From an uncultured Spirochaetota bacterium (lineage in GTDB: Bacteria > Spirochaetota > Spirochaetia > SZUA-6 > Fen-1364): a stretch of 64,000 nucleotides of DNA. The notes under the pieces were generated by a model. The model saw only the letters and a list, made by a program, of their open reading frames with translations. It did no database searches and had not been told where the DNA came from. The stretch covers positions 32,001 to 96,000 of the forward strand of contig CAVTHO010000010.1 of NCBI GenBank assembly GCA_963734545.1, written 5' to 3'. The position numbers and the translations under genes are program-made. How positions within the stretch are numbered: the first letter of the stretch is position 1; the number at the start of each line of letters is the position of its first letter. This document shows positions 1-64,000 of this stretch, one piece after another.

Positions 1-590
1 CGACGCGTGCCCAGCCGCTCAAGCCTGGCCTTCACGAGGAACGAACGCAGGTACGCCTCACGCGGCTGGCCTTCGATTCGGATCTCCAGCCGGCACGACA
101 CACGCGGAGCAGCGTGCTGCGGTACCCCGCGGATTTCGCGCGCAGACGCAGGACGGCCGGCGAGACCGCTGGCAGGACCGCGCTCGGTCCGCGCACCGGC
201 GCTTCCCGCTCCGTGCGCGCGCTCAACCGGCTCATGAGGCGCCTCCGTCTCACTGTTGAAACCGGCGCCTCCGTCAGGTGAGCCGACCATCGACTTGCAG
301 GAGGTCCAGTCCTTCGAAGAGGACTTCACCCAGCCGCGATGTCATAGGCCCGCGTGCCGTCCCGCACATCGGCCAGCGACGACTCCAGGCAATGCGCAAG
401 CTTCTGCAGCATGTCAAAGCCGATGAACCCGGCTGAGCCCTTCAGCGTATGGATTGCCCGGAACATACCGTTCAACCGCTCCGGCTGCCCGGGATTCCCA
501 TCGAGGGCCAGGAGGCATTCCTCCCATTCCCTGAGCGAGATCGCTCGCCTCTTCGCTGAAGATCGCCAGGTATTCCGATTTCTTTTCCAT
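1..590 (-). CDS. cheA: Chemotaxis histidine kinase CheA, N-terminal Hpt (P1) part; frameshifted, runs off the window
   Basis: ATG at 590 reads MEKKSEYLAIFSEEASD, then after a frame change LREWEECLLAL...MFRAIHTLKGSAGFIG, the Hpt phospho-His motif. Lies downstream of cheY-cheX. Confidence 0.85.
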
Positions 591-629
591 TTCAGGTTTC
601 TCCCTGTTTCCCTGGTCCCTGTCCGCCGC

Positions 630-1154
630 CTAAGCTTCGGACAGGGCTCCCACGAATGATTCCGTTTCCTGCAGTGTCTCCTGCTCCTCCACCGCAATGC
701 TGATCTCGATGGGGCCATACTGGGTAATCAGTCCCAGTACCAGCGCGGGCTTGGGCACAAGGTGCACGCTCAGGTTGGTGCCCGTGGCAATCGCCGGGGT
801 GGTGATGTTCAGTATCTGGTCGCGCCTCTGGTTCAGCAGCGCGGTGGCATTACCGGTGATCATGTTCGCCACCTCGCCCAGGCAGTCCAGGAACATGATC
901 TTCTTTTCCTGCGGGGACTTGCCTTCCAGCATCTTGTCCACCAGCCGCGCGGCGAGGGCGCCGTCCAGGCTGTAGACGATCTGGCCGGTCAGAAAGCCGT
1001 AGATGCCGATTATGATGGACACCCCGAAGGAGGGCTCCACCTTGGCCTTGTACGACAGGTGCCCCCGGCGGACTTCGATGCCAGTGATCTGGTTGACCAC
1101 CCGCATGGCGGCCTCGACAAACGGATTGACGTGCTTGGCGTTGATCTTTGTCAT
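630..1154 (-). CDS. cheX: CheY-P phosphatase CheX
   Basis: HVNPFVEAA N-terminus, GEVANMITGNA (E-x2-N phosphatase motif), ITTPAIATG; sits between cheY and cheA. Confidence 0.9.
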   Translation of the reverse strand: MTKINAKHVNPFVEAAMRVVNQITGIEVRRGHLSYKAKVEPSFGVSIIIGIYGFLTGQIVYSLDGALAARLVDKMLEGKSPQEKKIMFLDCLGEVANMITGNATALLNQRRDQILNITTPAIATGTNLSVHLVPKPALVLGLITQYGPIEISIAVEEQETLQETESFVGALSEA

Positions 1155-1170
1155 TGTTTTGCCCTTTCGC

Positions 1171-1534
1171 TTACTGCAGCGCCTTGTGCACTGCCGAAAT
1201 AATCCGCTCTTTGGTGAATGGCTTCACCACGAAATCACGCACGCCCAGCGGCGATGGAATCCAGGAGCATCTTCTCCTGGCCAAGCGCGGTGACCATGAC
1301 GATGCGGGCATTGGGATCGGCTGCCAGGATGTCCCGCGCCGCCTCCAGGCCGTCCTTCACCTTCATGGTGATGTCCATCGTGACCAGATCGGGCTTGAGC
1401 TGGGTGTACTTTGTCACCGCCTCGGCCCCGTTCGTCGCTTCCCCCGCGATCTCGAATCCGCCGGGAGTCAGCGTGTCCTTGACGATCGTGCGCATGAAGT
1501 TCGCATCATCGACTACCAAGATTCTCTTTCCCAT
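1171..1534 (-). CDS. cheY: Chemotaxis response regulator CheY (one frameshift near 1240)
   Basis: MGKRILVVDDANFMR...PDLVTMDITM...VMVTALGQ; the C-terminus GVRDFVVKPFTKERIISAVHKALQ* is in another frame and ends at 1171. Confidence 0.88.
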
Positions 1535-1555
1535 TTCTCGTACTCCTTTCAAAGC

Positions 1556-1589
1556 GGCAGGCGGGGGATCCCGGGAGACCCCCCTGCCC
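1556..1589. other. GC-rich intergenic hairpin between the MCP and cheY
   Basis: ggcaggcgggggatccc / gggagacccccctgcc, a near-perfect inverted repeat. Confidence 0.45.
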
Positions 1590-1591
1590 TC

Positions 1592-3648
1592 CTATGCGAT
1601 TTTCTCCACCCGTTCCGGGGTGTCGTTCTCAAGTGACGTCCCGTCCTCCGCAGAGACCCTGAATTGCGCGACGAGCTTCTGCAGCTCCTGCGCCATGCCG
1701 GAGAGCTGCTCCGTGGACGAGGACATCTGCTCCGCTGCGGTCGCCGCCGCCTGCGTCAGCTCGTTCACGTTCTCCACGGCCTTGCAGACCTGCCGTGCGT
1801 TGGTGGTCTGCTCCTCGGTGGCGGCGGAGATGCTCTGGCTCATCTCGTTGACGTTCGCCAGCGCCGCGGCCAGCTCCCGGATCGCGGCCACCTGCTGCTC
1901 CATCGAGTCGGACAGCTCCACGATCATGTCCTTGACCTTCTGCGAGGCGGTCGCGGATCTGCTCCATCGACTCCTGCGACCCCTGGGCCATCTCGACGCC
2001 CCTCTGTGACGTTCTTCACGCTCTCCTTGATCAGGATCTCGATCTCCTTGGTGGAGGTGGCGCTGCGCTCGGCGAGCTTGCTCACCTCGTCGGCCACGAC
2101 CGCGAACCCGCGGCCGTGCTCTCCCGCCCGCGCGGCCTCGATGGAAGCGTTCAGCGCCAGGAGGTTGGTCTGGTCGGCGATGTCGGAGATGACCGTCACG
2201 ATCCCGCCGATCTTCTCCGAGCTCTCGGCAATGAGGTTGATCCCCTGGACCACGTCCGCCGACCGCCTGCGCTCCCTCGTCCGCGTTGTCCACGGACGCT
2301 CCGGCAAGCCCGGAGATCTCGCTCAGGTTGCGGGAGATCTCGTCGATGGACTTCTGCACCTGGGTCATCGAGCCGGTTCCCTGCTCTACGGCGGCGGCCT
2401 GGCTCTGGGCGTGCTCCGCTCACCTGGTCTACGGAGGCCGTCAGCTCCTCGACGGATGCGCTCGTCTCCTCCAGGGTGGAGGCCTGGCTCTGCGCGCCCT
2501 CGGCCAGGGACTGCGAGCTGGCGGACATCTCTTCACTGGACGCGGCCACCTGCTCGGCGCTGTCCTGGATGGTCGCCACGATGGAGCGCAGCCTCGTGGA
2601 GGTCTGGTACAGCGCTGCCGCCAGCACGCCGATCTCGTCGTTCTTGCCGAGCAGCCGCGCGTCCACGTCCTCCCTCAGGTCCCCTTCCGCCAGGTTGGAG
2701 AGGAGGTCGACCATCTTCTGGATCGGATTGGAGATCGAGCGGGCGAACAGCGAGAAGACGAATCCGCCCGCGGCCAAACCCGCCGCCATGATGGCGATGA
2801 TCGAGAGGAGCAGATTCCGGAAGGCCTCCTTGCTCTGGCTGAGCTTCAGTCGTCTCCTCGACAACGGCCGCCACCAGCGGCTCCACCTTGTGGATGGCCT
2901 CCCTCATTCCTCCCTGCAGCCCGTCGTTCTCCGTCAGCCCGATCTGAGCCTGGACCTGGAGGTAGTGCTGCACGGCCGCTCCGTACTTGTCGATGTCCGC
3001 CAGGAGCGCCGAGCGCGTCGGCTCACCCAGTCGTCCTGCCCCCGCGCGCAGTCTTTCCAGCTCGCCGGTGAGCTGCTGAACGTACTGATCGTCCGCGCGA
3101 AGGAGGTAGTCCTTCTCATGACGCCGCACGCTCAGCAGCGATATGGTGAGGGCAGCGTTCCCGGCCGCCGAGAGGCGGCTCTCGATGTCATGGGCCGCGG
3201 TGCGCCAGTCGCCCTCGGCCCCCCAGTCGGCAAACCCCCGCTCCCGATAGGCGGCCACCAGCTTGGCGAATGACTGGTTGTAGCCGTCGACCGCCTCGCG
3301 CAGATCGCCGATCGTCTGCCGGGTAGCGGCCTGGTGAAGCGCGTCGAGCTGGTCGATTGCCTTCCGCATGCCGGCAACCGACTCGGTGTGCTTGGCGAGG
3401 TTGGCGCTCGTTCCCTTCTGGTAGAACTCCGCAGTCCGGATGTCCCGCAGCTGGAAGTCCTTTTCGTTCCGCCGCGCCTGCAGCATCCAGATGGCGATCT
3501 CGTTCGCCAGTGAATGCGCCGTGCTCGCCCTGTCGCTTCTCTGGTAGAAAAAGACCAGGCAGGCGACCCACGTAGCACCGATCAGGACCGTAAGAAACAG
3601 AAAAATCCTCAGAAGCTTGACGAATATCGTCGTGTTCTTCTTTGGCAT
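1592..3648 (-). CDS. Methyl-accepting chemotaxis protein (TM, helical HBM-like periplasmic sensor, TM, HAMP, MA domain); several frameshifts
   Basis: Pieces across ORFs 2533-3669, 2196-2864, 1924-2307 and 1592-2368: [10 protein letters not shown] / VRRHEKDYL sensor motifs, HAMP, and [33 protein letters not shown]. Confidence 0.9.
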
Positions 3649-3680
3649 ATATAGCTCCTTTCTTTCCACGAGGCCTTAAT

Positions 3681-3696
3681 AGCAAGGTGTGTGCCA
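3681..3696 (-). promoter_or_regulatory. sigma54 (-24/-12) promoter for the MCP-cheY-cheX-cheA operon
   Basis: Minus strand reads TGGCACACACCTTGCT, an exact GG-N10-GC, about 30 nt upstream of the MCP start. Confidence 0.85.
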
Positions 3697-3773
3697 ATCG
3701 ACGGATTGTCGTTTAATTTTCTATCAGGTAAAGAATTATTTTTTGATACCGAACCTTGGGGCCGATATGCCGG

Positions 3774-3794
3774 TCCTGCAGTCAGCTTGCAGGA
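3774..3794. promoter_or_regulatory. Inverted repeat, candidate enhancer (UAS) for a sigma54 activator
   Basis: TCCTGCA-gtcagct-TGCAGGA about 80-100 nt upstream of the sigma54 promoter. An AT-rich, IHF-like tract lies between them (3712-3748; minus strand TATCAAAAAATAA). Confidence 0.5.
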
Positions 3795-3935
3795 TTCTCA
3801 TAACTCTTTATGCTGATGTGAATTAAGTCAAATGGCTTGGACAGGCAAAGTGCGTTTTGTTCCAGGGGTTTCGAAAACGAAGAGGGCCGGGCAATCGGCG
3901 CGCCCCCCTTCTGTTCACGGCAGGCGCCGCTTGCC

Positions 3936-5510
3936 CTACGTGTCTGACGCGGCTGCCGAAGGCAGCACGATGCGGAAGAGGGTTCCGCTGCCGGGGGAGC
4001 TTTCGACGTGGATGCGTCCCCCGGCAGCTTCGATGATCATCTGCACCATCGACAGGCCGAGCCCTGTCCCCACGCCTTCCGGCTTGGTGGTGAAAAACGG
4101 CTCGAAAATCCTCGCCCGCGTCTCGCCGTCCATGCCGGTGCCGCTGTCCCGAATCTCGAGGAAGACCTGCCCGGCGCCGCGGGAGAGAGATGGATCATCG
4201 CCCGTCCTTGCGCTGATCGTTATCGTTCCTCCGTCGGGCATCGCGTCCCGCGCGTTCAGGACGAGATTGCGCACCACCTGGTCGAGCTGTGACGCCGCGA
4301 TGTCGACCAGGAAGCTCTCAGGCTCCAGAATGCAAGCACGAGGGACTGACCTTCACGCAGGTGCTGCCGGAGGCTGGACTCCGCCTCGCGCAGAACCGCG
4401 TTCAGCTCGACGCACACATGCGCCTTGTGCGGGGCACTGCCCATTGTGAAGAGCTGATGGACCATCTTGCTGGCCTTGGCAGCGGCAAGCCGGATCTCCT
4501 GGGCGTCCGCCCGTACCGCCTGCGTCACCCCTTCTTCGGAGGCAATCAACTCCGCATAGCCGCTCACGACGGAAAGCGTGTTGTTGAAATCGTGCGCGAG
4601 CCCGGGCGGCGAGACGCCCGACCGTTTCGAGCCTGTGTGCCCGGGCGAGCTCCAGCTCCATCTGCCGGGGTACCGTCACGTCGACGAATCCGCCTTCCGC
4701 GAATCCGTCGTTCGTGGACAATCGGAACGAGCCGACGATCACGAAGCTTCTCCCGCCCGGGGTTCGGCCGCGCAGCTCTTCGTCGCGCAGCTCGCCCTGT
4801 TCCCGAAGCCTGCGGATCGTTTCCGCCTTTCCTTCAGCGTCCAGCAGATCGAAAAAGCACACGTGCTCGGGAACCGCGGAGGAGTCGGACCCCATGAATC
4901 GCAGGAATGCGTCGTTGCAGTAGCGGATCCGGAAGGTGTCCTCGTCCAGCAGCACGTATGGAGTCGGCAAGCTCCCGATCAGCCTGCGGTACTCGCTCCT
5001 CGTCTGCTCCAGCATGTCGATTACGCCAGTGGAGGCCGAGAGCTCAGGCGCCCGGGAACCGGCAGTGATCCGATCGGAAAGCAGGAAATTCCGGATCAGC
5101 CTTCCCTTGGAGCTGCCGGAGGGGCTGGCGAGAGCCTTCCTGACAACGGCGATGAGCCGTTCCCTGTCGATGGGCTTCACGAGGTAGTCGACCACACCTC
5201 CTGCCGTTCCCTCCGCGTAGTCCCTGATCTGGGAAGAGGCGGTCACGACGATCATTCGCGGCCGGTTCAGCAGAGGGACGCTCTGTCGAATGATGTCATG
5301 TCCCGTGACATGAGGCATATTCAGATCGAGGATCACGAGGCTGAACTTCTCCCGTGCCAGCATGGCAGGGACGTTTCTGCTTTCCGCGCACGTGCGCAGA
5401 TTGCTGTAGCCTGCTGATCGAAGGGTGATGCTCATCGAGGTGAGCGCGTTCTCCTCGTCGTCCACGATCAGCAGGGGTTGCTGTGGATATAGTGCACCAG
5501 GAATCATCAT
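3936..5510 (-). CDS. Hybrid REC-PAS-HisKA-HATPase sensor kinase (frameshifted)
   Basis: N-terminal REC (LLIVDDE...ILDLNMP...YLVKP), a PAS-like segment, LETVGRLA..AHDFNN across a frameshift, and HATPase motifs NLVLNARDAM, DSGTGM, FFTTK, GTGLGL. Confidence 0.85.
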
Positions 5511-5521
5511 GACTCGACTAA

Positions 5522-5537
5522 TGCAAGGAATGTGCCA
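5522..5537 (-). promoter_or_regulatory. sigma54 (-24/-12) promoter for the REC-PAS kinase
   Basis: Minus strand reads TGGCACATTCCTTGCA (GG-N10-GC) just upstream of the ATG at 5510, with an AT-rich tract further upstream. Confidence 0.8.
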
Positions 5538-5702
5538 GCTGACTATGCAATCTATTTCCTTATCTGGTAAATATCTAAGAATAGAGCAGGCTTCAACAAG
5601 TGAAGGGGCGAAAGATGCTGATGACGGAGGACATTCTCTCTATCTCTTTGGCATGGAATGAGTTACGTGCGAAATGCGCCGCGGCCGAGAGTGCAAAATG
5701 TC

Positions 5703-7120
5703 CTAGGGTTTCCTGTTGAGCCGGCGGTTCAACGCGGTGCGCGTCAGGCCCAGAAGCCGCGCCGCGGCATCCTGGTTTCCTTTCGAACGGCGGAGGGATT
5801 CCTCGATCAGGAGGTTGCCGGCTTCCCTCAGCGTGGGCAGAGTCTGGCAGGCGCCGAACAGATTCTCCCCTTCCGCCGTGCATGATCCCGCGCCCTTCTC
5901 CGCCGCGCTTACCGCCCTTTCACCCATCGCATTTCGGAAGCTCCCGAGCGACAAGACGCGTGACTGATGACGCACCACCGCGTCGAAAATCAAACCCTCG
6001 AGCTCGCGGATATTGCCGGGAAACGGATAGCTTCGAAGCAGCGGCAGGAGCTCCTTCGGGCACCGTGGGCATGCTCTTGCCGACGGCCTTGGACGCCTTG
6101 TCGAGGAAGTGATCGACCAGGGCGGGAAGGTCGCCCGCTCTCTCCCGCAGCGGCGGTATGCGGATATGGTGGGACCGCAGCCGGTACAGGAGGTCCTTGC
6201 GGAACTTGCCCTCCGCCGTCGCTTGCGCGATATCGAGGTTGGTGGCGAACACGAACCGCGCGGTCGTCGGCCGCGGCCTGTCGGTGCCCAGCGGATAGTA
6301 CTCCCTCTCCTGCAGGAGCCGCAGGAGCTTGATCTGCGATTCGGGGGCAAGGTCCCCGATCTCGTCGAGGAAGAGCGTCCCTTCCTCCGCCTTGGCCACC
6401 ATCCCTTCGCGTGCCGAGTCCGCGCCGGTAAAGGCACCCTTCACGTGCCCGAAGAGGGTGTCCGCGAACAGGGTGTCGTCCAGCCCGGCGACATTCACGG
6501 GAACGAAGCTCCCCGTTCGTCCGGCTCAGCGAGTGGATGGCACGGGCGATCAGCTCCTTGCCGACGCCCGTCTCCCCGGTGATGAGCACGGGAAGCGATG
6601 TCGGGGCGATGGCCTCCGCGTAGCGGAAGATCGCGAGCATCGAGGGGTCCGGCGTGATGATTTCACGAAACGCCTCGGGGTGCGCCGGTCCCGTGGCAAG
6701 GAGACCGTCGCGCAGGGATCCTGACCTCGCGCTCGGTCTCCCACTTCTCGATCGCGTGCCGCACGCTGGTGACCAGGCGCGTGCGGTCGACGGGCTTGGC
6801 AGGTAGTCGAATGCTCCGGCCCGCATGCACCGAACCGCGGTGTCCAGGTCACCGGTTCCCGTGGCCACGATTACCGGGGTCTCGGGCCGTTCCTCCAGGA
6901 TCGTCGGCAGGAGGTCGAGCCCGGAGATCCGGGCAGATTGAGGTCCAGGACGACGGCGGCGAAGGACCCCGCGCGGACCTCGTCGCCAGCCGGCGTCCCC
7001 GTCCGCGCACTCGACGATGTTCGTGATGCCGTCCAGGAGCAGCGCCGCGCGCACGCGAGGCGCGGATCTCCTCCTCGTCGTCCACGATGAGCACGGGGTC
7101 CGCGGGGAGGGGCGGCTCAT
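5703..7120 (-). CDS. NtrC-family sigma54-dependent response regulator (REC-AAA+-HTH_8); frameshifted
   Basis: VLIVDDEE, ITGETGVGKELIARAIH (Walker A), [46 protein letters not shown]. Confidence 0.9.
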
Positions 7121-10100
7121 GGAGCGCTCCCGGACGCGGGAAGCCGCACCGTGACGACGGTCCCTCGTCCACTTCGAGTGAAGCTGCATTGTTCCTCCGT
7201 GATTCTGGACGATGCGGGAGGAGACGGCAGAGGCCGAGCCCCGATCCGCCCTTCTGCCGCTTGGTCGTGAAGAACGGATCGACCACGCGAGACAGGTTCT
7301 CCTGCGGGATTCCGATTCCCTCGTCGGTCACGCTGAGCGTCACCCACTCCCCCTCCGTCTTCGATGGTCGTTGCGATCGTGACCGCCCTTTCCCGTGAAC
7401 GAAAGGGCCTGGCAGGCGTTTGTGACGAGGTTGATCACCACCTGCTCGAGCTGGTGATAGTTCCCCCGCACGGCGGGCAGAGAAGGAGCTCCCGGACTGA
7501 GAAGAAATCCGTCGATTTCTGGATCAGGTTCTGCACGATCATGACTGCCGGACCTGACGACCTTGTTCAGGTCCACGTGCTCGCTCAGGCCGCCCTCGTC
7601 CCCGCGCGCGAAGTCGCGCAGATTGAGGAGGAGCTTCTCGATGCGCTTCGACCCTTCCCCGATGCCCCCCAGGAGCTCATCCACCATGCCCCGCGCCGTC
7701 GTCGTAGGGGATGCCGTGCAGCGTGAGCGCCCCGTCCGTTCGAAGCGAGGTCGTCGAGAACCAGCCGGATGTCGCCCCAGAACTCCGGCGAGGTTCTGGG
7801 AGTTCAGGCGGATGTAGTTGTTGGGATTGTTGATTTCATGAGCGATACCGGAAACCAGGGTGCCGAGCGAGGCGAGCTTCGACGGCCTGGAAGAGCTGCA
7901 GCTCGTGCTCGCGTTCCCGTTCCCGGGCGCTCATCCGCTCCGAGATATCGCGCGACGCGCTCTGGATCTCGATCACGTTCCCGGTCTGCTCGTCCCTGAT
8001 TCCATGGCTGACAGTCTCGAACCAGGTATAGGTGCCGTCCTTGCGGCGGATCCGGTAGCTCACCGTGTAGGAGCTATTCTGCTCCTGAATGGTCGCGTGT
8101 GATCGTGTGACCGCTGCCAGGTCCTCTTCATGGAAGAGATCATACGCGGACCTGCCCACAAGCTCCTCCGGCGCATAGCCGAGCAGCGCCGTGCAGGCGG
8201 GGGACGCATAGAGATATCGCCCGTCCGGTGCGTGGCGGGAGATCATGTCAGTCGAGTTTTCCGCCAGGAGCCGGAAGCGCGCTTCGCTGTCGCGGAGCGC
8301 CTCCTCCATCACCTTGCGTTCGGTCATGTCGCGCGTGATTGAGAGGAGGCGCTTCTTGCCGTCGATCTCGATGATTCTCCAGGACACCATGCCATAGCGT
8401 ATGCTCCCGTTCTTCTTGCGAAACGGCACCCACTCGCCGACGGCCTCTCCACGCTGCGTGACCATTTCGAGCAGCCGCGCCCGGTCGTTCAGGGTTGACC
8501 CAGATACCGAGGTCACGCGGGAAGCTGGACCTGGCCCGATGACCTCGTCCCGCTGATACCCGTACACCTCCGTGAAGCCCCGGTTGACCTCGAGAAGGAC
8601 CCCGTCGTCCAGATGGCTGATCGTGATCGAATCAGGGCTGCCGTGAAAGGCCCGGGAGAACTTCTCTTCGGACTGCCGCAGCGCTTCCACCATCCGTCGG
8701 TTCTCGGTCATGTCCCGGGCCAGGCCGACGAGGCGGTGGATGCGTCCGCGCGTATCGCGGATCGGCACCAGCGTTGTATGGAAATAGGATCGTCCGGTGG
8801 GAAGATCGAGCATGCTTTCGAAGCTCATGGGCCGCCCCGCCTCGATGCATTGACGGTTCTGCTCGTTCACGATCTCCACGACATCCCTCGACATGTACTC
8901 GTCGTTGAACTTTCCGGCCGCGAATGATCGGGGAACTCCCAGCATCCTTTCCTGCGCCGGATTGTACTCCATGAGCCGGTAGCGCTGATCCTGCGTCACT
9001 TCGACCATGAAGAGACCGTCCGAGGTATTCTCGAACACCTCGCGGTAGCGCTGCTCGCTTTCCCGCAGGGCTTCCTCCGCGCGGCGGCGTTCGGTCACGT
9101 CGTGCGCCATCCCGAGAATGCGGCGGATCCTCCCCGACTCGTCGCGCAGCGGCACGAGTGTCGTCTGAAAGGCCATGCTGCCGCCCGGCAGATCGAGCAG
9201 CTCGTCATAGCTGATCGGCGCGCCCGCCTCGATGCAGCGCCGGTAGTTGGCGGTCACCTGAGCGGCTGTTTCAGGAAGCAGGAACTCCTCCATGATCTTC
9301 CCCACGGCCGTCGACGCGGCAATCCCTGTCATCTTCTCCTCGGCAGGATTGAAGCTCACGGCGCGGAAACGCATGTCGGGCGTCACGTCGAGCAGGAATA
9401 TGCCGTCGGATGCCTTTTCGAAGACCTCCCGGTACAACGCCTCACTCGTGCGAAGAGCCGCCCCGGATCGGATGGAGCCGATCACCTCGATGGCAAGAGA
9501 AACGAGGATGCTGCCCAGATCGAGGTCCTGGTCGCTGAACGGAGGGACCTGCTTGTTGTGGAGGGAGACAAGACCGAAATAATCGAGACGCGCATCCGCC
9601 ATGGGCAGGACAAGCAGCGATCCGTTTCGATACCCGTTCCAGCCGTTGCGCGCGTACCCGGGGTCGGCGGCGATGTCTTGGATCAGGACCGGCGCGCAGC
9701 CGGAACGCCTTCTCGAAGACGCACCCGCGCGGCAGCGGGAGGGACAGGTGCCGGGGGGCATGGTCAGGATCGAGCGCGCCGGCCAGCCTGAGCTCCTCCC
9801 CGTCCCGCACGTAGAAGCTCCCGCCGTCCGCTCCCATGATCCGGGCAAACTCCACGAGCAGGTTGTGACAGAATGCATCTTCATCACGCTGGCCGGCGAG
9901 GCGCTTGGCCGATTCCACGAGCCCGCGGAGCCTCTCGTTGAGCTGCGAGAGATCCCTGTTGCCTGCCTCCAGCGCCTGCCGGGCCGCTTCATTTTCCTCC
10001 CGCAGCCTGACCCGCTCGAAGCAACGGTCAAGTGTGGCAAAGAGGTCGTCCGGCTCGACGGGCTTGACGAGGTAGTCATACGCTCCTGCCTTGAGTGCGC

Positions 10101-10389
10101 GGATCGCCGTGTCCGTTCCCGCATAGGCGGTCATGGTGACGCAGAGGGACTGCGGTGCGACCTTCAGCAGTGTCTGTACGAGCTCCACTCCGCTGTCCTT
10201 CCCGAGCCTCACGTCCACCAGAAAGACCTGCGGGGGAACATCCCGGGCCCGGGCCAGCGCGTCACGCGCCGTGGCCGCGGTCGTCACATCGTAGCCTGCG
10301 CCTTCGAGCACATCGACGAGGCTTGCGCAGAAATCCGCGTCGTCGTCGACGATGAATACCCTTCGCTTTTCCCGCTCATTTCTGCTCAT
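7117..10389 (-). CDS. Hybrid sensor kinase REC-GAF-4xPAS-HisKA-HATPase; frameshifted
   Basis: REC (VFIVDDD...LVDVRLG...YLVKP), GAF-like segment, four PAS/PAC units (ESEQRYREVFE, QSEEKFSRAFH, DSEARFRLLAE), AHEINNPN, LEQVVINLVTNACQ, DEGIGI, GGSGLGL. Confidence 0.85.
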
Positions 10390-10424
10390 GCCTTCTCCGC
10401 GGGATCCATCCCGTGCTCCTCTTG

Positions 10425-12211
10425 TCATGGCAGTGCCTTCAGCCGGAGCCTGACCACGGTCCCCCGGCCCTCGCTGCTCTCTATCTCGAGCGAGCCGTCG
10501 TGGTCCTGCATGACGGCTTTCACGATCGACAGTCCCAGGCCGACTCCGTACGGCTTCGTGCTGTACAACGGCTCGCCCGCCTTTGCGCGCGCCTCCGGGC
10601 TCATCCCGGCGCCGTTGTCTCGAAAAACGAGCTCGATCCGGCCGTCACGTGAGCTGCTCTCCACGGCCAGCACGCCCGCTCCCCTGTCCGCGGTCATTGC
10701 CTGCACGGCATTCGAGTGGACATTCACGACGGCGCGCCTCATGCGCTCCGGATCCAGCCGCGCGCGCGCATGGCTGCGCAGGGCTCGCGTCACCTCGATC
10801 CCGGCGGGCGTTTCCAGCTCGTCCAGGACTTTTCCGAGCCAGGCATCCACTTCGAGCTCTTCGAGCGCCGGCGCGCGCGGCCGCGAATAGTCCAGGAGCT
10901 CCACAATGATCGCATCGCAGCGCCGGACGTTTCGCTCGGCGAGCTCGATGGCGCGTTCGCTCCGTTCCCGATCGCCGGCCGCCAGGGCCTCCCGGAGAGA
11001 AAAAAGCGCATTGCGGACGGAGCCGAGCGGGTTGCGGATCTCGTGGCTCACCGTGGCCACAGTCTGCCCGAGGGTGGAAAGACGCTCGCGTCTCAGGAGC
11101 TCCTCCTGCGCGCGTTCGAGCTCGGCAAGCCGGGACGCGAGCTCGTCACGTGTTCTTGACAGTGTTTCGGCGAGCTTCTTGTGAGCGGTGATGTCCTGCA
11201 TGAGAAAAACTCGCCCGATCTTCCTCCCCCTGTGATCGCGTGCGGATGAAATGTGGACCTCGAACGTCCGTCCGATGTTATGCGGCCTCCACCCCTCAGC
11301 CTCGAGAACAATCTCTTCCACGTGGCGCAATCGCTCCAGGAGCTCGCGATGGCCGGGAAAAACGTCCGCCGTGTCCCTGCCGATGATCTGCTGGGGAGAG
11401 AGCTGGAGCGCCTCGGCACCGGCTCGGTTGACGTCGACGATCCGGTTCCGCCCATCCTCCACGAACAGGGCAACGTCCATGTGCTCGATGGCGAGGTCCC
11501 GGGCGATCGGCACGAGGTCGAAGAGAGCGAACCGGGCCAGGGCAACGACGATGACGAGGTCCTGCAGGGCGAGCGTGACGGGCGTGATATCGCGATAGGG
11601 GCCGATCTGAAGGCCGACAATCGTCAGGCACGCCCCGACGAACGGGACAAGGAGAGCGCCGCATACAATGAGCGCCTGACGCCGCAGGACGCCCGCGCTG
11701 CGGAGTGAAAACGAGAGCAGGATCGCCGTGTTGACGACCATGAGGGCGAGAATGTACACGTACAGTACGTCCTGGACAACTGTGATGGGATATTGAAGCT
11801 CGGGGAAGAAAGGTGTCGTGCTGAGCGACGCGGCGGGCCGGATCAGATGATGCAGGGAATCCGTGGCCAGCAGAGCCGACGCGGCGGCCGAGGGAACGCC
11901 GACAACGAGGAGAGCGGTCCGCAACCGGATACCGGCGTTTCACGATGCTCAGGACGAACAGGTATCCGAGCCCCGGGCAGGGCCAGATCCAGGACAAACT
12001 GGACATTATCCCAGAGGATCTTTGTTTCCAGCCTGAGGCTCACCATTTCCATGATGAACCCGGCAATGATGAGCGACTCCGCGACTACCTTGTAGAAGAA
12101 AAATCGCGCGGATTCGACGCCGCGGTATTTCCGCACGTACCCCGCGATCCCGAGGCTCACCGCAAGACCGAGCAGGTAGGGAAGGAGGAAATAGATCTCC
12201 CGGGCAATCAT
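10425..12211 (-). CDS. Membrane sensor kinase with N-terminal multi-TM (HisKA_7TM-like) domain, PAS, HisKA and HATPase; frameshift near 11950
   Basis: Hydrophobic N-terminal ORF 11843-12211 joins ORF 10425-11924; LFDLVPIARD linker, SHEIRNPL, DNGAGM, GVGLGL. Confidence 0.85.
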
Positions 12212-12338
12212 TCCCGCGCCTCGCGCTCAGACATCGCGTCCTCGTGCCCCGACTCGCGGCGGGGTGTCGTGATCCTTCTATAATAAGGTCGCCATCACGA
12301 CAGGGCAAGGTGGGGGAGACCGGGTTGCCGCCCGTCGA

Positions 12339-13481
12339 CTATTGCGGCCGCAGGCTCACGTCGAAGCCGGGATCCAGTGCCTGGAGGGTGTCGTAGAGCA
12401 CCTGGAGCACATATTTCGTGTTGTGGATGCCGAGACTCTTGTCGTCGACGATCATCCGGTAGTTGTAGAACGCCGCCACCTCGGGCAGGGGGCGCACGAC
12501 CTCGGACCGCACGAAATTGAAGCTCCCATCCGGCTTGTAGTACGGCGGGTTCAGTTTCTGCAGCAATCCGGTACCGTTCTTGTCGACGAATCGATCGAGC
12601 AGACCCTGGACCTCCAGCTGGAATGGTTCCTTTTTCCCGTTGCGGTCGTAGTCCTCCTGCGCAATGATGTTGAATACTTCCCTGCCGCGCACCTGCGCAA
12701 TATCCCTGTGGCAGGAGATGCAGGCGGACACATTCAGCGTGTCGACTTCGTGCACTTTGCCCGCGATACGGAAACTGTGGCCGCCGAGCTCCATGCTGAG
12801 GCCGGCGCGCCCCTTGGGCAGGCTCATGTGGCAGCTGATGCAGCCGTCGTTCATGACATCCTTGTGCGCCGAGCTGCCGTAGCTTTTGCCGGGGAACTCG
12901 TAGGCGTTTGTGCCCATCGTGATGTCCGCCTGGGGCCCGTGATGCGAGCCCCAGTAGGGGGCCACCTTGTTTGCCGGCAGGGGGACGACCGTCTTTGCCG
13001 CGTCCGCAGTGGCCTTGTGGCAGCTCGCGCACAGGTTGCCGTGCCCGACGTCGAACACCTTCCCGTTTGCGAGGGTGACGGGCGCGATGGTGCGCAGGCT
13101 GAAATCGCCCTTCTCGTGCGGCATGTGGCAGGTGAAGCAGCCGGGCTGCGAGGGATCCGCGATGAACTCCTTGGGGTCGGGTTCACCTCTCTGCGTGAAC
13201 GCGACAAATCCCTCGTGCGTGTGGCACTTCTGGCAGCCCTGGCCGTTCGCGTAGGCCGCATCCCCGATTATCTTGTGGCCCGAAAGCTCGTACCGGGCCC
13301 TTGCGCCAAGGAACGGGTACTTCGCGTTCGTGCTCGAGTGGCAGTTCGTGCACGCGGTGGCGCTCACCACACCCGCGTCCCTGACTTCTCCGCGGCCCGA
13401 CGCGCGCGCGCACGGAGGGACCGCGGCAAGGGATGCCAGCATCAGAACACAGGCCAGCCTCTTCGTGACGGTCATGCTCAT
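12339..13481 (-). CDS. Exported hexaheme c-type cytochrome
   Basis: Signal peptide and six CxxCH motifs (CTNCH, CQKCH, CFTCH, CASCH, CISCH, CISCH); C-terminal [11 protein letters not shown] motif typical of multiheme cytochromes. Confidence 0.92.
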
Positions 13482-15502
13482 GGCAGCGCCGCCTGTCCTT
13501 TTCCCTCGACCTTTATGGTGCCCTCGACCTTTGCAGTCCCCTCGACCTTGATCGTCTTGAAATTCGCGGTGAGACCATGGAGCTGCTGCGCCATCCCGGC
13601 AAGCTGCTGGGCCGATGCGGAGATCTCCTCCGTGGACGAGGCCGCCTGCTGGGTCAGCTCGTTGACGTTCTCCACCGCCGTCGAAACCTGGCGGGCGCTG
13701 GAAGTCTGCTCGGCCGTTGCGGTGGAGATTTCCCCGCTCATCCCGCTCACGTTCTCCAGGACCCTGGTCACCTCGTTCACCGCCGTGACCTGCTCCTTCA
13801 TGGAGGCCGAGAGGCTGCTCGTCATCTCGCTGGTCATCCGGGCCGCCTCGGTGATTTGCTCCATGGACAGCTTCGATCCCGTTGCGCGCTCCACCCCCTT
13901 CTTGACGTTCGTCACGCTCTCTTCGATGAGGAACGATATTTCCTTGGCGGAGGAAGAGCTGCGCTCGGCCAGCTTGCTCACCTCGTCCGCCACCACGGCG
14001 AATCCCCGCCCGTATTCGCCCGCACGCGCCGCCTCGATGGAGGCGTTGAGCGCCAGCAGGTTAGTCTGGTTTGCGATGTCGGAGATCACGCTGACGATGC
14101 CCGCTATTTTCGCGGAGCTCGTGGAGATGAGGGTGATCGCCTCCACCACCTGGTCGGCTGCCTGCGCTCCCTGCTGGGACCTCTCCAGGGACTGCAGGGC
14201 GAGGTCCGAAATCTGCTGAAGGCTCTCCGCGACCTCTCCCACCGATCTCTGCACCTGCGCCATGGAGCCCGCGCCCAACGCAAAAGCGTCCGCCTGGGCC
14301 TTCGCGTGGATGGAAACCTGATCGATGGAAGAGGTCAGCTCCTCGATCGCGGCGCTCGTCTCCTCGAGCATCGAGGCCTGGCTCTCCGCGCCGCCGGCCA
14401 GGTTCGACGTGGACGCGGAGATCTCCTCGCTGCTCGTGGCCACCTGCGCCGCGTTTTCCTGGAGGGTGATCACCATCTCCCTCAGCTTCACCGTCATTGT
14501 CTGGAGGTCCCGGGCAAGGATCCCGACCTCGTCTCCCTGCCTGATGTCCAGATGATGGGTCAGGTCACCCTGGGCAATGGCGCGCGAGAAATCGACCGCC
14601 TTCGTCACCGGCACGGTGATGCCCCGCGCAATGAAGAAGCCGATGGCCCCCGCCGCGAGCACGGCGATTCCCAGCGCAAGGAAGATGAGCCGGATGGACA
14701 GCGCCGAAGAGGTCTTCTGGGTCGCGATGAGCTCCCTCTCGAGATCCTTGGACACGGTGATGATGCTGTTCGCCGTCTTCGTCATCTGGATGGCGCCGCG
14801 CGCCTCCTTGTCGAAGTAGTCCTTGTAGCTGCTCATCGCCGCGTTGTAGGCCTCGAGGGGGGACTGCAGCGCGCGGCCGGCCTCCGCCGTGCGCGCGTTG
14901 GCCGCAAGACGCGCGACATCGGCGCCGAAAGCGGCGAGAGCCGCCTGGTAGCTCTCCCACGCGGCGGCCTTCTTGTCCTTGAGAAAGGTGAGAGCGGCGA
15001 TGTGCAGCCGGGAAAAGCCGCCCCGAAGGCCCTCGTTTCGATCGGTCGCCTCTCCGATGCGCTGCACCGCCTCCCTCCAATCGGAGGCATAGCGCGCCTC
15101 GTTCCCGCGGTCCGCCCAGTATGCGAGGTAATCCAGCCGGAACGCATTCGCCGCGTCCTGGATCGTCTGGAGCCGTTCCCGCTGAGCGGCCGAGAGTGCG
15201 CCGGCCCTGAGCTCTTCTACCATGGCGGTAATTGCCTTCACCTGCTCGCTCACGTCCTTGAGATTACCGGAACCGCCCTGCAGCCCGTACGCCCCTTCCT
15301 GCTCCCGGGCCTGAAGGATGTCGATGATGCGCTGCATCATGTCCTGCGCGCCGCCGTTTCCCATCACCGCTTCCGCGCTCTCCACCACCTTCGCAACGCG
15401 CCTGTTCTGCACGAATGCGATGAGAGTGATGGCGACCATGAGGACGATGGGGACGGAGAAGCCTATGGCGATCTTCTGCCATATCTTCATGCCGTGAAAC
15501 AT
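13478..15502 (-). CDS. Methyl-accepting chemotaxis protein
   Basis: TM1, a large helical periplasmic domain, TM2, HAMP, and [33 protein letters not shown]; its stop overlaps the cytochrome ATG. Confidence 0.93.
13500..13553 (-). repeat. 3 x 18-bp repeat encoding the MCP tail [17 protein letters not shown]
   Basis: ccctcgacctt recurs at 18-bp spacing. Confidence 0.8.
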
Positions 15503-15840
15503 GCTGAGCCTCCTGTTCGAATCGTCTTGCACGCAAAACCGGTATACATAGTCCCGGCGCAAAGCTGTTTCACAAAAGTTGATTTTGATTGATGCTCTAA
15601 CAGTATCACATATATCAGTTTTTTGCAGTATTAATCGAAAGAATATTCATAAGAATATGATGCAAAAATCCACACGCCCTGCTCATCAAAGCACTCGTCC
15701 TGCCGCAAGCTGATATCCCACTTTTTTCTGCCTGCCTGGGTGTCGCGGATATTTCCGGCGCGTGTTGTATCTTGCAAGTTGTATATAGGAACGAAGGCAT
15801 ACTAAGCAGGCGTTCCAAATGGAGGTATACATTGAGAACC

Positions 15841-17274
15841 ATGGTTCAAAGAGGGCACGCGGCGCGATGGACATTGCTTGTCCTGTCCGTCGTCGTGCTC
15901 GCGGTTGCCGGCTGCGCGCTCGGCGCGGGACCGGCGCAGGGAGTTCCGGGCTACGCCAAAGGCGTCATTACCGCCAAGGGCAGCATCTTCGTGAACGGCG
16001 TCGAGTACGACACAAAGAGCGCCACCATCACGATGGATGACACGGGCACCCATCCTGACAGCGACCTGAAGGTAGGCATGGTGGTCGAGGTGAAAGGCAC
16101 CATCGACAGCGCCACCGGCAAGGGAAGCGCTACGGAGGTGCAGTACGACGCCAATCTCGAAGGCCCGATCGACACGGGAAGCATCGACGCAACGGCGCAG
16201 AGCTTCACCGTGTTCGGCGAGAAGATCGTCGCGGACGCGACCACTGTCTATGAAGGGGTGAGCGGCTTCTCCGGCCTCGCGCAGGGGGATCGGGTCGAGG
16301 TCAGCGGAACGGCTGACACCACCTCCCACGTCATAAAGGCCGCCCGCATAGAGAAGAAGAGCATCGCGGGCAACTTCGAGATCAAAGGCATCGTGAGCGG
16401 CCTGGGCGCCGGAACCTTTACGCTCACCCCGCGGCACGCCGCCGTTGGCATCACGGTGAACTTTACCGGAACGCTCGATGCCGCAATAGTGAACGGGTCA
16501 TTCGTGGAAGTGAAGTTCGCCGCCTTCGGCAACCCGCTCTCCACGACGGCCGACCAGGTCAAGCTCCGCAGGCAGCTTGCGCCCTCCGACAAGGATCGTG
16601 CGGAAGTAGGGGGCGTAGTGGGCAATTTCGTCTCGGGCGCCGGCTCCTCGACCTTCACGGTGGACGGCGTCAACGTGAGCGCGGACAACTCGCTGCTCTC
16701 CGGCGTCACCGACGGCGTCGAGGTCGAAGTGAAAGGGACCATGAGCGCGGGCGTCCTCATCGCAGAAATCGTGCGGGTCGAGCGCGAGAGCAACCTGCTT
16801 CTGGGTGGAACGGTCAGCGCGGTCGATACCGGCGCCGGGACCGTGACGCTGAACGGCGTGACGCTGGCCGTGACCAGCACAACGATCTTCCGCGACAGGA
16901 CCTCGCTCACGCCCGCGGCGTCGTTCAGCCTGGCGAACATCATGGTGGGCGACTATATCGGCGTGCGCGGGTACACGGACTCTTCCGCAAGCCCGGCAGT
17001 GGGAGTCGCTACACGAATCGAACGCCTGGCCGCCCTTCCCGGCTCGCTTCTTGCCGGGCCAGTAAGCGCGGCAGCCACCAACAGCCTGACGATCCTCGGA
17101 ATTTCCGTGGACACGTCTGCAGCGACTTTCCGCGACGCCGACGGTCACAGTGTGACACAGTCCGCTTTCCTCGCGCTCATCACGCCGGGAACGACCCTCG
17201 CAGGTGTGATCGGAACCTCGAGCGGCGCAACCTTCACCGCCACGATCGGGCAGATAGGTGAGGTCGAGCAATAG
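15841..17274 (+). CDS. Putative lipoprotein with tandem DUF5666-like (small beta-barrel) repeats
   Basis: Lipobox-like LAVAGC; about six repeats of G-I/V...T-x-x-G-x-x-V...L-x-x-G-x-x-VEVKG...A-x-x-I/V; RBS GGAGG upstream. Confidence 0.7.
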   Translation: MVQRGHAARWTLLVLSVVVLAVAGCALGAGPAQGVPGYAKGVITAKGSIFVNGVEYDTKSATITMDDTGTHPDSDLKVGMVVEVKGTIDSATGKGSATEVQYDANLEGPIDTGSIDATAQSFTVFGEKIVADATTVYEGVSGFSGLAQGDRVEVSGTADTTSHVIKAARIEKKSIAGNFEIKGIVSGLGAGTFTLTPRHAAVGITVNFTGTLDAAIVNGSFVEVKFAAFGNPLSTTADQVKLRRQLAPSDKDRAEVGGVVGNFVSGAGSSTFTVDGVNVSADNSLLSGVTDGVEVEVKGTMSAGVLIAEIVRVERESNLLLGGTVSAVDTGAGTVTLNGVTLAVTSTTIFRDRTSLTPAASFSLANIMVGDYIGVRGYTDSSASPAVGVATRIERLAALPGSLLAGPVSAAATNSLTILGISVDTSAATFRDADGHSVTQSAFLALITPGTTLAGVIGTSSGATFTATIGQIGEVEQ

Positions 17275-17296
17275 GAGCCTCGCAGGTTGAATCTGT

Positions 17297-17360
17297 AACG
17301 GCGCTCTTGCGCGCGGAGGCCACCCGCCCCGCTCACACGGCAAGGGCGCCGTTCTTTTGT
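17297..17360 (+). terminator. Possible intrinsic terminator after the DUF5666-like gene
   Basis: aacggcgctcttgc / gcaagggcgccgtt stem (one G-U pair) with a long loop, followed by cttttgt. Confidence 0.45.
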
Positions 17361-17386
17361 GAGGTGAAAAATTCCGCCCGGGCCCC

Positions 17387-17415
17387 TTGACAACTGCCGG
17401 CGCGCGTGCTAATGG
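17387..17415 (+). promoter_or_regulatory. Putative sigma70 promoter for the riboswitch-ABC operon
   Basis: Perfect TTGACA at 17387-17392 and an imperfect extended -10 (TGcTAATGG) 17 bp downstream. Confidence 0.5.
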
Positions 17416-17423
17416 TTTCTGTG

Positions 17424-17520
17424 TAGTTGAAGAACAGGTCCGCGCCCAGCGCGGATACCGGGCCGACACTTCCCCGTTGGGGAGGCTTGAGGCAGCAGGC
17501 ACGCCTGCGGGACTCATACT
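17424..17520 (+). ncRNA. NiCo (czcD) transition-metal riboswitch aptamer
   Basis: Conserved junction blocks in the expected order: GAACAGG..P2 (tccgcgc/gcgcgga)..ACCGGGCCG..P3 (cttcccc/ggggagg)..GGCAGCAGGC-ac-GCCTGCGGGAC, closed by a bulged P1. Matches the four-way-junction NiCo consensus as recalled, not by a model search. Confidence 0.75.
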
Positions 17521-17637
17521 CTAACCAGTATCCGTTCCGTGGGCGTTTCTGTTTCAGGAGCGCATCGCGCGGGAAGCCCTGGCCTTCCGCCCGACTTCGC
17601 GCCTGAAACCGGATGCTCCGGACGGGGGAGGCCCCCG

Positions 17638-18955
17638 ATGCATCCGACCATGCCCGGTTCTTCTGCGAATCCACTTCCCCCGAATCGACTCTTCATCTCC
17701 ACAATCGCCGCAATGGCGCTCAAGAACCTCTTCCGCCACCGTCGGCGCACCGTGGTGAACCTCATTGGCATCGCCGTGGCTGTCGGCGCTCTCCTGTTCT
17801 TCCAGGCATTCTACCGCGGCTCCTACGAGGAGCTCATGTTCGGCGCCATCGTCGACTACGAGACCGCCCATCTCCAGGTACAGAGCGCCGCCCTCGTCGA
17901 CGAGGACCCCGATTCGTACGCCCGGGAGCCATCGATGATCCCGGACTGGCAGGTCCTCTGCGGCCGGCTGCGGAATGTCGACGGCGTGCGCGCCCTTGCG
18001 CCTCGTCTCCTCGTTCCCGCCTTTGCGGGGGACGGCGTCCGCACGCGCGCTGTTTTCCTGGTCGGGATGGATCAAGCGGCGGAGCGTGAAACCATGCGGA
18101 CCCTCGATCGACTCAGCGCGGGCCGGCCGCTGTCAGGGCCCGGCCAGGTCCTCGTGGGAGCTTCCCTGGCCAGACTCTTCGGTCTCGAGCCGGGGAGCCA
18201 GCTTCGGGTGCAGGTCCGTACGGTCGATGGCGTGCCCAACATCCAGACGTTCACGATCGCGGGGTTCTTCGTCACCGGGTACGCGCTGATTGATCGGGGC
18301 ATGGTATTCGCGAGCCTCCCTGATGTGCAGGAGGTTTCAAGCGCGGGTGACCGGGTCAACAGGATCCACATTCGCGCGGCTTCCGTCGACGACGTGGACA
18401 CGGTGACCGCCGCCGCCGCGGCCATGCTTTCCCAGGCGCGCCGGCCGCTCGACGGCCGGGACCGCGCGGCTCGTTGCAAAGCCGTGGACGGAATCGGCGG
18501 CGGGGCTCCTTGAGCACACGAAGGGCGACCGGCTCTTCATGTTCGTATTCCTCGCCATCCTCCTGGTCCTCGCGCTCTCCTCGATTGCCGGGACCATGTA
18601 CATGGCCGTCTTCGAGCGCACGAGGGAGATCGGCACCCTGCGCGCCATGGGCTGGCACAGGGGGGAGGTCTTCCAGTTGTTCGTCCTCGAGGCGGCGCTC
18701 ATCGGGATCACGGGATCCATCCTGGGAATCATCCTCGGGGGAGGGGCAAGCATCGCTCTTGCCCGTTTCCCCATCGATCTGAGCGGCAGTTTCGATTCTC
18801 TGGACATCCCGTTTCTGAAGATGACCGCCAGGCTCACGGGCCTGGATGCGGTCGTAGCCTCGCTTGCCGGCGCGGCGGCGGCAGCGGGAGCAGGGATCAC
18901 ACCGGCGCGCCGGGCAGCGTCCCTGGAAATCGTGAAAGCCCTCACCACGCGCTGA
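17638..18955 (+). CDS. ABC transporter permease, LolE/FtsX/MacB type (frameshift near 18440-18530)
   Basis: MALKNLFRHRRRT TM1, periplasmic core, and C-terminal MAVFERTREIGTLRAMG; RBS GGGGGAGG before ATG 17638. Confidence 0.85.
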
Positions 18956-18974
18956 GAGATCAGGGAGGAATATC

Positions 18975-19703
18975 ATGACGACAAAAAGACATGCGGTTCT
19001 CGCGGCGGTGCTGCTGACCTTTTGCCTCTGGCCGCCCTCCGCGCGGGGGGATGAGCGGGGCCGGGCGATCCTCGACGTAATGGACGACGCCATGAACTTC
19101 TCGGAAGGACGCATGCGTCTGCGGATCGAGGACCACAAGGCGAACGGCGCCACCCGCGTGTACGCGGCGGAGGTGCTCTACGTCCTGAACAAGGGCACTC
19201 TCATCGAGTTCGTTGCGCCGCCGCGCGATCGGGGAAAGCGGATCCTGACCGTCGGCGACTCGATGTGGATGTCGGTGCCGGGAACGTCCCGTCCGATCCG
19301 ACTGTCCGGCAAGGACTCGTTCATGGGCACCTCGTTCACCAACGACGACGTCATGAATCTCGATCGCTCCGACGACTACGACGCGGTGACGACGGGAGAG
19401 GAGCCCGAGGGCACCCGGCTGGTCATGACTGCGCGCACGACATCGGTTCCTTACCCGCGCATGGAGATCCTGGTCGGGACCGGCTCCCTGCCGGTCTGGT
19501 CGGTGCTCTACACACGCTCGGGCGTTGCGGCCAAGCGGATCGAGTACAGCTCCCTGACTGACTTCGGTGACAAGGTCCGGCCCGCGGTGATGACGATCAT
19601 CGATCTCATGACCAGGGGTGACCGCAGCGTGGTCGTGTTCGAGGAGATGCGCGCGTCTCCCGTGGACAGGGCAAAGCTGTCTCCGGCCTCATTCGGCAGA
19701 TGA
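18975..19703 (+). CDS. LolA-like outer-membrane lipoprotein-sorting protein
   Basis: Signal peptide; F-x-x-P-x-x-D-R-G...W...SFMGTSFTNDD motif of the LolA_like family; position inside an ABC operon. Confidence 0.8.
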   Translation: MTTKRHAVLAAVLLTFCLWPPSARGDERGRAILDVMDDAMNFSEGRMRLRIEDHKANGATRVYAAEVLYVLNKGTLIEFVAPPRDRGKRILTVGDSMWMSVPGTSRPIRLSGKDSFMGTSFTNDDVMNLDRSDDYDAVTTGEEPEGTRLVMTARTTSVPYPRMEILVGTGSLPVWSVLYTRSGVAAKRIEYSSLTDFGDKVRPAVMTIIDLMTRGDRSVVVFEEMRASPVDRAKLSPASFGR

Positions 19704-19715
19704 CGGGAGGATGAG

Positions 19716-20438
19716 ATGAGCTCCATTCGCATAGAACAGGTGACGAAAAGCTATCGGCTCGGCCACACGGATGTCCCGGCGCTCCGGGGCGTCGACTTTG
19801 CCGTCAATGCCGCCGAGATCGTCGGCATTGTCGGGCCCTCCGGCTCGGGGAAGTCCACCCTTCTCAATATCGTCGGCTGCATCGACACGCCCACGAGCGG
19901 CCGCATCGTGATGGACGGCGTGGACCTGGGCACCTTGAAGGACAGGGACCTCACCGAGGTGCGGCGCGGCTCCATCGGGTTCGTTTTCCAGTCCTTCAAC
20001 CTGATCCCGGTCCTGAACGCCTTCGAGAACGTGGAGCTGCCCCTCCTGGCCCTCGGGATTCCGAGCGGACGGCGCAGGCGCATGGTGGGGGAGATCCTGG
20101 AGCGCGTCGCGCTCTCCGCGTACATGCATCATCGCCCCGATGAGCTCTCCGGCGGTCAGCGCCAGCGGGTGGCGGTGGCCCGGGCCCTCGTCATATCGCC
20201 CCGGCTCGTGCTTGCCGATGAGCCGACGGCGAACCTCGATGGGGAAAACGGCCGGGCGATCATGGAGATGATGCACGTGATCAATCATGAGCTTTCCAGC
20301 ACGTTCCTCCTTGCCACGCACGATCCGCGTGTCCTGCCCTTCCTCGACCGGCGCATCTACCTGGAAGACGGAAGGATCAAAAGCATCGAAGACCTTCCGG
20401 GGAGGCCGGCAAGTGCCGCCAGGAGCGGCCGAGCATGA
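19716..20438 (+). CDS. ABC transporter ATP-binding protein (LolD/MJ0796 type)
   Basis: GPSGSGKST, IGFVFQSFNL, LSGGQRQRVAVARAL, ADEPTANLD, THD. Confidence 0.95.
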   Translation: MSSIRIEQVTKSYRLGHTDVPALRGVDFAVNAAEIVGIVGPSGSGKSTLLNIVGCIDTPTSGRIVMDGVDLGTLKDRDLTEVRRGSIGFVFQSFNLIPVLNAFENVELPLLALGIPSGRRRRMVGEILERVALSAYMHHRPDELSGGQRQRVAVARALVISPRLVLADEPTANLDGENGRAIMEMMHVINHELSSTFLLATHDPRVLPFLDRRIYLEDGRIKSIEDLPGRPASAARSGRA

Positions 20439-21553
20439 GACCGCGCAGCGCGCACCCGCGCCGGGGCAGCTTCGGCCCGAGGGGGAAATGGCTCCCTCTG
20501 GTCCTGGTCCTTTTCCTGGCCCCGCTGGCCCGGTCGGCGGCCCTCACCGCCGAAGGGAGCCTGTTCGTCCAGGCAGGGCCGACGCTTCTTCGGGAGGATC
20601 TCCCCTCCGGATCAGTGCCCGACTGGACGGCGCAGACCCTGGCGGGCATACGGATCAGCGGCGCCGGCCCGGCGGCCGAGCTCGCCATAGAGGCGCTCTA
20701 TGCGCACGATGTCGTCTCCCGCTCGGATATGCTGTTCCTCGAGGAGGCATGGGCGGCGTGGAAGCCGGTCGACGGTTTCACCATGCGGTTCGGGAGGCAA
20801 CGCCTCGGGTTCGGCTGCGGCTTTGCGTGGAGTGTCGTGGACGACCTGGACCCCCAGCCAATGCCCTTTGATCCGCATCTCCCCCGGGTGGGTCTGGATG
20901 CGTTCAGCCTCTCGTTCGACTTCACGCCGCTCGGCGCGCCGGTCAAAGTGGCTGCCGAGGCATTTGCTCCGCGGACAGAAGGCGGTGGGCCTCTTCTGGT
21001 CGTGCACGGCATCAACACCGCATTCCCCGCGGGCACGGGCGCGTCCCTGCCCCGGCTTGCCGATTGTGGAGCGGCGGCGCAGGTCTCTGCCTTCCTCGGG
21101 GGGTTCGAGATCGGCGCGGCAGGGTCGATCCGGGAGTTTGCCCCGGATCCGCCGATTTCCATCGGCGGATGGGTCACCGTGGACATCGCCGGGTTCGTTC
21201 TCGGCGCCGAGGGGGCATGGCGGAATGCAGGCGGGGAGCTCCTGGTGAACTGCAACAGGCGCGCGGGAGATTTCGCTGCAGTTGCGGAGACCCGATGGGT
21301 TGCCGGGAGCGACCGCGTGTGGCTCTTCGGCCAGGTTTCCTGGAGCCGCGGAGATCTGAGCGCGGCGGTCTCCACGCTCTTTTCCCTCCGAGAAGCCTCG
21401 GGTCTGGCGGACCTCGGCCTTTCCTACACAGCCTCGGATGCGCTCGTGCTCTCCGCAGGCGTGACCTTCTACGAGCGGCCGGACGCTCTTCCCGAGATCG
21501 GACCCTCGCCCTACAGGTGCGCGGTCTCGGCAAGCGCAGAGTACTTCTTCTAA
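20435..21553 (+). CDS. Exported protein, probable outer-membrane beta-barrel
   Basis: Signal peptide, alternating-polarity beta segments (LEEAW, RFGRQRLGFG), and a terminal aromatic EYFF (BAM-signal-like). Confidence 0.55.
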   Translation: MRPRSAHPRRGSFGPRGKWLPLVLVLFLAPLARSAALTAEGSLFVQAGPTLLREDLPSGSVPDWTAQTLAGIRISGAGPAAELAIEALYAHDVVSRSDMLFLEEAWAAWKPVDGFTMRFGRQRLGFGCGFAWSVVDDLDPQPMPFDPHLPRVGLDAFSLSFDFTPLGAPVKVAAEAFAPRTEGGGPLLVVHGINTAFPAGTGASLPRLADCGAAAQVSAFLGGFEIGAAGSIREFAPDPPISIGGWVTVDIAGFVLGAEGAWRNAGGELLVNCNRRAGDFAAVAETRWVAGSDRVWLFGQVSWSRGDLSAAVSTLFSLREASGLADLGLSYTASDALVLSAGVTFYERPDALPEIGPSPYRCAVSASAEYFF

Positions 21554-21563
21554 GAGGAGGTGC

Positions 21564-22859
21564 GTGATGAGCCAGTTTCTTCTTGCCGCGCGGCTCGCGT
21601 CCCGCGGAGTCCGCGCCTACCGACGCCGCAGCCTGCAGACGCTCCTTGTCGTGGGCTTCGGCGTCGCGCTCGTCGTCCTCACGGATTCGTTCATGCAGGG
21701 GTTCTCCGCGAAAATCATGGACCAGATGCTCAGCGCGACGGGCCACCTCTCCCTCACGGCGCCGGGCTACGCGGCACAGCGGGAAGTGGCACCCATCGAT
21801 CTTTTCATTCCCGACGTGGAGGTATTGAAGGAGAGGATACGAAAGGACGCCGTGGCTGCCGCGCCTGATGGATCACTGGTGCTTTCCGCCTCGATCTTCA
21901 GCGCCGGACTGGTATCCGACGGCGAGCGCTCCGTCACGACGACCTGCAGGGGCATCGACCCATTCTGGCAGGGGACGATAGTTCCCTCCCTGCGTGACGT
22001 GGCGCGCCGGGTGGAAGGGAGTTTCTTTGTGCCGGGCGGCGCGCCGGGGCTTCTCGTTTCGCGCCGCGTGGCGGACAAGCTCAACGCACGCCCGGGAGAC
22101 CGGCTGATGTTCCTGTGCTCCGACCGCTATGGCTCCTTTGGAGTTGTGGAGCTGGTCCTGCTCGGCATTTTTCCGAAGGGAGCGGCAATGGGGGGAGAAG
22201 AGTGCCTGATGGACCTGGCCCCCATGCAGTCCGTCACCGGCCTTGAAGGGGGAGCGTCGGAGATTTCCGTCTGGCGTCTGCAGGAAAGAGCGGGCGGACG
22301 GGTTCTGGCCAATCCCCGTGAGCCCTCACCGGTGATAGAGGAGGCGGCCAGGATTGCACGGGCGGCAGGATGCGTGGCGCAGAGGTGGAGCGAGATCTCC
22401 GCCTCCTACGGGAGCATGATGAGCTTCTTCGACCTCTATATGGCGATCATGTGCGTCATATTCGCGGTTGTGGCGGCCATGGGAATGACCAATTCCATAT
22501 TGCTTTCCGTGCAGGACAGGATCCGGGACATCGGCACGCTGCGTGTGGTCGCCCTGTCACGCGGGGGTGTCTCGCTCATGGTGGCTCTTGAATCCTTTAT
22601 TCTGGGTCTCTGTGGCGCAGCAGCAGGTGCCCTCATCGGCGGTGCAGCCTCATTCCTGTTGGAGCACTTCGGGTTCACCCTTCAGGTGGAGCTGGAGGCA
22701 ATCGCGAGCTACATGCAGAACGGCATGAGGCCGCGCTTTTCCCCCGGGCGGGCCGCGATAATCGGACTGGTCGCTTCCTGCGTTCCTCTCCTTGCGTCAC
22801 TGCTGCCGATCGCAACACTGCGCAGGATCACGGTGAGGGAGGCGCTGGGCTACATATAG
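21564..22859 (+). CDS. Second LolE/FtsX-type ABC permease
   Basis: RRRSLQTLL TM1; LSVQDRIRDIGTLRVVAL; C-terminal TMs. Confidence 0.88.
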   Translation: MMSQFLLAARLASRGVRAYRRRSLQTLLVVGFGVALVVLTDSFMQGFSAKIMDQMLSATGHLSLTAPGYAAQREVAPIDLFIPDVEVLKERIRKDAVAAAPDGSLVLSASIFSAGLVSDGERSVTTTCRGIDPFWQGTIVPSLRDVARRVEGSFFVPGGAPGLLVSRRVADKLNARPGDRLMFLCSDRYGSFGVVELVLLGIFPKGAAMGGEECLMDLAPMQSVTGLEGGASEISVWRLQERAGGRVLANPREPSPVIEEAARIARAAGCVAQRWSEISASYGSMMSFFDLYMAIMCVIFAVVAAMGMTNSILLSVQDRIRDIGTLRVVALSRGGVSLMVALESFILGLCGAAAGALIGGAASFLLEHFGFTLQVELEAIASYMQNGMRPRFSPGRAAIIGLVASCVPLLASLLPIATLRRITVREALGYI

Positions 22860-23104
22860 AGGGCGGCGGCAGCGGACCTGCCCGCGCCCCGAGCAATCCG
22901 CCGGAGGTAGCCTTCGGCGACGAGCTGATCGAGAGCGTTCTTCACGGCAGCGCGGGAGACATTCGTCTCCCGCGCAATCTGCTGCGCGGGGCTCATATGA
23001 TCTCCCGCGGGGAGCGAGCCGGAAAGGATTCGGTCCCTGATGAGGGTGAAAATCCGGGTGGCTGCCGGCTCCCGAGATGCCCGATGGGGGTCAGGAATCG
23101 ACAT
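22850..23104 (-). pseudogene. GntR/MocR-type wHTH fragment lacking an effector domain
   Basis: IRDRILSGSLPAGD...IARETNVSRAAVKNALDQLVAEGYL; only 84 aa, ending in a convergent overlap with the permease. Confidence 0.6.
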
Positions 23105-23196
23105 TCGTCTGCTTCGCCTTTCGCAGTGACAATATCATTTCCCTCGTGAAACTTCACGCGTCCGGTATGGACACCCGACCCGGGTCGAACTAAGCT

Positions 23197-23814
23197 GTGT
23201 GCATGAAATCACTCATGTTGAATGTGCAGAAGACCGCGGTCCTCGTGATCGACATGCAGAACGCCTTCCTGGATCCGAAGGGGTCAATCGCGAGGATGGG
23301 CATTCCCATAGAAAGGGCGGTCGCCGTGATCGAAACACTCGCGGCTGCGCTCGGCAGACTGCGAAAGAGCGGCGCCAGGATCATCCATAACCGCATGGCC
23401 CTCAGGCCGGACTACTCGGACGCCGGTATCCTCGCACAGGCGTTCCCCCGGCTGATGGAGCTCGGGCATTGCGTCAAGGGAACGTGGGACTTCGAGAACG
23501 TGCCGGGCTTCGCCCCGGAGCCCGGCGAATACGTCGTCGACAAGATCCGGTTCGACGGGTTTCATGGAACCGAGATGGAAAGCCTCCTCCGGTGCCTGGG
23601 AATAGACACGCTCGTATTCACCGGCATCGCCACGAACATCTGCGTGGAGAGCACCGTCAGGGCGGCGTTCACGAGAGATTTCCGCTGCATCGTTCCCCGC
23701 CAGACCACCGCCTCGTTCACTCCCGAGATGGAAGCGGGCTCAATGGGCAATTTCGCTTTCGGTTTCGCCGAGGTCGTCGACATCGAAGAGGTCTACGCGG
23801 AGCTGGGCTGCTGA
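23197..23814 (+). CDS. Isochorismatase-family cysteine hydrolase (RutB-like)
   Basis: VLVIDMQNAF, K-x-R-F-D-G-F, TGIATNICVESTVR (Asp-Lys-Cys triad). Confidence 0.9.
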   Translation: MCMKSLMLNVQKTAVLVIDMQNAFLDPKGSIARMGIPIERAVAVIETLAAALGRLRKSGARIIHNRMALRPDYSDAGILAQAFPRLMELGHCVKGTWDFENVPGFAPEPGEYVVDKIRFDGFHGTEMESLLRCLGIDTLVFTGIATNICVESTVRAAFTRDFRCIVPRQTTASFTPEMEAGSMGNFAFGFAEVVDIEEVYAELGC

Positions 23815-23833
23815 CAGCCTTCCCAGCCTGTGC

Positions 23834-24892
23834 TCACGCCGGCCGGGTAAGCCGCCTCCGCCTCCATTGGTCGAAGACAACCACGAGGATGATCACGAAT
23901 CCCTGCACGATTCTCTGCCAGAAGGCGCTCACGTTGAGCAGGTTGAGGCCGTTTCCCAGAACGCCCATGATGATCGCCCCGATCAGGGAGCCGAAGACCC
24001 CGCCTTCCCCGCCGAAGAGGTTCGTGCCGCCGATCACCACCGCGGCGATCGAACGGAGGTTTTCCTCTCCCGCCATGAGAGCATTGGAAGAGTTCATGCG
24101 GCCGGCCAGCACGAAGCCGGCAATCGCCGCGATGAGACCGGAGAGAACGTAGACCGCGATCTTGGTCTTGTCGATGCTGATTCCCGACACCCGGGCCGCC
24201 TCCCGGTTTCCTCCCACGGCGAAGACTGCGCGTCCAAGGGCCAGGTAGCGCAGGAGCAGCCAGCCCAGCACGACTATCACCACGGCAATGATGCCGGCAA
24301 CCGGGATGCCCAGAATATCCCCCGCTCCCATCCAGATCATCTGCGGCGGAAGGTATCCCTTCAGCTCGGTCGCGGTGAGGTGGGAGGGCACCGGGAGGCC
24401 GCCCGTGATGATGAGGGCGAATCCCTGGAAGATCGTCAACGTGCCCAGGGTGGCAATGAAATCCGGGATCCTGCCCCGTGTGATGATGAGGCCATTCACC
24501 AGGCCGCACAGGCCCCCGACCAGGAGGGCGACCAGAAGTCCCAGCTCGAAGTTCAGAGGTCCGATGACCACCCCGAGGATGGCGAACCTCTGGGTCATGA
24601 GAACAGCCGCGGCAGATGCCGAGATCGCCGCCATGGCTCCCACGGAAAGATCGATTCCCCCGGTGAGAATGACCATGGTCTGTCCCGCTGCCAGGATGGC
24701 TGTGATCGCAGACTGGCGCGTGATGTTGGCCATGTTGTTGACTTTGAGGAAGTGCGGTGATGCAAAGGAAAGAAAAGCGCCGAGCAGGACCAGGGCAAAG
24801 ATCGGCCCCAGCCGCGCAATCACCTCGCGGCCGGCCCGCTGGATGCCCATCGATGCCGCGGAGGCTGCTTCTCTTTCCGGTGTGCGGCTCAT
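23834..24892 (-). CDS. Monosaccharide ABC transporter permease (RbsC type)
   Basis: ILTGGIDLSVG, FIATLG, AVGGNREAARVSGI, IAAVVIGGTNLFGGEG. Confidence 0.93.
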   Translation of the reverse strand: MSRTPEREAASAASMGIQRAGREVIARLGPIFALVLLGAFLSFASPHFLKVNNMANITRQSAITAILAAGQTMVILTGGIDLSVGAMAAISASAAAVLMTQRFAILGVVIGPLNFELGLLVALLVGGLCGLVNGLIITRGRIPDFIATLGTLTIFQGFALIITGGLPVPSHLTATELKGYLPPQMIWMGAGDILGIPVAGIIAVVIVVLGWLLLRYLALGRAVFAVGGNREAARVSGISIDKTKIAVYVLSGLIAAIAGFVLAGRMNSSNALMAGEENLRSIAAVVIGGTNLFGGEGGVFGSLIGAIIMGVLGNGLNLLNVSAFWQRIVQGFVIILVVVFDQWRRRRLTRPA

Positions 24893-24905
24893 GGTGTCCC
24901 CCTCA

Positions 24906-26411
24906 TCAACTGGCTGCGCGCAGAAGCTTTTCCTGCGTGGCCTCGCCGGCAGTGAACTCCGCGGTGATGCGGCCTCCCCGCATCACCAGGATCCTGTCCG
25001 CCATGGCGAGTATTTCGGGCATTTCCGAGGAAATCATGACGATCGCGGCCTTGTTGCCCGTGAGCTGATTCATCAGGGCAAAGACTTCAGCTTTGGCCCC
25101 GACATCGATGCCGCGCGTGGGTTCGTCGAAAATCAATATCCTGGCCCCGCTGCACAGCCACCGCGCCAGGACGACCTTCTGCTGGTTGCCGCCGCTCAGG
25201 AACATGACCGCACGGTTCAGGCTCGCCGGATGTATGCTGAGGCTTTTCGTGTATTCGGACGCCGTTCGGGACTCCGATCGCAGTCTCACGCGTCGGTGCA
25301 TTCCAAGCTGGCTCACGTTTGCAAGGGTGACGTTGGGGGGAATCGGAAGAGCAGGCACCAGGCTCATCCGTCGGTCCCGCGTAAGGAGCCCGATGCCGTG
25401 CCGGATTGCGTCGGTGGGGCCATGAATGTGCACTTCCTTGTCATCCACCCAGATCCGCCCCGTGCTCCTCCTCTCCAGCCCGAAAATGGCGCGAGTCAGC
25501 TCCGGCTGGCCGGCGCCCATAAGGCCGAAGATCCCCAGGATCTCTCCCTCACGAATCTCCAGGGAAATGTCATGGAGGGACCCCTTCATTGAAATGTCCT
25601 CGATTCGAAACACTCGTCGGCCGGGCTCCCGGGTCTCCTTGGGAAACTGCTCGGTCAGGCGGCGGCCCACCATCATATTCACCAGCGTGGGCTCATCCGC
25701 GTCCTTGACGGCAAGGCTCCCGATCACCTTTCCATCCCTCATGACCGTCACTCGCTGGCCGACAAGCGGGACCTCGGCCAGCCTGTGGGAGATATAGACG
25801 ATGCCGACTCCTCGCTGCCGAAGGAGGCCGATGAGAGAGAACAGACGCTCCCGCTCGGCGTCGGAGAGCGCCGAGGTCGGCTCATCGAGGAGCATGATTT
25901 TGGGCTGTGCGGTGAGCACCCGCGCGATCTCCGTAAGCTGCTGCTCCGCCACGTGCAGCCGGCGGACCTCGGTCTTGGGATCGATGGAGAGGCCCAGATC
26001 CGCCAGACTTCTTTCAGCCTCGCGGTACATCGCCCTCCAGTCAATGCCGCCCAGCCGGCTCTTGTGGGGCTTCCCCAGGAAGATATTCTCCGCCACGCTG
26101 AGGGCGGGCACGAGGCTCAGCTCCTGGTACACCATGCCGATGCCCAGCTCACGCGCGTACTCCGGCGTGAGGCCGTGCACCGTCTTGCCGAGGATCTCGA
26201 TCCGGCCGCTGTCATTCCTGATGGAGCCGCTCAGTACCTTCATGAGCGTGGACTTCCCGGCGCCATTCTCTCCCAGGAGCACGTGGACTTCACCCGGAAG
26301 GAGGTCGAAGTCAACGTGGTCGAGGGCATGCACTCCCGGAAAGCGTTTCTCGATTTGCTCCATGCGAAGGATCGGTTCTCGGGCATCCACGGGCAGCGCT
26401 TCCGTGTTCAT
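24906..26411 (-). CDS. Monosaccharide ABC ATPase (RbsA type, two NBDs)
   Basis: GENGAGKSTL, LDEPTSAL, LSGGNQQKVVLARW, DEPTRGIDVGAK; probable start MNTEALP at 26411. Confidence 0.93.
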   Translation of the reverse strand: MNTEALPVDAREPILRMEQIEKRFPGVHALDHVDFDLLPGEVHVLLGENGAGKSTLMKVLSGSIRNDSGRIEILGKTVHGLTPEYARELGIGMVYQELSLVPALSVAENIFLGKPHKSRLGGIDWRAMYREAERSLADLGLSIDPKTEVRRLHVAEQQLTEIARVLTAQPKIMLLDEPTSALSDAERERLFSLIGLLRQRGVGIVYISHRLAEVPLVGQRVTVMRDGKVIGSLAVKDADEPTLVNMMVGRRLTEQFPKETREPGRRVFRIEDISMKGSLHDISLEIREGEILGIFGLMGAGQPELTRAIFGLERRSTGRIWVDDKEVHIHGPTDAIRHGIGLLTRDRRMSLVPALPIPPNVTLANVSQLGMHRRVRLRSESRTASEYTKSLSIHPASLNRAVMFLSGGNQQKVVLARWLCSGARILIFDEPTRGIDVGAKAEVFALMNQLTGNKAAIVMISSEMPEILAMADRILVMRGGRITAEFTAGEATQEKLLRAAS

Positions 26412-26421
26412 GGGGATTTCC

Positions 26422-27183
26422 TCATTGGGCAGTATAGCCGCCGTCAACGCTGAGCACCGCGCCCGTGGCATATCCGGCAACGTCACTTGCCAGAAAAAGA
26501 ATCGCAGCGGCAATCTCCGCTGGCGTGCCCAGGCGGTTTGCGGGACGAATCTGTTCCAGCGCTCTTCGCGCTGCAGCGGGGTCCGTTGCTCGTCGGACCG
26601 CGTCCTGCACAAGCGGTGTGTCCGTGGTGCCGGGGCAAACGCAGTTGACCCGGATTCCCCGGGAGGCAAAATCCAGGGCGCAGCTCCTCGTAAGTGCTAT
26701 CAGGCCGGCCTTGGTCACGTTGTAGGCCACCTGGTTTCGAATTCCCACGAGGCCGGCCTCGGAAGCCACGTTGACTATCGCTCCCCCCCTCCCCCGCATC
26801 ATCGCGGGCACGGCATGCTTGATGCAGAGAAAAGAGCCCGTGAGGTTGACGGCCATGAGCTTGTTCCACTCCGCTTCGGTAGTCGCCACTGCATCTGCCT
26901 GGAGGTAGATGCCGGCGTTGTTCACCAGAACGTCGAGCCGGCCCCACTTGTGCAGGATGGCTTCCACGAGGGCCTGGACATCCGGTTCCCGCGAGACGTC
27001 CGTGGCAAACACCTCCGCGTCCATGCCCGTGCGCGTGATCTCCTCGGCAACCCGTTTGCCGGCGGACGCATCGGTGTCGGCGAGGGCCACCCCGGCGCCT
27101 TCGCGCGCAAACGCAAGGGCCACCGCCCGTCCGATTCCCGAGGAGGCCCCTGTCACGACAACTATCTTGCCTTCGAACTGCAT
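26422..27183 (-). CDS. Short-chain dehydrogenase/reductase (probably NAD-dependent)
   Basis: TGASSGIG, acidic residue after beta2 (LAD), NNAG, YNVTK catalytic motif, CPGTTDT. Confidence 0.93.
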   Translation of the reverse strand: MQFEGKIVVVTGASSGIGRAVALAFAREGAGVALADTDASAGKRVAEEITRTGMDAEVFATDVSREPDVQALVEAILHKWGRLDVLVNNAGIYLQADAVATTEAEWNKLMAVNLTGSFLCIKHAVPAMMRGRGGAIVNVASEAGLVGIRNQVAYNVTKAGLIALTRSCALDFASRGIRVNCVCPGTTDTPLVQDAVRRATDPAAARRALEQIRPANRLGTPAEIAAAILFLASDVAGYATGAVLSVDGGYTAQ

Positions 27184-27262
27184 CGCGTTCACCCTCCCCG
27201 CGCGGCCGCGTCGAACAGGATATGCAGGACTATGCTTGTGTTCCTTGAACGGAATTATCAAG

Positions 27263-27289
27263 GTCCGGGAGCCCGAACGGCTCCCGGAC
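27263..27289. other. Perfect intergenic hairpin after the SBP gene (probable mRNA-stabilising element)
   Basis: gtccgggagcc-cgaac-ggctcccggac, an 11-bp perfect stem. Confidence 0.6.
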
Positions 27290-27309
27290 ACTCACCTTCT
27301 CTGACCGAG

Positions 27310-28470
27310 CTACTTGCTCTGCTTCTTGATGCCATCCCAGTCAATGGCGGGCAGGGCAGGATTGGGATAGAAAAGCGACGCGTTCTTCACGTAGGCGGTA
27401 CGCGGCCGAATGTCGAAAGTCTTCGGCACGTCGATGCCGCACGCGAGCTTCACGCCGAACTCGGTGCCGAACCAGCCCCAGTCCGCAAATCCGTGCGTTG
27501 TTTCGGCGATCATCTTGCCCTCTCTGATGCGGGCAACCGACTCAGGCGTCACGTCGTTGGTGAACACTGCGACCATCTTGCCGCCAAGCGCGTGAGGCGC
27601 GGATGCCGTCTGGAGCCTTTTCGCTGAATCACAGGTCAGCATGGCGCCGAGGCCCATTTCGTTCGAGGCTGCCCAGATGAAGTCCAGCCCGCTCGGGTTG
27701 GCCTGGAGGATGTCCTCCGTTGCCTTGATTCCCTTCTCCCGGTTCCAGTCAGCGGCAATCGGGTTGCCTGCGATCTTGATGCCGGGGTACTGGTCGATGA
27801 CGTTGTGAAAGCCGTCCAGGCGCGCCTGGGAGAAGAACCCGCCTGCCACTCCCTCGATGATGGCGCCCTTGGCCTTGATCGAGGCTTTTTCAGCAGGTGT
27901 CAGTCCCTTGTACAGCTTCTCCCAGAACGCGAGGTCCAGGTACTGGCTGGAAGCCACGTTCACTTTCTTGCCCGTTCCCAGGACACCGGGTCCGCCGAAA
28001 TAGTCCAGCACCGCGTAGGCGCTCACTTCCGCGCCGACCTGGTTGTCGAACCCGATGTAAGAAGCCACATCAACGCCCTCGATCGGCTCCAGCAGGTTGA
28101 CGATGATTACCGGGATGCCCTTTTCGTTCGCCTTGGCAAGGGCGGGCTTGATGACCTCTACCTCGATGGGCGATATGGCGATGACGTCGACTTCCCTCTG
28201 GATGAAGTCCTCGATGATCGCCACCTGGTCGGCGAAAGCCGTATGGCTGGAAACGGATTGCGTAATGACCTCGATGTTGAAGCCGTGCTTATTGCCGTCC
28301 TTGGCAGCGGCTTCGAAGAAGTCGGTTGCGGTCTTGAAAACGCCGGTGATGTCTGGCGGCGTCCAGCCGATGACAATAGGCTTCTGCCATCTGTCCCCCG
28401 CGAATCCTATTGGAGCGGCCAGAACGAAAAGCAGGAGCAGAATGGACACGACGAGCTTGTTCATTTTCAT
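27310..28470 (-). CDS. Sugar ABC substrate-binding protein (periplasmic binding protein type I)
   Basis: Signal peptide; QVAIIEDFIQREVDVIAISP, KGIPVIIVN, YIGFDN, ADWNREKG, ASNEMGLGA. Confidence 0.9.
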   Translation of the reverse strand: MKMNKLVVSILLLLFVLAAPIGFAGDRWQKPIVIGWTPPDITGVFKTATDFFEAAAKDGNKHGFNIEVITQSVSSHTAFADQVAIIEDFIQREVDVIAISPIEVEVIKPALAKANEKGIPVIIVNLLEPIEGVDVASYIGFDNQVGAEVSAYAVLDYFGGPGVLGTGKKVNVASSQYLDLAFWEKLYKGLTPAEKASIKAKGAIIEGVAGGFFSQARLDGFHNVIDQYPGIKIAGNPIAADWNREKGIKATEDILQANPSGLDFIWAASNEMGLGAMLTCDSAKRLQTASAPHALGGKMVAVFTNDVTPESVARIREGKMIAETTHGFADWGWFGTEFGVKLACGIDVPKTFDIRPRTAYVKNASLFYPNPALPAIDWDGIKKQSK

Positions 28471-28622
28471 CGTTTTTCTCCCTTGAAGCTTCTAACTTTT
28501 CCGGAGTCAACAGACTTCGGATGCTCACGAGATCGATACCACCTCCTTCCAACAGAATTGTCATGCTCGGCGCAAACGCGCCGATTTTCGAGCAAGACCT
28601 GTCATCACCCTGCAGTTTTTGC

Positions 28623-28651
28623 AGTTTACACCCGCATGGAAGCCCGGTCAA
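28623..28651 (-). promoter_or_regulatory. sigma70-type promoter for the sugar ABC operon
   Basis: Minus strand TTGACC-17bp-TAAACT, with an AT-rich UP-like tract upstream. Confidence 0.6.
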
Positions 28652-28754
28652 TAATAAAATTCATACAAACGCTAAAATACGATAAGAGATTGCACGAGAT
28701 ATGAGAACAAATGCCGACGCCGGAACGGTCGCCGGGAGGCAACAGATGGGCGCG

Positions 28755-29108
28755 CTATTTCAGTATGGACAATCCTCCATCGATCGACAGAACCTGACCG
28801 GTGCACCAGTCCGCTTCGTCCGAGGCAAGAAAGAGCACCGCGGCAGCGATATCTTCCACTCTCCCGATCCGGCCCAACGGGGCATCCGCCGCCAGTTGGC
28901 GCTGCCGCGCCTCCTCGGGCACCCCGGCCCGCAACATGTCGGTCATCACCGGACCTGGAGCCACGGCGTTCACGGTTATCCCGAACTGTCCGAGATCCAC
29001 GGCAAGCGCCCGTGTCATCGAGTTGACTCGGGCGAATCCCGCCGCAATCGCGCGACCTATCCCCCGGCTGGCCCCTGTCACAATCGCTACCTTGCCTGCA
29101 AGACGCAT
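28755..29108 (-). pseudogene. SDR with a large in-frame internal deletion
   Basis: N-terminal TGASRGIG joins directly to VNSMTRALAVDLG...VAPGPV...IDGG; NNAG and YxxxK are absent; 117 aa. Confidence 0.75.
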
Positions 29109-29121
29109 GACACACCTCCCG

Positions 29122-29871
29122 CTACCGGTATCCCCCCGAGGCCACGATCATTTCGCCGGTGATGTATCCCGCCCGGTCGGAAGCGATGAACGCGGCAAGA
29201 CTCCCGATCTCCTCTGGAGTCCCGAATCTGCGGGCAGGGATCTTCTTCAACAAATCGGCTTTTCCATTTTCATCCAGGGAGCTCCACAACATATCGGTTT
29301 CGATCTTGCTGGGAACAATGGAGTTCACCGTGATTCCATGCGGCGCGAACTCGCTGCTGAGCGATTTGGTGAGGGTAATGACTCCTCCCTTGGCAGCCGC
29401 GTAGTGCGCGCCGGATGTTCCTCCCGTCAACCCGGAGGTTGATGCAATGTTGATGATCCGGCCCCACTTCCTCTGCAGCATGTGAGGAATCACGGCCCTG
29501 CAGCAGAGGAAGACGCTGGTGAGATTTGTCTCGAGCATCCGTCGCCAGTCCTCCGGGGTGATGTCCATAAAGGGAAGACCCTGGGCAATCCCCGCGTTAT
29601 TCACAAGGATGTCGATCCTGCCGAATTTTCGAATGGCGCCTTCCACCATCGCGGCGATCTCAGGCTCCCGCGTCACATCGGCCTGGATCAGCAAGCTCGA
29701 TTCAGGATTCCTGCGTTCCACTTCGGATGCCGTTGCGCGGGCAGCCTCGATCGAAGAGCGGAAGTTGATGACCACCTTGCAGCCCTCGTCCGCCAGGCAA
29801 AGCGCGATGGCTTTTCCAATCCCTCGAGAGGATCCGGTGACAATGGCTACCCTTCCCTGCAATAGCTTCAT
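29122..29871 (-). CDS. SDR, FabG-like (3-oxoacyl-ACP reductase family)
   Basis: TGSSRGIG, NNAG, YAAAK. Confidence 0.9.
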   Translation of the reverse strand: MKLLQGRVAIVTGSSRGIGKAIALCLADEGCKVVINFRSSIEAARATASEVERRNPESSLLIQADVTREPEIAAMVEGAIRKFGRIDILVNNAGIAQGLPFMDITPEDWRRMLETNLTSVFLCCRAVIPHMLQRKWGRIINIASTSGLTGGTSGAHYAAAKGGVITLTKSLSSEFAPHGITVNSIVPSKIETDMLWSSLDENGKADLLKKIPARRFGTPEEIGSLAAFIASDRAGYITGEMIVASGGYR

Positions 29872-29939
29872 GGGGCTCCACGGTATGATATGACAACAAT
29901 CAATAACGCGATACGGGAGAGCACCGACACGGCCCTTGG

Positions 29940-29968
29940 TTGCGCGCACCAGGTGTCGGCGCTATACT
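29940..29968 (+). promoter_or_regulatory. sigma70-type promoter for the GRE operon
   Basis: TTGCGC-17bp-TATACT, followed by RBS GGAGG and ATG 29992. Confidence 0.55.
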
Positions 29969-29991
29969 GACGTCAAAATGGAGGTTCCTCC

Positions 29992-32530
29992 ATGGGACAA
30001 AGTGCAGACACTGCTCCGCGGTCCCCCGCACATCCGTCACGGTATGCCATCAAGGCCCCCACAAACCTCTCCCCGCGCATCAGGGGGCTTCGCGACTTCT
30101 ACTTCCAGGGAGTGAACCGGGCGTGGAACAACGAGTTCACCTCCTGGACCACGGGCACGCCGTGGGATTTTCAGTTCAATGAGATCACGTTCTACATCGT
30201 ACCGGAGACCTACACGTTCTTCCCCACCTTCCGCGCGTCGTTTCGACAGGCGGCGCGCAGGGTCGACCTGGCGCCCGGCTTCTGGTCATGGAGCATTCCG
30301 GAGCGTCGGGCGTGGTTCGTGCGGGAGGTCATGACGAGATATCTTCCCTGCGAGCTCCTCCCGGGAGACCTGATTGCCGGAGCCCGGTTCAATCTCATGA
30401 CCTCGACCTGCATGACGCGCAGGGAAGCGGCGGCGTTCGACCGTCTGGTGGTGGGCAGGGGCGGCACGCGACGGTCTGTCCAGTGGCTGCATAACCATGG
30501 CTACGGAAATGCGGGAGCCACGAGCGGTCACCTGATCCCGGACTATCCGCGCGTCCTCAGCCGGGGCTGGAAGGACGTCTCGCGCGACATACAGGGAAAG
30601 CTCGACGCATTGTCTCCGCGGGAACGACGGGGCCCGAAAGGCGCCCAGCTTCGCGCCATGCGCACGTCGGCAGCCATGGCGCGCGACCTGGCGGCGCGCT
30701 ACGCCGCCCTCTGTGGAACACTCGCCGGGGAGACGGCGGACGGGACGCGCCGCCAGGAGCTCCTGGAGATGTCCCGCGCGCTTTCCCGGGTTCCCTGGGA
30801 ACCGGCAGACACCTTCTGGGAGGCGCTGCAATCTCTCTGGCTCACGCACATGCTGGTGATGAGCGACGAGAACTATCCCGGGCCGGGCGTCTCCTTCGGC
30901 CGGATGGACCAGTACCTCCTCCCGTACTGGGAGAGGTCGATTGCCCGAGGCATGGATCGCGAGGAGGGCAAGGAGATCCTCAAGTGCTTCTGGGTCCACT
31001 GCAACACGGCGTATGACGCAATGATCCGCACCGGCGCGCACCAGGGAATCACGGCAGGCTACGGCCAGCTCCTCTCCCTTTCCGGCATGGGACCCGGGGG
31101 GCAGGACGCGACCAACGACCTCACGTTCGCGATGCTCGAGGTGATCGATGAGATGTCCCCGATCCTGGAACCCAAGCCGAACATCCGTCTGCATCGTCAC
31201 TCCCCCGAGCCGCTCCTCGACAAGGTGGTGGACATGATCGCCGGCAGCCAGGGCGCGCCCTTCCTGCTCAACTTCGACGAGCGCTCCGTGGCAGGCATGC
31301 TCCTGGAGGCGCGATTGGCGGGCATCCAGCAGCCTGATCAACGAGGACAACGTGCACGACTATGCGTCGGTCGGCTGCCTGGAGAACACAATGGCCGGCA
31401 ACGACAGATCGGGCACGGTCGACGTCAACCTGAACCTCCTCAAGGCCGTGGAGCTTGCCTTGACCGGCGGGTACGACCTTGTTCCTTTCACCGATCCAAT
31501 GAGCGGCAGGACAGATGCCCGGGGCCGCCAGGGGCCGGACACGGGAGATCCCGCGGCATTCACCTCATTCGACGCGTTCTGGAACGCCTATGCGGCGCAG
31601 ACCCGGTTCATCATGCGACGGATCGTCGATCTGTACGAGTCGAGCGAGTCCGTCCGTGCCCGCTACCTTCCGACGCCGTATCTTTCGTGCCTCGTGCGCG
31701 GCTGCGCGGAGAAGGGTCTGGATGTCACCCAGGGAGGCGCCGAGATCGGCTTCGTGACCGTGGAAGCGGTCACCTATGCCACGACTGTGGACTCGCTTCT
31801 TGCGGTGAAATACCTCGTGTTCGATCGCAGGGTCTGCACGATGCCCGAGCTGGTTGCCGCGTTGAAAGACAACTGGGTGGGGCACGAGAAGCTGCAGGCG
31901 CTGGCGGTGAACAAGGCGCCCAAATACGGCCGGGACGACGACGAAGCCGATGCCATGGGCCGGCGGGTCATGGAAACGTGGACTGCGGAGACGTGGAAAC
32001 ACAAGACACGCTCGACGCACCGACAGTTCAGGCCGGGCATGTTGAGCTGGAATTACTGGGTCGCGGACGGCTTCATCCTCCCCGCGAGCCCCGACGGCCG
32101 GCCCAAGGGCCGGTTCCTCTCCAACGCCCTGTGTCCTTCCAATGGCGCGGACATCAATGGTCCCACGGCAAACGTCAATTCGGTCGGTACAGTGCTCGCC
32201 GGAGAGATCACCAGAAACGGAGAGCGGGAATGGCAGGATAATCTGCTGCCCAACGGGGGGAGCCATACGATCACTTTCAATCCTTCCCTCATCCGGGATG
32301 CCGAGCACCGCGCGAAGTTCAAGGCATTCCTGCGCGGATATGACCGAAACGGCGGCACGGCCCTGCAGGTCAACATGATCGACGCGGCCATGCTGCGCGA
32401 CGCGCAGGCGCATCCCGAAGACTACCGGCATCTCCTGGTGCGGGTGACCGGATACAACGCGTATTTCACGACAGTCGGCAGGGAGCTGCAGAACGAGATC
32501 ATCGCGCGCGAGTCACACGGTCTGGGATAG
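29992..32530 (+). CDS. Glycyl radical enzyme (PFL2/dehydratase-like superfamily), substrate unknown; one frameshift near 31330
   Basis: GHLIPDY, FWEALQSLW, SFGRMDQYL, NDLT, EPK; Cys loop DYASVGCLE; APKYG.DD; ASPDGR; Gly loop LLVRVTGYNAYF. Confidence 0.93.
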
Positions 32531-32536
32531 CCCGCG

Positions 32537-33511
32537 ATGACGGACGCCGAAGGACGCACCGGTCTCATCCTCCACGTGCAGCGGTTGTCCACCGAGGACG
32601 GCCCCGGTATACGGTCCACCGTGTTCTTCAAGCAGTGCCCCCTTGCCTGCCGCTGGTGCCACAATCCCGAGAGCATCTCCCCGCGGCCCGAGCTGCAGTG
32701 GTTTTCGACCCGCTGCATCGGTTGCCGATCGTGCGAAGAGGCCTGCCCGTTCGCGTGCATCAGGCTGACCGGCGAGCTGCGGATCGATCGAACGCGCTGC
32801 GACGGGTGCGGCGCCTGTGCCGCCGCCTGTCCTTCCAATGCCCTGGAGATCCTGGGAAGAACGGTCAGCGTCGATGCTCTCGCCCGGGAGCTGGTCAGAG
32901 ACCGCGCATACTACGAGTCCTCCGATGGCGGGGTGACACTCTCGGGCGGCGAGCCTCTGGCGCAGCCGGCTTTTGCCGCCGCGCTGCTTCGCAGTCTCAA
33001 GGATCTCGGCATCGCCACCGCGGTGGACACCTGCGGATTCGCCTCAGTGGACGGCCTTGCGCGGATCCTGCCGGATATCGACCTGCTTCTCTACGACCTG
33101 AAGGCGATCGATCCCGGCGTCCACCGGATCCTTACCGGCCAGACCAATGAGATCATCCTGCGCAACCTCCTTCAAATCCAGGCGATGCGACAGGCGCGGA
33201 ACGGCGGGCCGCGTCTCTGGATCCGCACGCCATTGATTCCCGGAGCCACGGCAACGGAAGCCAACCTGCGTGCCATCGGCTCCTTTCTCGCTCAACGCAT
33301 GGACGGCATGCTGGAGCGGTGGGAGCTGTGCGCGTTCAACAACCTGTGCCGTGACAAGTACAGGAGGCTGGGTATCGCGTGGGCGTACGCAGAGACACCG
33401 CTGATGAGACGAGGCGAGCTCGATGCCCTGGCCGGGTCGGCGAGATCATCCGGCATCGACCCCGCGCTCGTGACGGTCACCGGAGCTGCTCGGAGTGAAG
33501 AAGTCGAATGA
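32537..33511 (+). CDS. Glycyl-radical activating enzyme (radical SAM with ferredoxin insert)
   Basis: EDGPGIRSTVFFKQCPLACRWCHNPE, two CxxCxxCxxxCP motifs, GGVTLSGGEP. Confidence 0.95.
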   Translation: MTDAEGRTGLILHVQRLSTEDGPGIRSTVFFKQCPLACRWCHNPESISPRPELQWFSTRCIGCRSCEEACPFACIRLTGELRIDRTRCDGCGACAAACPSNALEILGRTVSVDALARELVRDRAYYESSDGGVTLSGGEPLAQPAFAAALLRSLKDLGIATAVDTCGFASVDGLARILPDIDLLLYDLKAIDPGVHRILTGQTNEIILRNLLQIQAMRQARNGGPRLWIRTPLIPGATATEANLRAIGSFLAQRMDGMLERWELCAFNNLCRDKYRRLGIAWAYAETPLMRRGELDALAGSARSSGIDPALVTVTGAARSEEVE

Positions 33512-33527
33512 GGAGGAGGCAGGCACC

Positions 33528-34385
33528 ATGAGCGATACAATGCGGCTGACGACTTTCACCGGCTCAGATATCGAAGGTCTTGCGCCTGCCATGAAAATCG
33601 GCGTGCTTGCAACGGTGAGCGAGAATGGCCTGCCGCATATGACCCTCCTGAGCAGTCTGCGCGCATCCTCACCGACCCAGCTCACCTTCGGCCAGTTCAC
33701 CGAGGGACTCAGCAAGACGAATGTCCGGCGGAATCCGCGCACCGGATTCCTGGCAATGACGCTCCAGAAGGAGCTGTGGCGAGGCACGGCGAAATTCAGT
33801 CATGTCCAGAAGGGCGGCCCGGAGTATGATGCATACAACAACGAACCCCTGTTCCGCTACAATTCGTATTTCGGTATCCATACCGTCTACTATCTGGACC
33901 TGATCGCCCACACCGGCCGGGAGAGCCTTCCCCTGGGGGGCATAGCTGCCGCTTCGCTTGCCACGGCGGCTGCGCGCGCCGCCGCGGGGACGGCGAGAGA
34001 ATGCCATGCGCTCAATCATTGGACGCGCGGGGTCATGAGTGCCATGGGTAACTTGAAGTTCGCCGCCTCTGTTGCGCCGGACGGTTATCCCAGAATCATC
34101 CCCGTTCTGCAGGCCCAGGCTGCCTCGAGGGACAGGATCCTTTTTTCTCCCCTGGTCTATGGTGACGAGCTTGAGGCCATTCCTGCCGGCGCCTGCCTTG
34201 CCGTATTCGGCATGACATTGAAAATGGAAGACGTGCTGGTGCGGGGAACCTACACGGGGATTCGAAGGATCTGCGGCATCCGCTGCGGCCAATTGGAAGT
34301 CGATTGGGTGTACAATTCCATGCCCCCGGTACCCGGCCAGATCTATCCGCCCACCGAGTGCGCGGCGGTCCGCGCATTCGAATGA
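33528..34385 (+). CDS. Tandem pyridoxamine-5'-phosphate-oxidase-like (split-barrel) protein
   Basis: Two similar halves, GVLATVSENGLPH...SKTNVRRNP and FAASVAPDGYPRIIP; strong RBS GAGGAGG. Confidence 0.7.
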   Translation: MSDTMRLTTFTGSDIEGLAPAMKIGVLATVSENGLPHMTLLSSLRASSPTQLTFGQFTEGLSKTNVRRNPRTGFLAMTLQKELWRGTAKFSHVQKGGPEYDAYNNEPLFRYNSYFGIHTVYYLDLIAHTGRESLPLGGIAAASLATAAARAAAGTARECHALNHWTRGVMSAMGNLKFAASVAPDGYPRIIPVLQAQAASRDRILFSPLVYGDELEAIPAGACLAVFGMTLKMEDVLVRGTYTGIRRICGIRCGQLEVDWVYNSMPPVPGQIYPPTECAAVRAFE

Positions 34386-34504
34386 GGATCGCGCGGCGGC
34401 CACTCGCCTCCATTTGATCCGGGTATTGCGCCAGTTCTACGGCAACTGAGCGCTGGCCGGTGCTCCGGCGTGGCCCGGCGGCGACGCACAGCGTATCTTG
34501 GTGC

Positions 34505-36725
34505 ATGACACACACACACGGCAATCATTCAGGGCATGGCGAAGGCCACAAGGAAAACAGGGCCACGAGCGGCGTTGCCGCACACGGCCGCCATGACCAC
34601 GCGCCGGCCGATCATGGAACCGGCCGCATGGCGCCGGGTCACACAGCGGACCACGGGATGAGCGCGCATGCCGGACACGGCGGGGCGCACGTCGATCACA
34701 CCGGGCACGAACAGATGTTCCGCACGCGCTTCTTCGTGTCACTGCTGCTGTCGGTCCCTGTGCTGCTCTTCAGCCAGATGCTCCAGCGCCTGCTGGGTTT
34801 CTCAATGCCTGCTTTCCCCGGCAGCGGCTGGATAGAGCCGTTCTTCTCGGTTCTCATATTCCTGTACGGGGGGCTGCCCTTCCTGCAGATGGCCCTGCCG
34901 GAGCTGCAGAACCGCAGTCCCGGGATGATGACACTCATCTCGCTCGCGATTTCCGTGGCCTTCATCTACAGCCTGGTGGCGCTGTTTCTGCCCGGTCAAA
35001 TGGGCTTTTTCTGGGAATTGGCAACCCTGATCGACATCATGCTGCTGGGTCACTGGATCGAGCAGCGCTCTGTCCGCCAGGCCTCGGGGGCTCTCAATGA
35101 GCTGGCAAAGCTCATGCCTGATACGGCCGAGCGCCTGAATACCAATGGGGGGGGTGGAGACTGTGCCCCTGGACATGCTGAGGGCCCCGGACCTGGTACT
35201 GGTACGACCGGGCGCGAGCGTCCCGGCCGACGGCGAGGTGGTCGAAGGCAGCTCGGAGGTCAGCGAGGCCATGATTACCGGGGAGTCGAAGCCGGTAAGC
35301 AAGGCTGCGGGAGACCATGTCATCGCCGGCACGATCAACGGCGACGGAAGCCTGCGGGTGCGCGTGACCGCCACCGGTGGAGACACTGCCCTGGCCGGCA
35401 TCATGCGCCTGGTGGAGCAGGCCCAGCAGAGCAAGAGCCGCACCCAGGTGCTGGCTGACAAGGCGGCCGGCTGGCTGTTCTATGTGGCCCTGGCGGTCGC
35501 GGCGCTTACCGCCGTGGCCTGGACGCTCGCCATCGGTTTCAACGTGGAGGTGATTGCGAGGGTGGCGACGGTCCTGGTCATCGCCTGCCCGCACGCCCTG
35601 GGTCTGGACATTCCGCTGGTAGTGGCGATCACGACCGCCCTTGGCGCCCGCAACGGCATCATGGTTCGGGACCGTCTGGCCATGGAAACGGCTCGTGACA
35701 TCGACACCGTCGTCTTCGACAAGACGGGAACCCTGACACAGGGCGAGTTCGCGGTTGTGGATGCCGCCCTGGCGGACAACTGGGACCAGGACCGGGCCCT
35801 TGCGCTCACTGCCGCACTGGAAGGAGATTCGGAGCATACCATCGCGAAGGGTGTCCGACGCAGCGCCGAGGAGCGCGGCCTTGCGCTCCCCGAGGTGCGC
35901 GAGTTCGAAGCGCTGAAAGGCAGAGGGGTCCGGGCGCGCTGGGAAGGAAAAACAGTGCACGTAGGCGGACCTCGGCTGCTGGAGAGCCTGGGCCTGGCGC
36001 TGCCCGAGCCCCTGGCGCGATTTGAGCGAGAGGCCAGCAGCAAGGGGAGGAGCGTCGTTCACCTGGTGGTGGACAGCCGTCCCGTTGCCAGCCTCGCGCT
36101 GAGTGACGTCATTCGACCGGAGAGCCGCGAGGCCGTGGAGCGTCTGCATCGGATGGGCGTGCAGGTCGCCATGCTCACCGGCGACAGCCAGGCGGTGGCA
36201 AGGACAGTGGCCGAGGACCTGGGCATTGACACCTGGTTTGCCGAGGTGCTGCCGGAGCACAAGGACCAGAAGGTGGCCGAGCTGCAGCGCCAGGGACGGC
36301 GGGTGGCGATGGTGGGAGACGGCGTGAACGACGCGCCCGCGCTCACCCGGGCCGATGTGGGGATTGCCATCGGCAGCGGCACCGATGTGGCGGTCGAGTC
36401 TGCCGGGATCATCCTGGTGAAGAGCAACCCGCTGGACGTGGTCAAAATCATCGCCCTCAGCAGGGCCAGCTACCGCAAGATGATCCAGAACCTGCTGTGG
36501 GCCGCCGGCTACAATGTGGTGGCCCTGCCGCTCGCGGCAGGCGTCCTTGCCCCGTGGGGGATCCTGCTCTCGCCGGCGATCGGCGCCGTGCTCATGTCGG
36601 TCAGCACCATCGTCGTGGCGCTCAACGCCCAGCTGCTGCGAAGGCAGCGTCTTGCCGCGCGCTCAGTCAGAGGCCGCGCGACGAACCCTCTCGCTTTTCC
36701 TGGCAGTCGCGACTTTCGCCCTTGA
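34505..36725 (+). CDS. copB: P1B-type copper-exporting ATPase, CopB-like; frameshift in the G run near 35150
   Basis: His-rich N-terminus, TGES, CPH in the [20 protein letters not shown] and MSxST TM motifs. Confidence 0.88.
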
Positions 36726-37149
36726 ACGACGAGATCGCGAGGATACCGTTACCGCTTCCATGGGCAGCGCGGGCTGCGTCCCGGCCAAGGGCTTCCTCCT
36801 GGAGCGGACCAGCACCGCGAGCGCGACGCAGTTGACGAGGGAAGCAGCCGCTGCCAGCGCCGACTGCTTCGGTCCCGTCCGCCCGTAGAGCTCGACGAGT
36901 CGCTACTTGCCCCTGTCGTTCGGCTGCAGGTTGGCAATGGTAAAGCTGCGCCCGCCCTGAGTGTTTCGCCTGTTCCGTGACGAAAAAACGCATGGCCGAG
37001 TGGACCGTCCGGTGCGGGTCGTGCCAATCGCGGCGCCCTCCGGGCGATACCTTCGCATCCGCAGATAGTCCTTCCGCAAATAGGTGTTTTCCCCGATACT
37101 CCGCGCTCCCCCGGCCGTATATCCTGTCCGGGAAAAAGGAGAGACAGTC

Positions 37150-38775
37150 ATGACGTCTTCCCGTCGGCTCTGCGTGATACCGGTTGCTCTGGGGCTGCTC
37201 CTTGCGGCACCCGGCTGCGTCATTGCCCAGGACACGGGCACTGCCATCCTCAGCGCGGGATTCGAAACCGGCACGACGGAGGGCTGGACGCCGCGCGGCA
37301 CCGAGACTGTCAGCGTTGCCAGCGACGTCAAGAGAACGGGAGCGTACAGCCTCCGTGTCTCAAACCGCACTTTGACGTGGAATGGCGCCCTGCACGAGCT
37401 TCCCGAGCCGCCGGCACGCGGAGTGACATACCGCATCAGCGCATGGGTCACTTACACGCAGGGTCTGGCTGCGAGACCCATCATGCTGTCCGTGGAGAAG
37501 TCCTATGCCGATCCGGAGACCCCCCACAGTTACGAGAACGTGAAGTCGGTCGTCGTGACCAAAGGTGAGTGGACTCTCCTCCAGGCGGACTATGCCGTCC
37601 CGGGCGATGGAGGCCTCAAGAGGATCGATGTATACTTCGAGACGCCGTACAAGCAGGATAGCCGGGTCACCCCGGATGACATCCACGATATCTATGTTGA
37701 CGACATCAGCATTGTCAGGCTTTCCGCCGCGGACACTGCAGCTATCCAGCAGGACATCCCCGATCTTCATTCCCTGCTTGACCGGTACTTCCCCATCGGA
37801 GCAGCCGTGCCCCCGAAGTTCGTGGATCCCGACAACATTCACTCCCGCCTGCTCCTGAAACACTTCACGGCTCTCGTGGCAGGCAATGCGATGAAGCCGG
37901 ACGCGCTGCAGCCGGCGGAAGGGGCCTTCCGCTGGACCGATGCGGACAGGATAGTCCGGTTCGGCAACTCAACGGGCATGAAGGTCCGCGGCCACACCCT
38001 TGTCTGGCACAACCAGGTCCCCGCATGGTTCTTCACCGATCCGACTGACCCGCAGAAGCCGGCATCGAGAGATCTCCTCCTGTCCCGGATGAAGACGCAT
38101 ATCCGGACGGTCATGGAGCATTTCAAGGGAGACATCGATTCGTGGGACGTCGTCAACGAGGTCCTGTCGGACCGCAGGGGACTCCGGGGCGAGGATGAGG
38201 GGTCCCGATGGCTCGCCATCATCGGGCCGGACTACATCGACAGGGCGTTCCAGCTTGCCCGGGAGGCGGATCCAAAGGCAAAGCTCGTGATCAATGACTA
38301 CAACCTGGAATCCGATCCGCGGAAGCGGAACGAGATGGCACGCCTCGTGAAGGGTCTGCGGGCGAGGAAGGTTCCGGTGGATGCGGTGGGCATGCAGATG
38401 CACATCTCGGTCACCTCCCCTTCCATTGCGGAGATCCGGAACGCAATCGAGCTGTTCGGCTCCCTCGGGGTCAAGGTGCAGGTCACCGAGATGGACGTGT
38501 CCATCTACACCGGGCCTGCGGAGGCGATGAAGAGCCCCGACAGGCAAATGCTTCTTGCGCAGGGCAGGAGATACAAGGAGCTGTTCGACCTGTTCAAGGA
38601 GGAGGCAGAGAAAGGCATCCTCGACATGGTCGTGATGTGGGGCGCCGCTGATGATGACACGTGGCTGGACGACTTCCCCGTACCGGGCAGGGCTGACGCG
38701 CCCCTTTTGTTCGACAGGCACCTGCAGGCCAAGCCGGCCTACTGGGCAATCGTCGACCCCGCGAGGATGCGATAG
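37150..38775 (+). CDS. Endo-1,4-beta-xylanase: CBM4_9/CBM22-like module plus GH10
   Basis: Signal/lipobox LAAPGC; CBM (FETGTTEGW..R...W..L...Y..IYVDD); GH10 motifs NAMKP, RGHTLVWHNQ, WDVVNE, NDYN, QMH, VTEMD. Confidence 0.92.
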   Translation: MTSSRRLCVIPVALGLLLAAPGCVIAQDTGTAILSAGFETGTTEGWTPRGTETVSVASDVKRTGAYSLRVSNRTLTWNGALHELPEPPARGVTYRISAWVTYTQGLAARPIMLSVEKSYADPETPHSYENVKSVVVTKGEWTLLQADYAVPGDGGLKRIDVYFETPYKQDSRVTPDDIHDIYVDDISIVRLSAADTAAIQQDIPDLHSLLDRYFPIGAAVPPKFVDPDNIHSRLLLKHFTALVAGNAMKPDALQPAEGAFRWTDADRIVRFGNSTGMKVRGHTLVWHNQVPAWFFTDPTDPQKPASRDLLLSRMKTHIRTVMEHFKGDIDSWDVVNEVLSDRRGLRGEDEGSRWLAIIGPDYIDRAFQLAREADPKAKLVINDYNLESDPRKRNEMARLVKGLRARKVPVDAVGMQMHISVTSPSIAEIRNAIELFGSLGVKVQVTEMDVSIYTGPAEAMKSPDRQMLLAQGRRYKELFDLFKEEAEKGILDMVVMWGAADDDTWLDDFPVPGRADAPLLFDRHLQAKPAYWAIVDPARMR

Positions 38776-38818
38776 CTGAAGCGCCACCTCGTTGTCGATG
38801 CCTCGTGGCCGCGGCTGC

Positions 38819-41075
38819 CTACCGACCGGGCAGTGTGCCGTTCACGCTATCGAGCAGCCAGTCGATGCCCGCCCCAAACTCCCATGTGCCCTTTGCCACG
38901 CCCGCGGGCAGCCTGAGCCGGCCCTGCTGATCCTTGATCGGCCCGGTGAAGGGTGTGTAGCCGCCTTGACGGAGTTGTTCGAAACGCCGCATGACAAAGT
39001 CGTAGGTGTTCATTTCACCGAGATCGGGTGCCCGCACGCGCTTCATGCGGAGCGCAGCGGTCACCTCTGGATTGACTGGGTCTCGTCCCGCTTTCAGCCG
39101 CACCGCCCCGTCGCGGATGCCCATCCACATATCGCGCGGGACCTCCCTGCCTTCGCGCGACATGTCTGCCAGGACACGCTCAAAGAGGACGCCGAGATTC
39201 TGCATCTGGCTCGAGATTAGAGATATCAGGATAGGCCTCGTATGGCGTCGAGCTGCCGAAGGCGTAGATGCGTCTCCCCCGTGAAGCTGTGGCCTTGAGA
39301 TACTCGAGGATAGCGTCCGAGTCCGCAGCGTCGTTGAAGACATCACAGCCTTCGGCGATCAGGGCTTTTGCGGCTTCCAGGGGGTTGCCCTCGGCGAAGC
39401 GAAGGAAAACCCGGGCTTTCGGATTCGTGGCCCGGACCCCGAGGGCAAAAAGGTTGACCTTGACGATCTGCCAGCTCTCCGCAACCCAGCCGATGAAGCC
39501 GATTCTGCCGCTTTGCGTAATCCCCCCGGCGATCGCCCCCATGAGGTACTGCGCCTCGCTGTCGTCGACGCCACAGGTTCGCAAATTGGAGGGCCGCGCG
39601 TCCCCGCCCGCCTGCGGCGCCTCGAACAGAACGTTCGGGTACCGGCGTGCCGCGTCGAGCACCTGTTGGTCGTAGCCGGGATATGCATTGGTAAAGATCG
39701 CCGTGCAGCCTTCCTGACGGACCAGGCGGTCGACTGCCTTCCCGAAACGCGACAACTCGACGCCTCGGACCGGTACAGACTCGAGCCAGTCACCGAGCTT
39801 CTCCTGGACGGAGCGCCTTGCCGCCTCGAAGGAAGAAAACGCGCCTCCTTGCTGGCCGAAGCCATAGTCGATGAAGCCGACTTTCATCTTCCCGGCAGGA
39901 GCAACTGGAACGTCGATTTTTGCAGCGACGCGCGGGAAGTTGACGTCGTCCCGCGTGGCCACCAATGGGTCGCTCATCAACTCCTCGGCATAAGGCAGGT
40001 CGACCATTGCCATGAAACCGTCCGGGTCCCACGAGGACCAGCTGTACCAGAACAGAGCGGCAGGATAGCGCTCCTTGATCGCGCGGATAATTCTCCTCTG
40101 GTCCCAATGCCGCGAATCAGGTGTGGGGGGCACATTACTGCCCGTTTCGCCGAAACCGAACGGCTTTCCGAAGGCGAGCATTTCCTCGTATACCCGGATT
40201 GGCATCGTTTGAGGATCATCGAAATAAAGGCTCAGGCCAACGATGTCGACGCAGTCGGCTCCCGGGTAGTAGTCCCACGGGCTGTTCTCCCAGGGCCAGG
40301 CGGGGTACGTGCTGTCGAGCCTGGGCGGGGCGCTGGGCGAAAATACAAATAGCAGGTTGTGGACGTGTTTCTGCGCGGTCAGGTAGGAATACCAGCAGCG
40401 CCAGAGGTTCTTGAACTGCGCGGGGTCCTTGTGGTGCCACCAGAACCAATTCCCGTTCACCTCGTGGAACGGGCGGAACAGGACGGCGACCCCTGCGCTC
40501 TGCAGGTCGAGGAATATCCCGGCAAGACGATCGAATGCCTCCTTGAGGTTTGCGTAGGCGGGTGTTCCCGGAGTGTAAGCGTCGGAGTAGCTGCCGGAGC
40601 CGTACGAAGTATCCCACGCATCGCCGCCCGTCCATGGATTGCCGAGATGAGCGTAGACAGTGACGAGCCCGCCGGCCCTCCAATAGTCCGCGAGTATCCG
40701 GGTTTTGCGGTCGACGTCAAGGAAAGAGGTGCTGCCATGATGGATCAGGTAGTCGGCGCCGATTATCGCCGGCCATTTCCCGGTCCGCTCGTGCAAACCG
40801 AGCACGTAATCGTAGTAGCCCTGGGGCCCGTCGGCGTGACCGATGTCCTGGCCGCTCAGAACTCTCCGGCCGCTTTGTGACGGGAGCGAATACATCCATT
40901 TGAGAAGCTCGCGCGCGTTGTCGATCGCCAGGGGGTCGGCGGGAGCCGTGCTCCTGGCGCCCGATGCCAGCGCTGCCTGGGCGAATGCCGGGAACCCCGC
41001 GCAACCGAAGACAATCGTCGCGATGACGACCAGGAATGCTGATATCGCGCTGAAGGAACCGCTGCGTCTCGCCAA
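38819..41075 (-). CDS. Secreted GH26 (beta-mannanase-like) domain fused to a BMP/PnrA-type substrate-binding domain; frameshift near 39220
   Basis: GH26: VLSGQ, FRPFHEVNGNWFWW, YYPG.D.VDIVG, KPFGFGETG. In the same frame: KMKVGFI...AARRYPNVLF...QYLMGAIAGGITQSGRIGFI...NLFALGVRATNP. BMP C-terminus PFTGPIKDQQG...IDWLLDSVNG is in ORF 38819-39346. Confidence 0.8.
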
Positions 41076-41091
41076 TCTCTTCCTCCAGATC

Positions 41092-42496
41092 TTATTCGCG
41101 TGTCCGTTGCCGCAGCCTTTTGTTGAACGCCTGGTGCGAGATGCCCAGCATCCTTGCTGCGATGCTCTGGTTGCCGTCCGCGCGTTTCAGCGCCTCGTCG
41201 ATCAGCAGCTCTGCCGCCTCGTCAAGGGTGGGCAGCCTTTCCGAGAAGCCAAGGAGGGCCGGGGCCGATTCGCCCGGCTCCCGGGGGGTCTCCCGCGGGA
41301 TGCCCGCCTTGCCATCCATGAGGACAAGGTTGGGAGAGGATTGCCGTGACACGGCATCGTAGCACCATCGAGCGGAGCTCGCGGACGTTGCCGGGAAAAT
41401 CGTAGGCCTCGAGACGCTTCATCTCCTGCGGCGTCACGGATGGCTTCTTCTTTTCGAGCTTCGCGCACGCCTCATCGAGAAAATGGTCCAGCAGAAGCGG
41501 CAGGTCGTCCTTCCTGTCCCGCAGCGGGGGCACCCGAAGCTCGTGCGTGGAAAGACGATAGTACAGGTCCTTTCGAAACTTCCCTTCCGAGATGAGGGCG
41601 GCGAGGTCGTGGTTGGTGGCGACAAGGATCCGGGCCGCGGAGCGTCTCGGGAGATCCGAGCCAAGGGGATAGTATTCGCCGGTATCCAGCAGGCGCAGGA
41701 GCTTCACCTGCGACTGGATGGACAGGTCCCCGATCTCGTCGAGAAAAAGCGTTCCGCCTCCGGCCTGCTGCACGTGCCCGGCCCGGTCTTCCTTGGCGTC
41801 GGTGAACGCGCCCTTGCGGTGCCCGAACAGCGTGTCCGAGAACATGTCATCATTCACACCCGCAACATTTTCCTCGAGGAGGGTTCCCTCCCGGCCGCTC
41901 GCCGCATGAACTGCAGCGGCGAGCAGGCCTTTGCCGGTGCCCGTCTCGCCCGTGATCAGTATCGGCTCGGCGGTTTTCGCAACGGATTCGACGATCCGGA
42001 AAAGCGACATCATCACGCTGTTCCGCGTGACCAGGCCAGAGAAGATCTCCGGATGGGCCAGGTGCGGGGAAAGCATTCCCTCCTTCAGGCGCCGGTAGTC
42101 ACGAGAGAGCTTCCTGATCTCGATGGCCCTGCGGACCCCGCTCACCAGGCGGCTTTCCTCCACCGCTTTCACCATGTAGTCGACCGCGCCGGCTTTCATG
42201 CACTCCACGGCAGCGCTCACGTCGTTCGAGCCCGTGACCACGATGACCGGGACCTGCGGCATCTCCTCGTGGATCGCCGCCAGGAGCTTTTCCCCGGGCA
42301 GGTGGGGCATGGTGAGGTCCAGGAGAACGAGCTCGATCTCCCTGCCGCGAAGGATGCTCATGGCCTCACGGCTGTCGGTGCACGCGACGAGGTTGTCGAT
42401 CCCGTTGGACCTGAGCCCGAGGCTCAGGCTGTCGATGACCGGCTGCTCGTCGTCGATGAGCAGGATCGGGTTCTCAGGGTTTCCACGTGCGCTCAT
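41092..42496 (-). CDS. NtrC-family sigma54-dependent response regulator; frameshift near 41350
   Basis: [51 protein letters not shown]; [16 protein letters not shown] in ORF 41092-41352. Confidence 0.9.
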
Positions 42497-45426
42497 TGTT
42501 CCGCCTCCGCGGGAAGGATCACCGTCGCCTCGGTGCCGACCCCCACTTTCGATTTCAGCTCCAGCGTCCCGTTGTGAGCGGTGACGATGGCCTTGGACAC
42601 GTGCAACCCGAGGCCGGTGCCTCCGCTCGCCTCGCGGGTGGTGACGAACGCTTCCCCCATACGGGGCAGGATCTCCGCCGGGATGCCGACGCCCTCGTCG
42701 CAGACGATGACCCGCAGCGTGGCGGCCGTCTCGCCGGGGCAGCTGCGGACCGTGATCGCCTTGTCCCTGCCGCCAAGAGACTGGCAGGCGTTCAGGATGA
42801 GATTGATGAACACCTGCTCGAGTCTCTGCGCGCTGCCGCGCGTCCGGGGCAGGCCGGGGCGCAGCTCCAGCGCGAAGCGGTCCGTGGACCTCTTGATGTG
42901 GCCGCCCAGGAGGTCGACCGCATTGCGGATTGCGGTGTTGACGTCGAACAACGCCGCGCCCCGGCCCGGTGCGTCCGCGCTGAAATCCCGCAGATTCTTG
43001 ATGATCCCGTCGATGAGGGCAGAGCTGTTCACGATCCCGGCGAGGATCCCGGGCAAACTGGCGCGGAACTCCACGGCGTCCAGTCCCCCGATCAGAAGCC
43101 CCTCGGTCCCGGCCGTTGCTGCTTCGAGCAGGGCGGCAAGCTGGGGCGACGCGTTCGCGAGCAGCGTCGCGTTGAGAAGAATCACCTGGTTGGGCACGTT
43201 GATCTCGTGCGCCAGGCCCGCGGCGAGCACACCGAGGGAGGTGAGCTTGTCCATGCGCATGAAGTTCTGCTGCTGCAGCCGGGCCATTTCCTCTTCGCGT
43301 TTCCTGCGTGTGATGTCACGGATGAGAACAGCGACTGCCGGTCTGCCGCGCCAGAGGGTGGGCCAATACACCAGCTCCACGGGCAGCTCGGCACCCGCCG
43401 CTGTGGCAGCGAGCGCTTCGGCGGGCGCGTCGGGCTGTACGCCGTAGGGGGGGAGCACGGCGGATCGGAAGAGCGCATCGAACCGAACCCGTGTCAGCCC
43501 GGGGGCCGCATAGCCCGTCATCTCGACGGCCCGCCGGTTCGCATAGACGGCGAAGTCATCGCTGAACACGATGATCCCGTCCTGGGCGTCCTCTGCCAGG
43601 GTGCGGAAGCTCGATTCAGCGCGCCCGATCGACTCTACCATCCGGTTGAACGAGCTCGCCAGGATGCCGATCTCGTCGTGGAAGTACACCCTGACCGCCG
43701 CGTCAAGGTCTCCGCTTTCCACCTGCCGCATTCCTCGGGACAGGGCTCGCAGGGGTATGAAGAGACTCGCCCGAAGAAGGAGTGGGATGAAGAAGAGCAC
43801 GAGGAGGCTCGCCCCGACTGTGAGCGCGGCGAGCACAGCGATCCTTTGGTTCAGGTAGCGCACAAAGCCTGCCTCATGCGACTCGAAAATCACGGCCGGG
43901 CGGGTGCCGAACCACGGGAGGCCGCGCGTGAAGCTGATCGGTTCCAGTGGCGCGGTGGAGCCCCCGGGATGAATGCCCGTCAGCCGGGGCGGAAACAGCG
44001 CCGGCCTGTCGCTCGAGGCAGGGTCTGCCCCGGTCGTGCTCGCGGCCGCGTAGTTGCGCAGCTGCTCGACTGAGGGGCCATGAGCGGGGGAAAGCGCCTC
44101 GAAGGACATCTCGATGGTGCCGTCCGCGCGAAGGACGAGCTGGATCGTGTTCTCGTTCTCGGCTCCCAGTTCAGGGAGGCGGAACCAGGTGATTGTCATC
44201 GAGTCCGGACGGGACTTGATATGCACCCCTCCGCTCCTCGAAGGGTCCAGGTTCATGATGAGCGGCGCGATGGCCGGTTGCGGGTTGTACCCTCCCCACC
44301 CGTTCTCCGGCGCGCTCTCCCCGAGATAGATCATCGGGCCGTTGAGGATGCGGACCAGGCGGTAGCGGGAAGAGAAAAAGGGAAAATCGAAGTCGAGCAC
44401 TGCAAAACGGGGGCGTCCGTAGACAATGTCCACCTTCGGCCCCAGGTCCGGATCGAAGGCGTCCGGCGCGCCCCTGATGTCGTAGCTTCCGAAGTCGTTC
44501 CGAGTGAAACGGATCGTCGAATGCTCCGGCGGCAGCGAGACAAGCGGATAGTCGCTCGCCGCAGTCTCTCCCACGAAAAGGGAGACGAGCCCCATGGTGC
44601 TCAGAATCAGGACAAGGGTGACCCCGATCAGCTTCACCTGCAGGGTCATGGGATCGGCGCTGTGGTTCAGATATGTGACGACGAATCCGAGATAGAACAG
44701 GAGAAGACCGAGCCAGGTGAGATAGTTCGCCAGGGAGAAGGGAAGGACGCCGTAGGTCACGGCGAACGCCGCGCCGATGGCCAGCACGGGAAGAAGGAGA
44801 ATCTCGGCGAGGGCCCGCGCCGACTCGGCATCGCGGCCGTGCGGCCGGACGATCCTGTCCAGAAAGGAGCGGGACGCACGGCCGGCGAGGTTCGCCGCCT
44901 TTCGGAACAGCAGGACGATCGCCCCGAGGAACTGTATCCCGAGGCTGACGTAGAACGTGTACCAATAGATGTTCCAGAGCCGCATGTCGCTGAAGTGCCA
45001 CTGCAGCAGGAAATGGTTGTACACATTGAGACCGAGGACGCCCGCGTTGAGGATGATCGAAAGAGTGAGGACGATCCTGAACTCTTTCCTCTCCACCCGC
45101 CTGAAACGCGGGAAATAGTAGGCAAAGAACAGAAGAAACACCATGGCGAGCGACAGGCCGATGTCACTCGCAAGGAGCACGAGCACTGTTTTGAGTGTGC
45201 GGGGCTGCCAGTAATATGGCCCGGCGAGCTCGAGGAACAAGGCGATGTTGAACAGGAACGCCCCGGAGAAAGCCCCTGCGAGGAACAGCGTGGCGAGTGT
45301 CTTCTTTGGCACCAGGAAGAGGTAGACGGCGATGACAAGGGAGAGCAGAAGGGCGGCCAGCCGTATGATTGAGAGTGAATCGAGATTCAACCAACCCGGC
45401 AGGAGTGTGATCGCAGCCTCCTCCAA
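42493..45426 (-). CDS. Multi-TM sensor kinase with extracytoplasmic NIDO-like domain, HAMP, PAS, HisKA and HATPase
   Basis: About 8 TMs; FDFPFFSSRY...IAPLIMNLDP...GGV...ITW...TIQLVLRADGTIEMSF; HAMP (DEIGILASSFNRM); AHEINVPN; GGTGLGL. Confidence 0.88.
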   Translation of the reverse strand: MEEAAITLLPGWLNLDSLSIIRLAALLLSLVIAVYLFLVPKKTLATLFLAGAFSGAFLFNIALFLELAGPYYWQPRTLKTVLVLLASDIGLSLAMVFLLFFAYYFPRFRRVERKEFRIVLTLSIILNAGVLGLNVYNHFLLQWHFSDMRLWNIYWYTFYVSLGIQFLGAIVLLFRKAANLAGRASRSFLDRIVRPHGRDAESARALAEILLLPVLAIGAAFAVTYGVLPFSLANYLTWLGLLLFYLGFVVTYLNHSADPMTLQVKLIGVTLVLILSTMGLVSLFVGETAASDYPLVSLPPEHSTIRFTRNDFGSYDIRGAPDAFDPDLGPKVDIVYGRPRFAVLDFDFPFFSSRYRLVRILNGPMIYLGESAPENGWGGYNPQPAIAPLIMNLDPSRSGGVHIKSRPDSMTITWFRLPELGAENENTIQLVLRADGTIEMSFEALSPAHGPSVEQLRNYAAASTTGADPASSDRPALFPPRLTGIHPGGSTAPLEPISFTRGLPWFGTRPAVIFESHEAGFVRYLNQRIAVLAALTVGASLLVLFFIPLLLRASLFIPLRALSRGMRQVESGDLDAAVRVYFHDEIGILASSFNRMVESIGRAESSFRTLAEDAQDGIIVFSDDFAVYANRRAVEMTGYAAPGLTRVRFDALFRSAVLPPYGVQPDAPAEALAATAAGAELPVELVYWPTLWRGRPAVAVLIRDITRRKREEEMARLQQQNFMRMDKLTSLGVLAAGLAHEINVPNQVILLNATLLANASPQLAALLEAATAGTEGLLIGGLDAVEFRASLPGILAGIVNSSALIDGIIKNLRDFSADAPGRGAALFDVNTAIRNAVDLLGGHIKRSTDRFALELRPGLPRTRGSAQRLEQVFINLILNACQSLGGRDKAITVRSCPGETAATLRVIVCDEGVGIPAEILPRMGEAFVTTREASGGTGLGLHVSKAIVTAHNGTLELKSKVGVGTEATVILPAEAEQ

Positions 45427-45547
45427 TGGAAGACCATCGGAGCCTGACGTGCAGCCCGCGTCAACTGGACCGAGTATACCATATTGCGTTCAGCGAAACG
45501 AGGGCCGCAATCCGGCCGCAGCAGCCGTTAATTCGTTCCATCAACCT

Positions 45548-45566
45548 GCGTTGCAGGCGGCAACGC
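45548..45566. promoter_or_regulatory. Inverted repeat, candidate activator-binding site
   Basis: GCGTTGC-aggcg-GCAACGC about 90 nt upstream of the sigma54 promoter at 45652, with an AT-rich tract between. Confidence 0.45.
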
Positions 45567-45651
45567 TGGTTGCAGCCTGACTCGAGCATGGCACGGGCGG
45601 ACTTCGACGCTAATTCCCTGTTCTATAATGAATTATGCTTCGGACGTGACC

Positions 45652-45667
45652 TGGCATCTCGATTGCA
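45652..45667 (+). promoter_or_regulatory. sigma54 (-24/-12) promoter
   Basis: TGGCATCTCGATTGCA, an exact GG-N10-GC, upstream of the lipoprotein ORF and divergent from the kinase-NtrC operon. Confidence 0.75.
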
Positions 45668-45740
45668 TTGCAGGAGGTAGAGATGCGCGTGGGCGGAATT
45701 GCATGAAGACGAGCCACGCACTCGGGCATGGGAGGTGCGT

Positions 45741-46199
45741 ATGAGACAGGCCCTGAGAATCCTGATCCTGCTTGCGGCGTCCGCGACAGTCATGAGTGCG
45801 TGCGATCTTCTGCCTGAAAACTGGGAATGGGCGACGGTGAGCGGACATGTCACATCATCTCTCGCCATAGTGGTCCGCCCCACTATCAAGGTCTCCGGGG
45901 CGGACGAAGCCGGGTGGGCCGACCTGACCGGCCTCGACCGTGAAAAAGGCTACTACGAAATTCGATGGATCGAGCCGGGGACCCATACGATCACCCTGAC
46001 ATATTCCGGCCCGCAGGGACACTCCGCAACCTGCTACAACGGCGCAACGCACGAGCACGTACCGGTCACGGCCGTGCGAGGACAAGAGTACTTCGACCCC
46101 CTGCGCGACGCCTACTACAATGAGTGGACGATCACCATCGAAGGCGTGTCCATCAAGGAAAACACGGAAATAGACTTCTTCCTGGGCTACGCCGGTTGA
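45741..46199 (+). CDS. Hypothetical lipoprotein (beta-rich)
   Basis: RBS GGAGG; MRQALRILILLAASATVMSA-C lipobox; beta-sandwich-like pattern (ATVSGHV...GYYEI..IEPGTHTITL). Confidence 0.7.
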   Translation: MRQALRILILLAASATVMSACDLLPENWEWATVSGHVTSSLAIVVRPTIKVSGADEAGWADLTGLDREKGYYEIRWIEPGTHTITLTYSGPQGHSATCYNGATHEHVPVTAVRGQEYFDPLRDAYYNEWTITIEGVSIKENTEIDFFLGYAG

Positions 46200-46228
46200 C
46201 AACTTCCGCCTGTGCGAAGGAGGCGGCT

Positions 46229-48010
46229 TTATGATTGCTCTCTCGCTGTGTCTCCGGTCGACAAAGCCGTGCTGCTGTTCTCAATCTTGAACTGGGCCAC
46301 CTGGCGCTGGAGCCCCTGCGCCATGCTGGACAGCTCCTCGGTTGCCGCCGACATCTGCTCCGCGGAAGAGGCGGCCGCCTGCGTGAGCTCGTTGACATTT
46401 TCCACCGCCCGCGAGACCTGCCGGGCGTTGGCGTTCTGCTCCTCTGTGGCCGTCGAGATGTTCTGACTCATCTGGTTGATGTTGACCAGCGCCTTTGCCA
46501 GGTCCCTGCTGGCCACCGTCTGCCGCGACATCGATCCGGACAGCTCCCCGATCATCTGCTGCACCTTCTGCGAGAAGACTCGAATCTGCTCCATTGCATC
46601 CTGGGAGCCGTGGGCGATCTCCACCTCCTGGGCCACGCTCTTCACGCTTTCCCTGATCAGCCCCGTGATTTCCTTGGTCGAGGCGGAGGAGCGGTCGGCC
46701 AGCTTGCTGACCTCGTCCGCCACCACCGCGAAGCCCCGCCCGTGCTCCCCGGCGCGCGCCGCCTCGATGGCGGCGTTCAGCGCCAGCAGGTTCGTCTGGT
46801 CGGCGATATCGGAGATCACGTCGATGATCCCCCCGATCTTCTCCGAGCTGCCGGCAATTCGGGTAATACCGGCGACCACCTCGCTGACCGCCTGGGCCCC
46901 TTCCTTCGACTTCTCCACCGACTGGTTGGCCAGCGTCGAAATCTCCCCAAGGCTTCGCGCAACCTCCTCTATTGATTTCTGCACCAGCTCCATCGAGCCG
47001 GTGCCCAGCTTGACCGCGGAAACCTGCGTCTGGGCGTGCTCGCTGACCTGGTCTACGCTGGAGGACAACTGCTCCACCGAGGCGGAGGTCTCTTCCAGGG
47101 TGGATGCCTGGCTCTGAGCCCCGTCTGCCAGGTTCTTCGCGCTCTCTGATATCTGCTCGCTGGAGGCCGCCAGATGCCGGGCGCTTTGTTGAACGGCGGC
47201 CACCATCTCCCTCAGCCGCACCGACATGTCGTTGAGCGCCTGCGCAAGCTTCCCGATCTCGTCTTTTTGGCTGATGGCAAGCTGATGCGTGAGATCGCCT
47301 TCAGCAATCCGGAGCGCAAGCGCGACGCTCTTGCTCAGGGGCCGGGTGATCGCCGCGGAAATGATGAAGCACAGGAGAAGCGCACACACGAGGATGGCTC
47401 CCGCAACGGCGAAAAGAAGGATCATGGACCTCGATTCTATGACGGCAACCATGCTTTCGATCCTCTGCGACTCCTCGTTCGCCATCTGCGCGACCTTCTC
47501 GGTGCTCGTGCGGTGGCTTTCGTAAAGGGGCGTCAGCTTTTCGTCGAAGAGCGTCGAGGCAAGCTCCTTGTTGCCCGCCTTGACCGCAGGAACGAATTCC
47601 GACTCGAGGATGGTGAAGTACTGGCTCGCGGTATCATAGGCTTCCTGGGTCATGGTGGCCTTGATGGGGCCCTCGGGAAGGTGTGTCGACCAGTACGTGT
47701 GCCTTGCTTCGAAGTCGATTCGCAGAGCCTGTACCTTCAGGCCGAGGCCCTCGATCTCCGCATCGCTCTTCGCGTCCCGCAGCTTGATCGTTGACAGATA
47801 GGTTTCAATGATGAATTCCATCGGCGGCAGGAGATCCGCGGCAAGATCCTTCTGCGTGATGATCTGGCGATAGAGGGGGCCCTTCACCTTGATCGTGGAG
47901 ATCATGAAGAGCGAGTACCCGCCGAGACCAAGGAAACCGAGTATGAAAACGACGCTGAGCATGATGAGTTTTCCGCGCATGCGGAGGTTCGCAATGAACC
48001 CTGCTTTCAT
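46229..48010 (-). CDS. Methyl-accepting chemotaxis protein (4-helix-bundle-sized sensor)
   Basis: TM, sensor, TM, HAMP; [33 protein letters not shown]; probable start MKAGF at 48010. Confidence 0.93.
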
Positions 48011-48159
48011 TGGCCCGTCTCCTTCCCCCCCGCCGCCTTCTCGCCATATAAAGGAATGATAAATTATAGTATAGCGTTTCGGCTGGATTCTTCCAGCGAA
48101 AGAATCAGGGCGGGAGATTCGTTTGACATGCGCGGCCGCACGGAGTCGAGGAGAAGACA

Positions 48160-49290
48160 ATGAAGACCAGAACTCTCGGGAGAACAGATCTTGAAGTCAG
48201 CGTCATCAGCCTGGGCACGGAGTATCTCATCAACCTTCCCCGGCACCATGTCGTGGAGGTGATTCACAGGGCCATTGAGCGTGGAATCAACTATTTCGAT
48301 CTCTTTTGGGCTCAGGCGGCGTTCCGCGATACCATGGGAGCGGCTTTCAAGGGCTGCCGGGAGAAAGTTCTTCTCGCCGCCCACCTGGGATCCGCCGATA
48401 TCAACGGGCAATATGAACGAACCCGGGATCCTGCGCTCTGCGAACGTTTCTTCCTGGACTTCCTGGCGAGGTATCAGATCGACTGCGTGGACATTCTCTT
48501 CCTCCATAACAGTGAATCTCAGGAAGACTATGATGGTCTGATGAGGCCCGGCGGCCTGCTGGAAATGGCAACCCGCTATCAACGGGAAGGAAAAACCCGA
48601 TACATCGGGTTCAGCGGCCACAATGCTTCGACCTCCCGGCAAGCGGCTGAGTGCGGCGCCATTGACGTGCTCATGTTTCCCCTGAGTTTCACGAACCATG
48701 CCATGCCCGGCAGGCCGGAGTTGCTCGAGGCCTGTCTCACGCACAACGTGGGGCTGGTCGCAATGAAACCGTTTGCCGGAGGAAATCTGCTCAGAAAAGA
48801 ACCCACAATTGAGGTCACCGACTATCAGATGGGAAGAGCAGAGGCAGCCGGGTCACCGACGCAATTCACGAAATCCAGGGAGATAACCCCGGTGCAGTGT
48901 CTTTCATACGTCCTGGACCTGCAGGGCGTTTCAACTGTCGTGCCGGGCTGTGCCAATATCGAGCAGTTGGAGGCGGCATTGGCCTGCTGTGATGCGAGTA
49001 CCGAGGATCAAAAGTATGCCGCGCTCCTGCCGGATTTTGACCGCTACAGAACCGGGGTCTGCATCCACTGCAATCACTGTCTGCCTTGTCCGGCACACAT
49101 CGATATTGGCCATGTCCTGCGACTGCTCCAAATGGCGCACAATAACCGGAGATCGGAGGCTCGGACCGCTTACCACACCCTTTCCGCCGATGCCTCGGAC
49201 TGCATCCGGTGCGGTGACTGCGCGGGACGCTGCCCCTTTGGCGTTGAGGTCATCGCCCGGATGGAAGAGGCGGTCGCGATTCTTGGATGA
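48160..49290 (+). CDS. Aldo/keto reductase with C-terminal 4Fe-4S dicluster
   Basis: [38 protein letters not shown]; [11 protein letters not shown] and [12 protein letters not shown]. Confidence 0.92.
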
Positions 49291-49350
49291 GCGGAAGCAG
49301 GGCGGGTAGAGATGCGTCGCGTGTGATGTGCGCGGGCCCGGCCGGGCGCT

Positions 49351-49500
49351 TTACCGCCTTCCCATACCCGGGTGCTTTGGCGCGATCTTGAAATGCTCCT
49401 CGAAACGCAGGATGTCCCGTCCTCGCTTCACTACCGACTTCTGCGGGCGCAGATCTTTCGGGTGCTTCGCCGGCCTCCTGGACTTTCCGTTCCTGCTCAT
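49351..49500 (-). CDS. Small basic hypothetical protein (49 aa), absent from the ORF track
   Basis: AGGAGG 6 nt before ATG; MSRNGKSRRPAKHPKDLRPQKSVVKRGRDILRFEEHFKIAPKHPGMGRR*. Confidence 0.5.
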   Translation of the reverse strand: MSRNGKSRRPAKHPKDLRPQKSVVKRGRDILRFEEHFKIAPKHPGMGRR

Positions 49501-49587
49501 CGTCCGCCTCCTGCCTGGGAGAGGTTCTCAAGGAAGGCTACCACGATTCGGCTGCGGGCGCTACTCGATCCAGGCCTGGAAGCCCGG

Positions 49588-52500
49588 CTAGCGGGCAATT
49601 TCGTCAAGCCACCAGGTCAGGCGCGCAAGGACCTTCTTCCGCAGGTCGCTCGGGCAATTCTGTCCCTGGTCAGCCTGGTCCCTCCCGGGTCCGCCGTCCA
49701 GCGTGTCGTGCCCGTCCCCGCCCACCAGCCAGTCATCGCCCGCGCCGCCTCGCAGGATGTCGCTCCCGTCCTGCCCGAACAGGATGTCATCCCCATCCCC
49801 ACCCTGCATGGTGTCCTGGTCGAAGGGGCCACCCGGGCAGCCCTCGTGCCTGCTCAGGTACAGCCCGCTGCCTCGTTCGCCCGTGGAGGCCCAGAGCCAG
49901 AAGCTCTCCTGGGCCAGGCCCATGTCCAGAAGGTCTTCGGCCAGCTCCTCCGCGTCGTATCGCACCCGGCAATAGCTCTTCTGGCTCAGTCCCTCGCCGG
50001 CAACCACCAGCGGCGCAGCGAATGCGGCGCTGTCCCCGAAAGCCAGGTCATTTCCCGCACCCGCGTCAAATAAATCGTTTCCAGCGGACCTGGCATCCGC
50101 CAGACCGTCCCCGCCATGCTCGTCACTGCAGCAGCTCCTGCCACCGTCGTGATCGCCGCGGGAATCATGACCCGAGTCGTAGTGGTTGCCCCAGAAATCA
50201 TGGCCCCAGTTGTCGTGGCTGCCCCAGGAATCATGGCCCCAGTTGTCGTGGCCGCCCCAGAAATCATGGCCGCAGTTGTCGTGCCCGCCCCAGCCGCAGC
50301 CGTTGTGCCGCGGAGCAGGTGACTCGTCAGGCACCAGGGTGATCACCGGGACGAGAGAGCTCCACCGGTCGCCCACCAGGACGTCGTCACCCTCCCCGCC
50401 GGCCAGGGAATCGTTGCCCGAGACAATGAGGTCGATATGATACACGAGATTGATCCGCGGCTTCCTGCCGGCTGTCACGGTCACGAACGTCTTTCTGAGG
50501 TCGTGGGAAACATCGTCGATCTCCCGCAGCACCCCGCCTGCCATGCACGCGATGTCCTCCGCCTCCTCCACGAAGTCATCCAGGGAGAGCACCAGGCCCA
50601 CGGGGACCGTCAAGGATGGCGCCGCTATCGTCATGTCGTCGCCCACCAGGAAGTCCCTGCCCGTGCCGCCGTCGAGCTGGTCACAGCCGATCCTGAAGGT
50701 ATGGTCCACGACGGTGTCGCGGGAAGCGAAGCAGCCGCCATCAACCCACTTGCCGATCGCCTTATCTATCCGATCCAGGAAATGTGACAGCTCATCGATC
50801 GCCGCGGAGAGATCCTGCCCCATTCCCGTCGCAGTTCCCAGAATCCCCGCGGTAACCTTGAGCGTGGGGGCGAAAACGACCCGGTTGTCGCCCACCAGGA
50901 CATCGTCTCCGGCTCCGCCGCGGAGCGTGTCATTGCCGGCAACGAGGCCGAGGTGGTGCGCCACGTCCGTGACGAACGAGGCCAGCGGCGCCAGGCGGAC
51001 GCCGTCGAGACGATCGAGAGTGTTCGTGCTCGGGAGAATCGAAAGGTCGCAGCCGGCATGGGTAAGGACGGCCGCGAAGGGATCCACGGCCTGGCCGGGA
51101 ACAACCGAGAGCACCGGCACGATCGTGGTGCCGGCGGCGGCCACCCTGATATCTCCCGCCGGCCCGTTCCCCGCGTCGCCCGGGATCAGCAGCAGCCCGC
51201 GGAGAACGTTCGGCAGCGGGGAAGCGGAAGCGACCTGCACCGCGTCATCGCCGACCAGGACGTCGGCGTCGTCACCGCCGTCCAGCAAGTCGTCCCCCGC
51301 GCCTCCGACCAGGAAATCAATGCCCAGCCCGCCGGTGAGCCAGTCGTCCCCACGGCCGCCGAACAGGGCATCGTCCCCGGCGCCTCCGTCCAGGACGTCA
51401 TTGCCGTCCGCACGCAGCGATACGAGGATGAGCTCCGTCTCCCACTTCTGGCATCCCCACGCGTTACGGACGAGGTGTCGGCTCCCGTCGGCGTTGTAGG
51501 CGCCGACCACGAGCACGAGGTCAGCGTTCAGAAGATCGGAAATCACGTCCGGGTCCAGGTCACCCCACCAGAGGCTGCTCGGGTGATACACGCCTGTGAT
51601 GACGCCCACGTCCGTCAGCAGGACATCCGAGTGCCAGGAGCCGTTCGGATCGAGCCGTGGCGTCCCATCCGGGTTGTATGCGGGCGTGATGATCCCCACG
51701 TCGCCCAGCAGGACATCGTTGCCCTCGCCGCCGCTCACCTCATCGCTTCCCAGCCCCGCGACGATCAGGTCATCACCCGCGTTCCCGCTGATCAGGTCAT
51801 TCCCTGACCCGCCCGCGATCCTGTCGTTGCCATTGTCACCCGTAATGACCAGGTCTGTCGTCACAACGGCCGCGTCGATAACGTCGCACCCTCCCTCACC
51901 GTGGATGATCAGGGCGATGGGGTCCGTCTCGGTGACGGTGACCAGGTCATCTCCCTCTCCCGACCACAGCGTCGTTGTCGTGCCGATGCTCTCGTGGGTG
52001 GAGCGTACCTCGATCGTGTTTCCGCCCGAGCCGCATTCTATGTTGATCCCGCCGCCGAACGTGCCATCCGTGGCCGCGTAGTATATATTCGCGGGCGAGA
52101 GTCCCGTGAGGGAGCTGCTGGTGATGACGACGTTCGAATCCGGCGTCCCGTCAGCCTCGTCACTCACGTTCAGCGAGTTGACTCCTCCCCCTGCTTCGAT
52201 TTCGAGCACCCCGAGGATGCCGTCCAGCGTCCCTCCGTTGGCAGGAGCATCGGAGGAGACATTGACTGTGTCGTTTCCAGTGCCCGTGACCATGCGCGTG
52301 TGGGCCGACGTGGATTGGACATTGACCGTATTCCCGCCCGAGCCCAGGGCGATGTTCAGGCTCTCCACGCCGCTGTAGCCGATCCCGTCGCTCATCCCCA
52401 GGCCCGTGATGCTGTCCGCGGTGAGGGTGAGGCTGTTTGGCTCGCTGTCTCCGCTGTCGTCCACGTTCAGGGTGTCCTCGCCCTCCCCGCCGATGAGGGT

Positions 52501-55500
52501 CAGGGGGGCCAGGATGAGGTTCACCGTGCCGCCTGCATCAGGCGCCATGGAACCGACGTTGATCGTGTCGGCCCCCGGCCCCGCGTTCACCGTAGTTGCT
52601 GAGCCGATGGACTGGATGTTCAGTATGTCACCGCCCGAGCCCAGGGCGATGTTCAAGCTCTCCACGCTGCTGTAGCCGATCCCGCCGCTCATCCCCAGGC
52701 CCGTGATGCTGTCCGCGGTGAGGGTGAGGCTGTTTGGCCTCGCCGTCTCCGCTGTCGTCCACGTTCAGGGTGTCCTCGCCCTCCCCGCCGATGAGGGTCA
52801 GGGGGGCCAGGATGAGGTTCACCGTGCCGCCTGCATCAGGCGCCATGGAACCGACGTTGATCGTGTCGGCCCCCGGCCCCGCGTTCACCGTAGTTGCTGA
52901 GCCGATGGACTGGATGTTCAGTATGTCACCGCCCGAGCCCAGGGCGATGTTCAGGCTCTCCACGCCGCTGTAGCCGATCCCGTCGCTCATCCCCAGGCCC
53001 GTGATGCTGTCCGCGGTGAGGGTGAGGCTGTTGGGCTCGCTGTCTCCGCTGTCGTCCACGTTCAGGGTGTCCTCGCCCTCCCCGCCGATGAGGGTCAGGG
53101 GGGCCAGGATGAGGTTCACCGTGCCGCCTGCATCAGGCGCCATGGAACCGACGTTGATCGTGTCGGCCCCCGGCCCCGCGTTCACCGTAGTTGCTGAGCC
53201 GATGGACTGGATGTTCAGTATGTCACCGCCCGAGCCCAGGGCGATGTTCAAGCTCTCCACGCTGCTGTAGCCGATCCCGCCGCTCATCCCCAGGCCCGTG
53301 ATGCTGTCCGCGGTGAGGGTGAGGCTGTTTGGCCTCGCCGTCTCCGCTGTCGTCCACGTTCAGGGTGTCCTCGCCCTCCCCGCCGATGAGGGTCAGGGGG
53401 GCCAGGATGAGGTTCACCGTGCCGCCTGCATCAGGCGCCATGGAACCGACGTTGATCGTGTCGGCCCCCGGCCCCGCGTTCACTGTGGTTGCTGAGCCGA
53501 TGGACTGGATGTTGACCGTATTCCCGCCCGAGCCCAGGGCGATGTTCAGGCTCTCCACGCCGCTGTAGCCGATCCCGTCGCTCATCCCCAGGCCCGTGAT
53601 GCTGTCCGCGGTAAGGACGAGGCTGTTTGGCTCGCCGTCTCCGCTGTCGTCCACGTTCAGGGTGTCCTCGCCCTCCCCGCCGTTGAACACAACCCCACCG
53701 ATGGGAACGGGGATCCCTCCGACAAAGTCGACAGTCAAAGTGTCCCCGTCGTCGGACCCGTTGAACGTGAGGAAAGGCGCCTCAGCGGCCGTGATGATAT
53801 AGACGACCGTTCCGTTCAGAGACACCTGGATATTCCCTCCGTCGCGGAACAGCCGGAAGGTGTCCTGCTCGCCATCATTCATTCTCGGGCCGGCGTCGAT
53901 GACGGAATCTTCCCACACCGTGACAGCGAAGGACTGTTCGTCACTGGCAGCGGGGTCGGCGTTGTCCGTGACCCGCACGGTGAAGGTGTACACGAAGGGC
54001 CCCTGTGCCTCCGTGGGAATCCAGGTCAGCTCACCGGTGGAGGCGTCGAGGAAAACGAATGCCGGCGCCTGGTCCAGGTGGAAGGTCAGGACGTCCGTCC
54101 CGTCCGGGTCGGTCGCGACGATTGTCAACCGCAGCTCGACGCCTTCCGTGGCAGACTGATCACCGATGAAACCCAGGACCGGGGCATCGTTGACGCCCTG
54201 CACGATCACCACGACCCGGGCTGTCGCCGTCCCGGCCTTGCCGTCGGAAACGGTATAGGTGAAGGCGTCTGAGGCGGATTCGTCGAAAGCCAGATAGTCG
54301 AACACGCCGCGGGGGTCATAGGTATAGGTGCCATCACCGTTATCCGTCACGGTCCCCAGGGTCCCGGTGGTGTCAATGGAAACGATGGAGAGGATGTCGC
54401 CCGGGTCGGGATCGTGGTCGTTGGAAAGGAGGAAAGACGCCTGGATGATCAGCGCCGTGTCCTCGTCCGTCAACAGTTCGTCGTCCACCGCCATCGGCAA
54501 TGACTCCACCAGGACGCTGAGGGTGCCCTCGAACACCGCATCGTCCGCCCCGGACATCGTCACGGTCACGACATAGGTACCGCCCAGCTCCCACGTGTGG
54601 GAGATATCGGCCGTGACCGGGGTGTCCGCGCCCTCAGTGAAGGGCACGGTCCGGGTTTCGGTGGGCGAGCCATCGCCGAAGTCGAAGACCAGCCGGGCGT
54701 CCGCCCCGTTCATGGAATAGGACCCCAGGGGATCGCGGATGTCCACGTGGATGAGCGCGGGCCTTCCCTCGTACGCGCCGCCGGTGAGGGTCGGCTCCAC
54801 CACGAGATAGTGCTCGATGCCGGAGACGACCCCGCCGCTCAAGGCGGTCTCGACCCGCTGACCGATGATGACGCGATCCACGAACAGGTCCCCGCCGGCC
54901 TCGAGCTGAAGCATATTGGAGTACCGGTCGGCGGCCAGGAGGACGCGCGTGCTGACGATGTTCCCCGGGGAATGCACAATGAGCGATCCGTCGCTCACCG
55001 TCGCATTCCTGAGCTCGATGGACCCTGCGGCATTGATCTCGAGATCGCCCGCACCGCGCACGAAGGCCTCGATCCGGCGGACGTTCACGTCCGCGCGGAA
55101 CCCGTTCTGGGCCGTCATCTTGAGCGTATCCGCGCTGATGAGGGCGCCGACAGCCTGTGAAATGGTCCCGGCATCCAGATCGATGCGGCTCCCCTGAAGC
55201 GCCGTTCCGCCGAGGGTATTCAGCCGCAGCTCGTTTGTCGCCGTCAGCGCGATCCCCGCGCCCGAAGACTCGGCCAGGGAGCCCCGGTTCGTGAAAATGA
55301 TGTTTTCAGCACGCAGATCCACCGCGCCGCGGGCAACGAGGGCGGCGTCAACGATGATGTCCCGCTCTGCAACGATGTTCCACGGTCCCTGGTAATCGGC
55401 GCCGAGAAGGACGCTGAGGTTATCCCGGGAGACAAGGGTCCCCACCGGCCAGGCGCCCGTGTCGACCTGGATCGCGAGCCCCGCCGTAAGCTCGGCCTGA

Positions 55501-58500
55501 CCGCCGGTGAGAAGAGCCCCCGCTGCCTCCCGGATGCTCCGCGCCGAATCGAGGCGGATGGCCCCGTCGTTGTTTCCGGTCGAGCCCCGGGCCGTCAGGG
55601 CCCCGAGGACCAGGCCCCCGTCTCCACGGGAGACGATGTCAATGGCGTCGGCCTCGACCAGGGAGGCGACGATGCCGGCATCGGAGACGATGGACAGGGC
55701 CCCGGTGTGCGTTCGGACGTTCTCCAGCACCAGCGTCTTGCCGCTCCCGGCGAGATCCTTGTCCGACACGAAGAGGCTCTTCCCCGCCTCCACGACCAGC
55801 TCTTCCACGTCCGTGTAAAGGACCGCCTTGCCGGAGGAAGACGTGGCGACCGTCAGCCGCTTGCCCTGGACCAGGCTGCCCGGGTCTCCCATGACCGAAC
55901 CCAGCCCGGAGGCGAGACGGACATCGGCGCTGCCGACCACGGCTCCCGACAGGAGCATGACACCGTCCGGAGAGATGATCCGCACGAAGTCTGTCCCCGA
56001 CAGGCTCGCGCCCAGGATCAGGTCCGTGCCGGTTTGAATCAGGATGTCCCTGGCCGTGAAGGCGCTTCCGGCCTTCAGGCCTTCGATCGAGCCCGCCGCC
56101 AGGAAGGAGATCGAGCCCTGCGCATCGAAGGAAACATCCTTCATCGCGATGTCGCCGCCCGTGACGATGGAAACGGGCAGGAGGCGCAGGCCGTTGTGCG
56201 TCACCTCGACGAACAGGTCGGGAACGGTCTCCACCTCCGCGTTCGAATAGGTGGCGGGATCCGCAATGAGGATCTCTGCCCTCGGCACCTCGGTGTAGAC
56301 GGGGGTGAGCTCCGCGAAGCTGACCAGGATATCCTCGGGTTCCAGCTTCGCGACGCCATGGTCAGCGAGGGTCTCGCCCGGGTAGAGGACGATCAACCGT
56401 CCGTTCGGCAGCAGCTGGGTCTCGAGCGTGGAGAGCACGGTATCGAAGTTGACGATCCTTCCCGTGGTCTCATCCAGGAAATAGAGGCTTTCCTCCCCGG
56501 CGCCGGCTTCTGCCGACGTCGTCAGGAAGCGGTAGCGGTAGCTGTCCACGGCAAAGAGAGGGCTCTGGATGGTGACATCACGATCATTTCCAGTGTCCAG
56601 CCAGGTTTCCTTGTGAGTCTCGGTAGTCCACTGCAGGAACCGCCGCACGGTGAAAGCGCCGTCAAAGAGGAAGAGGTCCGCGGGCCGTTCGCCGGATTCA
56701 TTCCAGGCGTAGAGGCGGCTCCCCAGGGACCCGTCCCGATTCTGCCGATAGTCAACGAACACCCACGCGCTGCCGCTGTTCTCCAGTCCCCTGGTCCACG
56801 TGTAGAACACATCGTCGCTCGGGTCGTCCGGCGTGCCCTTCGTGTCACGGTAGAACGTGCGGCCGGTCCCGTCCTCCTGGTAGATGAAGAGCCCGGAGAA
56901 CTCGTCCTGGGCAACGAGAACGGCCTCGTCCTTGGTGGGGGCATCGAGCGTCACCCCGTCCAGCAGCTCGTCCACGGGGAGCTTCCGCAGCCTGTCCTCG
57001 ATGGAAAGACGGCCCGACTTCAGGCTCTCGATGCTGTCCTTGAGCGACTGGATCCGCACATCGCCCAGGCGCAGCTGGTCCCTGAACCCTTCCAAGGCGA
57101 CGGTAAGGGCGAGCCGGTTCTGGGAGAAGGCCAGGTCGTGCGTGAAGACCAGGCGTTCGGCCTCGATCGCCTGCGCGTTGATCTGGGCTGCCCCGAGATC
57201 GGACCGCTCGGTCTGCTTCGTCTGGAGGATCGCGGCCAGGCCCTCTTTCAGCCCCGTCTCCCGCAGGTCCAGCTCACCCAGGCGGCTGTCCAGTCCCGCT
57301 TTGTTCGCCGTCAACGTGATACGTGCGGTGTTCAGATCCCCCAGCTCCTTGGTCAGAACGCTCAGCGCCCCGTTGAGGTTGGAGCGCTCAGCAAGGTCGG
57401 CCTGATAGACCAGGTTAAGATCGGCGCGCTGGTTCTGCAGAGTGGAGATCTCCCCCGTGACCCGGGTTGCCTCGGACGGAAGCGAGGCCACGGCCTGGTT
57501 CAGCAATTCCTCGAGGCTGAGCTGCTGGCTCAGAAGAGCGGTCTGGGAGGACTGAAGCTCGGCGAGCGAAGCCTCCTGCAGGCCCAGGGCGGCGAGGGAG
57601 GCCGAAAGCGAATTCTTCTGTGTCGTGAGAGTCGTCTCCTGCGACTGAAGGGCTGCGATGTCCGTTTCCAGGGACTGCTTCTGCGCCTGCAGCCCGAGGA
57701 TCGTCGCCTTTTCCGTCTCGAGAGCCGTCTCCTGGCTCCGGTAGCCGGAGAGAGCCGAGGAATAGTCGGAGCGAAGGGCGGCCAGGGCCGAGTGGGTACC
57801 GGGCAAGGTCGCGTCCAGCGGCTGGTTGGCGCCCTTCTGCGCGAGAGCGGTCCCCACCTGGGTCAGGTCCGTGCGCATGCCGGAGACGGACGCAAGGATG
57901 TCGCGGAGGTCCTCGAGGTCGGCCCGGGTGAGGCCGTCCAGCATGGCCGGGGTGATATCGGTCAGGGACTTCGTCTGTCCCTTGTACTGGATCTGGCCCA
58001 GGTTGAAGGTGCTGAGAGACAGCTTTCTTCCGTCTGAAAGGGTGAACTGGAGGGTCTCGAGGTCGAAATCGTTGTTGAAGAGGGTCGCTGCGGCGGGCTC
58101 ACCCGGCAGGATCGACCGCGGAATTGCTCCGATCCTCTCGTTCACCTGCCCGAGCAGGGCGTCCACCTGGTTCAGGTTGCCGATCCCGGTCACCAGGGTC
58201 TGGTAGGCGACCTTTTGAAGCTGCGTGTTCACCGCGCCGATCTGACTGGAGGTGGAGCTGATGGCGGACCCGACTGAGCTCAAATCGCCTTCCACCAGGC
58301 TCAGGCTCCGCTGTCCAGACAGGCTGGTCGAAACGGTGCCCAGGGTCTGCTGATCCGAGAGGATGGACGACTGCACCGACGTCAACTGGGACTGCGTGAA
58401 ATCGAGGTCCTGCCGCAGCCCGATGCCGGCCTGGATCGTGCCCAGCTGGGTTTGAAGCGCGGTCAGTCCCGTCCGGGTGATCAGGTCCCCGACATATCCC

Positions 58501-61500
58501 CGAAGGGTTTCGCCCAGCACATTCGAATAGCCCGAGAGGTCGCGGAGAGACTGCTCGATCACGGCGAGGTCGGTCACGCCGTTCAGGGACGAGATGATGG
58601 CCAGGGCCGATTGCCGCGCGGTCACCTGGGAGTCGATGGCGCCCATCTGGCCGACAGTGGCATCGATCCGGCCTGTCACGGCCTGGATGCCGTCCTGGGT
58701 CTGGGCCAGGGAACCCTTGTTGGCGTCGATCTGAACGAGGAGGGCAGACTCCTGCCCGGCCAGCCCTGACAACCGCGTGGTCGTGGAGGCGGTCTCGTTC
58801 TGGAGGCCGTTGAAGAGCTGGCTCAGCTCAGCGTCGCTCATCGTGCTCACGTCGAGCGCCGTCACCCAGCCCGCGTCCAGCGTCGCCGGGAACTCGGTCG
58901 CTCCGCCGGACAGCTTGAAGCCCTGCCGCGCGCTCATTTCCGCCGTCACGTCTGCGAGGACCCCGCTCAAGGCGGCCTTGTAGCCGGTCGTGGCGTCCAT
59001 CGTGTCCCGCACACCCTGGAGCACGGTCGTGAGGTCTGAAACGTTGCCGGAAATGGCCAGGATGCCGGCTTCGTTGGCTCCCAGGAGCGATTGCACCTGA
59101 TCGCGATCCTGAAGCACGCCCGTCCTCTCCGTCACGAGGTCGTCATAGCCCGCCATGTCTTCGAGCACGTCGGGGAGAAGCGCCTGCGCCTGGACGAGGT
59201 CCCTGAACGCCCCGGTCTGGACCTGCACCTGCAGATCCCGAACGAGTGAGGGAGTCTGTATGAGGTTCTGCAGGCGATCCTGCTCCATCAGCCTCAGCAG
59301 GGCGTCCTGTCCGAGGCGTCGGTCCGCCTGCAGCCGCAGGGATTCCTGAAGCTCGAGATCCAGCGCTGCCTGGAGCCGGAGGTTCTCCTCCAGCTCCATG
59401 GTCAGCTGCTCCCGTTCGGTCAAGGGTACAACGACGGTCAGCCCCTCCCAATCGCTGACGTCGGAAATAAGGTTCACATTTCCGCCGGAGACCACGCCGA
59501 ACTCGGTGAGACCGCTCAGGCGACCGCCGAGGGTCACGCTGCTTGCGGCCTCCACTGTCAGCCCTCGAACGGATATGTCCACGGCGCGGCCCAGCGCGCT
59601 GAGGCTCCCGCCGGCTTCGAGCTCGAGCGTCCTTGCAGCCTCCAGGCGCCCCGTGAGGACGAGGTCGTTGTTCGCCTTGAGGACGATGTCTCCTCCCGAC
59701 AGGACCGACGAGCCGGAGACCGCCTCGCGGACGAAGAGGCTGCCGCCCGTTGACTGGAGGGTCAGGGCCGCGCCGCTCAGCAATCCCTCGACCTTGCCGA
59801 CCACCAGCCCGCCGTCAGCGGTGACCGTGAGGGCGCCCCCCCGTGCCGCCGCGAGCTCCAGCCCCGTGCTGGCCTCGCCGATTCCGTCTCGATCAGTGAG
59901 GTTCACGAGAGCCGAGGCTCCGGCGCGGAGATCCTCCACCGTCCTGACCGCGGTGTGCACCCCGTTGATTGAGCCCTTGGCGGCGAGGCGAACAGCGTCC
60001 GCCACGATGTGGACGCCGCCCAGGCTGCCGACCGGAACGATTGCGCCGTCACTGGATATTTCCACCCGGCCCTGGGAGGAGTACCCCTGGGTGAGGGTGA
60101 GGAGGGAGTTGGTCTCCCCCAGCGCCGCCGCGGCCGCCGCACCCTCGTCGCCGGGGAACACGGACGAGTAGGCAACCCCGAGGACATCAAGAACCCTGCC
60201 GTAGATGAGCGCGGCCACCTGCCTCGTCATGATCGTGCCGTCGTCGGCAAACGCGTGCGCGACGACCCACGCCAGGTCCTCGGCCTGGGTCAAAGTCAGC
60301 TCCACGAATGCGTCGGACACCACGATCACCGGCAGCCCGCCTGAAAGCGTTCCCCTGACGAGCCGGTTCGTCCGGGTCAGGAAATCCTCAGGGATACCTT
60401 CCGTGGAAATCTGCCGAAGCACGCCGTTCAGCGCATCGAGCCGGACCTGGGCTGCTTCCGCCTCGCTCGACGCATAGGTTCCGCCGCTCACCCAGCCCAC
60501 CATGACGCTCCCGCCGCTCCCCGGGGTCGTCTCCAGGACGATCATGTTCGGTCCGGGGACGCCGGGGTTCCAGTCGTTTCTCAGGACCACCCAGGTGGCG
60601 GTCAGGTTTCCGTTCTCGGTCACGCGGATGTCGCCGTTGGTGATCTCGATTTTCTCGAGCACCAGGTCGGGGCCCGCATCATGCACGGTCAGGTTGCCGT
60701 CTCCGCTGACGTCCACCGTCACGACGTTGGCGTTCGTCTGCAGGCTCGTGGCGCCGAAGGCGACCACGTCCAGGCGGTCCGCCGTGATCAGGCTTTCCGC
60801 GTCAAGGGGCGACATCGTTCCTTCCACCCGCACCTCGACATCCGCGGCGCCGGCCGCGTCGATCACGTCATAGACCAGGGATGCTCCGTCTGCCGTCAGC
60901 GCCCGCACCGCGATGGAGATATCGTTGTCATCGGAGCCTCCCGGGGACCGGACGCTGGTTGCCGTCACTCCGCTGCCCAGGGCACGGATCGTGATGGTGC
61001 CGGCGGCCGTTTCCACTTCCGTCAGGAGGAGTCCCGCCGTCTCCGTATCGCCCTCGGCGTCGACGTCGCGCAGGAGGATGTCGCCTGCGACGGTCACCCG
61101 CGCCCGAACCTCTGCCACGGCCAGATTGTCGAGGAGGACACCGGTCCCTGATGTGGCCTCGAGGTATGCCGCCGTGATGGTTCCGCCAAGGGCGGGAGGC
61201 GTGTCGCCCTCCTCGACGGCGTCCACCCATTCGCCGGTGAACTGGAAGACTGATCCCAGGGGCGCGTCCACCCTCACGCGGTCAGCCGTGAGAACGGCGT
61301 CGATGAGGGAAACGTCTCCGCCCTCGGTCCCGGCCTGCAGGTGGATCTCGGCATTCGCCCCCGTGGCAGCCAGGAAAGCGCCGATCGAGGTCCGGTCCGC
61401 CGTGCCGTCCAGCTCGACGTCGGAATCCGCGTGGGCGAACACGCTGCCGACCCCGGTCTCATCGGTTCCTGCAAGGACTTCGATACCAGTGACGGCGTTG

Positions 61501-64000: not shown

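Follow-up and report, generated by a model that had tools for sequence, protein, structure and literature searches.

A coiled-coil module with a conserved beta-rich domain inserted in a giant protein of an uncultured Spirochaetota bacterium

The window, the whole 64,000-nucleotide stretch of DNA analysed here, encodes on its minus strand a genuine alpha-helical coiled-coil module embedded in a giant protein, with beta-rich sequence on both sides. The coil and the beta-rich domain that follows it form one insert, about 1,100 residues long, that separates two beta-rich, presumed shaft regions; comparison with homologues indicates that the module is an integral, conserved part of its gene. The 820-residue segment probably forms a long helical arm of predicted layout. 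We tentatively read it, at a little less than an even chance, as a helical side-arm that folds back on itself, bears a variable tip and is clamped by the conserved domain. Positions below refer to the window, residues to the translated giant frame within it (P0001) or to the AlphaFold2 model of the module. The features are as follows.

53223..64000, minus strand: giant ORF, C-terminal 3591 codons (ORF call)
62223..62495, minus strand: C-type lectin domain, P0001 about 502-592 (Pfam Lectin_C)
59469..62081, minus strand: N-side beta-rich region, Gly/Val/Thr/Ala-rich, P0001 about 640-1510, presumed beta-solenoid shaft (sequence)
59423..56967, minus strand: helical segment, 819 residues, P0001 1526-2344, Leu/Gln-rich and heptad-periodic
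58128..59423, minus strand: helical arm 1, P0001 1526-1957, model 27-458 (AlphaFold2 helices, periodicity, heptad windows)
58584..59147, minus strand: antiparallel helical hairpin inside arm 1, model 119-191 and 223-306 (AlphaFold2, VIA-align)
57927..58127, minus strand: non-helical middle piece or "tip", P0001 1958-2024, five short predicted strands (AlphaFold2)
56985..57926, minus strand: helical arm 2, P0001 2025-2338, model 526-839 (nearly continuous AlphaFold2 helices, periodicity)
56166..56924, minus strand: conserved beta-rich globular domain of about 250 residues, P0001 2359-2611 (AlphaFold2, identity to homologues)
54759..56165, minus strand: C-side beta-rich region, P0001 2612-3080, presumed resumed shaft (sequence; collinear in homologues)
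53916..54722, minus strand: PKD, cadherin-like/Big_9 and He_PIG Ig-type domains (Pfam)
52334..53686, minus strand: tandem repeat of about 99 codons in 4.5 copies (sequence)
49588..52692, minus strand: downstream ORF of 1034 aa with RTX nonapeptide repeats (PF00353)

The coiled-coil character of the segment is evident in its composition and periodicity. A first-pass annotation had placed a helical region with a non-helical interruption at 56980-59430, in agreement with the measured span, and had described it as rich in Leu, Gln, Glu and Ser. Relative to the remainder of P0001, Leu (16.7% vs 9.4%), Gln (9.2% vs 2.5%) and Ser (9.2% vs 7.0%) are indeed raised, but Glu is not (5.6% vs 5.4%). Against composition-matched shuffles, 39% of 28-residue windows in arm 1 and 43% in arm 2 have a heptad a/d score above the 95th percentile, as do 0-2% of windows in the tip, the globular domain and both flanks; in arm 2 the scoring windows cover 298 of 334 residues. 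Hydrophobic periodicity peaks at exactly 3.5 residues in arm 1 (z 8.8) and arm 2 (z 9.4), compared with z values of -1.6 to 0.0 in both beta regions and the globular domain. These measures agree with the helices predicted by AlphaFold2 (model 27-458 and 526-839, with strands at 472-511). The interruption itself, quoted earlier as PRSILPGEP ... QIQYKGQTK, lies at P0001 1960-2010 (58121..57969), within the tip. Gly, Ser, Gln, Ala and Thr lie on the surface of arm 1.

The coil does not, as had been supposed, run as far as the IVTGGDIAM motif (P0001 2611). A non-helical stretch of 266 residues (P0001 2345-2610) intervenes, consisting of a linker and the beta-rich domain. This domain features two strands of 22-24 residues in AlphaFold2, and in each of the two models most of its ten-residue blocks average a pLDDT above 80, with lower stretches of 50-75. 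Its fold found no close counterpart in the structural searches: the best Foldseek hit had E 0.021 and TM about 0.1, and in a wide VIA-align search the best Z was 3.9, none of the 48,161 chains searched reaching Z 5. On either side of the insert, the N-side beta region displays weak autocorrelation at lags of 20 and 42 residues and returned no match in Pfam and PDB sequence searches, and the C-side region returned none in a PDB sequence search. The tip gave no family in a Pfam search.

The frame that carries the helical segment (minus-strand ORF 53223-63998; P0001, 3591 aa) extends past the end of the window, covering 12,474 codons from stop to stop (contig C10, 85223..122650). The host protein has more than 12,000 residues, and it looks extracellular or surface-bound; the Pfam domains of its surroundings (Lectin_C, PKD, cadherin-like, RTX) are of extracellular type. 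The lectin match, on the fragment 62139-62621 (E 4.8e-5; 24.5 bits vs a cut-off of 22.6), recurs in a collinear homologue, P0013. An ORF upstream carries the LEPR-XLL N-terminal motif (NF012209, 18 bits vs a cut-off of 17), and a PG_binding_1 match at giant residues 40-85 is sub-threshold (22 bits vs 23). Ig-type domains were found by Pfam in a single PKD/cadherin-like/He_PIG cluster (P0001 3093-3361), the remaining 8,900 residues gave no Ig-family match, and chunked self-BLAST of the giant protein yielded 26 weak internal pairs and no array.

The description of this protein as an RTX giant holds in part. RTX repeats are present downstream (PF00353 in ORF 49591-52692, E 8.5e-38, seven stretches), but none occurs in the giant frame within the window. 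Elsewhere PF00353 matched at one site only, about 4,000 residues upstream of P0001, and NCBIfam RTX-type matches to the downstream ORF are partial and all far below cut-off. As assembled, units 2 and 4 of the tandem repeat measure 298 nt rather than 297 nt, so the frame is shifted twice, by two +1 changes between the giant and RTX ORFs; the downstream ORF probably represents the giant protein's original C-terminus, displaced into a different frame. Among ORFs scanned about 12 kb to either side, there are no type I secretion (T1SS) genes (ABC, MFP, OMP), and no match to TIGR01842 or TIGR01843 exceeded its cut-off anywhere in the genome; contig C5 encodes an ABC exporter and HlyD-family pair, which is not diagnostic. 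Calling the protein an RTX adhesin is warranted only in part: the repeats are out of frame as assembled, no extender array is present and no T1SS genes are adjacent.

The module recurs beyond this genome. At least four further giant proteins, all of them partial, show coil and domain collinearly; the named ones are labelled Planctomycetota, and FG-GAP, cadherin, dockerin, cohesin or RTX domains occur in the homologues. P0002, P0003 and P0004 align from the end of the N-side beta region through the arms, tip and domain to the C-side region, and P0005 starts within arm 1 and aligns onward from there. P0002 is collinear with P0001 119-1839 (41% identity) and 2173-3140 (36% identity). Identity to the homologues is highest in the beta-rich domain (33-47%), intermediate in the arms (23-38%) and lowest in the tip (10-20% to four homologues), and a middle piece of 45-67 residues is retained at the same position in all four. 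The alignments show a coil module kept among a few distantly related metagenomic proteins. They also bear on whether a separate coiled-coil gene was wrongly joined into a beta-rich gene, as the first-pass annotation had considered. The sequence comes from a metagenome-type assembly of 10 contigs with a completeness of 89%, and frame breaks do occur in the tandem repeat further downstream in the same gene, both of which would suit such an artefact. However, the order of parts is the same in at least four independent homologues, the frame is open across 12,474 codons, and contigs from four other metagenome runs, 90-99% alike, span all four module junctions (59154-59522, 57486-58313, 56767-57011 and 55522-56225). 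Since these contigs cross every junction, the module is not mis-joined, and on these data we consider the chance of an artefact negligible.

How the arms are arranged is a matter for the AlphaFold2 model, which has a pTM of 0.31 and a mean pLDDT of 64. Confidence falls below pLDDT 50 over most of distal arm 1 (model 343-458) and most of the tip, including the tip strands at 472-511. The sole confident antiparallel pairing is the hairpin within arm 1, in which helices 119-191 and 223-306 are joined by a 31-residue loop (192-222) and ten-residue blocks over 121-310 average a pLDDT of 70-91. All top VIA-align rows map to model 91-314 and match antiparallel two-helix structures, including an Smc coil (5xg2; Z 13.4, rmsd 3.9 over 171 residues) and dynein stalks (Z 12.0-12.1, rmsd 1.8-2.2 over 142-143 residues; 3wuq, Z 12.0, rmsd 1.8 over 143); by the tool's own note, Z 12-13 is reached by unrelated helical models. 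One row, the EnvC hairpin 8tzl_E, covers model 94..812 and joins helices of arm 1 to those of arm 2. Foldseek with the helical module returned nothing at E 0.001 or better. In the secondary-structure string, helix breaks fall 116, 148-152 and 237-267 residues from the tip in arm 1 and 114-117, 149 and 245 residues from it in arm 2, a coincidence with a roughly estimated chance of one in ten, all of it from the one model of pTM 0.31. The helix lengths of 73, 84, 95 and 69 residues (model 119-191, 223-306, 675-769 and 771-839) would fit a folded four-helix base. Independent of any model, the mirror correlation of helix propensity between the arms has its maximum at near-zero offset, above the 95% null, in only two of five sequences (P0002 and P0005); in our sequence the maximum is at offset 30, level with the 95% of the null.

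We infer that arm 1 pairs with arm 2, that the resulting stalk projects from the shaft and that it serves in adhesion. The two arms would run antiparallel and packed together, with an elbow probably near the arm-1 loop (model 192-222) and an arm-2 kink (model 770). Such a rod would depart from the shaft and return to it, and its outer end would present the beta-rich middle piece, which is poorly conserved; the conserved beta-rich domain would sit at the foot of the rod, at the point of re-entry of the chain into the shaft. The helical stalk may thereby hold a variable contact surface off the fibre axis, a task for which RTX adhesins use split Ig domains. At 0.15 nm per helical residue, the 314 residues of arm 2 allow a reach of at most about 45 nm, and folding of the rod at the elbow would roughly halve this figure. 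Of the single out-and-back stalk proposed earlier, the helical arms and the non-helical middle are supported, but the arms are unequal and, at pTM 0.31, confident pairing is seen only inside arm 1. A full-text literature search returned no description of such an arrangement.

The main rival, which we hold to be somewhat unlikely, is an in-line helical spacer or hinge, likened to spectrin or Ebh rods. Here up-and-down bundles would follow one another along the fibre axis, with chain entry and exit at opposite ends, and the middle piece would do no more than link bundles. The confinement of confident structure to a short hairpin within arm 1, the nine helix breaks of that arm and the poor conservation and modelling of the tip are all as such a spacer would have them. 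So is the inequality of the arms: in the four sequences with both arms complete (ours and three homologues; 432/333, 561/373, 438/285 and 505/335 residues), arm 1 is the longer by 99-188 residues. Conversely, arm 2 has single-residue breaks only over model 643-839, and a helix so nearly unbroken needs a partner of about 200 residues, which within the chain only arm 1 can supply. The EnvC alignment tying the arms together and the retention of the 45-67-residue piece at one place in four homologues likewise speak against a spacer.

The heptads, especially those of the Leu-rich arm 2, could instead pair across molecules and bundle fibres on the cell surface. The a/d positions of arm 2 are canonical and Leu-dominated, with Leu at 47% of the core, and a second periodicity at 2.3 residues (z 4.4) is the 7/3 harmonic; however, the core tally is partly circular, as the windows were picked by Leu/Ile/Val/Met at a/d positions, and we regard an oligomerisation arm as improbable. 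Least plausible of the functional readings, and very unlikely, is a membrane-active or pore-forming arm resembling ClyA, a tripartite alpha-toxin or a Tc-toxin channel, with the middle piece inserting into a target membrane. VIA-align does list AhlB and SmhB pores (Z 10.3-11.7, confined to model 90-331) and TcA channel helices (Z 10.0-10.6; model 73-331 overall), but these values are below those of unrelated antiparallel coils and inside the noise band for helical models, and they cover the arm-1 hairpin rather than the tip. Neither Pfam nor NCBIfam assigns a toxin family to the helical part. The membrane-active idea also lacks a hydrophobic membrane-type segment: no 19-residue Kyte-Doolittle window in the module exceeds 1.6 (maximum 1.30), and the tip, at 0.84, shows no counterpart of the hydrophobic beta-tongue or head of ClyA and the alpha-toxins.

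Among known systems, passages of PMC12077191 describe RTX (Lap-type) fibrillar adhesins, AhLap, FrhA and MpIBP, whose ligand-binding domains project from "split" Ig-like domains; the article cites Graham et al. 2024 as its reference 36. Similarly, the present protein is a very long, apparently secreted or surface protein with an inserted element that would exit the fibre axis and come back, lectin- and Ig-type domains nearby and RTX repeats toward the probable C-terminus. It differs in that a presumed beta-solenoid takes the place of an Ig domain as carrier, an 820-residue helical coil rather than a compact domain would be the element that projects, there is no tandem Ig extender array or T1SS gene within about 12 kb, and the RTX repeats are out of frame in the assembly. 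In a full-text search, the word "coiled" was absent from the three RTX-adhesin papers listed with "split domain".

Trimeric autotransporter adhesins alternate beta-rich heads with coiled-coil stalks, as this presumed surface fibre alternates beta-rich segments with coil. Those adhesins form obligate parallel trimers held in the membrane by a C-terminal YadA-type anchor, and no YadA-type anchor, head or neck family was detected by Pfam in P0001, the pieces upstream of it or the ORF downstream. A TPS domain and FHA-type repeats (TpsA/FHA/CdiA) had no Pfam match in the five pieces scanned. The signalling domain of methyl-accepting chemotaxis proteins, a long antiparallel hairpin rich in Ala, Ser, Thr, Gln and Gly, resembles arm 1 in composition and appears among the structural rows (Z 11.6-12.5), but MCPsignal has no match at E 0.1 or better and the context here looks extracellular.

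Finally, the dynein stalk with its microtubule-binding domain and the arms of SMC, Rad50 and Smc5/6 with hinge and elbow share with the proposed arm long fold-back helices, a small non-helical piece at the turn and helix breaks that may form an elbow. The confident hairpin matches these structures best, yet at 5-13% identity and a Z at noise level for helical folds. Unlike these cytoplasmic ATPase machines, the giant protein has no ATPase heads: Pfam finds no ATPase family in P0001, and NCBIfam SMC_prok_B scores 19.1 bits vs a cut-off of 567, on the coil only (P0001 2071-2322). On a more far-reaching reading, which we hold to be somewhat unlikely, the module might be an extracellular counterpart of the SMC arm or dynein stalk—an elbowed antiparallel arm, tens of nm long, budding from a beta-solenoid fibre, with an anchor domain of new fold and a fast-evolving contact tip—carried in a cassette of about 3,000 residues that is shared, perhaps by horizontal transfer, between Planctomycetota and the unrelated host of the window.

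The giant minus-strand ORF carries a long helical, heptad-patterned segment between two beta-rich regions. The first-pass annotation described such a segment with an interruption midway, and composition, heptad score, 3.5-residue periodicity and AlphaFold2 all confirm it. We refer to this segment and the domain that follows as the module, which consists of arm 1, a middle piece (the putative tip), arm 2, and a conserved beta-rich globular (base) domain. Its coordinates within P0001, the window part of the ORF, are:

Window 53223-63998, minus strand: P0001 ORF, 3591 aa, the gene being cut by the window
P0001 1526-2344 = window 59423..56967, minus strand: helical segment, delimited from sequence
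P0001 1960-2010 = window 58121..57969, minus strand: the interruption quoted in the annotation, located from sequence

Leucine and glutamine account for 16.7% and 9.2% of the helical segment, relative to 9.4% and 2.5% of the rest of P0001. Glutamate, one of the residues named in the annotation's heptads, shows no enrichment in the same comparison. Scored by a simple a/d measure against composition-matched shuffles, 28-residue windows exceeded the 95th percentile in 39% of cases in arm 1 and 43% in arm 2, compared with only 0-2% of cases within the tip, within the next domain and in either flank. Local hydrophobic periodicity peaked at 3.5 residues, the heptad value, in the two arms (z 8.8 and z 9.4), and the 7/3 harmonic was also present in arm 2 (z 4.4); the 3.5-residue peak was absent from the flanks and the globular domain. 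An AlphaFold2 model of P0001 1500-2620, built from a 24-row alignment (model number + 1499 = P0001 number), places helices at 27-458 and 526-839; between the two, five short strands fall at 472-511, and a predicted beta-rich domain occupies 860-1112. The coil had been taken to extend to IVTGGDIAM (P0001 2611), but it stops at about 2338-2344, and a short linker and the globular domain of ~250 residues intervene. The beta-helix reading of the flanks draws on their appearance and a weak 20/42-residue autocorrelation. Both beta regions (54759-56165 and 59469-62081, minus strand) also feature a 7.0-residue hydrophobic periodicity (z 6.9 and 3.6).

The segment belongs to the gene. A word-based homologue search with P0001 1500-2620 gave no match at E<=0.001 among 2,111 candidates; an exhaustive HMMER search of 1.84 billion representatives recovered 24 proteins at E<=0.001 and five at E<=1e-30, some of the 24 being generic coiled-coil matches. 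For three homologues (P0002, P0003 and P0004) the alignment runs from where the N-side beta region ends, by way of the arms, middle piece and globular domain, into the C-side beta region, and a fourth, P0005, begins inside arm 1 and aligns from there onward. P0002 is collinear with P0001 over 119-1839 (41% identity) and 2173-3140 (36%); likewise, a further homologue, P0013, matches P0001 37-1764 at 40%. In addition, contigs from four other metagenome runs, 90-99% alike, span all four module junctions:

Window 59154-59522: beta region to coil, bridged by other-run contigs
Window 57486-58313: middle piece, bridged by other-run contigs
Window 56767-57011: coil to domain, bridged by other-run contigs
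Window 55522-56225: domain to beta region, bridged by other-run contigs

The tetranucleotide profile of the contig correlates at 0.97-0.99 with the nine other contigs of the genome. A mis-join, in which a separate gene was assembled into a beta-rich one, would have undermined the whole feature; because collinear homologues and independent bridging contigs agree in speaking against it, we regard it as excluded and assign it next to no probability. In runs labelled wetland metagenome (n=4), contigs 90-99% alike fill 23-27 of the 30 bins of window 52300-59600, and because of this likeness close relatives of the gene evidently exist in other samples.

The module is present once in this genome and is rare: searches did not find it in any of 40 relatives (20 of the same genus), nor did they find the globular domain in a sample of 400 genomes of the phylum. 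Each of the eight homologues looked up forms a singleton cluster, on a contig of 4-24 kb, and seven are visibly partial (no start Met, or 'partial' in the name). The names given are 'hypothetical protein' or 'VCBS repeat-containing protein', none of them functional, and the homologues are labelled as Planctomycetota/Thermoguttaceae MAGs (three), an archaeal MAG (one, a label that may be a binning error), by protein name only (two), or not at all (two). Beyond the C-side beta region, homologues bear FG-GAP propellers, cadherin-like/Big, dockerin, cohesin or RTX repeats, and this predicted domain content fits an extracellular role. Such a patchy distribution would fit a cassette of ~3,000 residues passed on by horizontal transfer. 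Two other searches were set aside: the profile of homologue alignment A2 matched only integrin FG-GAP propellers, from the homologues' downstream parts, and a related-locus search with a single module protein gave one match, a spurious coiled-coil.

In the AlphaFold2 model, arm 1 (27-458) comprises ten helices separated by nine breaks, and arm 2 (526-839) is near-continuous, with 643-839 broken only by single residues 674 and 770. Mean pLDDT in ten-residue blocks is 70-91 over model 121-310 and about 55-78 in arm 2; blocks in the middle piece and in distal arm 1 (343-458) mostly average <50, and pTM is 0.31. Every top VIA-align row falls on model 91-314, where a 31-residue loop joins helix 119-191 to helix 223-306. 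Matches to this arm-1 hairpin include an antiparallel Smc coil fragment (5xg2, Z 13.4, rmsd 3.9 over 171 residues), dynein stalks (3wuq, Z 12.0, rmsd 1.8/143; 8i3j, Z 12.1, rmsd 2.2/142), Smc5/6 arms, chemoreceptor hairpins, EmrA and RipA. By VIA-align's own note, Z < ~13 for helical models may mean just a common arrangement, and we read these rows as showing an antiparallel hairpin in the predicted model, with no kinship demonstrated. Foldseek with the full model returned nothing at E<=0.001 (best E 0.013, to dynein stalks, Smc5/6 and Rad50), and PDB sequence searches with the module and the C-side flank returned no matches. The N-side flank drew a lone weak FtsY match among PDB sequences that looks compositional.

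We tentatively favor a folded-back helical side-arm, with confidence falling somewhat short of even. The chain would leave the N-side shaft and run outward as arm 1, turn at the variable beta-rich middle piece, come back as arm 2, and pass through the conserved beta-rich domain before re-entering the shaft. Maximal reach would be ~45 nm, set by arm 2 at 0.15 nm/residue, and shorter if the elbow is folded. A long, unbroken arm 2 needs a partner, and an EnvC hairpin row from VIA-align (8tzl_E) spans model 94..812, linking an arm-1 helix to an arm-2 helix. Counted from the AlphaFold2 model, breaks lie 114-117, 149 and 245 residues from the middle piece in arm 2 and 116, 148-152 and 237-267 residues from it in arm 1, a coincidence roughly estimated to arise by chance about 1 time in 10 and taken from a low-pTM model. 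Helices 119-191, 223-306, 675-769 and 771-839 are of similar length (73, 84, 95 and 69 residues) and, in the predicted model, could form a folded four-helix base with its elbow at the arm-1 loop and arm-2 kink. Other observations weigh against arm pairing or are neutral to it: arm 1 is longer than arm 2 by 99 (P0001), 188 (P0002), 153 (P0003) and 170 (P0004) residues, and the model-free mirror correlation of helix propensity was near zero offset and above 95% of the null in only 2 of 5 sequences.

The main competing layout, helical bundles stacked into an in-line rod, we consider less likely than the side-arm but still fairly plausible. An arm that bundles with other molecules seems improbable. 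The earlier suggestion of a membrane-active arm was not borne out, as the middle piece is not hydrophobic (Kyte-Doolittle maximum 0.84); with no hydrophobic element at all, a pore-forming arm is highly improbable.

The middle piece shows the lowest identity to P0002-P0005 (10-20%), relative to 23-38% for the arms and 33-47% for the globular domain. It has no Pfam family, and an equivalent of 37-49 residues occurs at the same place in four homologues (45-49 in three of them). Predicted alone, the globular domain reaches a mean pLDDT of 67.5 (core 75-94) and pTM 0.60 and features two predicted strands of 22-24 residues. Foldseek's best candidates for it, alpha-haemolysin pore forms (E 0.021, TM ~0.1), were rejected, with merely a long hairpin in common. 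Of the 48,161 chains that VIA-align compared with it, the closest scored Z 3.9 and none reached Z>=5, and the domain has no Pfam family and no usable match in ESM Atlas. As modeled, its fold is unrecognised among the solved structures compared; given a model of only partial confidence, the lack of a solved relative does not prove a new fold.

The whole frame is open for 12,474 codons (contig C10, 85223..122650), and the window holds just the last 29% (P0001 number + 8883 = whole-frame number). Other elements of the gene and its borders are:

P0001 3093-3361, minus strand: PKD, cadherin-like/Big_9 and He_PIG, the only Pfam families found in the full P0001 scan
Window 62223-62495 (P0001 ~502-592), minus strand: C-type lectin domain (Lectin_C), Pfam E 4.8e-5, above cut-off with the fragment scanned alone
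Window 52334-53686, minus strand: tandem repeat of ~99 codons in 4.5 copies, inside which the giant ORF terminates
Window 49588-52692, minus strand: RTX ORF, last 1034 codons, seven RTX stretches, E 8.5e-38, other frame
Contig C10 ~122592-125552 (locus L003 2-2902), minus strand: 986-codon ORF upstream, adjoining the giant frame

The lectin domain lies ~930 residues upstream of the coil, is also carried by P0013 (Lectin_C), and contains EPN and WND tripeptides, motifs that form the Ca2+/sugar site in mannose-type C-type lectins. That the putative tip varies on a conserved stalk, and that the protein has lectin and Ig-type domains, hints at a possible role in contact or adhesion. Pfam finds one RTX stretch and a sub-threshold N-terminal PG_binding_1 in the 8,900 upstream residues, and chunked self-BLAST of the giant frame finds just 26 internal repeat pairs, all weak; considering its size, the protein is largely non-repetitive and nearly without Pfam families.

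The RTX repeats, previously placed in the coil's reading frame, in fact stand in another. Repeat units begin at 53672, 53375, 53077, 52780 and 52482, and because units 2 and 4 each carry an extra base (298 nt vs 297 nt in the rest), there are two frame changes, which put the RTX-bearing C-terminal 1034 codons out of frame. The extra base falls at the same position in both units, and a two-unit block including the frame change therefore seems to have been duplicated. The frame break is either real or an assembly error. Other-run contigs leave gaps across 52544-53275 of the repeat region, and one X3 contig joint omits 1,170 bases (52476 to 53647), its shorter side of only 20 letters making it unreliable.

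The 986-codon ORF opens with a LEPR-XLL motif (NF012209, 18 bits vs a cut-off of 17) and, by coordinate arithmetic, stops ~13 nt short of the giant frame's first ATG; this ORF could be a partner gene in its own right or one more part of the giant gene. No T1SS genes were found among the ORFs scanned within ~12 kb either side, and T1SS family models gave nothing above cut-off across the genome; contig C5, another contig of the genome, has an ABC exporter paired with an HlyD-family member, a pair that is not diagnostic. Directly downstream on the minus strand are a methyl-accepting chemotaxis protein (window 46229-48160), a HAMP/PAS histidine kinase (42493-45426) and a sigma-54-dependent response regulator (41222-42496), followed farther downstream by GH26 (39180-41075) and GH10 + CBM_4_9 (37084-38775) enzymes.

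In summary, the feature holds up and is conserved. We read it as an element of a giant surface protein that either projects or acts as a spacer, and its architecture is unusual. Giant bacterial surface proteins are usually pictured as strings of beta-sandwich or beta-solenoid domains, and their ligand-binding parts are recognised by budding from split domains. If the side-arm layout is true, ~800 residues of conserved helical arm, ending in a variable tip and clamped at the base, would be another way to present a binding surface at a distance from the fibre axis, and would offer a handle for locating the functional end of otherwise featureless giants in uncultured bacteria.

No beta-solenoid or RTX-type giant with a long coiled-coil insert is described in the main texts of the open full-text literature searched, nor in passages of 10.1101/2023.11.21.568195, PMC12077191 and PMC8286594. 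In shape the module comes nearest to the dynein stalk and to SMC-type arms; the likeness is generic, and the giant protein has no ATPase heads. Of four features that we list as defining Lap-type RTX adhesins, three are lacking or uncertain in the giant protein. Finally, PMC12077191 describes ligand-binding domains of RTX adhesins that project from split Ig-like domains; the proposed module would follow the same projecting logic, whereas both the carrier and the projecting element are different.
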